Program-made: the position numbers and the translations under genes
Notes under the pieces: model-generated
What the model was told of the DNA's origin: nothing
Seen by the model: the letters and a program-made list of their open reading frames with translations, nothing else
The model's database searches: none
Assembly: GCA_044892505.1 (NCBI GenBank)
Contig: CM097883.1
Coordinates: forward strand, 45,260,001-45,324,000
Length of the DNA: 64,000 nt
Reading direction: 5' to 3'
Source of the DNA: Schmidtea nova
Taxonomy: Eukaryota
Shown: positions 1 to 64,000 of the stretch, one piece after another
Position numbering within the stretch: position 1 is the first letter of the stretch
Layout: the number at the start of each line of letters is the position of its first letter

Positions 1-9930: not shown

Positions 9931-10648
9931 GGTTAAACGCTCGATTTTTCTATTAATTAATTTATTTTATTTTCTTAGATATTATTCGTTATTATTTTAT
10001 TATTTTCCGTTATTATTTTATTATTTTCATTATTAATTTCATACTTATTCTTTTATTCTCTTTATTCACTGATTTCTACTTAAATTTCACCTGTTTGACA
10101 TTTTCTCGCTTTTTCATTTCTTATTTTTGTTTTAATTGTGCTTTTCTTGTTAATTGTCATTTTTTATTTGTTTTATTATTATTTTTACATTCTTCATTTT
10201 ATTTTTATTCTCTCATGATTAATTGTTTAGTTTTCACCATTATCCGTTCCTTCATCAACCCAACACTTTTCATTGGATGTTAATCTGATTAATAAATTTT
10301 TTAAATTCTTAATTGTTTTTTTTAATGTTTATTTTGTTAAAAATTTAAAAATATAAAATAAAAACTCCAAAATTTTTAAAAATTTTTTCTAAATTTCTTT
10401 TTGAATAAATAGATTTATCCTTTTTTTTTAAATTTAAAATTTTTAAAATTTTTATTGCCTGCATTCTACATTTTTAATTTTCTAACCCTTAATATTTGAT
10501 TTTATTTTTTTATAATTTTACAATTTAATTATATTATATCTCTTTGAAAAGCCCATAAATTCTCTGTACTATCACTTTTCTTTCTCCATTTTTTTCTATC
10601 TTCCTTTTACTTTTATATCTTCTTATTTGTAGAACCACATGTTTTTTT

Positions 10649-12665
10649 TTAACAAGATAGTAAGTAAGCGATTTCGCTAATTTCCTCTTTAGAGTTAATT
10701 TTTGGGTGTTTGTCTCTAATGAGAATAGCTTCTTTAAGTCTGAGATTTTTTTCGTCGTTTTCGTTGGTCAATATTCTCACTGATATTAATGTTTCCTTAT
10801 TTTCTGTCTGACATTGGTGGAGATGTCTATATACAGATGACTTTCCGCCAGGATCAAGATGTTCTTTAATTCTCTGATGCAAAGTCCGAAGGGTGCTTCC
10901 GATGTAAATTTCTTTGCATTTATTACACATGATGCTATATACAATGTTCTTACGAAAGCATAATTTCTTTGGTGTTTGGCAATTTTCCATCTTACATGTA
11001 TTTTCCTTTCTCGTGTTGTTAGCTAGAGCTTGCCTTAATGTCTTAGATCTATGTGCCAAACGAATCGGAAGGCCAGTGAGATTAAGTTCTTTGATGATCA
11101 TGAAATTTATTCGGTCACTGATGAAAGGAATTCGAAGGTAGAAATATTTCTTTTCCTTTTGTAGGTCTTTCTGCCTTCTCTGGTTGAATTTTACTTTGTT
11201 GATCTCGTTAATGTTATGGTATCCATTACGATGCAGGACTTCTGTAAATATTCTTTGTTGTACCGAATTGTCCTCTTCCTTTGTGCATCGATTAGCTATC
11301 CTTTGTCTCTCATTTCTAACGACGTTTACCTTCTGCAGATGAGGAAGTGCTGATCTTTGGTGCATAAATATTTCTTTGCGGGCTGATTTTCTGTAGAACC
11401 CATATGCTGGTGTGTCTGAGTTGATTTTTATTCTCAGATCCAGTAGTTCGAGGGATCCGTCTTCTTTCGGGTATTCAATCTCGAATTTTATGTCATTGTG
11501 TGCCGCGATGAAGATACGAAATATTTCTTCCGCTTCCATTTTGCTATTTGTCGTGATAAAAATATCGTCTACATATCGTGTGTATATACCAATTGTATTT
11601 ATGGTTATCAGGGTTTGTTGTTCGAAATAATCCATGAATATAATCGCTAGTATGGCTGAAATACTAGAGCCCATTGGCAGGCCTCTCACTTGCTGGTACA
11701 CTCACTGTTCAAATGTAAAGTAGGTGTTTGCGAGAATTGCAGTTAGAAGTTCAATGATGTCCTCTGTCTGCATCTCATTTATTGTAGGTTTACATTTTTT
11801 TAACTTTCTTTCTAAACAATTTATAGCATCTTTAGGGTGGATAGAGGTGTATAGGGATACCACATCGAGGCTAAAGGGATAATTGAATTTTGGATGGGTG
11901 TTTTTATCTGTTTTATTCAATTTTGACATAAGACAGTCACTGCTTTGAAAATGGTGTGGTACTTGGTCTAGCAGCGATTTCAGAATTTTCGAGAGAAACC
12001 AACTTACTTTGGTTGTTGGACCTTTTGTATTGGATACAATTGGTCTAATCTTGATCGCGGGACCTGTTTTGTGGGTTTTAATTAAACAGTAAAATTTTGG
12101 AAGGTCTGAGTTTTTTGTTATGAAGCTCTTGATAGAACTTTCTTTGATACCTCTTTTCCTGCTGATTCTTTTGAATACTTTGTTAATCTTTCCTTCAATG
12201 GCATTTGCTGACATACGTTTCGTCTCTTTATATGTATTTGTATCGTTAAGGTGGTCGTAGGATGCTTCACAATAACGGCTTTTCTCAATTATGCAAAATT
12301 CGCCTTCTTTGTCGCTTGGTAGGTAGATGTTTGGTTTGAGTTTAAGGGATTTCAAGGTAGCCTGCTCATAGGTCGATAAATTCAGTTTAAACAGCAAAAT
12401 CACTGATGAAACCCTACTTAATATCAAAGCCGCCCTATGTAAATTAGCATACCAAATCAAATGGTACGATCACATATCTGAGACCGATAATCAGAATAAG
12501 TTCCCAGTCTACACAAACACAGATAGACTGTACACTCCCTATCCTAATACAGAACTTGATTCGACTCTATCAAAGCTTTGCAACAAAATTCTATGCATTA
12601 TAGAAAAAGCGAAAATGAAACCATACAACTCAAATTAAAATTTGGCCTTTCAAAATACCATTCAT
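10649..12665 (-). mobile_element. Penelope-like retroelement (RT plus C-terminal GIY-YIG, Cys-rich linker; Neptune/Nematis-like), 5'-truncated, one nonsense codon, internal inversion
   Basis: PSDKEG, KIRPIVS, SLDVVSLYT, GLPMGS, YTRYVDDIF, C..C..C linker, VYSIMCNKCKEIYIGST.R.L.QRIKEH; in-frame TGA at 11704-11702 splits the two listed ORFs. Confidence 0.9.
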
Positions 12666-14614
12666 GGAATATTAGTTGTATTCCTATGACCAGCGAGAAA
12701 TTCTTTAGTCTTTTTGCTAGGATTGACTCCTTAACCGTTAAATTCAGACTCTTATCAATTTGTCAGCGAGTCTTTAAATAATGCGGTCAAAACTTTATCT
12801 TCTTTACCCTTGACCGAATCTGAATTTCAGGGTACAATAATAACAGCAAAGTGAATTTTTCCATTTGATTCGGCAACTTCTTTAGAAGTTTTACAAAACA
12901 CTCATCAGTTACCTCCTATCTGGAAAGACGTGAAACCAGATGAATATGAGATAGCTCGGAGAATTTGGCGTGAAACCTCATGTACATCGCTTTTCGATTA
13001 CATGATAGTTTATTTAAAACTTGATGTTTTCCTTTTAGCTGATTATTTTCAGCAATTTAGAGCTAAGTCTATTGACCATAACCGACTAGAACCACTAAAT
13101 TTCTTAGGAATTCCAGGTATGTCTTGGAATTCCGCCTTATTAACTTTAAAATCTCCAATTGAGCTCCTCACCAATATGGAGATGTATAATTTTTTCGAGG
13201 GCGGTATCCGTGGCGGATTAACCTTTGTAAATAAACACTATGTAAAAACAGGATATAAATAATTTATATGGTTGGGCTTTAAGTCAACCTTTACCATGCA
13301 GTAACTTTGAATGGGTCACAGATGACCACTTATTAAATGATATAATTGTTGAATGCACATCGGTAGATTTAGATGTACTTCATTATGGTTATACCATAGA
13401 AGTGGATTTAGAAATACCGACGTCGATTCACGACAAACTGGATGATCTTCCAGTTGCCACCGAAAAGATGTGTGTACCGGGTTCGAAAGTTGAGAAGCTG
13501 CTGCATACGCACTATCCAAAGAGGAACTACGTTCTTCATTGGAGGTTTCTGCAACTGTTTATTAAATTAGGTGTTAAAATATCAAAAACACATAGAGCAA
13601 TAAAATTCAAACAAGATAAAATTTTCCAAAATTATATAAATACAAATACGGCGTTACGAGCAGCGTCGACAAATAAATTAGATAAAAACTTTTATAAATT
13701 ACTGAACAACAGTCTTTAGGGCAAGACTGTTGAAAATTTTAAAAAACGTATAAATTTTCGTTTATGCAATTCTTCACAGAAGTTAATGACTTACTGCTCC
13801 AAACCGACTTTCCGAAAATTCACTAAGATCGACGATGACTTGATTTCTGTTTTGTTACGGAAGGAATCAGTGTGTTTGGATAGACCTAGTTACATTGGTC
13901 AAACAGTACTAGATTTATCCAAACTTAGGATGTACTAGCTGCAGTATGAAGAGTTGCAAAAATATCGTGACGACTTCAACTGCGAAATTAATATCGTTGC
14001 TTCGTTGCTGGGGACACTGATTCCTTCTTTTTGGAAATTAAAAATCTTTCGTTAGATATACTATTACCGGCAATGATAAGGGACAAGCTTCTTGACACTT
14101 CAAATTATGACCAAATCATCCTTTATACAGTAGGAACATTGATTCTGTCATTGGAAAGTTCAAAGACGAGAATAAAGGGCTACTGTATGAAGAGTGGGTG
14201 TTCTTAAGACCAAAGTGTTAAAGTTTAATGGGCGACGAGGCATGTATTAAGGCTAAGAGGATTTGCATGAAAGATGCTGGACTAACACATCAGTCGTATC
14301 TGGATTGCTATTTAAATAACAAGATATACACAGTCCCTCAGTTTAGAATAACTAGTAAGAACCACCAGTTATTTAGTATAAAAAATAATAAGAGGGCATT
14401 GACATGTAAGGACGACAAGCGTAATTGGATAGATAAAATTAAAAGTTTGGCATATGGCCATTATAGAGGGGGTGACACCAATATATTTGTAGATGATCCA
14501 CCAGAACAAATCAATGATGATTCAATCCAACAAATAGATGATGTCCCGATTATGCTGATGGATGAAGACTCTTACGCATTTTATGATCTTCCGGAACACG
14601 ATTATTTTAGATGA
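12661..14614 (+). pseudogene. Protein-primed type-B DNA polymerase (Polinton/Maverick/adintovirus-like), decayed
   Basis: YLKLDVFLLAD, GIRGG, DINNLYGWALSQPLP, KLLNNSL*GKT, YIGQTVLDLSK, GDTDS, DDKR...SLAYGHY motifs across several frameshifts and stops. Confidence 0.85.
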
Positions 14615-16898
14615 TGGCGAAAAAGAAACAAAGAAAATCAAAAAGAAATTGAAAATGAACAATCGGCCCTTTTCAGGGCCACAATTAACGATTGTATAAA
14701 ATATTGCGCAATCAATTAAAACTAATATTATGATGTTTAGATTTTAAAGATTATGATGAAAACAGAATAAAAAAGATGTTAAACAGGAATGAAAAAACAG
14801 TAAAGAAAACCAGAATCAAAAAGATATTAAACAGGAAAAAGATTTGTGAAAGTAAAAAAATGGTTCTCTTAGGGCCATAATTGCTGATTGTATAAAATAT
14901 TGCGAAATCAATTAAAACTATTACCGTCTTTTTTAATGAGTTTTCGTTATATGTATTTTAAGNNNNNNNNNNNNNNNNNNNNNNNNNNNNNNNNNNNNNN
15001 NNNNNNNNNNNNNNNNNNNNNNNNNNNNNNNNNNNNNNNNNNNNNNNNNNNNNNNNNNNNNNNNNNNNNNNNNNNNNNNNNNNNNNNNNNNNNNNNNNNN
15101 NNNNNNNNNNNNNNNNNNNNNNNNNNNNNNNNNNNNNNNNNNNNNNNNNNNNNNNNNNNNNNNNNNNNNNNNNNNNNNNNNNNNNNNNNNNNNNNNNNNN
15201 NNNNNNNNNNNNNNNNNNNNNNNNNNNNNNNNNNNNNNNNNNNNNNNNNNNNNNNNNNNNNNNNNNNNNNNNNNNNNNNNNNNNNNNNNNNNNNNNNNNN
15301 NNNNNNNNNNNNNNNNNNNNNNNNNNNNNNNNNNNNNNNNNNNNNNNNNNNNNNNNNNNNNNNNNNNNNNNNNNNNNNNNNNNNNNNNNNNNNNNNNNNN
15401 NNNNNNNNNNNNNNNNNNNNNNNNNNNNNNNNNNNNNNNNNNNNNNNNNNNNNNNNNNNNNNNNNNNNNNNNNNNNNNNNNNNNNNNNNNNNNNNNNNNN
15501 NNNNNNNNNNNNNNNNNNNNNNNNNNNNNNNNNNNNNNNNNNNNNNNNNNNNNNNNNNNNNNNNNNNNNNNNNNNNNNNNNNNNNNNNNNNNNNNNNNNN
15601 NNNNNNNNNNNNNNNNNNNNNNNNNNNNNNNNNNNNNNNNNNNNNNNNNNNNNNNNNNNNNNNNNNNNNNNNNNNNNNNNNNNNNNNNNNNNNNNNNNNN
15701 NNNNNNNNNNNNNNNNNNNNNNNNNNNNNNNNNNNNNNNNNNNNNNNNNNNNNNNNNNNNNNNNNNNNNNNNNNNNNNNNNNNNNNNNNNNNNNNNNNNN
15801 NNNNNNNNNNNNNNNNNNNNNNNNNNNNNNNNNNNNNNATATGCCAACAAGAAATAGTCAGCACTCTAATAGGGTACATCATTTGCTTACCATGTTGTTT
15901 CGGCCCTGAAAATATGGCATAATTTGGTCAGAGTTCTTCCAGTACTGAGATATCCACAAAGACAAGCACCTGGAATTAATTCCGCAGTAATTGCATTTAT
16001 AGAAGAATTCATCTAACATAAAAAAATTCCCTTAGAATTTTTTAGACAGACACTATAACTAAAGAAAATTAAATATAATTTTAAAAAGGCTTATATTATC
16101 GAAAAACTTGTATTAGAAATTTTCAATAAAATTCAAATACGACTCATATATTTTGAAGGGAAAGGAAAACACATTATTTTATTTTTAATTTTATCAAGAT
16201 TTCTGACAATGAAGCTATTTTTAAATTTTTGATTAAACCATTAAATTTACATTTCACTCTTTTCTGTACTCGCTGGGAATATTTGTGTCAGCCCTTCATT
16301 TCCTTCCCATCAAATTCGTGAGCATATTTTCTATTACTATTTGATCTTTTTTTAATCTTAATTTATTTTTTCTCATCAGCAAAACAATTAAAAATCCTGA
16401 AATTTAACGAAAATTCTGATAAATCAACAACAACAATAATCCAAATGCAAATGATCAATTTAAAAAAAGTTTAGAAATTAATGCAACTATAGCAACGGTT
16501 TGTTTTGAGCATTTTGATAAATGAGCTCAGTCAGTTAATAAATCTCAATAAAATGATAAAATCCCCTCAAACGTTGATAATCGAAAATCGTTGAAAATAG
16601 TTGCGAAAAGTTTTCTTACAAAATGCATTTATTGTCTGTAACAGACAGCATCATGGCATAATTCGACTCACCTGATTAGAAATTTGTTCGACTAACAAAA
16701 ATTAAAAATTCGACCAATCAAAAATCGAGTTTGACTTTAAATCAATATTTCAGTTAACAACATGGAATTTATTTAAATTGATTTCTATAGTAACAGATTA
16801 TTTTTAAATTAATTCCATTTATTTTTGAATTTGTTTTGGAAATTTATTATTAAAGATATTCTTTTTGCAAAAAAAAAATAAATATCATATTACAATTG

Positions 16899-17483
16899 AT
16901 GTGCGAATCGTCGAGTTCTAATGAATTGATTCCAACTCAAACAATGGTGTTGCGTTGTCAGAAAAAATTGGCAAGCAAATTCTCGTCAAAATATCTCGTC
17001 AAATTTCTCATGAATGAGCCAACAAATAGAATTTTCGACAATGTTCACAGGCTGTTGTTCCATTACACAAATTCTCGCCAATTGGCAAATAAACAAATGA
17101 AAGACATGATTAAGTTGAATATCAAAGTCACTTTGCTTTTTATCAATGATGTTTTCAGTGATGAAGAAATCGAAAAATCCAATGATTTTCGAGACGTTTT
17201 TTTCAAAATTTGCGAACTGATAATCAAAAGTCGACGATACCGAAATCATTCGGTTCTCATTGATTTGCTTCTGGAAAATCTTTTGAAAGCAAAATCAATT
17301 CTTCTTTTACTCGTCCATCGCCATTTGACAGACAAATCCAAATGTAAAATTATTAATTGTGCAGAGTTCCTCGTTACCAGAGAATTCCTGACGAAAAGTC
17401 TGTCAAATGACGAACCGTTTAAAACAATAATGGATAGGATTTGTTTTGATCTCCAGGACATCATGGATCGAGGATTACTTTAA
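16899..17483 (+). CDS. TNFAIP8: TNFAIP8/TIPE family protein (DUF758), 194 aa, single coding exon
   Basis: QKKLASK...K.MIK..IK..LLF...F...E...RHLTDKS...I aligns by eye over the full length with TNFAIP8. Confidence 0.85.
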   Translation: MCESSSSNELIPTQTMVLRCQKKLASKFSSKYLVKFLMNEPTNRIFDNVHRLLFHYTNSRQLANKQMKDMIKLNIKVTLLFINDVFSDEEIEKSNDFRDVFFKICELIIKSRRYRNHSVLIDLLLENLLKAKSILLLLVHRHLTDKSKCKIINCAEFLVTREFLTKSLSNDEPFKTIMDRICFDLQDIMDRGLL

Positions 17484-17755
17484 TGAATTGATATTGTTTT
17501 AATCAGTTGCCTGCACCTGATTGGCCATTTTGGTCAATCAACTATTTTGTATGAGCACATTTATTTTTAATGTATATTTATTATATAATTGTAATAAAAA
17601 AAGAATTTCAAATTTAATGATGATTTAAAATTGATAAAAATATTTCTTTTAGCTAAAATTTATTTTATAGATCCAGATGAATAACGCAATGTCATATGTG
17701 AGTATGCAATGGTGATTCCTTGGCAGCAGCATTGATTAAATGTTAAATAATTAAT

Positions 17756-17912
17756 AAATAACAGAATAAGCTTTTGTTGCAAAATTTTTTATTAAGTGAA
17801 AATTTTCGATTATAAAATAATTCTTTGATAGGAGATTGAAAAGGATTATTTTATAATCAAATATTTTCATTTAATTAAAAATTTTTGCAGCAAAAGCTTT
17901 TTTTTGTTATTT
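17756..17912. repeat. Short foldback/MITE-like inverted repeat (about 70-bp arms)
   Basis: AAATAACAGAATAAGCTTTTGTTGCAAAA... pairs with ...TTTTTGCAGCAAAAGCTTTTTTTGTTATTT; one arm recurs at about 6600-6675. Confidence 0.6.
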
Positions 17913-17999
17913 ATAAATTGTTTAATATATAAATTTGTATTAATATCAATAATTCTCGTAATGGTAAGACTATAGATTAAAAAATATTTTTAAACAAGT

Positions 18000-18071
18000 A
18001 CATAATAGTTCGACTCAACCTTTATCAGGTGTGTATAAAAACACACACTTGATAAAGGCTGTGCCGAAATA
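18000..18071. ncRNA. Back-to-back pair of family A hammerhead motifs (minus copy degenerate; plus copy interrupted by Tigger)
   Basis: Minus copy 18032-18000; plus copy ACAC-TTGATAA-A-GGC(TGT)GCC-GAAA-TA at 18045-18071, then the Tigger TIR. Confidence 0.55.
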
Positions 18072-19345
18072 CACTTATCCCCCGATTTACACGGTACTTT
18101 TTGCACGTTTTCGATTTTACACGGTTTCGAAAATTATTATTTTTTTTATTTCACTCTTATCAATACATATTTATAATAATAATATGCATATGAATATACA
18201 TATTTATTTAAAAATAAAAATATAAGCATAAACAAGGAATTGCCCATTTAAGTATTCGTGTTTTAACAAGTTCTTATTGAAATTATTTTTTTCAAAGTAC
18301 GCGATAAATATTACAAGTATAATTCATTTGTCCAGTTTGATTGATACAACAGTAGATTTGTGTAATGTAGTATTATTTTGAGTTTGATTACACAATTTTC
18401 GAGAATCATCATAACGGTAAGTATCCTATTAAGTAATAAAATTATTTTAATTATTACATAGATATGTGATTTTAAAAGTTTTATAATGTCGAAAGAAATT
18501 CCGAAAAAAACAATTAAAAGAAAAGTTATATCGTTTGAAACAAAAATAAAAATATTAGATAGACTTTGCCATGGAAAAGGTTCATCAGCAGTTGGTAAAT
18601 CATATGGTATGAATGAAGCTACTATTAGGTCAATAAAAAATGAAAGCAATATTAGAAAGAGAGTATCAGCTGGAGTTTCTACCAGTAAGCAAATCTCTTC
18701 ATATATCAGAGATGTTGGAATTGTTAAGATGGAGAAAGCATTAATGATATCTATTGAAGATCAAACAGGGAAAAGACTACCTATTGATACTAATGCAATT
18801 AAATATAAAGCATTGAAAATCTTATCAAAAATAAACGAACAACCATTAACATATGACAACCAAAAACCTGATTTTGCAGCAAGCCATGGCTGGTTCGAAA
18901 GATTTTAGACTCGGCATTCTATTGCATAATCGTAAAAATAAAAGGTGAATTGGCATCTGGTGATGAAATTGACGCAAAAGCGTATCCAGCCAAGCTTTCT
19001 GAAATTATTCAGGCTAACTCCTATCACCCAGATCAAGTTTTTAATGCGGACGAGACGGGTTCATATTGGAAAAAATGCCAAGTCGTACATTTTTGGAAAA
19101 ATCTCAAAACACAACTGGTGGACATAAAGCAGCAAAAGATCGCGTAACCTTCTTATTCTGTAGTAATGCATCAGGTGATAGAATAATGAAACCTTTGGTT
19201 ATAAATAAAGCGTTAGCACCACGTGCATTTAAAGGAGTAAATGTGTCCACACTTCCAGTACATTGAATGTCCATTAAAGGCATGGGTTACCACATCCATG
19301 TTTAGTGAATGGTTCCAGACTGATCTTTGCCATATACAAGAATAT
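18072..19345 (+). mobile_element. Tigger/pogo DNA transposon, decayed, 3'-truncated
   Basis: TA plus TIR CACTTATCCCCCGATTTACACGG; CENP-B-type HTH (RKVISFETKIKIL), SHGWFERF, VFNADETG, KDRVTFLFCSNASG. Confidence 0.85.
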
Positions 19346-19364
19346 CGTCTAAATAAACAGTTGC

Positions 19365-22061
19365 TCCATTAAACAATAAACCAATGGGGAGCTCCGTGAA
19401 CTTTACAGCGTCCTATAACTCTATATTTGGTTAACTCTTTTATCATATCGTCAATTTTCTGTTCTAGATGCATAGGGTTGTCGTCTTGGAAATTGCATTG
19501 TTGGATTCCCCGATGTATTAATTTCATATTCAACGATTCTTTACAACCCCATTGACAAAATGGATGCATTATAGTTTTTCGTGTTTTTTTCAGTTTCCAC
19601 ATCATGAATGGCATAATCATTAATTGATTCTCTGGTTTCTGCATCATCCGAGTAATTTCTTCCGTTTTCTTCATCATGCACACCAGCTATCATTTTCTTG
19701 TTCTCATAGTTCTGCTGTTCTTTCTTTCTTAAAAAATAACAATCACGAAAATTATGTCCTCCTTTACTACATATCAAACATTTATCTTTTAGTGGGCATT
19801 CATATTTTCTATGCCCATATTCCCTACTGCAAAAACATTGACCTTACTGTAATTCGCCGTTTCTTGAATCAGGAAAGCCTCTAAATCGATTGAATAATCT
19901 CTTGGCGATGTGTTTAAGCGAAACCGTTGGTGTTCTCTGCATATTCCGTTCGACTGTATGATTCATTTCGCTATTTCTGCAAAACGAATAATCTGGTAAA
20001 TTCTCTCTTCTGTAATTTCCTTGGATTCTTAATATATTGGTATTATTTCCATTTGTTTCTCTTGTAAACGTTTCTGGATTCCTTCTCATTGTTGCTTCTG
20101 CGTAACTACTCTTTTTTATTACCATAATTTCTTCCGTCTTTTCTTTTGATTCTACTTTTTCGTAAATTTTAGCCAGTTGATTTCGTTCTTTTGCGGTCAT
20201 CGTTGGTTTTATTATATGCGCATCTTTTAATCTTCTGTCTCTGACTCGTCCAGTTATAATTTCATTGGCAATCTCCTCTACCCTTATTCCTGAATTAATA
20301 ACTTCATCCAGTAATTTTAATACCTTGATTTCGAAGGTTGCATATTTTTCATTTTCATCTTGTCTAATTGCAGCAAGTTCTTTAATATTGTCTATAAAAG
20401 TCAATTTAATTGTAATTGTTTCGGAAAACCATTCTTTAGCTGCTTTATCGTTTGTGTTTTCTGTTTTGAAAATTTTCCACAGCGTAGCCGCTTCGTCGCA
20501 AAGGAGAAAATCAAATGCTTCTGTCCTCTTCAAGTCATTTCCAGTGATCCCATCATCAATTTTTTTCAGCTTCTTTGGTACATATACCGTCGTATCTTCT
20601 AATTACCATATCCAAGAGTTTTGGTAGTGCGTCTCTTGCAGATTTTTCCCTTCTCCTCGAGTCGTCATTGTGTGAACATTTTCGGCGTTGTCACAATTAC
20701 AACATCCGGTTCCATCTAAAGATTTATTTAATTTAAACACAGAGTGATCACTCGTAAATAATCATATATATTGTGCAATAACTAACACATGTATTGAATA
20801 ACGCAATATACTCTGAACGGCTTCACATTTGATCTTTGGCCTCTAATGCAATATCGTTACTACTTCGATTCATTTCAGTAAATCATTTTCTCAAGTCGCG
20901 CCAATTCTAAATTTCAAAATTATTAATACAATCAATAATTTACATTGTCACAATTTATTTGAATAATTTTCCTTTATTACAAATTGTTTTCACTCTTTTT
21001 TCAATATATTTTATTCAATAATTGTTCACCAACTTTGATCACGTCGGGCTCACCAAAATATGTTGGGTTGTTGGTAAAGTTTAAAAATTACCAATCAAAT
21101 TTCTGACTCCAAAAGAGTGCTTTATTAATCAAAATACTAACAATTACAACAAGGATCTTTATTGATAACACAACTGGTTTCACAATTTTACTGATATACT
21201 TAATCACTAACCCAAGGTAATTATACAGTGCTTATTACAACACCATTGTATAATTTCCATCTAACTATCACCAACTACTGATTTAGATTTAATAATGGGT
21301 AACCAACCATTTGTTTTCTTTGCTTTGACTTGAACTTCAGTTTACAAACTTTTCAACAAATTTCTCAATAATCAACTTCCAATAACTTTTCAATAAACAT
21401 TTTTCACAATAAACTTTCTCGATCAGTTTTCTCCGCAAATTTCGTCACAAACTTCTCCACAAAACCTCTGTTACAAAATCGTTTATCAATACTTCTCCAA
21501 AATTTCTCCCACAAACTTCTTCTAAGTTTTTTTACAATTTTCTTTCCAAAACTTCTCAGTAAACTTATCGGCAAAACCTGTCAAAAACTGTTGCCTTTCC
21601 CTTTTTATAGTTTGCCATTCTCCGGCACATATGGCAATTTACTTTAGTTTCTCCCAGTCCTGCCGCTGATATTTCCAATTTGCTTTTTGTTCCCGTATTG
21701 CCTGTAGCCATTCAGCGCTCGGGACAGTTTACTTTTATTTCCTTTTTGTCGCTGGCATTTCCCATACTTTTTTATATTTACCACGATATCTCCGACCGCT
21801 GTAGAGATTTTCGTGTTTTATTTTTGTTTTCAAATTTTTGGAATTCCTTTCTGTTTTCTTGCATTTATTAATTAAAAGTGACCATTCTCTGTCTTATTGT
21901 TTTATTTCTTTTATTTTGTTACTCTTTCCTCATTTTTCAATTTTTCGCTTTTCCGTTTTCTTCCACAAGTTACAGATTGCTAGCTTAATCATCGATCGGT
22001 CCCCCCCCCCAAGATTTTCTAATTATTTATAATATTATTTATTATTTAGGTATCCTCAACA
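19365..22061 (-). mobile_element. Ty3/Gypsy LTR retrotransposon remnant: 5' LTR 22061-21061, PBS, gag with two CCHC knuckles, start of RT
   Basis: 1001-bp TG...CA LTR; gag from about 20668; CFC...GHRKYEC and CLICSKGGHNFRDC; VEYEINTSGNP...RRQPY/EQKIDDMIKEL..YRVI (RT N-terminus). Confidence 0.85.
21037..21055 (-). other. Primer-binding site complementary to the 3' end of tRNA-Trp
   Basis: Minus strand TGGTGAGCCCGACGTGATC, 5 nt after the LTR; matches the tRNA-Trp 3' end (ATCACGTCGGGGTCACCA) with one mismatch. Confidence 0.8.
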
Positions 22062-22189
22062 ATAATAATATTATAATGAAAAGATGACTTTCAATGCCAT
22101 GATTGAAGAGATAAGCAAGTTTTTAATCTGTTTAATTGCTGCAATTCAGTCAATTTATGTGGGTTTCTGAAGCTTTTTGACCATACCAA

Positions 22190-22520
22190 TTGTCTTAAAA
22201 TGTTCATAAACAAGTGTTTTTGAGACAAAAAGATCTATAGCAAGTTCCTGAACAGATTTTGTTGAATTTTGAGCAACAGCTTTACGTAAATCTTCTTCGA
22301 CAGCTTGATATTGGGTCTACCGCGAGGCATATTTTTGAAATCAATTTCTCCATCATCAACTTTTTGAAACCAACGCCTAATTGTTCTTTTATTAACTGTA
22401 TCGCTCCCAAAAGCATTATTAATATTCCTCTTCACCTCAGCTGAATTGTTCTTCTATTTCCATTCATATAAATAAAAAAATCTCAAATCATGATTTCCTA
22501 ACTTGTACATTTCTATTTGA
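22190..22520 (-). pseudogene. Mariner transposase N-terminal fragment
   Basis: RNINNAFGSDTVNKRTIRRWFQK...GRP HTH signature. Confidence 0.7.
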
Positions 22521-23928
22521 AAATGAAATTTATTGATTTATTATAAATCTTACTTAATATTTGAATTTGAAACAAGCGCTTTCTAATGAACTTTAAAATA
22601 AAGAAATACGTTATATATAAAAAGTTATGATGATTTAAAATTATTATATATTATTCGGACATTTCATTCGGGACAAAAATTGAGAAATGAAAAGATGGCA
22701 GCGAAATAAAAGAAATCGAACAATTAGCAAGAAAGGTCATTCCTTATTAAGAAGTACAAAAAGGGAAAAGGAATTTCGAAATTGAAAACCAAAAACAAAT
22801 GGAAAGTTTATATTTTCTCTATACTGATCAACTGGTAGTCTTTGGCAGCTTTCGAAATCATTACCATTATTTGCCGAAGTAGTAGACATAGGTATTTGAT
22901 CATTGTTATTTTAATTACTCGCCATATTTTCCTTCTGTTTCTTATTTCAAAATATAAGATTTCTTTTGTACAACTTTTTCTCGTCTAAATTTCAAAAAAT
23001 TATAATTTTTAATTTGACATTTTGTTTTAATTTTGACTCGATTATTAGTTTAAATTTAGTTTAAATTTGTTAAATTGTGACTGTCCTTCCTATTATTCCA
23101 ATCTCAATTCCTTCGACCATGACTATTAAGTACTTTTAGTCACATTCTCTTGATATGACCTAACTTTTGTATATTTCACTTCATAAAAATATGAAATAAA
23201 ATAACCTTTAAATTAAAAACCATTGAAAAATCAGTGTCCTTTTAAAGATTTTGAAAACTATTAAATATTTTTCATTGACTAACAGAAAATATTTTTATAT
23301 CACTCGGTTTTTAAGGGAAAAACAGAAATAAAACATAAAATTTTATTAAAATAAAATTTCAATTTTAAAATTTCAATTAAAATCATTTTTAAAACATTTT
23401 TTAAATAGTAAATATTTTTAATTAGTCTTTTAAAAATTATTTTCATTTAATAAATCTCTTTTTAAATCAAAATTGCACAAAAAAAGTTTAGATGTAAATT
23501 AGTAAATGTATAAATTGCATTTCAAAAATAATTCAACTTAAATATTTTAATTTTAAACGGCAAATTAATTTTACAAAATGATTTTTATTTGGATTTTTAT
23601 CCATATTTTATAAAATTTTACTAAAAATTTCCTGGACAAATTATTTTTAAAAATTTAAAAAAATATTTTTTTAAATGTTTCATAGTTGTAATTTGGGATA
23701 ATAAAATTGCATTTAAAAAGAAAATATTGTTATTTATAAAAAGTTACCATTTAAAAAAATTTATATGATAACAAGTTTAAATTTCATCTGTTTTAAAGAG
23801 TTCAATTTTTTTCAACAATAAAATTAGAATTATTATATATTAATTTTATCCAATGAAAACTCTTTAAAATTCAATAAATTAGTAATTCTATTTTTTTCCT
23901 TATATACTTAGTATAAAATATTTATAAA

Positions 23929-24750
23929 ATGAACATTTGTATGATTTGCTATTGTGAATACGATGAATTATGCATTGTCATCAAATCTTGCCAGCATCAA
24001 TTCTGTTGGGGATGCATGAGGGACTGGATAATAATAAATCCCATTTGTCCATTAGACAGGAACTTGATTTTCAGAATGGATCTTATTAGAGACAACAAAG
24101 TCATTGACAATATAAGTGCAAATGATATGCTAGAAGGTATCATATGCCAGAAAATAGAAGAGATTGATGGGATAATCGAGTCTGGGCAAAGTTATCTGAT
24201 CAATCAACTAACCCAAATTAGAACATTAGAAGTATATCTATGTGACAAAATAGATAAATCTCTGAAAATTAAAATAAAAAATATGTATTTAATAAAAAAA
24301 ATTAAGTCCCAAACGCCCTCGCCGAATTCCATAAGATCCTCGTGCCTGCAACTAAGGAATTTGATAACGAGAGAAACGGTTGACATGGCCAGGCTGTATT
24401 ATAATGCCAAGAAATCTTACAAAGAAACGTATAAACAGTTCAAATTAATAGACGAAAACAAAGATAAATTAGAAATCTTTGAAGTGAATTGGGGGGTAGA
24501 CACTGGCAACAGGTCACAACTTGTCCATGATTTGCGAGTGAACTTGCAGGCAGTTTACAACTTTTGGTTTACTGTTCAAATAAATTTCGTAGACATTGTT
24601 ACGATATTCCAAAACTTTCACTGCCATGCCCGACTGCAGACTTCCAGACGAAACTCGAAATCAAAGAAAATATGCTTAGAGGACTTACAAAATATTCGTA
24701 ATTTACAAGAAATATCATTGGGGTACACCACAAAGGCTCTTAATAGATAA
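23929..24750 (+). CDS. Intronless RING-HC (C3HC4) E3 ligase-like protein, 273 aa
   Basis: N-terminal CMIC...CQHQFCWGCMRDW....CPLDR followed by a helical region; intact ORF; AATAAA downstream. Confidence 0.7.
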   Translation: MNICMICYCEYDELCIVIKSCQHQFCWGCMRDWIIINPICPLDRNLIFRMDLIRDNKVIDNISANDMLEGIICQKIEEIDGIIESGQSYLINQLTQIRTLEVYLCDKIDKSLKIKIKNMYLIKKIKSQTPSPNSIRSSCLQLRNLITRETVDMARLYYNAKKSYKETYKQFKLIDENKDKLEIFEVNWGVDTGNRSQLVHDLRVNLQAVYNFWFTVQINFVDIVTIFQNFHCHARLQTSRRNSKSKKICLEDLQNIRNLQEISLGYTTKALNR

Positions 24751-24899
24751 TTGTAAAGAAGAAAAATATTTTTATCTTTTTTAATTAGAAAATAATTGTT
24801 TATTTTTAACCAATGCTAATAAAAGTTCACCCGCAGTGCGGTAGGGTAGCGGGAGGTGATTAGGGAGCGCAAAGGAACAATGTGGCCATGAAAAGGAAT

Positions 24900-26148
24900 T
24901 TGTCAAGTTATAAACTCGTATTGCAATTAATATGACTACTTATTGCTGTATTTATATGTCATTTTGTTTTAATTGTCGCAATGTTGCAGTCGGTATTATT
25001 GGGGGATATGTACGTCATCTCTTTCAAGCCAACTCACTACAAGCAATGCCAAAAATTCGACAGAAAATTTAGTGTTTCTAAAAGTTTTCACCAAGAACTT
25101 GTTGAATTGAAAATTTGCATGATAATAGAAATGGAATTTCACAGAATGTTTTCTGCAATTCCAAAAAGTAGAATCCCACCAATTGGTCTGCAACTCAACC
25201 ATTGGAGAGCTGCTTCCATTCTCCACCTTATTCTAATGAACTTAAAACGCTTTAGGGGAAATTTTTAGAAGTGTAACTAATACATTTTATTTTTTTTAAT
25301 TCAATCTGAGAAGATCTTTGGGATTCCGTGAAGAATGAGAAAGGATTGTTGGCAATGGAAGAGGAGGACACTAAATATGTTGATATATTAAAGGATGTCA
25401 AAGAATCAAAGCGTCTCCCAGTATTAGAATATTTATATCATTTAATTTGGGCAATATTTTTACTTTCTTCTTCATTTCAGAAGAAGCAGGCTCTCAGATC
25501 CATTCAGAAATATTTGTCTTTGAAATAAATTTTATTTTAAATTTTATTTTTATTGCTTTTTAGTTTGTTAGAAATATCAATGATGGACATGCTGTATTGT
25601 TCACTAATAATTTGTCCTGTTAACACGAGTTCTACCAGAAAAAATGAAATAATCATTCATTTTAAAGAAAATGCATTAAAATTTAATTTAGTCAATGTAT
25701 ACCAGGGGCTCCCAAGGTGGGCTGTATATCCCTTTGGGTTGTTTTAATTACACTAAGTTGGCACTGGAAGCCAGTCAATCCAAAGTAGCAACAAAATATT
25801 TTCATGTTTTCAGACTTTTTGCTGTGATTTATGAACCTTTTCTTAGCGCTTTAGTTCTGCTTGCTCATGTTTCTCTAAGCTTATCATTTGGCTCGACACA
25901 AATTCATAAGATAAAAAATAAAGCCAATCTCGACCATTTAAAAAGTTGATCAAGTCAATCTTTTTTGGATGATATCAATTTGATCCACTCTAATACCCTA
26001 CCAAATGAATATGATTCAGGTTTAAATATTTTTTAATATTTATAACAGGATCATGCAGTCCGTCATCCTGATTACGGTTGGGGGCGTTGGGATACATATT
26101 CATGGAACCAAGGGGGGGGCGGCGAATACACAAGGCTTGGGAAACGCT
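24900..26148 (-). pseudogene. Heavily decayed hAT (ZBED/Ac-like) element
   Basis: Remnant motifs VATLD*LASSANL (cf. T.D.WTS.AN) and LQTNWWDSTF (cf. TRWNST); TIR-like CAGCGTTTCCCAA at 26148-26136. Confidence 0.45.
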
Positions 26149-27051
26149 GATTTATGTGTTTGTATGTGATTTATTTGCTAATCGGTAGTTTTTGGTAAAA
26201 TATTTCGTCAATATTTTTAGTGTTAATGAAATAATAAACAGGCATAAGTTTTATCAAAATGCTGTCTGGTGCTAAGCATTTAAGTCACTGACTCCTTGAA
26301 TGAAATTGAAATATTTACAAAGCCCTTCAATGAAGAATCATGGAAAAAGACAATTTATTCAAAATACCATTTATGAAATTTTAAGTGCATAAAAAGAAGT
26401 CTACCCAAGTTTATGGAATATTTGGCTCGAGATCTTGTAATCTCTACTGTTTTCTAGAATAAAAATAATTTTCTTTTTGGTTAAAACATTCTTAGTACAA
26501 CTTAAATCTGGCTTCTTTCATTTTAAACTTTGAAAGCTAAATACCTTAATTCAAGTGTATAAGGATCGCCTTATACGCTATTTTACTGATGTGAAACCCT
26601 TGCTGTCTTAATAATGTTTTATTTAATTTGGTTCAATGAATTAAAGATATTTTAAGATAGGACGCAAAAATTTGAAAAATATTGTGCTTTCGTGAAATTG
26701 TTACTTTAGAAAGGTTTTATATTAAATATAATATGTAATCTAATTAAAAACTTCTTTACTTATATTACATAAATAGAATAATCTGCAAATAATTAAAAGA
26801 TTTAATAAGTTTTTATAATAATAATACAAAATTTAGGGTCCCGCCACTGTGGCCCTAGGCTTCAGTCTTGTCAGCCTAAGGGTACATACAGGCCTGCTGT
26901 AGCGCTCTACAAGATAAGTGTCCATTGCATTCATAAAAGGCATGCCATATATTTTAATAATATGATAATATTTGATATCTGAAACAAATTTAAATATATA
27001 TTTCTTTTTTAATGGCATCAATGTGTAAAGTTTATCTATTGTAGGTAGATG

Positions 27052-30000
27052 CAGCGCCGTGCTGTAACTTTTGGGGGCCCTGTGCAGAAACTAAAAATTT
27101 TCTTTTTTAATTTGTATTAATTTTTCATTGATTTTATTAAAAAAAATAATACAAAGCAATTATAAAGTAATTTTTCTAGCTCTTTTGCTGGCAAATTCAT
27201 CAATTATGTCATTGTAATCAATTTTTCTGGCTGTTGCATTTTCAATTGACAGTATTGCTAATCCAGAAAGTCTTTCCTGCGACATAGTAGACCGTAGATA
27301 ATTTTCAATTAATTTTAGTTTTGAAAACGATCGTTCACAATGAGCAACGGTAATGGGTATTGTTAAAATGATTCGATATACGATACATACATTTGGATAT
27401 AATTCTTCCAAATTCCTTTCTAAAATGAATTGAAAATTCTGCATAATTGTATAATTATCTTCTAAAATATATTTTAAAATAGAAAGTTCATTTTTAAATT
27501 CCACTTCTTCAATATCGCCTTCTAAGCGCTTGACCAGATTTGTACAATTAGCATTGAATTCATTTGTATTCATAGTTTTTAGCTTCTTATTATCGAAAAG
27601 AAAACCGAAAATTTCATTTAAAGAATTATACGATTCAAATCGTTCTTGCAATGAATCTTTTACAATATCGATTAATTTATAAAAATAAGATTGTTTAAAT
27701 TTATCTTCAGCAGTTAGAGTTAGATGGTTACACTCATCATCAATTTCAGGAATGAGATCATATATATATATATAAATATCATCTGGTATATCATCTGTAC
27801 TAATAACATCGACATCGTTATATTTATCATCTGCTTTATTTTTATGGTCTGTATAATAACAGTAGTCAGCCAATCTTTTGAGATTACGTACTCTCCGTTT
27901 TGGTAAGGGTAAACCAGGTTCTGGTGATTTATCAAGACCTTCATTGTTTCTACTTGTTAATATTTGCGTATCACGAGAAGGCCGTTCAGTGAACTGTGCT
28001 ATTACATTTATTGCAACCGATGACTCTCGTGCTTATTTTATAATTTCTTCGAAATTGTTTTTAAAATCATCAAGCGATAATAGCATAGCACTTGTATGTT
28101 GTAATGCTATTTTAATTGCCATATCTTTTCGCTGAAGCAATTGGCTAAAAATGTGAAGCTTTGATAACAAGTGATACCAAATTGTTGTTAATACAATAAA
28201 TTCATAAGAATTTATTTGTTTTATTAAAGATGCAGCAAGAGTTTTACAATCTGGGTAGGTATTTTTAAGTTCATCTAGCGCAATACTAATTTCTTTAATC
28301 TGGTATTTCACGGCTTTTATACTTTTAAAGCGATATTCCCATCGAGTATCGCTGGGCGCCTTCAGATTAATTTTTAAATATTTTACTTGAATAGCCCATC
28401 GCTTTGTCGATGCAGCAAAAATTTTATATATATTATTTAATGTAGTGAAATAATTCTGACTTTTAATAGTGTTTTTTACACTATCTCCTATTACTAAATT
28501 GATGTTGTGTCCACCACATGGTGTATACCATGCTTTATTGTTGATTTCTAAAATTCGACTTTTCACTCCCTTATATTCTCCTTTCATATTGCTTGCGTTG
28601 TCATACGACTGACCACGGCAATCAGCAATTTTGATTCCCAATACTCTTAATTCTTCAATAAGGACATTTGCTAAATTTTCTCCAGTTGAGGACAATATAT
28701 TTACAAAGCTTAAGAAACTTTCTTGAATACTTGGCTTTTGGTCCGTTATTTTAACATACCGAATAATGATGGACAACTGATCTTTTTGGCGAAAATCCGA
28801 TGTTGAATCTATCATAACTGAAAAGTACTTTGATGATTTAATATATTTTACTATTATATGTAAAACTTTAGAAGCTAGTTGTAATATAATCTCGTTTTGA
28901 ATTTTAGCGGAAAAATATGACGTCACTCTTTTTTCCGTTTCAGTTACTGATTTTAAATGCATTTTTAGTTCTGGAACAAAATCAGAAAGTAATTCAATTA
29001 CTCCCAAAAAATTACCATTATTCGGTTCAAAAAGTTTTTCGTTGCTGCCTCTAAAAGCTAAATTTCGTTCACTTAAAAACAATACCGCTCTTACTATACA
29101 TTTCAAAATTATTCGCCACCTTCGCTTTTCTTCATTGAACACATCTTCATTAAGATGGTCTATTCCTGTTCTACGTTTAATATTAAATTCTAGAATTCGC
29201 CATTTATACTCTGATTCAATATGCTCCTTTGAAGATTCATGTTCAGATAACCGTTTTCCTGTGTGTGCATAGTCAGAAAATCCGCCATAAGTTAAGCTTA
29301 TTTTCATCAATGAAAACAAACGGCAACAAAAGCAGAAAATGTTTCCTGTTGAGTTAGAATATAAAAGCCATTTTCTTAATTCTTTTTCAACATTTTTCAT
29401 TTGTCGATAAAAAAAAGTGGCACTGAAACATCTTCCTTGAGATTTTTCTTTTATAATGGATACCTTCAATACATTTTGGTGACTGCTCGACCAAAAACAT
29501 CCGTTGTTTGTTGTCGATTTCAACAGGCCAAGTTGCAGGATCTAATATATCATATTAAATTTAGCAGATAAAGTACTGCTCTCTATTTGTGGATTATTAC
29601 TAATTTCTGAAATATTATCAGATAAAATATCGTCAATATTTGCGCAATTGGTTCCTGATTCATCATCTACATTCTCGCTCTGATTATCATCAATATTCTG
29701 AAGTTGTGGATCATTGACATTTTCTTCTACATTGTTTTCAAGTTGAGACATACTATTTGAAATCATATTTCAATTAAATTAGTGTTCGAAATTGATGAAC
29801 TTTCGCCTCGTTTAAAAAATTTATCTAATGATCCAGCAAGCCCATTTATTTCTGCTGATTTCCGGACTTGTTTTGCTCTTTTTTGTGCGCCGCTTTCATA
29901 ACATCTTTTTGACATTTCTAATTGAGGTAAAAAAAATTACAAAAACAACAGTTTAAAAAATAAATAAAAAACTTAAATAAATATATTGATAACACAACTG

Positions 30001-30423
30001 AGACTATCTTACCTGACACCTGATGTATTCCTTCTATAAATTTGAATATATGTATATGTTTTCAAACTATGTTAGTTAACACAAATTTAATTTGAAAAGT
30101 GAAAATTGCAATTTATTAAATATATAAACGAATCGTTAAATCTAAAATATCATATAATAAACAAACAGAAGATAACAATTTGAAGCAAAAAACAACTGAA
30201 TTATTAGGTATATTTGTTTCAAATTAAATCGTTGCCAACTAGATTTTTTTGAAAGTTAAACGAATTTTCAATTTTCAATTTTCAAATTTGTTTTTTTTTC
30301 TTTCAATTCGTAGTAATTTATGGTATTGGAGAAGTTTTTCTAATGTATTTAATATTTGGTGGCCCTCAAAAATTGGGGGCCCAGTGCGATTGCACTTGTT
30401 GCACTTGCAATAGTACGACGCTG
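27052..30423 (-). mobile_element. Near full-length hAT transposon (ZMYM1/Tip100-like), transposase disrupted
   Basis: TIRs CAGCGCCGTGCT / AGTACGACGCTG; flanks GGTAGATG and GGAGATG (8-bp TSD with a 1-nt deletion); CDS from about 29915 (MSKRCYESGAQKR) to 27160 with TTF-type Zn finger, DSTSD, QSYDNASNM, CERSFSKL. Confidence 0.9.
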
Positions 30424-30769
30424 GGAGATGTACATACAATAAGCATGTATATATACTTAAACATCAATCACTATTACAATCAACAAAATTTCAAGTGTTT
30501 TTTATGACTAAACATTTAATTTAAAAAAGGAAATTTATCAAAAAATTTCCATTATCAATTTCAATAATTTATTTCACAAAAAGTTTGAATTTCCTTCCTT
30601 TAGACAAGGGGTAACGTTAAACTATATATCTATACATGTTTTCTTACTTATAAAAAATTAATTCCCTCGCGCTTATCAATCCTATGGCCTAAAACTAAAG
30701 AAATGCATTTATATTTATATAAAAAACCGCCTCTATAAATTTTAAAAATATAGGTATATTTCAATAGAT

Positions 30770-31025
30770 CAGGGGTCGGCAAACTTTTAGCGGTAGCGTG
30801 CCAAGCCACTCCACCAATTAATTCAGGGTGCCACCTTATTTCATTTTACAAATAAGTAATGATATATGTCTGTGACTTTAAATAATACAGTTCTTTATGA
30901 AAATAATTTGATCCAAAATTATCTTTTATATATATATTTAATTGAAAAACAAACAACATGAAATGCCATTGACAGCTTCACCGCGTGCCCCATCTGTCAC
31001 GCATGCCATAGGTTGTCGACACCTG
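30770..31025. mobile_element. hAT/Charlie-type MITE, 256 bp
   Basis: TIRs CAGGGGTCGGCAAAC / GGTTGTCGACACCTG; perfect 8-bp TSD CAATAGAT. Confidence 0.85.
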
Positions 31026-31130
31026 CAATAGATCATACAATATAATCCTATCTAAACAACAATTTAAAACAAAAATTATTTCAATATCATTTTCACTTGA
31101 AAAGTTTTAATTTTAATAGAGTTGATAATA

Positions 31131-33223
31131 TTAGGTTGGGCCAAAAATAATTGCCAAAAAAAAATTTTAATCAAAAATGTCTCAATAATATCTCTGGTTA
31201 GAATAAAGTTCAGTAAGCGAAATAAAAACCATTCGAATCTACGCAATTTCGCCAACAAGAAACAATTTTATTTATTCCTATTGTATAGAATTCTTGAGTT
31301 CTGAAATCAATGAAATCTTCAAGGCTATTTTAGTTTCTATTTGATTTTTTAAAACTTTCTCTTGCAGAAAGTTGTCGAGATGCTTGAAAAAGCGGTAGTC
31401 AGTTGGTGAGAGGTCTGATGAGTAAACTGGCCAGGAAGAGTTTTGTAGACCAGTTCATTCAATTTCTGCAGTCACTTTTGGCACATGCACTTGACCATTG
31501 TCATGGAGAAGATTTGGTCCTTTTCGATTGATCGATGATTGACGTAAACGCTGAAGCTTTTGGTGCATTTGGTTGATTTCCTGAAAATACTTCTCTGCTC
31601 TTATAGTTTCGCCAGGATTCAAGATGTTGTAGTAGGTGATTCAACTTGCTGACCACCAAACACTAACGATGATATTCTTTTAATGGAGATTTGGCTTTGA
31701 GAATTTTTTTGGAGCTTCATCTACGTTTCAGTAACTACGAAAAACGACGACGGTTGTCGTATATAATCCATTTTTCGTCACATGTCACAATGCGATCGAG
31801 AAATAACTTATTCTTGTTGTATAAAAGAAGACCAAAGCAGGTTTTGTAAGGCGAAATATATGATTTTTGTTTAATTAATGTGACACCCATTTATCGAACT
31901 TTGTTGGCTATTTATCATTTAGTCTGTGCTGTTTATCTGACTCCTTTTTTTCTTATAAGATTGACTCAACAAAAACAACCCGACACAGTAAAATCTATTC
32001 TAAATTATTTACAACTATTTGACACAACTTTTGACTATAACAAGTCCTTGTATACAACTTCAACAACGACGATAATTTTAATAACTGCTTCCTGATTTCG
32101 CGAAGGGATACGTCTCTCAAAAGAAGATCTCCCTTTCCGTTACGCTGTAAAGAATTAGTTTAATTCTAACTACTTTGATTCTCGACCTCTCGTCTTGAAA
32201 ATAGTCACTCACTTTTTTCTTTAACCCCTCTGGCAATATCGGCAAATTGCCATCGGTTTATATAGTGACTTCGTTCTTTCATCCTGTCACGTCTTATTTA
32301 ATTTGCCGCTGATTGCCTTTGACGTTTTCTCTAAGCAACTATAATTAATTTGTTTACTTCTTTGACTTCCTTACTAACGGGATTTGCCGCTGAATTTTTA
32401 ATTCTTTTTGGGGAAACTGAATTTGGGCTTTTTCTGGAGCATCCTTCAATCATCCAATTTTCTTGGAAAATTAAATGATTTTGTTAATGCCCCTGGTTTC
32501 CCACATCGCTTGGGTTTTCCATTAGGTAATTAATTATTTTAATTTCATTATTAGTTTTTTTTAATATTTCCTTTTGGAGGCCCTTTTTATATAACCTTAT
32601 TTGAATTCGTCTCATCATTTGACATCCTCTCATATCAGTTTCCCCGTTAAATATTTTCAAAGCTTTGCGTTTTTATTGAATTCCACATAGTTTTATGCTT
32701 TTTAATTTTAATTTTCTGTGTATTTAACAAAACCCCAACAGATTTTGATTTTTTAATTTGATGCAAATGTCAAACAACTGTTGAATGGCCAAAGTTCAGT
32801 TCTTCTGCCAGTTCTCAAGTTGTTTTGCGTGAATCTGCTTCAATAACTGCCCTCAATAGGTAGTCAACAAGTGCAGAAGGACGTCCGAGACCCTCAGTAT
32901 CTTCAAGGCTCTCATCTCCACTACGAAATATTTGGAACCAATGCCGAACTGCACGCTTGTGTATTGACTCCTGGCCAAATGCTTGGATAATATTGCGAGC
33001 AGTTTCCAAAACATTATGTCTTAATTTGAACTCATACAATTAAATCGATCGAATTTGCACTTTTTACATCTTTAATATAAACAGCAAATATTTAACAAAA
33101 AAATAACACAAATAAGAAGAGAATTATTAAATCAATAGTTAGATTAATAAATTAACATTAATAAGAAAATGAGCATCTAATTTGAAATGAATGAAAACGG
33201 CAATTATTTTTGGTAGAACCTAA
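31131..33223 (-). mobile_element. Mariner (Hsmar1/cecropia-like), decayed, interrupted by a solo LTR
   Basis: TA-flanked TIRs TTAGGTTGGGCCAAAAATAATTGCC / GGCAATTATTTTTGGTAGAACCTAA; HTH ORF 33039-32815; FLDRIVTCDEKWI remnant. Confidence 0.85.
31902..32740 (-). mobile_element. Solo LTR related to 5128-5891, inserted in the mariner
   Basis: TGTTGG...CCCCAACA ends; mariner coding sequence resumes on both sides; TSD not preserved. Confidence 0.65.
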
Positions 33224-33602
33224 TATTAAATCATCCAGTGATATAAATAGATTCATAAGTCAAACTTATCAGAGCACCAAAATCATAATCAAAGAAAACT
33301 AAATATTTTTAGTTCAATTCAGGTGGGGCATGCATCCCGTTGCCCCTAACTAAGACTACGCGGTAATATTATAAAAGGTACACAAAACTTTAGCATTCAG
33401 AAATATTTTATGAATTACTCAAAATTATAATTTTTCGAATTTTTTCAGTTGGAATAAAATATTTATAAAAATCGAAATTAAACATTTTTTCACTTTTAGT
33501 ATCATAATTAATTGTTATCTTTTGATCTGTTTTTATTTAAATCAATAATTTTCATATTAATAATTGTATGACTATATATATACATTTGTTTGATTGTTAC
33601 TT

Positions 33603-33679
33603 TCACGATATTTCGATACAGCCTTTATCAATTGTGTATGAAATACACACTTGATAAATGATGGGCCGAAATATCGTAT
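33603..33679. ncRNA. Back-to-back pair of degenerate family A hammerhead motifs
   Basis: Minus 33635-33603 ACAA-TTGATAA-A-GGC(TGT)ATC-GAAA-TA-TC-GTGA; plus 33647-33679 ACAC-TTGATAA-A-TGA(TGG)GCC-GAAA-TA-TC-GTAT. Confidence 0.55.
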
Positions 33680-34226
33680 AACCAACCACCAAAAACATTT
33701 TTGGCAACATAAAATAAACATTTTTAACTTTAAAATGTTGCCCTTGTTCTTTTGAGAAAATAACTCTGAAAGGTTGAAATTACTACTTGATCCATTGGTT
33801 GGATAACGGTAGTGTTCGGTGGCATAAATATAAATTTAAGATCAGTGGTCTTCAAATTGTGTTCCGCGGAACCCTAGGGTTCCATGAAATCTTTCAAGGG
33901 TTCCACAAAAATTAGTAATTCAAAAGAAATTTCAAGAATTTCATAAATAAACTTAAATAAAATCTATATTATAACGCATCATTTTAAAATAAAATAAATA
34001 AATCATAAACGTATAACTTGAAATATTAATATAATTTGATGTATGCATTAATAATTCATATTTTTGCGGGGGATCATGCTTCTACGATTAACACCAATTC
34101 CTCAAAATATCGTCAAATTATGTGGTGAAAAGCAAGTTCACCCTAGTCATTAATTTAATTATTTTTACATTTTTTATTGTGTAAATAGATGTTACATTGA
34201 ATTTTTTATTTTTGAATAAATTTAAT

Positions 34227-36259
34227 TAGGGCTGGTACTGATTAAAATTTTCTTGTTCGATTAATCGGAAAAGTTTTAATCGATTAATTATACAAGCATA
34301 ATGCACACATAATAAATCATCATATATGCAATCGTACGGCAATTTGTAATATTAAATTGTAGCAGTGCCATAAGTGACTAAGTCCACTTTACACACTTTT
34401 TCGTTCAAAAAGTTCAAAAACATTCGTCTGCTGACTGTAAAGTCACTTGGTACTAGGCATCATAAGTCTTCAGTTTAACCAGTCACGTAGACAAATCAGA
34501 TCGTTGATATTTTCTGGAAGCAGGCATGATTGCATCTTATTAACAATGTACCCAGAAGAACTGAAAAGTCTTTCGCACGGAACAGATGGGGCCGGTACAC
34601 AAATAATTGTCTTCACAAAACTGCTGAGGACATGAAAACGATGCTGATTCAGTTTCCACTAAATGAGAGGATTTTATGTTTCTGGAAGGGGAAATTCTTC
34701 TTGGTACCGCATCAGTTCGACCTCTGCACCGTGTACTGCATCGGATTCATCAGCTGATGGCTGCGATTCAGAGTCGCACAGCAACAGAGTCAATTTTCGT
34801 TTCTTTGCCTGTGGCATTGTGTCGTCAGCATTGACTTCTTTTACGCTTGTTGGACATTCAACTCGTTGTATTTTATCGTAGAAGGCCTTGAATTCATTCG
34901 ACAATAAGGTCCACACTGCTTCCCGTTTCTCTCTTCTCATGCAGGTGAGTTTCTTGTAACGTGGATCCAAGACCGTAGCCATCTGGAACTTTGGCAAAGC
35001 ATCAATGCCTGCAATTCTGCCTTTAATGTCGTTCAACTTTGCATTTTTGAATCGTGCAATATAACCTGGATCATCATCGTTAACTTTTAACAGTCTACGC
35101 AAACAGGCTTATAAGGGTAGAACGGCAGAACATGTCACATATTGTTCACCCCCAACATATTCCGTAGCATCAGCGAGCGAACCTAAGACTGACATATATT
35201 TGGCCATTTTCTCCCAGTCTGACTCAGTCAGTTTAGGTCCACTGTAGTTTCTCGAATGATCAATGTGATACTGCATAATCGCATCTTTGACTTCCAACAA
35301 TCTGAATAACATCAGGTAGGTACTGTTTCACCGAGTTACCATATCCTGCTGCAACTTATGGAACACTACATCATCTGTCTGCTGAACGAGATTGGCATGG
35401 CTGCTTTTCAGTTTGCATGTGTTAGCCGAGCTGTGTTTGAAATGTCCAACCAATTGTCGACATTTTGCCAGAAGCGGTGATGAGTCAGCTGCCTTCAAAC
35501 CAGTTAATATGCTAAACTGCAGACAGTGTGTGATACACGGTATGTGATTGTAATCCGTTCGCCCGATAGCAGCAACCATATTTCGAGCACTGTCCGTTAC
35601 GATACAGCATATTTTGTCTGTGATGTTCCATGTTGCAGAAAACTCTTCATAGAAACTGGCCACGTTATCAACCATATGTCGTTCTTCAACAAGTAAGCAA
35701 CCTAATGCTACTGAAGTAAATCTCCAGTCGGAATCAACCCAGTGTCCCGTTAGACCACAGTATGATTCGTTGTTGTTTGATGTCCAAAAGTCTGTAGTGA
35801 GAGCCATACTAGGGACATTTTCTATAACTTTTTTGTGCTCTTTTAGCTTCTCGTCGTACATTTTACAAATCACATTATCGATTGTACGGTGACTGGGTAA
35901 AGTATAAGTCTGATTCTGTAGAGCAATACGTAGTACAGTCTGTAGGCCTTCATCTTCCACAATAACCGTCGGACGTCCGGGGCTAGCAATCCACTGGGCA
36001 ATACCAACATTCAAGTCTGTAGAAACTTTGTCGCTAATTGGTTTGTTTGACTGACATGACAAGAAACTGGTTATACCTGAGAACTCTTCTGCCGGTCGCT
36101 GGCTACAACGTAATGATACTGCAGTGGATGTTTGTGCTGAAGGTGGTACGTTAGCGACGTATTTGAGCCACGGAAGGCAAACTGTTTATTGCAGTGAACG
36201 CAGTAAATTTTGTCGCCATCTTCTACTTTACCATCAGCAGTTAGTGGCACTAAATACAC
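34227..36259 (-). mobile_element. hAT transposon (ZBED1/Ac-like) with BED finger, decayed
   Basis: BED finger CVHCNKQF...LTYHLQHKH; ALTTDFWTS, VTDSARNM, CITHCLQ, ATVLDPRYK, ERLFS remnant; TIR-like TAGGGCTG at 34227. Confidence 0.85.
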
Positions 36260-36289
36260 ACTTGATAAAGGCTGTCCAGAACATTGTGT
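36258..36289 (+). ncRNA. Degenerate family A hammerhead copy
   Basis: ACAC-TTGATAA-A-GGCTGTCC-AGAACA-TT-GTGT followed by the family's 3' flank. Confidence 0.45.
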
Positions 36290-36689
36290 GCCCTAAAAAC
36301 CAAAGAAATTTGATCTTTAGGCATACCATTCTGGAAATTATTGACAAAATTGTAGAATGTCTGATAATGCTGGGACCATTATCAAGAGCAATTGGAGCTT
36401 TAAAATGCAAATTTTCTTTAGGGCAATACGAATAGGAGGAGGTAAGCTCAAGACGCGCGTTATGAGAACGGGTCAAATCAATAAGAAAGTGTAATCCATT
36501 TCATATTCTTTTCGATTTATTTTCTTCTCCGTATACTTCTCACCGTTGTTGGCAATAAATCACAGTTTACATAGAGACGGGAGCCAATCAGAATTATCCC
36601 CTTATAAAATCGTAAATGCACAAAATTCGTAAATAACATCAAAACAAAAAAATCAATATATTAAATATATCAAAAGACAATACAAAGAT

Positions 36690-37831
36690 CTATTTATCGC
36701 CCCCGCATTCCTCCTCCTCTTCCTCGTCATCCTCATCACTTTCCCCAGATACGGAATCATCACCGGACACTTCGTTGTTAGCCTCCTCCAGCTCTGCCAA
36801 TCGTTTCTTCAAATTCTGCTCATCGTGATCCGATACGACTTTTGGCTGCACCAATCAATCAATCGACGAATGAAATCAATAATTACCGGTTCCAAAAGCT
36901 TAAATGAGCCTCTTTTCGCTTCAATTGCCTCCTGAATCACCCGAATCGCTTCATTGAGTGTCGATAATCCATTTGCTTTATCCAATGTTTGACAGGTCAT
37001 CATAAATTGCGGTGATTGAATGAGATTGATTTTGATTTCCAGCTCCTTTGTCGACAACTCCAATCCTCGACACAGCGCATATTTGATCGCATCGACACCT
37101 TCTGGTGTGAAACATGACACCTCGAAATCACTCCTGATTTTGACAGCCTGTGGCATCATCCTGCGGTGAATGTCGGCTAGTAATTTCTCCTTAATCGATG
37201 CTTCCAAATCGCATTCATCGAGCACTTCAGGATTCCTATTCCAACCGTTATACTCCATTTAATAGACCACAAATGCAACACATACGTAACGGCCTGCTTG
37301 AAAACATCGTAAGAAGCGCCTTTTCGGCAGTATTTCCTGTCGAAATGCCAAGCAGTTTTGTTGAATAAATCTTCAAGTTGCTCATCACTAGTGAAATGCA
37401 ATTCCTCTGCCAGTCGCCGGAGGATTTGATTAACAGTTTTTGAATTGGCGAATTTCTCTTCACATCGAGCAACTTCCTCGGCCGATACTTGCCGTTTAGA
37501 CAGATCAATGTATTCTTAAAATGGTTATTTTTTATTGTAATTATAGTATATATATATATCAAATATTTTCTGATTATATATGTTGCTACATACTTTTATC
37601 AGCGTCAACTCTTATGACAGACACGACTTCATTCCTACCAACTCGAAGGAGTTTGTTGACTGAGCGAATTCGTCTACGACTCAGTTCACTCAACAATATC
37701 ATACCTTCGATATTTTGATATTCTAGAAGACTGACATAAGCTCCCATAGCTTGAATGGATTTGACATTGACTACAACCACATCACCAATTTCTGGTAATT
37801 CGTTTTCATAATATCGGCATTTTAAGGCCAT
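36690..37831 (-). CDS. EIF2S1: Translation initiation factor eIF2 alpha, 323 aa (exons 37831-37594, 37514-37286, 37235-36887, 36845-36690)
   Basis: MALKCRYY...[15 protein letters not shown] (Ser51 loop intact), [22 protein letters not shown], acidic tail; GT-AG introns of 79, 50 and 41 nt keep the frame (972 nt total). Confidence 0.95.
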
Positions 37832-39216
37832 TTGACGAAATAACTGCAAATTACGATTATTATGATTATTTAAACAAATCGGTATTTTAATTTATAAAAA
37901 TATTTTTTTTTTAATCAATAATTTTCATATTAATAATTGTATGACTATAGATCAAATTTTTTTTGGTTGTTAGGTACCTAACTATTAAAAAAAATAATAA
38001 AATATAAATAAAAAACTAGATTATTATTAGTTCTTAAACTAAGAAAAATTATATTTTTAAAATTTTGTAAATGATTTCAATGTGAGGAAATGTCATTATA
38101 TGTGGCGAGCCGTTTGATGGTCTTACCGAAGTTTAAATCAATTCTATATGAAACAACTCTAGCCAATAGTGGCATGATATTCACATTAGCATATGATAAT
38201 ACTGGCATTCAATTTAGCCTTCTGATTCAATATATTCATCAGTGTTTGGTTAAAAGTGAATTAAACTGTCGTATGAATCCCCATATTAACCGCTTACAAT
38301 CACGTTTCCACTGGCTACCCATCACAAAACAACGTTGATACTGTCACACAATGGGTGGATACTCTCAAAAAGTAAGCACTACTTCAAGAACTGTAATTGC
38401 TCGAGTATCACAGTGGGTTCATGGGTTATCGAACGAAGACGTGCTATTTTACGGCCCTTTCACACTTAACTATCATTAAAAAGTTCATTATATCTATTTG
38501 ACAAATATTATGTAAATTAAATAATCAAGACACGAATTAAATCGAATATAACTACGTCACGTGATAAACAAAAATTTAAGCAAAATAATAGTTATTATTG
38601 TCAGGGTTAGAATGTAAACAACTAGGCAAACTTGATTCAGTTATCCTCTTTTTCTTCGTAATAAAACAAGTTCTTCCGTTATCAATTCAAGTTTATCCCT
38701 CTATTCACGTCCGTCCATTTATGACCTAAGATGAAAAGAATTATCAATTAATATAAGTTGGGAAGATTTATTAAAGATCTAACAGTAAAACTATTTTGTT
38801 ATCTAACTCTTGTTTAACTGCAACAGTTACTCATCAAGTAGAGATCATGCACGAAGTGAATTTAAATAATAAACAGGAAACATCAAATAAACAAAATTAA
38901 TAACAGAAACAGATAAAAGTGTTATAAACAAATTTAAAATGAAAGAAAACATCAAGTAAACACGTAAAAATCACAAAAACAACAGAAAAATAATAACTCC
39001 AAAAAATTGACCACAAATTAAGAAAATTCAAATATTTTATAGGATTATTTGTTTTTATAAATCTAAATATGTTGGGTCATTTTATTTAAACACGAGATCA
39101 GTGCAACCTCTGACGCCTCGTGTCTTTGTATTTATCGAAAGTCAATAACACCCAACATAGAACAATTTAATTTCACTAATGTAACAGATTATACGTCGTC
39201 AACAATTCAGTTGGGT

Positions 39217-40266
39217 TATTGGGTTGTTGGTGAAAATGGTAAAAGTTACCAATCAAATATCTGACTTCAAAACATACCTCTCAATTGAATCACAAATAAC
39301 AATTAACATTGGAAAACTTTATTGAGTATCACAAATATTTTCGATTTACACTGAAGTGACCAAAATTCAACAATTCAACAACTGATTTTACAGTGCTTAT
39401 TACAACACTATGGTGAAGAATAGCACTTTCGAATAATCTTAGTTTAAACAATCACTCACCACTGAGGGGTATAACAATTGGTAATTTGACTGGTTGTTTT
39501 CTAGATTTGACTTGGATTTTCACCGAAATTTACTCGGTTATTAACTGAATAGGTTCCTGCGGTTTATTCCTTTGTTTCGGATTCTACATTTTTTACTCTT
39601 CTTTAGATTTTCTCTTAAGTTTTCTGCTTCAAATTTTCTTCCTTATTCTCTTCAATTTCTCCAAATAAATATCTTCGTTTTGTCTTCTGTTTCGCCTGAC
39701 TTTGATCCTCTGTTCCAAGTATTTTCCACAATATTCTGTCTAACAATATTCTACTCTCCAAAATTCTCTCCAAAAATATTCTCATCTAACAATATTCTGT
39801 CTGCTTCTGCTGTGCTTCCTCCTTTTATATCTCGTCAGTTTGTGGTACTTAAATTTATCTGTCATTTTCCATTTTTCCTCCACATAATTCCCCGACCTTT
39901 TTCTTCAACGGAGTTATCTTTGACAGCTGTCAAGATATTCTCTGTTTTTCCTTTTTTGCCGATCTAGCCTGTTTTCTTTTCGTTTTCGTTATCTCTGTCA
40001 AGCTGTCGAGATAAGTACATTGTTGTTATTGTTGTTTTTCCTGATTTGAAATTCCTTTTCCTTTTGTACTAATTAATTAGTACTGACCTTTGTTTTTGTT
40101 TTCTTGTCTGATTTTTTTTGTCTGATTCCTCTTTCTTATTTCTTATTTCTTTTTATTTCCGTTTTCTTTTCCCTCTTCCCATTAACCGTCTCCTTCGTCA
40201 TGACGATTTTCCCCCAGGTAATTTTATTTATTTATTCATAAATTGGTTATTTAGGTATCCTCAACA
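39217..40266 (-). mobile_element. Solo LTR of the same Gypsy family as 21061-22061
   Basis: Colinear similarity from GGGTTGTTGGT..ACCAATCAAAT.TCTGAC to TTAGGTATCCTCAACA; no PBS or internal region adjacent. Confidence 0.75.
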
Positions 40267-40559
40267 ATTAGCACTTTCTTTTCGGTAGCGATTTTGTTAA
40301 ACGTAAGGCATGTAGCCAAAGAGGCAATCACCTTTTCTAGTATGTCTAATTTAAATAAGAATTTATTATACTGGTTGCTTTACTCACCTTTTCAAGTCTT
40401 TTTACAATTCCTTTCAATCCGCATCAATAATAATTTTAAGCTAACTTTCTTCGACCAACTGGCGGTTGACTCTTTTCTACTATTTCTTATACCATTTTCG
40501 AGAAATGATTATCTAAAATTGAGTAATAATTGATGAAAATCTTTGAGTTTAATTGTGAC

Positions 40560-40900
40560 AATAAAACTTAAATTGCATATCCTATACTAGAGTCTGGGGG
40601 GTTTTATCTTTTAATGTTTTAATAATTATCCAAATTTTGATCTCTCTGTTCTCCAATTCGCTGCGAGTTTTCCTCATCGCTCGTGTTTCCAATTGACTAA
40701 AGCTTTACAATGCTGATTAATAAATTTTTAATTAGTTTGTTTTCTCATCAAAACTTTAAGGACCCCTCTCTAAATTTCTATTATATTATTATTAGATTCT
40801 CTTTTTAAAATTTAGCTTTCAACCATATTCATTTCCCCAATCAATATTAATTTTCAATTTTTGATAAATTTAATTAATTTTTTTTCTCTCTTTTATTTAT
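40560..40900 (-). mobile_element. Fragment of the 5128-5891 LTR family
   Basis: Reverse complement contains CGAGCGATGAGGAAAACTCG and AGGGGTCC motifs shared with 5128-5891. Confidence 0.45.
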
Positions 40901-42053
40901 TGCAATTTGTTTCTTTTTGTACTGACCTCAGCAAAAAGTAAAATATTAAAAAAACAATGTAAATGAAGAATTTATAACAATATAATACACTGGTAAAAAC
41001 TTTGATTAATACTAAATATTTCTTCTAAACCTTCCGATGCCGATGCTGTTTGTGCAAATAGTGCATCTAGAATTGAAAGAGGTAGCCTGCGTTGATTGCC
41101 AGGAAGTAGCGTTACAATTTTTTCCAGACCCATTTCTCTATAATGGCAACGCTTATACACTCTCGTTCACCTGATTCTGTTGCGCTGATGCAAAAAGACG
41201 GTGTCTTGGCCAATAGCAGGATATTTTTCAAATTAAACTTATTTTTATTTAATATATAGTGTTGAAATAAAATTATTTACATAACATGCACTATTAATAT
41301 TGGATTAAAGACAAGAACAAATTAAAACTCGTATATTAAGTTTAAAAATCTATCATCTAATTGAACTATTTAATACGACATATTGTAAAGCATAGATAAT
41401 CTTTTGAAGTTTCTCTAGTGATCTTATATCATTATGAGATCAAAACAAAACCTTAAAAGATATCTTTATAAATTAATTTATCTGATAGCCATTTTAAAAT
41501 GGCTTAATAATCATAGACAAAAATATTTTCGAGTCACACGTAGGTTTACACACCTGCATGTAGTATAGATACTCTTATTGTATGAAACCAATGTATACAG
41601 CGCCGGATTTAGGCATAGGCGACATAGCGGCTATACCTAGAACGGCATTATTTCTGGGGGGGCAAAATTATGAAAAATTAAAACTTAAAAATATTTTTTA
41701 AGTTATGAAAATTATTTTTTTGTGCTTTGTGCTACTAATATCACTTTATATGATGCCACTCACGCCCCATAATTTCATCATTTTTGAAAAATTGAATATG
41801 AAGAAGTGTAGAATAAAATAAGTGTACCGTTATGTTCAAAATTGCTCAGAATGGTGGCGGCAAATTTAATTTTTTAAAGTCACGTAACACGTGGTTTAAC
41901 ACTCTTACTTAACTTATTACACCAATATTTTGGTCACTTCCGTTCAAAGATGTCTGCCTGGGTCTGACAGTCTGCTTTCTTATGTAGGTATCACTATTTC
42001 TTTATTTTTTAATATTTTAATATCATGGAAAATATCGGAAAATAAATAATATA

Positions 42054-42057
<4 letters not shown>

Positions 42058-42106
<49 letters not shown>
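42058..42106. repeat. (AT)n microsatellite
   Basis: Direct reading. Confidence 0.9.
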
Positions 42107-42111
<5 letters not shown>

Positions 42112-42172
42112 TATTAATTAATAAAAATAAAATCAAAAATTTGTTAAAGTTTCATTAATGTATTTTCTAATT

Positions 42173-42916
42173 TTACAGTTTATACCTAAATCGAGCAAAA
42201 ACCGTTTGGAAGGTATTTTTATTTCTATCAAACAATGTTTTTATCAAAGAAGCGAGCAACTTGAGTTTGTGGTCACTAAATTGTTGTTTGTAATGAACAC
42301 AACGTAAAAGAGTAGAAATAGGCTCTCTGTGATTTGTTTGGCCATTGGTTTGAGATCCAGAAAACCAGCGCGCTTCAGGGATCTTGATGTCGTTATTGAG
42401 CTTGAATGTCAAGCTTTGCTCTGAAGACAAACTCCAATACGATAAGATGAGTTCGACAATATACTGCTCAGCGATCGGCAAACTATCCAAAGAAAAGGTT
42501 TCAGTTCCAGATCGCTGTGGAATATAGAATTTAGATGCTATCATTTGAAATGTTGCATGAATGTCATCACATTGTATTGGAAATAGAACAAATCCTTTCT
42601 CGTTTAATGTCAATAATGGCTCATTTCGGTCTAATATTTCACCTCTCCCAACTTCCCAAAATTTCATCGATAATTCTGGAATGTTGAGCCCACATTGATT
42701 TGAATAATACCTTTTATTGCATCTCAAACAGTTCGGTTGATCACAATATTCACAATGAAATATCATATTATCGTTTTGAACAACTTTCATAACTCTGAAA
42801 TGAAATCTAAAAATTCCAAGGCTCCAGCAAACTTTTAAAATTCCCCCAATTTTTAATGAATAGCCCGAATCCAAATTTCCAAGTTGGAACCAGTTAATAA
42901 TCGAATAAATCTCCAA
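42173..42916 (-). CDS. Hypothetical protein or terminal exon (up to 247 aa) with a Cys cluster
   Basis: Long stop-free frame in AT-rich DNA; HCEYCDQPNCLRC...C cluster; possible acceptor TTTCAG before the first ATG; no family recognised. Confidence 0.45.
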   Translation of the reverse strand: MEIYSIINWFQLGNLDSGYSLKIGGILKVCWSLGIFRFHFRVMKVVQNDNMIFHCEYCDQPNCLRCNKRYYSNQCGLNIPELSMKFWEVGRGEILDRNEPLLTLNEKGFVLFPIQCDDIHATFQMIASKFYIPQRSGTETFSLDSLPIAEQYIVELILSYWSLSSEQSLTFKLNNDIKIPEARWFSGSQTNGQTNHREPISTLLRCVHYKQQFSDHKLKLLASLIKTLFDRNKNTFQTVFARFRYKL

Positions 42917-43641
42917 AAATCATTTAAAATATCCCAAAAAATCCAAATAATTCAAATACTCTCGAAACCCAATGAAATCTCTAACAAAGCATCAATTAAT
43001 AATTACCCAGCAAACTTTTTAAAAATTCCCCCAATTTTTTTGAAAAACTAGCCCGAATAAACAATTCTAGCATATCTAGAAAATCAATTTAAATTCCAAA
43101 ATAATTATATCAAAAGGAATCCGAACAAAACGCGCACACGGACGCGACAGAGAAAAGAAGACAGATAAAACATGAAGCGCACACAGACGCGAGTAGTTAG
43201 CAATTAAACTACGCACACACAGGCGCAATTAAATCACAAATTAATAAGCGCTGCAATTCGCGCACACAGATGATAAATAGCCAAAGTTTGTTCAGGCAAA
43301 CTTTGGCTGAAACAATACCCATCAAGCGCACCCGTTTATCTGGAGCACTTTATATGAAGAAAATGAATGCAAAAAAATCGTTCATAGAATTACAGAAATG
43401 ATCTATTTTTAAATTTTTACCAAAACATAATGAATTGCTTAGCAGTGATGAAGAGTCAGAACTGTCAAATAACTCAGTTTCTAACGAATTAATTATTAGG
43501 AAGTACATATCACCATCGAAATCAAATGGAAGCGATATTAATTGCAACATACTGTGTTCTTCAGCAGAGGTTAAACAGACTTAATTCATTCCTAAGATAT
43601 TTTCAATAAAATTCGAGATTGATGACATTGATGTCATTGAA

Positions 43642-45000
43642 ATGGCAGAAGCTCAAGCAGTGCAAGAAATTGAAGATCCTGCTTATGAACATGGAAATGC
43701 AAGTTTGAATTTAACAAAATTAGATTCAGATATAATAGAGGATTCTGGTAAATGGCCAAATATACATAATAATATTTGTTGTTTTCTTATTCAGCATGAT
43801 CCAAAACATATCAAATTAGAGTCTGGTTATCCAAAAGATGAAAGTGGAAGACAATTTTCTAATTACTGTTATATACACAAACTGGCTAACGGAGAAACCT
43901 TAAAAAGGCCATGGTTAATGTATTCCACGCCAGTGCATAAGGTATATTGTTTTTGCTGCAAAGTACATAACAGGAGTAAATCCATCTTAATAGTTGTGAC
44001 TGGAAAAATATGTAATGTATATTACAACACCTTGAAAAATCACCCTAAATCATTTAAGCAGTTATCATGATTGAAAAGAAGTAAAATGAGGATTGCAAAT
44101 AATAAAACCATTGATGATCTGAACCAGCGCCTTCTAAATCGTCAAATAAAACACTGGAAGGATGTATTAGAAAGAATAATATCTTTGGTCAGAGTACATG
44201 GAGTTTAAAATTTACCCTTGAGAGAGCAGTCTGATCGGTTATATACGCCTCATAATGGTAACTTTTTGAAATTTGTTGAAGTTATTGCTGAATTTGATCC
44301 GATAATGAAAGAACATATAAAATGTATAAAATCAGATGAAATTCATGACCATTATTTAGGGGAAAATATTCAGAATGAGAATTTTTTAACTTTTGAGTAA
44401 AAAGGTAAAACAGGAAGTGATAAATAATTTAACAAATGCAAAAGATTACGCACACCAGACGTCAGCCATAAAGAACTGATGACAATGATTGTTAGATTTG
44501 TTACAGCAAATGAAGCAACTACTGATAAACCTTCAGAATATTTTATCGGATTCGAAGAAGTTGAAAATTCTACAGGTGCAAGTATGGTGGAGATTTTACT
44601 TAAAGAACTATCAAATTCAGGAATTTTTCAAGATGATATGAGGGGATAAGGCTATGATAATGGAACGAACATGCGGGGAATAAATAATGGTGTTAAAGAG
44701 TTAGAGAGTTAGAGAGCTAAATCGAAGAGTCTTTTTGTCCCGAGCAATTCAAATTCATTGAATTTGGTGGTTAATGATGCTATAAACTGTTGCTGTAAGT
44801 TACAGCCTGTAACTTTCTTTTGATTTAATTCAAAATATATATACTTTTTGTTTCTGCATCAACTCATCGCTGGAATGTATTGCTAGAGCATATCAAAAAC
44901 AAAGAAGCTGCAGGTTTAACTGTTAAAAGTTATGCGCAACACGTTGGGAAAGTCGAGTAAATGTTCTGAAGGTAATTCGATACCAAACATTTAGAAATAG
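43642..45000 (+). pseudogene. hAT transposase (ZMYM1-like), decayed
   Basis: RPWLMYS..KVYCFCCK, HNGNFLKFVE..AEFD, IQNE, GYDNGTNMRG, HSLNLVVNDA-like remnant, STHRW motifs with stops and frameshifts. Confidence 0.8.
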
Positions 45001-47460
45001 AATAAAAATCCTAAAAATTGTTATGTCGTTCCGCGAGCGAGTAGAACATCCCTAAAACCGCTGCTGGATATTTTATAGATCATTTATAATATCTTCATAC
45101 TGTTTATTCTTAACCTTACGCACATATCCTGTCAATTTGACTAATATATTCCATTTTAACGTTCGCAGTGATACTTTCATCGATAATTAGCTCCAAAGAG
45201 CCCATCTAGACCATCTTTATTATAAATTTATTAAATAAAATTTATTCACTTACTTGATATAGTTACATTCATTTTCACGAAGTATTTATCTTTTATCTCA
45301 TATCAAGTGAACGGAATTATTTCCTGGTCTCTATATTGGGGGGGTCCGTAACTCGCGCACAATTCTTATGGTACTGTCTAACATTTACGATAATGATTCT
45401 TGTTCACTTCCAGTTGATATTAGTATTTTCAATTGACTAAATTCGGTTCGTTCTATACTACTACTAAATCGAATAAATTCTATATTTCCGCTCGTTTGCT
45501 TTTAAATGATGTTTCGTAATTAAATAAAAGGAGCAACTGAACAAAATACTCTTGCTCGTGGGAACTCCGCGAATCTCCTGCATCCTGAGTGGTTATGGCG
45601 CATGCAGAGTATTTGTCGCTATTTATGTGATGTATTGTTTATTATATTATAAGTATACCATGAGTATTGTTCTAATGTTTTATTGAAATGTGATATACTT
45701 GAAAGAAGATCTGCTGAGCCCATCAGAGTCTCTTGTAAAAATTGTCTCAGGACTGCTGGGGTGCGTGTTGTGTATTTGTGTGCTTGAGTGCGCGTGTGTA
45801 TGTTCATGTTATATTATCAAACCACGAATAACAAATTATCAATCAATAACTTTAAAAAATTTATTTACTAAAACACAACAAAATAGAAGAATGTATACTC
45901 ACAAATTGTTGTTGAATAAAAAATTGTAGGATTATTTCTGTTTAATTATCTTAGTTTTTTTACTTTTTATTCTTCTTTTTAACTTGACAATTTCTTTTCT
46001 TCCTTTCAGTTTCTCTCTTTATTATTCCAATAGACTTTTTATTTTCTGGTTAACTCTATAGTTTCTCTAGTAGTTTTTATCGATTTCTTTTTAATTTTCA
46101 GCCTTTTTAATTATTTTCTATAGTATTTTATTTGATTTTGTGTCGTCATGGCAACGCCTATAGCTATTAATGTTTCCAATATAGCTATTAAATTTTTATT
46201 TAAATTTTTAAATATTCTTTGAATATTTAATTTTTATTATTTCAGCAAGTCTGTCAACTTACCATAAAATAAATAATAAAAAATAAATAGTAAAAAAATA
46301 ATACAGAAGCATCTCGAAAATAACATATTAGCAACTAAGGGGTCACTATGGGCTTGAAAGAAGAATACAAATAATAATAGCAATAATAGTCATAACAATA
46401 ATTCAACCCCAACAACGCATTATGTAGGGAGTTAAGCGACAAAGAGTGCACCGGGCAGACAAAAGCATCAATGCCATTACCTAACATCCTCTATTAAGGG
46501 AGTCAGACAAAAGCCTAACGAAGCGAGTACTAAACCAACAATCGAATGGTGGGTCTGTGACAAAAATATCGTTTTAACAAATTATGTTATAGTTTTAACT
46601 TTTAGGAAAATTTGATAGAAATCACAAAGTTTAAATTATGATAAAAGTTTTATTTTGCTAAGACAAATACAAAACAACGTCAAAATAAAAATATAAAACT
46701 AAAACATATAAATGGCTCGACCTCACAGGGGTATAATCCGGATGTGAGCATTGAAATAAGGATAACAAGCAGACTATCAAACCGTACATATCTATAATAT
46801 ATTTTGTGATGAGCGGTTGATAGAACTTATCCGACTTGTTTCTTTATCGAATAATAGACCGTTTCTTTGAATCAAGTTAAAACCAACCTCTGCTAAACGT
46901 GGTTTTGACCTGATATTTTATCAGGAGGTGGTTTAAACCTGAAGCTGATACCTTTTCGATATGACGGTGCGGGGGCGTTTTAGACCTGATCCGATTCTTC
47001 TTTCTTTTAAACAGTCGTAGTGCTTCTTCTTCAAAAATGCAAATGCAAATGCGAGTGTTATAACAATTTCCTAAAAATGGAAACGAAATTAAAAATAATC
47101 ACGGAAGTGGCACGTGTTTTCATTGATGTGTTAAAACAAATGTGTAAGGTCTTTTTTGCAAATTAATTTATTATTTTCCATAAAACAACTATTTTATTTA
47201 ATTTACAAAATAATTCTAAGCAAAATTTAAACAAAAGATTAAAAACTTCAGTTTGTTGCCCAACATCAGCCACAGCAACAAAAACACAAACAATCACAAA
47301 ACCCATTCCACCAGACTCTTATTGAAATATTATTATTATCTCAAAGCAATGAAAACTTTATTTTATTTTTATAAAAATCTAAAATTTAGTTTTTTTTAAA
47401 AATTTTTATCACAACGTCGACACAATTTCAAATTTTTTTCCTTTGCGAAGATTAACCTAA

Positions 47461-47780
47461 TGTTGGGGTTTAATGAAATTAGTAAAATAAAAAAATAAAA
47501 AGCAACAAAACTTAGCGAAATCAATAAAAATATAAAATTTTAAAAGTAATAATTAAATCATGGAAATTAATTAAACATTTATAAAATTTATAAATAAAGA
47601 ATTAGCGGCGAAATTAGTATGGGGTTATGCCAAATCGTGGGATGAATCCAAAAATGGTAAAAAAATCTGTGGGGGTCCCCAAAAGAAAAGAATTAAAAAT
47701 TAATAAATAAACAAATCAATTAATTGGCTAATGGAAAACCTGAGCTAATGGGGAACTCGAGTAGTGTGGGAAACCCGGAC
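47461..47780 (+). mobile_element. 5' fragment of the 5128-5891 LTR family
   Basis: Starts TGTTGGGGTT; shares GCCAAATC..GA.GAA.CCAAAA and GGGTCCCC.AAAG motifs. Confidence 0.55.
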
Positions 47781-47942
47781 ACTTTGCCTCTTTCTCTACA
47801 ATGATTGATGAGATTACCCTGATGATTAATTAATTAGTATTTTTGCTCCAGCCCATCCAAGGGACCCCAATATATTTAAAATTATTTAATTCGTTTTCAA
47901 CTTTCAATTTGCCATCGATAGCCACTTTTTCATCTGAAAATA

Positions 47943-50083
47943 CAGTGGATTCCGGTTAATTGGGACACAACGGGACAGGAAAATTTATCCCAAATATACA
48001 GGTGTCCCAAATATACAAAATGTGTATCTTATAGCAAAAAATATATACAAAAAAATATTTAACAAAAAAAATATCATTAAAATAGCAACTGATATATTTA
48101 TAATTAACATACAATATTTAAAAAGGCTACATGAAAAATTTCCGAATATTTACTATTATAGCCGGCTTATATATTTATCCAGTGTACTTTGTCGTTTCTT
48201 TTTTAAAAACTTCAGATGAACAAAGTCAGAACATAAATCTAATGCGGGTAGCGGGCTTCCTTCATTTCCATTTTGCATAAAATAATGTCGTAACTTTTCA
48301 ATACACTCTGCAGCCTCGCTATTCCTCACACTAACAAATTCATCTTTTAACTCTCCATTATTCTCAGTTTTAAGAGGTGATTCTATTTCATCGTGAACAA
48401 TCATTTCCATGATATCATCTTCATAATTTTCGTTTTTATCATAACACTCAAGATTCTGATCAATATTCAAATATTCATCGCAGTTTTGGATGTTAAGTAA
48501 TGCGCTCATGTTACTTGGTTCTTCGACGTAGAATTGTGGAGCTTCAATTTCCGATTTTTTAAAACCACAATGGGAAAAACAATTCATTATCGTTTCCTTT
48601 TTAATATTTCGCCACCCTTGAGTTATGAAATGAATTGCCTGTAGAACATCAATCTTCGTACTAATTTCTTTTGCGCTTGTTGTGGAATTTATTAAATTTT
48701 TATCAATTATATCAAGTATGTGCATAATCAAATTTTCACGGTAGAACAACTTTAAATTCCGAATTATTCCCATATCTAGCGGTTGGATCAGAGACGTGGT
48801 ATTGGGTGGAAGGTACTCTAGCTTAATATTGGTCAAACAACCCAAGGATGGATGGGAAGTACAATTGTCCAATACCAACAGAATTTTCCTGTTGGAAATT
48901 TGCAGTTCCTTGTCCCAATCGATCAACCACTTCATAAAAATTGTCGATGTCATCCATGCTTTTTTGTTTGCGAAATATGAAACTGGTAAATTTTGAAGAT
49001 TTAAACCTTTAAAATATCGCGGGGATATACTCTTACCGATTATCAATAGTTTTTTCTTATCACAACCAATCATATTTACACAACACAATACAGTAATACG
49101 ATCCATCGCCTTTTTACAGCCAGAAATATGCGAAAATTCATAACAAAGAGAACCATCTGGGGTGGCCCTATACAAAACCCCGGTTTCATCTGCATTGTAT
49201 ATGTCAACGGGGTCGTATTGCTCTAAAATTTCAGGCAAACGATTAGATTTCCAATCTTCTGCCCCACATTTATCCACACTCTCTTTCTCCCCGTGCCTTT
49301 TCTTGTACTTTATTTTATGCTTTGCTTTCCATCGTGATAGCCAACCGTCCGTAGCAACAAAATTATCAAATCCCATTTTTTTAGCAAATTCTTCTGCCTT
49401 AGACTTCTGCCTTAGACTTCAACATATGACAATTTATGGAAATGCCTCTTGCCAGGATCAATGAAAACCATTGTTTGAGTGCATTTTCCACCTTTGGGTT
49501 TTTTCCTTTCCGATTTCTTTTCTTCAATTTCGAATGTTTCTTCGACAATATATTCCATTCGTCCATCAAATCGTCTTTGCTAGCAATTAAACGGCACATT
49601 GTAGATTTCGAAATACCGGCAATCACAGCAAGTTGCCGTATGCTTGTTGTTTTGGGTGTATCTTTTATCTTTTCAAGGATTTCGATCTTTTGCGCTAATG
49701 TCACATCCTTTCTTTTCATGTTGGGAGCTTTTAAAATATGATTATATTTTACGAACTTTATTATCAAATGTTAGTTTTTGTTATCTTTTATTTGATCAAT
49801 ACTTTTATTTAAATGTTATCTGTTAGCTATTGATTTTTTTAATTTAAATTTTTGTTAAACAACTTATGAGTATTTTTTTAACCCGCCAAAAGTTTTTATG
49901 TTTAAATTATCCATTCTATTATATACGCCCAAACAATCAATTGTCCCGTTTATACGGGATGCTGTCCCGTTTAAAATAATAAAATTAGAATGTATACTGC
50001 ATATTTGTTTCGGGACTTAAGAAAATGTCCCAATAAGACAGTTGTCCTAATTATACGGTGTCCCAATTAACCGAAATCCACTG
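47943..50083 (-). mobile_element. Complete Tigger/pogo transposon (TIGD-like), 2141 bp, frameshifted by a 13-bp tandem duplication
   Basis: TA TSDs; TIRs CAGTGGATTCCGGTTAATTGGGACAC / GTGTCCCAATTAACCGAAATCCACTG; HTH ORF 49767-49399 and DDE ORF 49376-48156 (YNADETG, LVLDNCTSH, QPLDMGII); CTTCTGCCTTAGA repeated at 49391-49416. Confidence 0.95.
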
Positions 50084-50156
50084 TATTAATTTTTATCCTT
50101 TTTAAAAATTTAATTAATGTTTAATTAATTTTCAACTTTTCCATTTTTCTTGAATT

Positions 50157-50157
<1 letters not shown>

Positions 50158-50241
<84 letters not shown>
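50158..50241. repeat. (AAT)n microsatellite
   Basis: Direct reading; explains the poly-N/I/L ORFs. Confidence 0.95.
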
Positions 50242-50242
<1 letters not shown>

Positions 50243-50882
50243 TTTATTATTTNNNNNNNNNNNNNNNNNNNNNNNNNNNNNNNNNNNNNNNNNNNNNNNN
50301 NNNNNNNNNNNNNNNNNNNNNNNNNNNNNNNNNNNNNNNNNNNNNNNNNNNNNNNNNNNNNNNNNNNNNNNNNNNNNNNNNNAATTGATTTGCAGTGAAA
50401 AGGATAAAAAAATAAACATTTTCGGCTCGGAAAATGATGTGACATCCACGATTTAAAGTGCCATTAATACTGAAATCAACAAAATTTTATATTGTAGTTC
50501 TAAGATAAATTTTTAAATTATTTAAAACGAAATTTTATATAAATTTCTTTTTTATGAAATTTAAAAAAATTATTTTTTTTTGTATTTTCATCAAATTATT
50601 TACAAGTATTTCTCTTGACATTTTTTATAATTTATAGTCTCTTAAATAATAAATCAATGATTAATAATTTTAAATCTTATTATTATATAAAAATTAAGAG
50701 ATTTTTTTATTATTGATTGACTTTTACTTTCATTTCCTTTTCAATAACTAAAAACGAGACTTGGGAATTTTTTTAACTTCTTGAAAAAAACTCTGATTGG
50801 TTAAGCAACTGTCCAATCAAATCTTACTAAAATTATCATATAATTAATGTTATTGTTTTCCATTTTTAATAACTGCCTGAAA

Positions 50883-51000
50883 ATGTCTACGTCTAAATTC
50901 ACCAATTTTCTTGCCCAATATAAAGATAAAGAAACGAAGAAATTAAGAAATTTTACTGCTTCACAATTTGCAGAGGTTTGGAGTCACTACGATGCTGATG
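50883..51000 (+). CDS. First coding exon of a calbindin/calretinin/secretagogin-family EF-hand protein
   Basis: MSTSKFTNFLAQYKDKETKKLRNFTASQFAEVWSHYDADG resembles invertebrate calbindin N-termini (NF..QY.D.E...L...A.QF..VW.HYD.DG); GT donor at 51001 inside the first EF loop. Later exons not found (gaps or outside window). Confidence 0.75.
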
Positions 51001-52022
51001 GTATTATTTTGTTTTTATTAAATTTGTTGAAATTGACTTATTAATGGGAGCCTCATCTAAAATAATAATATAGAAATAAAAATATTATAGAAAAATAATT
51101 TATGGAAAATAGTTACTTTAATTTATTAAAAGCATTTTTACTTATTAGACATTTATTATAAAGTTCTAAAAGGACAATTTAATCTATTTTCCATTCCAAA
51201 TTTTTTGGATAATATTTTACAAATTACTTAAAATTTGAAAAGAATATTTTAATTTTTATGTTAATTTAATCTATTTTATATATTAAAATTTAAAATTTAA
51301 TCAGTTTTGCTGACTATCATTTAATCACTTAAATAACACATCTATTTAGAATTTGGATTGGAAATATAATCAAATTTTTAAAAAGGGAAAATATAGTTCT
51401 CAATAAATATTTTTAGTCGCATAAGAAGTGCATTATATCTGTGGTTGGGGGACGAATAATATTTAATATATACAATAATAATAATATATACAACAGAGCA
51501 TGACATGTTTATCTAAATTTTAAATTTTACAGTAATATCATCTTTATTTTCGTCATTATTTGTAATATTTATTTAGGAAAACTATTTTTGTACAGGTATC
51601 TGCATGAATTTTATATTTCAGTTGCGTCGGGAACGAGCAATTAAAATATAAAATGTAAATATAACGGTCGGCCATGTGTCACTCAAGCGTTTGAAAGATT
51701 TACAGTAAGTAGCGTTTGTCTCGGACACGATCAAGCACCTTAAATGGTTAATAAGTCATTGTATAAAGAACTAAAAGACTTTATTTATAAATTCAGCACT
51801 AGTTTTTTTAGAAAAGATCTTACATTTTATAAAAATCAAATGTATTTCTATTTTTTAATATTTTNNNNNNNNNNNNNNNNNNNNNNNNNNNNNNNNNNNN
51901 NNNNNNNNNNNNNNNNNNNNNNNNNNNNNNNNNNNNNNNNNNNNNNNNNNNNNNNNNNNNNNNNNNNNNNNNNNNNNNNNNNNNNNNNNNNNNNNNNNNN
52001 NNNNNNNNNNAATATATATTTT

Positions 52023-52063
52023 GCACAATATATTTCGAGAACTTAGTTCTCTTAATCAGGTGC
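52023..52063 (-). ncRNA. Hammerhead family B copy with G8U change
   Basis: GCAC-CTGATTA-A-GAGAAC(TAA)GTTCTC-GAAA-TATA-TT-GTGC. Confidence 0.65.
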
Positions 52064-52846
52064 TACCCAATCTTACATTCAAATCTAAATCAAATAAATC
52101 GATTTTTTCAAACAAATTAGTATTAATTTTTTTAAATAAAATATATATTTTAAATCTCATATTATATTCAAAATATTTAAATCGATTAAAATTTTTTAAT
52201 TTAAATAAATATTCTTAAAAATATAATATTCTTTTATTTTTATACAAAAAATATTTTTTTTAAGAATATTTTATAAATATTCCCATATTTATAAACAACA
52301 GAATGATTGAAAACGAAATCCATAATCCCCAATTAAAAATGCTCTAAAACTCGAGTACAGAAAAGACGGTCAGTCTTGTCCAAAGTATGTGGCATTACGC
52401 CCATGACATTGGAAAAATTAAACGAGTATAGAACACAAATCAAAAGAAAAAAATAAACACCACCAACAACCACATCAGGTAATTTACTTAAACACACGGA
52501 CTCAAACCTCTCACATTCACATATTCACAAACATCGACATGACTGAAAACAACGCTAAATCCCATTAATTGACTCCGCTCTGAAACTCGAATACAGAAAA
52601 TATATTGGAAAAGACCGTCTTATATGGGAATATTTATAATATATTCTTAAAAAAATATTTTTTTGTATAAAAATAAAAGAATATAATATTTTTAAGAATA
52701 ATTTATTTAAATTAAAAAATTTTAATCGATTTAAATTTTTTGACTATAATATGAGATTTAAAATATATATTTTATTTAAAAAATTAATACTAATTTGTTT
52801 GAAAAAATCGATTTATTTGATTTAGATTTGAATGTAAGATTGGGTA

Positions 52847-52887
52847 GCACCTGATGAAGAGAATGCGGTTCTCGAAATATATTGTGC
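52847..52887 (+). ncRNA. Minimal type-I hammerhead ribozyme, canonical core (family B), intact
   Basis: GCAC-CTGATGA-A-GAGAA(TGCGG)TTCTC-GAAA-TATA-TT-GTGC; predicted cleavage after 52883. Confidence 0.85.
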
Positions 52888-53858
52888 AAAATATATATTT
52901 GAATTGACGATTGTTTTTAATTATTTTAGTGCCANNNNNNNNNNNNNNNNNNNNNNNNNNNNNNNNNNNNNNNNNNNNNNNNNNNNNNNNNNNNNNNNNN
53001 NNNNNNNNNNNNNNNNNNNNNNNNNNNNNNNNNNNNNNNNNNNNNNNNNNNNNNNNNNNNNNNNNNNNNNNNNNNNNNNNNNNNNNNNNNNNNNNNNNNN
53101 NNNNNNNNNNNNNNNNNNNNNNNNNNNNNNNNNNNNNNNNNNNNNNNNNNNNNNNNNNNNNNNNNNNNNNNNNNNNNNNNNNNNNNNNNNNNNNNNNNNN
53201 NNNNNNNNNNNNNNNNNNNNNNNNNNNNNNNNNNNNNNNNNNNNNNNNNNNNNNNNNNNNNNNNNNNNNNNNNNNNNNNNNNNNNNNNNNNNNNNNNNNN
53301 NNNNNNNNNNNNNNNNNNNNNNNNNNNNNNNNNNNNNNNNNNNNNNNNNNNNNNNNNATAAAATGAAACTTACATTTTGCTCACTCACAAGGCATTGCAC
53401 CAGAACATAATATCTAATTAAACAAACCCCCGATGTGCTTGTTGGCAAACCTTAATTGTTGATATTGTTTTTCTTTGAATTGAGAGACTTTTTACCCAAT
53501 TTTGAAAAGTTATTATCAAGAAAGATCATTTCTTTTTATTAGCATTTTTTGTTTAGTGTTGCTGAGCGGAAAAGAGTGAAGCGCAAAAGAAAACGTTCCT
53601 TTTGTAATAAATATGATTTTCAGTTGTATTTTAGTTTTCTTTATTGTAGACAAAGAATTAAATTAGGAAAAAAAGTGTTTTGTTACATTTTAATTTTTTC
53701 GTTATATTTTTGAAAATCAAAATACTATTTTCTCAATTTGTGCTACCGGCCTCGATGCGGTCCAAGACATTACTATTATTGTTATTTGAAATGTAGACGT
53801 TATAATTTATTTTCATTTTCATTTCAATATAAATTTTTAATAATAAAAAATACAAAAA

Positions 53859-53865
<7 letters not shown>

Positions 53866-53913
<48 letters not shown>
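53866..53913. repeat. (AT)n microsatellite
   Basis: Direct reading. Confidence 0.9.
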
Positions 53914-53919
<6 letters not shown>

Positions 53920-54777
53920 TAAATATTTTGGTCTATTTTTTGATTAGAGAATTAAATTCGTTACATAGATAAAAACATAGAAATGAAACATAAATATTAA
54001 ATAAAAGTATCGAAATTAAATTATTTAAATTAATGCAATATTCCAGTTTATGGCAATTGATAAATGGAAATAAATTTCATTTAAATCCGAAACTGACATT
54101 TTATTTTTTATTATTTAATTTTCGTCTATTTTATATCGCATAAATTCATTTTAAGCTTGAATAAATATTTTGTTTATTTTTTATTAATATTATTAAATGT
54201 GTTTGATCTGGCGTTTCATAATATTAATGAAACGATTAAAATAAATTCAATTTCTAATATTTATTTCGATGAGTATTGTAGACAAAAAAGTTTTTTTATA
54301 AACCCATTCAATATTCTGAGAAGGAAATAAAATTTTAAAAATTTATTATAAATTTAATTATTTTTTAACCTTTTTTCGTCCTTCAAAATAAACAACAGGG
54401 AAGTCCCTTGCATAAAAATAGACTCAAATATGAAAATGTTTCATGCAAGATACAATCGGCTGACTCCGCGCGTCCTTTGATCAAACAATTTGAACCCAAC
54501 AAATAACAATGGTTATTTCGTCTATAACACAAATGACCAGCAATCGTCAATTATATTTAATGAATATGGGTGAGTTTGCCAATGGTGAACTACCAGATGA
54601 TGCTTTAGGAAAAACAATTGCTCTTTTTTATAATAATTAATTTGAAAATACGCCTGGCTTCGTTTCTTTTTCGAATCTTTATTCTCCTTTTAGTTTTTGA
54701 CTCTGTCAGTTTTACTCGAACTCAAATGTTTGCAATTTTCTTCAGGCGTTTGTCTTATTTAGTTTTTCCTTTTATAG

Positions 54778-55508
54778 CAGTGTTGTTCAAACTTTTTTGA
54801 GCCACGGCACACTTGGTTGAATTAAAAATTTTCGCGGCACACCTAAATTTTTTTTTGCTTTTTTTGCAATTTTTTATTGCACTTTTACTAATCTTTTAAT
54901 AAGAAATGAAAAACTTATTTACTTGAAATAAATTTAATGTAAAAAATTTTAAATTTAGAAAATTTAGTGAACGAAAAATTCATTAAACATAGTTAATGAG
55001 ATTTATGTGCTTGATGTTCCGAACAAATAAGTTCCAATCGTGGTGGAATTTTTGACAAACAAACTCTTAATTCTTGATCAATGTTAACCATACGTTCCCG
55101 CTTCTTTGATTTAATTGTGGTAAGAGTTGAAAATCCCAGTTCACAGAGATAAGAAGAACCAAATGGTAATAATATTTCAATTGCCTTCTTACTCAAATTT
55201 GGATATTCGTCTTTAACAAAAACCCAAAATTCATACAATTCAGACAGAATCTAAATAAACATAATTAAGCTGCTTACGTATTTTAGATAGTCAATATTTC
55301 TAGTAAGAAATATAAATATGATTGTAAACAAATAAATTTCGCACTTAATTGACTGATTATCATTTAAATTTGAAATAACTGTTAAAATATCCACAATTCA
55401 ATTTCCTTTTATTGAGATGTTTGGAAAAACAGGGTTTTTTTGACTTTTTTTAAAAAAATTTCACGCACACCTGGGCATCCGCTACGGCACACAGTTTGGA
55501 CAACACTG
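54778..55508 (-). mobile_element. Non-autonomous hAT Buster/Charlie element, 731 bp, retaining the transposase C-terminus
   Basis: TIRs CAGTGTTGTTCAAACT / AGTTTGGACAACACTG; perfect 8-bp TSD TTTTATAG; ORF 55238-54993 with LLPFGSSYLCELGFS...KSKKRER...LRVCLS.I.P...Q.H.SH. Confidence 0.9.
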
Positions 55509-56686
55509 TTTTATAGTGTCTTATACCGTATCTAATTATTGACTAAATCTAGACTAAATTGAATTTCACCGACTGCTAACAGTGGCTCCCGAGAACTGAA
55601 ATTATTGAACAAAAATAATTAAAGATATTCTAATTATCCTTAATTTTGTAGATCGCTACTATGCCGTTATAATCGGCAATTTCATTTTCTTTAGGGGATT
55701 ATCATTGATTTTATTTACATAATTAATTAGATAGTTAATCAATTTTTATTTTTGAATTACCTTTGCCTGGGGCCCTCAATAACTTTTAATATTATATTCA
55801 TCGTTTCATTTGATTCCTGCTCATGCCTTTTCCTCCACAAAATATTGATTTTCAATTTTAATTAATTTTCAATTAGTTTTGTCTCAATTTAAATGTTAAA
55901 GTTTTTAATGCTTCGGATTTTCAGCACACGAAATTTAGCAAACTAATTTTTGAAATAAACTTCTTACAGAATATTTTCTTTTGAAATTTAAAATTGCTTA
56001 TCTTTAAAAGAAACTTTTCCGTAATTTTTAAATTTAATTTTTAAAAATCGAATTTCCTTTGATCGATTTCTTTATTTTTTTTGGAATTTTTCATATTTCC
56101 AATTTTTTTAACTTTAAAATATTGATTCGGTAATTTTTCAATATTTAAAGCTTTACACTTTGAAAAATCTCATTTGATCAAAAAATCTACAATATAAAAA
56201 GTCATTCAAAATATTTCATCTCAAACTAAATATTTTATTTTATAATATAACCCACCAAATTTCCATGGATTGTTTATGATGAATTATTAAAACAAACGCG
56301 AATATAGCACTGAATTCATGAATTTTAAATATCATTATAAAAAAAATTCAATTGTTTCCCAAAACCATTGACTGCATCGACGCGGAAACAAAATAGATTA
56401 GAATTGACATTACAATGAATAAATTTATTCTAAATTGTTTTTTTTCTCCAGCCGGATTGTATGAAATCTACAAACAATTGTACAATGATAAAATTAATAA
56501 TTATATTTGAAATTTCGCCACTGGCCTGATCAAGTTTGGCAAAAGTGCACAATGAAAACTAAATAAATCGTAAGACTTCAAAAAAAAGTTCAAACTTTTT
56601 TAAAAGTATCTTTTATTACTCATTCAATAATTTTCATATTAATATTCGTAAGACTAGATCAAAAATTTTTATTCTGGTTGTTTGGT

Positions 56687-56719
56687 ACACGGTATTTCGG
56701 CACAGCCTTTATCAAGTGT
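56687..56719 (-). ncRNA. Family A hammerhead copy with U16.1C change
   Basis: ACAC-TTGATAA-A-GGC(TGT)GCC-GAAA-TA-CC-GTGT plus the family 3' flank. Confidence 0.6.
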
Positions 56720-58503
56720 GTATTGGTAGGTATTTCAGGTCTGCCTCAATTTTTCAATCTCTCTGTGTATATTACACAATTGCTCTGATTTACACAACAA
56801 ACGTGATTACATAAACATTGCACGATACTCGGGTTTTGCATAACATACATGATTATACAATTACTGCATAACATTTGTCCAGTGTCTCCATGCATGACAC
56901 ATGATATGACGTCATGATTATGTAATTGAGGCCAAGGTCATTTTGAGTGTAAAGTCATGATTTTATTTTTTGGCGCCAATTTTGAATTTTACCCCCCGTT
57001 TTGAATTTTTGTTTAAATAAAGTAAATATTTAAATTTTAGGCGTAATTTTTGAATTTTAAAACAAGTGTCCACCATTTAGAAAATTTTTATTATTTATAC
57101 TATTTTTTATTACTATTACCATTTTTTAAGTAATATTCATAATTATTTTATTTAATATTATTTATTATTATTACCAGACATATCTACCTAACCTTGTGTC
57201 GAAATATTATGTGCCTAACAACCAAAAAATAAATTTGATGTCTAGTTTTAAAAATATTAATAATAAAATTATTGAATTAAAAAAAGAGATCAAAGGTTAA
57301 AAACCAAAATATAATTATGATTTTACTATTCACTTAAGCTCGTAATTAATTGAAATGTGCTTGGGACAAACTCCTTTAAAGTAACTTACAGCAAGCAAAC
57401 CTTTGAAATAATTTATAAATACATTTTTAGACAGAGTTTGCGCATGTAAATGTGCAAATAGTATAATGATTATAACGAAACATCAAAAATCAGATGATAT
57501 TTTTGATACGTCACATCAAAATTTGAGACAGATAGTAATGGGCGAGACTAGTACGTCATTTAAGCATAACTGCTTAAAGGTTTGCGTAAGTTAAGTCCAT
57601 GTTAAGAAAATTTGTATTATCTACCAGAGCTTTTCAAGATTTTTAAAACTTTTTCATCCTGTTAAAGAGAAACAAAGAAAGATCCACATCATTTGGAATT
57701 TAAATTTGTGTCAGCTGGTAAATATAAAAGACCTTAAGAGGTCAGCAGTTCTTTTAAAGTCTTCAATTTGGTAAACATTCTTTGGAATGAAGATATAAAT
57801 AATTAAATATTAATGATTTGACTTTTATTTGTATTTTAAATATTAATTTAAATTTTATTTAAAATATTAAAAGTTTAAAAAGGTTATTAGATTTATAGTT
57901 TAATACATGTACAAAAACATAAGCCTTACGAAAATAAGTTTATAGCATAAAAAGAGTTGAAGAAAAAGAAAACGGGAAGAAAAAGATAAGAAAAATATTG
58001 TTCCTCCACTGAACTAATTTTCTTCATCGACACATGATCAAGATTTTTCTTGATCATGGGAGGCAGTAACTTAGCGCAGCAAAGAAAATACATTTCCTGC
58101 CATGAAAATTGAATTATGCCCTTTTACTTACAAGACTAAAAAATGCAGTGAAAATTAAATGTGAGATAATTTTGATTTTGGAAAAACAAAAATTTATAAA
58201 TAAAATACTTTTTTCTAAAATTAATCGTTAAAAAGTTGCTCCTAACATATAATATTATATAAAAAATTTAAAAAAAACTAACTTGCATTAGAATTCACTT
58301 AATAAATGTATTATTCAGTGCATTTTAACCTAAAATAAAGCAGAATAAAAGTGTAATACTTAAATACTGAGTTGTCCACTTTATATAACTGTTGACGTTC
58401 ACAGAAACTCAATTTGGTGGTTTTTATATAAATAAAACAAAAAACTGAGAAAATGTTTTAGTTAATTAACAGCACTAATTTAGAAAAGAAAAACCACCAC
58501 ACC

Positions 58504-58545
<42 letters not shown>

Positions 58546-58639
58546 AAAAATCCGTATAGTCGTGGTCTATTGTTAGCGATGTTTTATGTTAATTAAATAG
58601 AGTTATTTATGATGTGCTGTGTATGTAAGGAGTAGGTAG

Positions 58640-59410
58640 ATGTGTGGAGTCAAACACAAAGAAATGAGTCATAATGCGTGGGCGTAAAAATTCAAACAAA
58701 GACTTTTTAGTTACCGAGCCCCCCCCCCGGGAGGGGGGGGGGGGGGGTTCGCGCCAAATTTTTTTTTCCCGCCAAAAATTTTTTTTTCAAATTTTTTTTT
58801 CGCGCCAAAAATTTTTTTCAAATTTTTTTTTTCGCGCCAAAAATTTTTTTTCAAATTTTTTTTTCGCGCCAAAATTTTTTTTCAAATTTTTTTTTCGCGC
58901 CAAAATTTTTTTTTTTTAATTTTTTTTTGCTCCAAAATTTTTTTTTTCAAAATTTTTTTTCAACACAAATTTTTTTAACCCAAATTTTTTTTTCACACAT
59001 TTTTTTAAACAAATTTTTTTAACACAAATTTTTTTTTAACACATTTTTTTAACACAAATTTTTTAACACAAATTTTTTTTAACACATTTTTTTTGACACA
59101 AATTTTTTTTAACACAAATTTTTTTTTTAACACAAATTTTTTTTTAACAAATTTTTTTTTTAACACAAATATGAGTCATCGAAAACTTTGCAACACGTGT
59201 GGAGTCAAACACAAAGAAATGAGTCATAATGCGTGGGCGTAAAAATTCAAACAAAGACTTTTTAGTTACCGAGCCCCCCCCCGGGGGGAAGGGGGGGTTC
59301 GCTCCAAATTTTTTTTTTTCAAATTTTTTTTTCGCGCCAAAAATTTTTTTTCAAATTTTTTTTCGCGCCAAAAATTTTTTTTTCAAATTTTTTTTTTCGC
59401 GCCAAAAATT
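58640..59410 (+). promoter_or_regulatory. Duplicated module: AP-1 site, EGR site, C-run/G-run hairpin and tandem E2F-site array
   Basis: ATGAGTCAT at 58664, 59171, 59219; GCGTGGGCG at 58676, 59231; hairpins 58715-58751 and 59270-59301; TTTCGCGCCAAA x7 and TTTCCCGCCAAA x1. Confidence 0.5.
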
Positions 59411-59589
59411 TTTTTTTCAAATTTTTTTTTTTCAAAATTTTTTTGACAAATTTTTTTATTAGACAAATTTTTTATTTTTTACAAAATTTTTTTAATTTAA
59501 GACAATTTTTTCTTTTTAGACAAATTTTTTATTTTTACAAAAATTTTTTAATTTAAGACAAATTTTTTATTACACAAAATTAGAGTAAT

Positions 59590-61479
59590 CAAAAATATTT
59601 GCAACAGGTGTGCAAACTAAACAAAGACATTGTTGTATGTGTGCATGTTGAATTAATTATTATTTGTCAAGTATGAAGCTTTTGCACATCAAAACCATCA
59701 CAGAAGAGGTTCTGCTTCCAGGGTTCTGATCGCAATGTTCTGCTTCCAGGGTTCTGATCGCAATGTTCTGCTTCCAGGGTTCTGATCGCAATGTTCTGCT
59801 ACTAATATTGTTATTTATTCATTTAATTATTATTATTATTATTATTATTATCTTTCAAACTATACAAAGACTTTGCAACACGCGTGCAAGTTAACAAAGA
59901 CATTGCAACACACGTGCAAGGACTTTGCAACACGCGAGCAACATGAACAAAGACATTGATACACGCGTGCAACATGAACAAAGACATTGCAATACACATG
60001 CAAACTAAACAAGGACAAAACTAAACAAAGACATTGCAAGTTAACAAGGACTTTGCAATACACATGCAACATTAACAAAGACATTGCAATCTACATGCAA
60101 CGTAAACAAAGACAATTCATTGCCAAATTTCATAACAAAGACATTTCAATGCCAAAAACTAAACAAAGACAATTCATTGCCAAATTTCATAACAAAGACA
60201 ATTCATTGCCAAATTTCATAACAAAGACAATTCATTGCCAAATTTCATAACAAAGACATTTCAATGCCATAAAAACTAAACAAAGACATTTCAATGCCAA
60301 AAAAAAAAACTAAACAAAGACATTTCAATGCCAAATTTCATAACAAAGACATTTCAATGCCAAATTTCATAACAAAGACATTTCAAAGCCAAAAACTAAA
60401 CAAAGACATTTCCTTGCCAAATTTCATAACAAAGACAATTCATTGCCAAATTTCATAACAAGGACAATTCATTGCCAAATTTCATAACAAAGACATTTCA
60501 ATACCAAAACATCTAAACAAAGACATTTCCTTGCCAAATTTCATAACAAAGACAATTCATTGCCAAATTTCATAACAAAGACAATTCATTGCCAAATTTC
60601 ATAACAAAGACATTTCAATGCCAAAACATCTAAACAAAGACATTTCATTACCAAATTTCATAACAAAGACATTTCAATGCCAAGAAACTAAACAAAGACA
60701 TATCAATACCAAAATAACTAAACAGAGACACGAACATTTACTAGCAGAACATTTACTATCAGAACATCTTTTGTGATGGTTTTTATCTGCCAAAGCTTAT
60801 TACTCGAACATTAATTACAATTCAACTTCATTCAGCATCATTTGATAAAACAAAGACATATCATTGTCAAAACACCTTAACAAAGACATTACAGTACCCA
60901 TGCAGTGNNNNNNNNNNNNNNNNNNNNNNNNNNNNNNNNNNNNNNNNNNNNNNNNNNNNNNNNNNNNNNNNNNNNNNNNNNNNNNNNNNNNNNNNNNNNN
61001 NNNNNNNNNNNNNNNNNNNNNNNNNNNNNNNNNNNNNNNNNNNNNNNNNAAAGTAATGTNNNNNNNNNNNNNNNNNNNNNNNNNNNNNNNNNNNNNNNNN
61101 NNNNNNNNNNNNNNNNNNNNNNNNNNNNNNNNNNNNNNNNNNNNNNNNNNNNNNNNNNNNNNNNNNNNNNNNNNNNNNNNNNNNNNNNNNNNNNNNNNNN
61201 NNNNNNNNNNNNNNNNNNNNNNNNNNNNNNNNNNNNNNNNNNNNNNNNNNNNNNNNNNNNNNNNNNNNNNNNNNNNNNNNNNNNNNNNNNNNNNNNNNNN
61301 NNNNNNNNNNNNNNNNNNNNNNNNNNNNNNNNNNNNNNNNNNNNNNNNNNNNNNNNNNNNNNNNNNNNNNNNNNNNNNNAGGATTCAAAAGTTTTTAAAC
61401 AAAGACATTGTAATGCCAAAACATCTTAACAAAGATATTGCAATACAGATACTGGTTAACAAAGACACACATGTAAGTT

Positions 61480-61521
<42 letters not shown>

Positions 61522-62260
61522 CCCATTTTGACACTGCAATCCATGTGCAAAATTAACAAAGACATTGCAGTACTGGTGCAAGTTAACAAAATCATTGCAA
61601 GCTACAATTACAAAGACATATCTTTAATCGAAATAATAATAAAAATAGTAATAATAATTTAAAAAAAAAAAAATTCAAGGTTTCAAAACTTTTAAAAATA
61701 TGTATGTATGTGTATATTTTCAAACCTTCAAGATGTCAAAATAAAATAATTAAACTACCACAACGTAATATATATTAATTTTCCTACCCATTTTGACGCT
61801 GCAATTCATGTGCAAGTTAACAAAGACATTGCAATGCAGATGCAAGTTAACAAAGACATTGCAATACAGATGCAAGTTAACAAAGACATTGCAATACAGA
61901 TGCAAGTTAACAAAGACATTGCAATGTGGATACAAGTTAACAAAGACATACATGCAAGTTAATAAAAAATATTCAAAAATATTCAAAAATATTCAAGGGT
62001 TAAAATTTTTTTTAAAACTATATAAATATCATGCGAAAGATATTTGAGATGTGTGTATGTGTGTATTTTCAAACCTTCAAGATGTCAAAATAAAATAATT
62101 AAACTACCACAACGTAATATATATATTTATTTTCCTACCCATTTTGACGCTGCAATTCATGTGCAATATTAACAAAGACATTGCAAAGACATTGAAAAAC
62201 AGATGCAAGTTAACAAAGACATTGCAGTTGCAAGCCAAGTTAACAAAGACAAGATGTCAA
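59590..62260 (+). repeat. Composite minisatellite region with AACAAAGACATT core (28-, 29- and 30-bp units) and a duplicated 125-bp block
   Basis: 28-bp unit x3 at 59709-59792; 29-bp AAATTTCATAACAAAGACAATTCATTGCC array at about 60110-60690; 30-bp GCAAGTTAACAAAGACATTGCAATACAGAT array at about 61810-61950; block at about 61700-61815 repeated at about 62050-62170. Confidence 0.9.
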
Positions 62261-62355
62261 AAAAGACTAATTATTATTATTATTAATCACAAAGTGCATT
62301 CTCTTAGCCAATGATAAAAATAAATTAAATGAAAATACATATATTTTGTACGACA

Positions 62356-62954
62356 TTATATGTATATCACATGATATTCATCAATATTAATACCGCAAGA
62401 TTCACACTTATCAATATTTTTTAAACATTTTGAACAAATAATGACATGTCCACAAGGTAAATATAAAATGCCAACTCTATTTATATTACATATTGAACAT
62501 GTGAGAAATCTTTGTTTGATTTCTTCCAATTTCTTGGTTACATTTACCTCTAAAATATCTACATTCAGCATGAAAGATCGAATAATAGTACGATATTTTC
62601 CAAGTCGAAATTCCATACATGACCAGAAAATGGTATTCAAATTGAATTCAGTAGAATCGATATCATTAAGAATCATAATAAAACTGGATAATTTCATCAT
62701 GGATTTATCATATCCGAATGATTCTGTTAAACCAATAATTAATTTATTATTGAAGGATTTGAATAATTTTGAAAGAATGTCGATATCGCATTTCTCAATC
62801 GATGTTAAAAGGTCATCAAGTATTAAAAAGGATTGGATCCAATTGTCCAAAGTAATGAAATTATCTGTAACCTAGTTTAAAATAATTAATTTAAATATAT
62901 ATTTTTAAAACTAACTTTATTTGTTTCTTTATTTGTTTCTTTATTCATTTTCAT
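62356..62954 (-). CDS. IAP/MDM2-type C-terminal RING protein without BIR, 184 aa (exons 62954-62916 and 62871-62356)
   Basis: CSIC....ILYLPCGHVIICSKC....KCESC..I at the extreme C-terminus; 44-nt GTTAGT...CTAG intron joins MKMNKETNKETNK in frame to the listed ORF. Confidence 0.75.
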
Positions 62955-62977
62955 CAATCAATACTATTTAAAAGTTG

Positions 62978-63035
62978 TATTTATATTGCAAAAATCAACC
63001 AATTTAATAACCAACCATTTTATTGACCAACCAAT
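62978..63035 (-). promoter_or_regulatory. Putative core promoter of the RING gene
   Basis: TATAAATA at 62985-62978 (minus strand); CCAAT at 62999-63003 and 63031-63035. Confidence 0.4.
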
Positions 63036-63109
63036 GATTGAAAGTTTTTGCTAAACTGTTACATTAAAATGATGATAAGGGACATTGAAAATTAGGTAAC
63101 AATATATTT

Positions 63110-63230
63110 ATTATTAGAAATATGTTCAAGTAATGAGCTTTTGCACATAAAAACCATCACAGAATAGGTTCTGCTACTAGGGTTCTGCTCGCAATGTTCT
63201 GCTCGCAATGTTCTGCTACTAAATGTTCGG
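63110..63230 (+). repeat. Third copy of the GCTTTTGCACAT.AAAACCATCACAGAA..GGTTCTGCT repeat (also 59670-59800 plus strand and 60730-60820 minus strand)
   Basis: Direct sequence similarity. Confidence 0.7.
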
Positions 63231-64000
63231 TCACTATGACAAATACATGAAAAATTATCATACTATTGAGATAATCACACAAATAATTCTTAAATTATAG
63301 TACAAATATATCAAAAATATATGAAATATACATTACATACTTGAAATATTATCACAAAGTATCATTACATACATGAAATATCTACATACTTGCTCAATTA
63401 CACAGAAAATCATCAAAGTTACACACAAAATATGAAAAGTATATAGAAATTCGTCACATACAAAAACATCGTATATATGAAATATTATCAAAAATACATA
63501 GAAATTTATCACACACATACAAAATATCACCATACTATAGTGTATAACTATACATACAAAATATCAGAAATACATAAAATTTCATCTTACTATAGTTTGA
63601 TAACATAGAAATACATGAAATATCCTCAAAATACAGAAACTTTCACAGATATATAGATTCATCATACAAAATATCATATATATAAGAAATATCATTACAG
63701 ATTATGACATGCATGAAATATTGTTATTATAGTGCAAATTACATAGAAAATAGCAAAGATACATGAAATATCATCACAAAATACACACAAAATTATAGGA
63801 AATTTTTACACACTAGAAATAATAATAATAATAATCATAAAAAGAATATTATCATGCCAGTACAAAATTATACAGAATATTATCACATTGAACAAAAGCT
63901 TATCATATATATGAAATATTATTAAACTTTTATGTAAACTACAAAGAAAAATACAAACATATACACAAAATATTATCACATTATAGTGTCTAAACATTAG

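What the first reader, a model, noticed from the sequence alone, without database searches (positions are those of the whole stretch)
52011..52900. Foldback element capped by outward-facing hammerheads, just downstream of a calbindin exon
Inverted arms of about 280 bp each end about 12 nt after an HHR. The plus-strand copy (52847-52887) has a fully canonical core, a 5-bp stem II and an AUAUAU palindromic stem III. The minus copy has G8U and a different stem II loop with the stem maintained (GAGAAC/GTTCTC). Inverted pseudo-LTRs are known for PLEs, so this is probably a non-autonomous PLE derivative. The intact ribozyme is in the sense orientation of the calbindin-like gene and, if that intron extends this far, would lie in its pre-mRNA (inference: co-transcriptional cleavage or dsRNA formation could affect expression).
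Basis: partly seen in the sequence, partly recalled or inferred. Interest (0 to 1): 0.7.

Follow-up and report, generated by a model that had tools for sequence, protein, structure and literature searches.

The report
Head-to-head mini-Penelope insertion in calbindin intron
This is one of thousands of copies of a small jumping RNA element that often lands as two back-to-back pieces; it sits in a calbindin intron, where its self-cutting RNA motif is predicted to be locked in a long hairpin and likely does nothing.

Summary
The arms (267/280 identical) and both hammerheads are real, but this is not a foldback unit capped by ribozymes. It is two 5'-truncated copies of a ~960-nt tandem, non-autonomous Penelope-like element (PLE), joined head to head. 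The genome holds 6,755 exact ribozyme cores; 43 of 78 sampled insertions have this outward geometry, each with a different junction, none the inward one. Family copies end 45 or 72 nt past the cut site (the PLE 'tail'), as do copies of an intact 903-aa RT/GIY-YIG PLE in the same genome that shares the ribozyme and two endonuclease remnants. Calbindin exon 2 lies 31 kb downstream, so the insertion is intronic, but the sense ribozyme lacks helix III and is predicted to be fully paired to the upstream antisense arm. Opposite-strand hammerhead pairs were published in 2014. The locus is ordinary. The family is odder: it keeps a ~250-codon frame open from the AUG in the ribozyme core with dN/dS near 1, and a duplicated ~175-nt hairpin held by compensatory changes. 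The scan noted this family and its long frame before, on other DNA (e1-9872085).

The parts
50883..51000 (+). Coding part of calbindin-like exon 1; phase-1 GT donor at 51001; intron 1 runs ~31 kb to exon 2 at window-equivalent 81980 (outside the window)
52011..52600 (-). 5'-truncated copy of the ~960-nt mini-PLE (family positions -592 to at least +16 relative to the cut site); its 3' end is not readable in the window
52023..52063 (-). Minimal type I hammerhead with G8U at 52054 (loses the catalytic G8 and the AUG); a rare variant (20 against 6,755 copies)
52303..52462 (-). Second internal duplicate of the family's ~175-nt rod hairpin, built around a decayed GIY-YIG endonuclease remnant (remnant about 52339-52444)
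52600..52620 (+). 21-nt junction filler matching family sense positions -616 to -596 (18 of 21), a likely template-switch scar
52622..52934 (+). Second 5'-truncated copy (family positions -261 to at least +51); passes +45, so likely the long-tailed arm; its 3' end is not readable in the window
52847..52887 (+). Minimal type I hammerhead with intact core; predicted cut 52883/52884; in sense to calbindin pre-mRNA; predicted fully paired with the left arm
52884..52934 (+). Sequence 3' of the cut site, including the start of the PLE tail

Best explanation
The locus is two 5'-truncated, back-to-back copies of a ~960-nt Penelope-derived repeat in calbindin intron 1, likely written in one retrotransposition event by a helper Penelope enzyme, and its sense ribozyme is predicted to be trapped in a 280-bp hairpin, so likely silent. 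Shown: family membership, copy number, geometry, two tail ends, endonuclease remnants, intronic position. Inferred: tandem arrays are transcribed; a helper RT/GIY-YIG protein nicks AT-rich DNA on both strands and starts reverse transcription at two sites 45 and 72 nt past the ribozyme cut, on RNA that is not cut there; the two incomplete cDNAs (or one cDNA and a fold-back switch) meet at their 5' ends. In the pre-mRNA the antisense arm is made first and would capture the ribozyme as it emerges; the likely product is intronic dsRNA, a bystander.
For: 6,755 exact cores, control 0. Among 75 loci around the first 100 listed matches: 43 of 78 clusters outward-inverted, 35 single-orientation, 0 inward; 28 of 29 two-tailed pairs have one long (+64 to +78) and one short (+37 to +45) end. 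43 of 43 junctions differ. Both arms share 3 substitutions absent or rare in 29 other copies. Intact 2,698-bp PLE (903-aa frame; RVT_1 over cut-off, GIY-YIG E 0.003) shares two ~100-nt blocks (79%, 77%) and ribozyme plus tail (70% over 115 nt); its copies end at +47 (6) or +67 to +76 (7). Ribozyme/antisense duplex -58 kcal/mol against about -8 for the monomer; stem probabilities below 1e-9 in every nascent prefix. PMC11167929: both strands cut and extended, two internal start sites define the tail, uncleaved RNA is the substrate. PMC4209133: single minimal ribozymes showed no cleavage; opposite-strand pairs 100-700 bp apart already seen.
Against: This insertion's own ends and target duplication could not be read. 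The helper is only 70-79% alike and its N-terminal protein similarity is not significant (103 of 1000 shuffles as good), so it may be a sister, not the mobilising family; its GIY-YIG score is below Pfam's cut-off. Folding is equilibrium prediction; with the left arm removed, stems II and I form at 0.67 and 0.50, so helicases or editing could free the motif. The locus sample is the first 27 Mb of one contig, chosen for an intact core.
Confidence: 0.86

Rival explanations
1. The intact sense ribozyme cuts calbindin pre-mRNA during transcription and tunes expression.
For: Intact core in sense within intron 1; stems can form when the left arm is absent; an intronic ribozyme affecting its host gene is reported for CPEB3 (PMC10919898, search listing only).
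Against: Predicted fully sequestered; no helix III as a monomer and the partner motif is on the other strand and G8U; single minimal motifs inactive in vitro (PMC4209133) or active only with the PLE protein (PMC11167929); a 31-kb stretch holds an intact core with probability 0.15 by chance; three private loop changes suggest drift.
Confidence: 0.05
2. A fixed foldback or MITE-like unit that transposes whole through its inverted arms.
For: 280-bp inverted arms at 95% identity.
Against: All 43 sampled junctions differ; arms are ordinary 3' parts of a tandem unit; the spacer is the same family; ends are asymmetric.
Confidence: 0.02
3. The intronic hairpin, not the ribozyme, affects calbindin: dsRNA is edited or diced and lowers or alters transcription or splicing.
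For: Predicted 280-bp near-perfect duplex, -375 kcal/mol; Penelope copies give small RNAs in a rotifer (PMC3846280 passages).
Against: 1 kb from the donor and 29 kb from the acceptor; over half of sampled insertions form such hairpins, with a second small pair in intron 3 of the same gene, so they seem tolerated.
Confidence: 0.12

Closest known systems
Endonuclease-positive PLE insertions with inverted pLTR and tail (PMC3846280, PMC8557442, PMC11167929)
   Same: 5'-truncated copies, partial tandems, an inverted copy adjoining the 5' end, head-to-head bias, ~30-nt tail at one end only, AT-rich and microsatellite targets, frame starting in the ribozyme.
   Different: No RT; only two broken endonuclease remnants; 960-nt unit.
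Minimal hammerheads of metazoan PLEs (Cervera and de la Pena 2014, PMC4209133)
   Same: Extra nucleotide between 9 and 10.1, G10.1-C11.1, short helix I, long helix II, palindromic helix III; dual motifs on opposite strands a few hundred bp apart were reported there.
   Different: Nothing material; spacing here is about 790 bp.
Animal non-LTR retrozymes (PMC7229834; bioRxiv 10.64898/2026.07.22.740005)
   Same: Non-autonomous, low GC, tandem units with one type I hammerhead each (up to 22 units), self-paired RNA, proposed PLE mobilisation.
   Different: Unit ~960 nt against 170-400 nt; minimal rather than canonical ribozyme; recognisable PLE coding remnants; a long open frame, where retrozymes are described as non-coding.

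Membership tests
PLE minimal hammerhead | Conserved core CUGANGA...GAAA...UH | tested here: met
   Plus copy intact; minus copy fails at G8
PLE minimal hammerhead | Unpaired base 5' of stem II, G10.1-C11.1, palindromic helix III, 4-5 bp helix I | tested here: met
   stem II covaries with the helper's at 3 pairs
PLE minimal hammerhead | Self-cleavage (as dimer or protein-assisted) | not testable with these tools
   needs in vitro assay
Penelope-like element (EN+) | Tandem units and inverted 5'-truncated copy at the 5' end | tested here: met
Penelope-like element (EN+) | 30-40 bp tail at one end only | tested here: met
   family level: 28 of 29 pairs, modal ends +45 and +72; at this locus only the right arm is seen to pass +45
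Penelope-like element (EN+) | Target-site duplication in AT-rich DNA | tested here: inconclusive
   several clear 12-17 nt duplications in other copies, many uninformative microsatellite targets; flanks of this copy unreadable
Penelope-like element (EN+), autonomous | Single RT plus GIY-YIG frame | tested here: not met
   only two half-out-of-frame endonuclease remnants
Non-LTR retrozyme | Tandem repeats with a type I hammerhead in each unit | tested here: met
   family level; this locus holds no whole unit
Non-LTR retrozyme | 170-400 nt unit with canonical hammerhead | tested here: not met
   938-975 nt in 21 monomers; minimal motif
Non-LTR retrozyme | No protein-coding frame | tested here: not met
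   frame of 268-296 codons in 8 of 21 monomers; translation itself untested
Non-LTR retrozyme | Expressed as linear and circular monomer RNA | not testable with these tools
   no RNA holder listed
Foldback / MITE DNA transposon | Fixed terminal inverted repeats shared by all copies | tested here: not met
   43 of 43 junctions differ; asymmetric ends
Domesticated intronic ribozyme (CPEB3 or amniote type; label recalled) | Single or low copy | tested here: not met
   6,755 copies
Domesticated intronic ribozyme (CPEB3 or amniote type; label recalled) | Conserved at the orthologous site in other species | not testable with these tools
   no related genomes held

The most novel reading that the evidence does not exclude
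The parent family is a new sort of mini-Penelope with two selected cis-features: a duplicated RNA rod hairpin lifted from the helper's endonuclease-coding region, acting as the signal that recruits the helper enzyme, and a dummy ~250-codon frame from the AUG inside the ribozyme core that is kept open for the act of translation, not for its protein, so that ribozyme cleavage and translation are mutually exclusive states of the RNA.
Probability: 0.3. Interest if true: 0.62.

Novelty: new variant of a known kind. Interest (0 to 1): 0.33.

Why it matters
The locus itself does not: it is one of thousands of such insertions and the geometry is in print. The family may: what a PLE protein recognises in its RNA, and why PLEs carry weak ribozymes, are open questions. 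A 960-nt element with a kept hairpin, a kept open frame and a young intact helper in the same genome is a compact test system for both, and the two fixed tail ends give in-genome support for the two-start-site model shown in vitro for an anole PLE.

Tried and rejected
Rfam scan: no hammerhead hit. Homologue searches: exon-1 peptide against longer proteins, none; mini-frame protein at near lengths, none of 539 candidates; its residues 1-125 against longer proteins, none of 59; weak evidence only. Protein atlas: no answer obtainable. Sequencing runs: no RNA holder listed; the laid contigs ran unspliced across calbindin intron 2, so no RNA test was possible. The 856-aa RT/GIY-YIG family found first showed no hammerhead in my motif scan and no clear match to the monomer; rejected as helper. 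A close autonomous parent was not among the 150 best of 12,947 candidates (the 471-codon frame is microsatellite read-through). Membrane-protein reading of the mini frame: hydropathy peaks only 1.8-1.9 and follow from T-rich codons. An apparent shared stop was an artefact of the reference copy, removed. A second truncation hotspot at -337 was not significant (6 of 45, P 0.18). Sliding 150-nt folding windows mostly missed the hairpins, which are longer than the window. Earlier-findings look-ups by sequence and by words returned nothing. No supplements were read.

Full report
Observation. The arms 52011-52288 and 52622-52899 align at 267 of 280 columns. The plus ribozyme has stem I of 4 bp, CUGAUGA, one extra A, a stem II of five Watson-Crick pairs plus U-G, GAAA, an AUAUAU palindrome and a predicted cut at 52883/52884; the minus copy has G8U. 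Rfam does not detect it.

The family. Window is G000:C2:45260001-45324000 in a 1.25-Gb genome. The core pattern occurs 6,755 times, the reversed control 0; the G8U variant 20 times, including this one. Among the first 100 listed matches, neighbours within 2 kb are 17 outward pairs (82-1,796 bp apart), 8 same-strand pairs (seven at 952-964 bp) and no inward pair. Twenty-one distinct ribozyme-to-ribozyme monomers measure 938-975 nt; arrays reach 22 units. Mapping one natural unit on 75 loci around those 100 matches gave 78 ribozyme-bearing clusters: 43 outward-inverted, 35 single-orientation, none inward; 2 loci gave no alignment. All 43 junctions differ. Of 29 pairs with both 3' ends, 28 have one long and one short end; modes are +72 and +45 from the cut. 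Targets are AT-rich or (ATT)n, with some clear 12-17 nt duplications. The window locus is a minus copy from -592, a 21-nt filler matching -616 to -596, and a plus copy from -261. Both arms share three substitutions absent or rare in 29 other copies, which points to one template. 5' ends cluster near -592 (8 of 22 within 100 nt fall within 8 nt, P 0.0003).

Penelope origin. A GIY-YIG search led to a neighbouring element whose sequence resembled the monomer. It is a young family with a 2,698-bp tandem unit and a 903-aa stop-to-stop frame; RVT_1 scores over Pfam's cut-off, GIY-YIG under it at E 0.003; a motif from its endonuclease region occurs 2,533 times. The monomer shares with it two ~100-nt endonuclease blocks (79% and 77%, E 2e-19 and 5e-19) and the ribozyme plus tail (70% over 115 nt). 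One remnant lies in the window's minus copy. Its stem II covaries with ours around the same UAA loop, and its copies end at +47 (6) or +67 to +76 (7) in 30 loci. Protein similarity of the N-termini is not significant, so it is a candidate helper or sister, not a proven parent. Its clade was not tested.

Host gene. Exon 1 (50883-51000) matches calbindin and secretagogin and residues 1-35 of a 290-aa homologue. A pattern from a recalled EF-hand motif gave two genomic hits; one, on the same strand at window-equivalent 81980, has an AG acceptor in the right phase and continues with residues 35-59, followed by exon 3; the other is a paralogue on another contig. No credible exon 2 lies in the readable window. 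A stretch of that length holds an intact core with probability 0.15, and intron 3 holds another small outward pair of the family.

Would it cut? Likely not. The antisense arm is transcribed first; the whole insert folds at -375 kcal/mol, the ribozyme-antisense duplex is -58 against about -8 for the monomer, and stems I and II have probabilities below 1e-9 in each nascent prefix tested. Without the left arm they form at 0.50 and 0.67. PMC4209133 (parts 1-2 of 4 read) found no cleavage by a single minimal motif, low cleavage by dimers, and dual motifs 100-700 bp apart on opposite strands. PMC11167929 (parts 1-2 of 4) found cleavage only with the PLE protein, extension on both strands, two internal start sites bounding the tail, and uncleaved RNA as substrate. 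PMC3846280 and PMC8557442 (passages) describe the inverted copy, head-to-head bias and one-sided tail. The mechanism of insertion is inferred from these plus the family statistics. No RNA data were available.

What is unusual is the family. (a) A frame opens at the AUG formed by A6-U7-G8 of the core and runs 268-296 codons in 8 of 21 monomers. It has 0 stops in 260 codons against 18 expected (minimum 6 in 2,000 shuffles); the longest frame in 1,000 shuffled monomers was 134-153 codons. Amino acids are not conserved: dN/dS 0.84 between the two 255-nt internal duplicates, and non-synonymous to synonymous ratios at the neutral value in all frequency classes. Of 68 substitutions seen in six or more of 281 sequences none is a stop (P 0.02) and no frameshift is shared, but that set includes loci picked by a protein search. 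In the unbiased set (112 sequences) 0 of 37 common substitutions are stops and 0 frameshifts are common, against 17 of 297 and 38 among singletons; the stop count alone is not significant. Extrapolating from the duplicates' divergence, about 99 substitutions and 22 frameshifts were expected since the duplication (P of no stop 0.003), under strong assumptions. (b) The monomer folds at z -6.9 (20 shuffles). Each duplicate forms a ~175-nt rod (z -3.4 to -4.3); on a gap-free alignment of five sequences all 261 cells of 54 pairs pair, 9 pairs change on both sides, and slid controls pair 37-50%. The structure was derived from four of these sequences and the signal is essentially one comparison, duplicate 1 against 2. 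The inner helices are also compatible with the helper's coding RNA (its own z only -1.8). The hairpin could explain the lack of indels, so selection on the frame is likely but not isolated. No homologue of the protein was found.

Comparison and novelty. It works like an endonuclease-positive PLE insertion and like a large retrozyme; it fails autonomous-PLE membership (no RT) and the retrozyme size, canonical-ribozyme and non-coding criteria (PMC7229834, part 1 of 6 and passages; bioRxiv 10.64898/2026.07.22.740005, part 1 of 5 and passages). Searches listed no paper on a non-autonomous PLE with a kept frame or an endonuclease-derived hairpin; I judged from listings, and the library is partial. 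PMC13725137 (passages) links hammerheads to translation initiation in fungal viruses, a lead only. Earlier scan notes describe the same 964-nt family with its long frame on other DNA and call the host a planarian; I did not test the host. Verdict: locus ordinary, family a new variant of a known kind; interest 0.33.

Noticed in passing
window 5065-5949 and 6193-6354: Two more outward-facing inverted pairs from a different, very short family with a U3-A8 covariant minimal hammerhead (the variant of PMC4209133); the second is what Rfam mis-scores as a microRNA hairpin. Solo remnants near 18049, 33631, 36262, 56715.
   Followed up: partly
L032:2247-2410 (calbindin intron 3): A ~160-bp outward pair of the same 960-nt family in the same gene.
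   Followed up: partly
L133; G000:C1:4.73-4.74 Mb and many others: Young intact PLE (2,698-bp unit, 903-aa frame) in near-identical tandem arrays, often with outward inverted copies; frame starts in its ribozyme.
   Followed up: partly
L083-L101: A second intact RT/GIY-YIG PLE family (856-aa frame, 3,135-bp unit) with no hammerhead found by my scan.
   Followed up: partly
G000:C2:44263673-44265026: Three G8U ribozyme copies in tandem at 660-bp spacing: a catalytically dead, AUG-less variant that was nevertheless multiplied.
   Followed up: no
L031 (G000:C1:480271547): Exon of a second calbindin-like paralogue.
   Followed up: no
window 48150-49720 (minus) and 44000-44960: By eye, decayed DNA-transposon-like reading frames upstream of calbindin exon 1; labels would be recalled, not tested.
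   Followed up: no
window 58720-62250: Long irregular tandem repeats inside calbindin intron 1.
   Followed up: no

Follow-up and report, generated by a model that had tools for sequence, protein, structure and literature searches.

Protein-primed replication of Polintons starts in their terminal inverted repeats. Palindromic or hairpin derivatives of yeast pGKL1 and snap-back defective adenovirus genomes carry one end head-to-head and need a helper polymerase, and the non-autonomous Drosophila Foldback elements have very long inverted arms and internal tandem repeats. A search on the pGKL1 and adenovirus palindromic derivatives returned no relevant paper in the portion of the literature that it reached, and Foldback elements are mentioned in passing in PMC6431247. 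Vertebrate Mavericks make 6-bp duplications, and their terminal repeats measure 46-1,447 bp (PMC8097293). NF I, NF III/Oct-1, Sp1 and ATF sites lie in the terminal repeats of adenovirus (PMC5717082), and in Brassicaceae one E2F motif became genome-dominant via amplification of DNA transposons (MITEs), for which a benefit to the replication or repair of the element has been proposed (PMC7329337). EGR and AP-1 motifs are characteristic of enhancers that act in the regeneration of acoels and fish (PMC8019671). A Maverick expansion has been reported in Dugesia, with palindromes unmentioned in the accessible part of that report (bioRxiv 10.64898/2025.12.11.693146); a planarian genome comparison mentions neither Polintons, Mavericks nor palindromes in its main text and three of its four supplements (PMC11410931); and the passages of PMC6431247 available to us do not describe giant palindromic Polintons. 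Within the sources accessible to us, we found no published description of giant palindromic Polinton derivatives and no published report of Polinton ends with E2F, AP-1 and EGR sites; either may already be described in Grohme 2018, Kapitonov and Jurka 2006 or Repbase.

The window analyzed here is a stretch of 64,000 nt from Schmidtea nova (GCA_044892505.1, contig CM097883.1, positions 45,260,001 to 45,324,000), an animal in which wounding and stem-cell division are central. A sequence-only reading had proposed that a motif cassette in it serves a large mobile or viral element as control region or replication origin, and this is supported: the cassette almost certainly forms the outer portion of the terminal inverted repeat of a Maverick/Polinton. 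Its start, previously set at 58640, had to be moved to 58631, which is the end of the element. The giant palindrome, its autonomous relatives and the cargo genes had escaped that reading. The whole element spans 16.6 kb (G000:C2:45318631-45335237). Its left arm leaves the window and ends at 45326571, and is followed by a loop of 727 bp and then by the mirror arm; the arms are 7.9 kb long (7.94) and 99.4% alike, their alignment of 7,958 columns containing nine mismatches and 11 gap openings. The right copy of the target duplication GTAAGG follows the far end, at G000:C2:45335238. The features in the window, in window coordinates, are:

58625..58630, plus strand: GTAAGG, the left-hand member of the 6-bp target-site duplication
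58631..64000, plus strand: left arm of the palindromic Polinton derivative, from the arm alignment
58631..58649, plus strand: terminal 19 nt (AGTAGG...), identical in autonomous elements
58664..58672, no strand assigned: AP-1 consensus of head 1, exact match
58676..58684, plus strand: EGR/Zif268 consensus of head 1, exact match
58719..58747, no strand assigned: C-run/G-run of variable length, from sequence and fold
58748..58905, plus strand: E2F-site tandem array 1, period about 32
59171..59179, no strand assigned: third AP-1 consensus, exact match
59197..59297, plus strand: head 2, which repeats head 1 internally but lacks its terminal bases (AP-1, EGR, C/G run)
59298..60157, plus strand: E2F array 2 and inner repeat region, ~76% alike to the terminal repeat of an autonomous element
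59860..62251, plus strand: AACAAAGAC-based tandem arrays
62356..62871, minus strand: open 171-codon RING frame, one copy per arm
62916..62948, minus strand: RING gene, short first exon as predicted from the sequence

Like the autonomous Mavericks/Polintons, the element has AG..CT-type ends, a 6-bp duplication and a length within 12-25 kb (PMC8097293, PMC6431247). It differs from them, and from its same-ended relatives in this genome, which have core genes and terminal repeats, in lacking core genes and in carrying two copies of a RING gene and, in its loop, a small predicted gene. Moreover, its inverted arms of 7.9 kb compare with 46-1,447 bp in vertebrate Mavericks, and its end hexamer is AGTAGG rather than (AGT)2 or (AG)3 (PMC8097293). 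Genes for polymerase B, rve integrase, capsid, ATPase and protease are all absent from it, and the only frames of at least 130 codons are the RING frame and its antisense overlap. It is a non-autonomous giant palindrome with a Polinton end, and not a member of the autonomous family. The terminal 19 nt are likely, judging from the sequence, to comprise the origin core and the integrase end. The pGKL1 and snap-back adenovirus forms differ from this element, which is integrated with target duplications, has a fixed gene-bearing loop and is present in at least several hundred copies; Foldback elements differ in that here the ends and the 6-bp duplication are of Polinton type and an intact gene lies in the arms. 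The Brassicaceae MITEs contrast with an animal host, Polinton ends, 16 kb, coding cargo and the addition of AP-1 and EGR. Three other identities were considered and rejected: a MITE, which would be short and non-coding, given 16.6 kb and coding cargo; the LTR of a Burro-type retroelement, given inverted arms and an element without RT; and a single-locus host enhancer, given thousands of copies with insertion marks.

A search of the genome with its own sequence yielded 1,254 candidates, and the 40 that were scored were 90-100% alike. Several of these 40 formed inverted pairs 14-21 kb apart; six pairs were fetched, and all six palindromes have AGTAGG..CCTACT (AG..CT) ends and perfect 6-bp target duplications. 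We considered whether the palindrome could be an artefact of fold-back reads, or of assembly mirroring around an ordinary repeat. The near-identity of the arms would fit this, as would the fact that short-read contigs span only 28-30 letters over the arm-loop junctions, short of the 31-letter rule. However, symmetry ends at AG..CT, beyond which lie direct 6-bp duplications and then flanking DNA of unrelated sequence. A single loop junction is shared by 28 of 30 loci, exact matches to the two loop junctions number 823 and 360 (a lower bound on the number of RING palindromes), and repeat counts differ between the arms of single elements. We regard an artefact as next to negligible in probability.

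The arms of one element resemble each other closely. Across nine elements, arm-to-arm differences amounted to 0-1 of 1,849 columns in eight and to six in the ninth, and a nested third arm in one element showed 66; between elements the median was 19 and the minimum 1, so that some arms of different elements, among close copies, differ by a single position. Private variants were found in both arms 97 times and in a single arm eight times. Since the arms of one element share private variants, we infer copying through a fold-back intermediate, by which the arms would be kept uniform; equal arms might also stem from post-insertion gene conversion or from polishing of the assembly. The palindrome itself would arise by template switching (copy-back) during protein-primed strand-displacement replication. 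Each of the 30 best loop matches is flanked by inverted arms, and the search through the loop for a longer parent met palindromes only among these 30 loci. In other subfamilies the loop boundary has been reset, to 503, about 355 and 0 nt, as seen in six loci chosen for their odd junction spacing. The giant palindromes offer in this respect sequence evidence for a fold-back step long proposed in Polinton replication.

Loci with E2F 12-mers and without the exact end led to conventional elements of 17-18 kb that begin with these 19 bases; their terminal repeats measure about 0.5-1.3 kb, and their ends too carry AP-1, EGR and E2F sites. The window's element and a complete relative are identical over the first 19 nt and ~76% alike across the inner repeat. 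One complete relative encodes pPolB (PF03175), adenain protease (PF00770), an A32 ATPase, a weak rve/chromo integrase match, a TBP domain and a 407-aa putative capsid resembling a sister-family protein with a weak double-jelly-roll match. Full-length pPolB frames were not matched to PF03175 by hmmscan, and their C-terminal part was. The TBP-domain gene (PF00352) was seen in complete elements at L097:4795-5286 and L063:2749-3258. Perfect target duplications flank four of the five complete-element pairs examined; the flanks of the fifth are inverted rather than direct, with a further end 2 kb out. Among ten full-size B-type ends sampled, eight led to core genes and two to RING palindromes, which thus also bear the end type of the relatives. 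Eight short pairs comprised two single-arm RING elements, which exist alongside the palindromes, one chimera, two elements with two RING copies and three deleted complete elements; the duplications were imperfect in two of the eight. Chimeric copies (L225-L226, L039-L041) also occur: in one form a polymerase fragment is attached to a RING arm with its loop, and in another a palindrome encloses a third arm from another subfamily.

The shared ends, the duplications and the many near-identical copies point to mobilization in trans, and it is very probable that the palindrome depends for its spread on complete same-ended elements as helpers, whose polymerase and integrase would act on it in trans. 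That these elements copy and insert the palindrome, and that the putative host-factor sites serve the element, we consider probable as a combined reading.

The sites themselves were largely found as the sequence-only reading had described them. The AP-1 consensus ATGAGTCAT is present at 58664 and 59219, and the EGR/Zif268 site GCGTGGGCG at 58676 and 59231, 3 nt past AP-1 in both heads; the E2F site TTTCGCGCCAAA occurs at 58798, 58830, 58862, 58893, 59330, 59361 and 59395, with its variant TTTCCCGCCAAA at 58765. A third copy of ATGAGTCAT, at 59171, had been overlooked, and the rest of the 64-kb window holds no further exact AP-1, EGR or E2F sites. The consensus definitions used for the three factors are the textbook ones, and the EGR match widens to a 14-base stretch, which we take to be the SELEX optimum. 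The first-order chance per 130 nt is 1.3e-3 for the AP-1 9-mer, 4e-5 for EGR and 2e-5 for the E2F 12-mer. The two heads, of 101 nt, are 96% alike and spaced by 555 nt. This duplication, real at this locus, is not fixed and varies among family ends: a further EGR 12-mer lies 200-900 nt inward in 17 of 32 ends, and a second exact AP-1+EGR 20-mer in only four of 65. The E2F arrays are tandem, as claimed, with a period of 32-34, and array 1 decays inward to GCTCC and AACAC units as far as about 59170. AACAAAGAC also flanks the AP-1/EGR head and has 41 exact copies in the window, none of them outside the element.

Two further statements of the reading needed correction. The DNA had been called CpG-poor; the window has a CpG observed/expected ratio of 0.99 at 30% GC, so that the CpG-bearing sites are conspicuous because the DNA is AT-rich and not because it is CpG-depleted. 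Protection of the kind seen in CpG islands was discarded as an explanation, as there is no depletion. Minimum-energy folding does pair the C- and G-runs of the proposed hairpin (z -2.19), but the structure is poorly defined, with a weak centroid of -6 kcal/mol; the run at 58719-58747 is C10..G15, but its length differs between copies, that of head 2 being C9-G6-AA-G7. Three other Polinton families likewise have a C-run followed by an A/T block at their ends.

We examined the same motifs in 115 loaded ends, a biased sample of best matches plus chosen variants. AP-1 was found in 97, EGR in 83 and E2F in 84, compared with shuffled means of 0.02, 0.00 and 0.18; the matches to consensus were made after the fact and, because all copies descend from few founders, the counts are not independent. 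We also asked whether site cores are better kept than their flanks. Of the first 100 A-type ends, 65 carry an exact AP-1+EGR 20-mer and 17 an exact copy of the adjacent flank 20-mer, and genome-wide the exact counts are 2,655 and 1,096; this leans to the cores, but modules are lost in some lineages, and the flank control is imperfect, as it contains an easily mutating T5 run. In 12 hand-picked heads the cores match at 75% and other head positions at 54%, and ACAAAG, at 98%, is better kept than the AP-1+EGR cores. The E2F cores are exact in 208 of 222 cases, counting only cores within two mismatches; this invariance is not taken as evidence because recent amplification explains it.

The arrangement of the sites varies. 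AP-1 lies upstream or downstream of EGR or forms tandem arrays, in either orientation, and the swap between TGAGTCA and TGACTCA might result simply from inverting a near-palindromic site. AP-1 is missing from several lineages, EGR from one recurring lineage (four ends) and E2F arrays near the end from some lineages; motifs are decayed in older ends. Head and array duplications would stem from slippage in T/A runs.

We lean, with modest confidence, towards the AP-1, EGR and E2F matches being functional host-factor sites, a suggestion drawn from sequence comparison. They would then act like the NFI, Oct-1, Sp1 and ATF sites of adenovirus terminal repeats, raising replication or transcription of the element in stressed, S-phase cells, and would help it to switch on where cells are wounded or dividing. 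By this analogy, the end likely works like an adenovirus terminal repeat that carries a stress and S-phase code. Adenovirus likewise has a protein-primed linear genome in which a core origin is followed by host-factor sites (PMC5717082); here the putative sites are AP-1, EGR and E2F, the tandem arrays are variable and the elements are integrated at thousands of loci. The end offers a testable answer, in the form of three named host factors, to the question of how Polintons switch on and in which cells.

It is fairly unlikely that the matches are incidental, that is, that they are binding or spacing signals for proteins of the element, or slippage products, which happen to resemble host motifs. 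One founder would account for every copy, modules are gained and lost among lineages, the array grades smoothly into AACAC units, and each family has its own tandem core, as expected of element-specific protein sites. Against this stand three long exact metazoan consensus sites inside 140 nt (1e-3, 4e-5 and 2e-5 each), the recurrence of AP-1 at non-homologous positions, and the core of family 2, which is exactly AGGTCA, with a mean of 12.75 per end versus 0.31 after shuffling.

Four Polinton families were recognized in this genome, with pPolB mostly 62-72% identical between them; all share the AGTAG end, the C-run and the A/T block, and differ in their tandem cores (L114-L133). The sister families have AGGTCA arrays (eight of eight ends), TGTTTAA with GAAGTGA (12 of 12), and one E2F 8-mer with GGGCCA (15 of 15). 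We take the AGGTCA arrays to be nuclear-receptor-like and those of another sister family to be forkhead-like. Such differing cores fit a family-specific host code, and also fit sites for element-specific proteins. A broader scheme, in which Polinton families split the host by cell state through the differing transcription-factor codes of their ends, the wound/S-phase family is a virus-like multi-part system with palindromes supplying an apoptosis-modulating RING ligase, and the ends affect regeneration, is unlikely; were it true, ~10,000 ends would hold most of the perfect E2F and EGR sites of the genome.

Palindromes were also seen in the sister families, at loci partly picked because they were paired. 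A second family with pPolB as its sole long frame has an 8.9-kb single-arm form and 14-16-kb palindromes with 6-bp duplications (G000:C3:118.28 Mb, C1:287.93 Mb, C1:127.08 Mb, C1:81.29 Mb and C3:89.73 Mb; L048-L055, L116, L118, L121, L164-L171). A palindrome of 33.8 kb with a 6-bp duplication (G000:C1:483.12-483.15 Mb, L060-L063) consists of ~16 kb, most of a complete family-2 Polinton, duplicated head-to-head.

The cassette family is abundant. Exact ends number 3,491 + 6,765 = 10,256 genome-wide, with none in controls; an inward partner was located within 40 kb for 33 of 52 plus-ends, and an outward one for a single end. With every end paired at 16.5 kb, the share of the family in the genome would come to ~6.8%, a rough upper figure. 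E2F 12-mers total 30,145 versus 57 for the reversed control and EGR 12-mers 13,907 versus 14, and of the first 100 E2F 12-mers, 96 map no more than 2.5 kb inward of a family end. This excess is evidence of amplification and not of function. Since the family supplies nearly all sampled perfect E2F 12-mers, it would confound motif-enrichment and ATAC analyses.

These numbers, together with the EGR and AP-1 motifs of acoel and fish regeneration enhancers (PMC8019671), would also suit a role of the copies in the host, as a sink for E2F and EGR or as wound-responsive enhancers near genes. Such a role is very improbable on the sequence evidence: the copies are young and scattered, their motifs are decayed in older ends, and TE-borne E2F sites in Arabidopsis are mostly bound and seem non-regulatory for genes (PMC7329337). 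It can coexist, as a side effect, with the explanation of the cassette as a Polinton end.

The cargo of the arms is a RING frame with a helical N-terminal part and a C-terminal IAP-type RING (PF13920, E 2e-9), whose best solved matches are the cIAP and XIAP RINGs (E 2e-15). None of 16 aligned members matches a BIR domain, and the cargo is therefore not classed as an IAP. The predicted first exon is preceded by CCAAT- and TATA-like words and followed by a putative 44-nt GT-AG intron. In the 150 best of 10,752 candidates, a best-first and thus biased set, the frame is identical and open. Between subfamilies pN is lower than pS (e.g., 0.010 versus 0.060, from small counts), and in three comparisons, also with small counts, substitutions amount to 1.4-2.0% in coding versus 3.8-6.9% in non-coding sequence; one damaged copy shows the reverse pattern. 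The protein may be a ubiquitin ligase acting in cell survival, as inferred from its sequence. A word-index search recovered no homologues among 46 candidates, and a full HMMER search gave 289 hits, eight of them below 1e-10; the ten hits looked up are all unnamed or hypothetical. The Atlas has no entry for the sequence, a homologue leading to generic RING clusters only. No RNA records holding the RING region were listed; it appears as contigs in four runs whose type is not on record; they come from a single study with two organism codes and are uninformative on expression. The loop, beyond the window (L031:8572-9298), holds a predicted small two-exon gene with a coiled-coil-like C-terminal stretch; its first exon is open in 30 of 30 loci, and its second, read in one, has no Pfam match.

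Elsewhere in the window, the first exon of a calbindin/secretagogin-like EF-hand gene lies at 50883-51002 (plus strand). A pattern search found no next EF-hand exon before the element or in the 2.7 kb after it, and the element may therefore lie in the first intron of that gene. Fragments of another Polinton-type polymerase B (PF03175) were seen at 12855-14614 (plus strand), and a 277-codon frame with an N-terminal RING (PF13639), possibly mobile-element cargo, at 23917-24750 (plus strand). Transposon remnants at 10649-12469 (minus), 18462-18908 (plus), 27160-29541 (minus) and 48156-49770 (minus) are of Penelope-like RT with GIY-YIG, Tc5/pogo-type and hAT transposase types. A TNFAIP8-like frame (16854-17483, plus) and eIF2-alpha exons (36809-37515, minus) are also present. 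Finally, 52011-52899 is an element of ~890 bp with inverted arms of ~280 bp that are 88-94% complementary, and a similar one occurs in L056.
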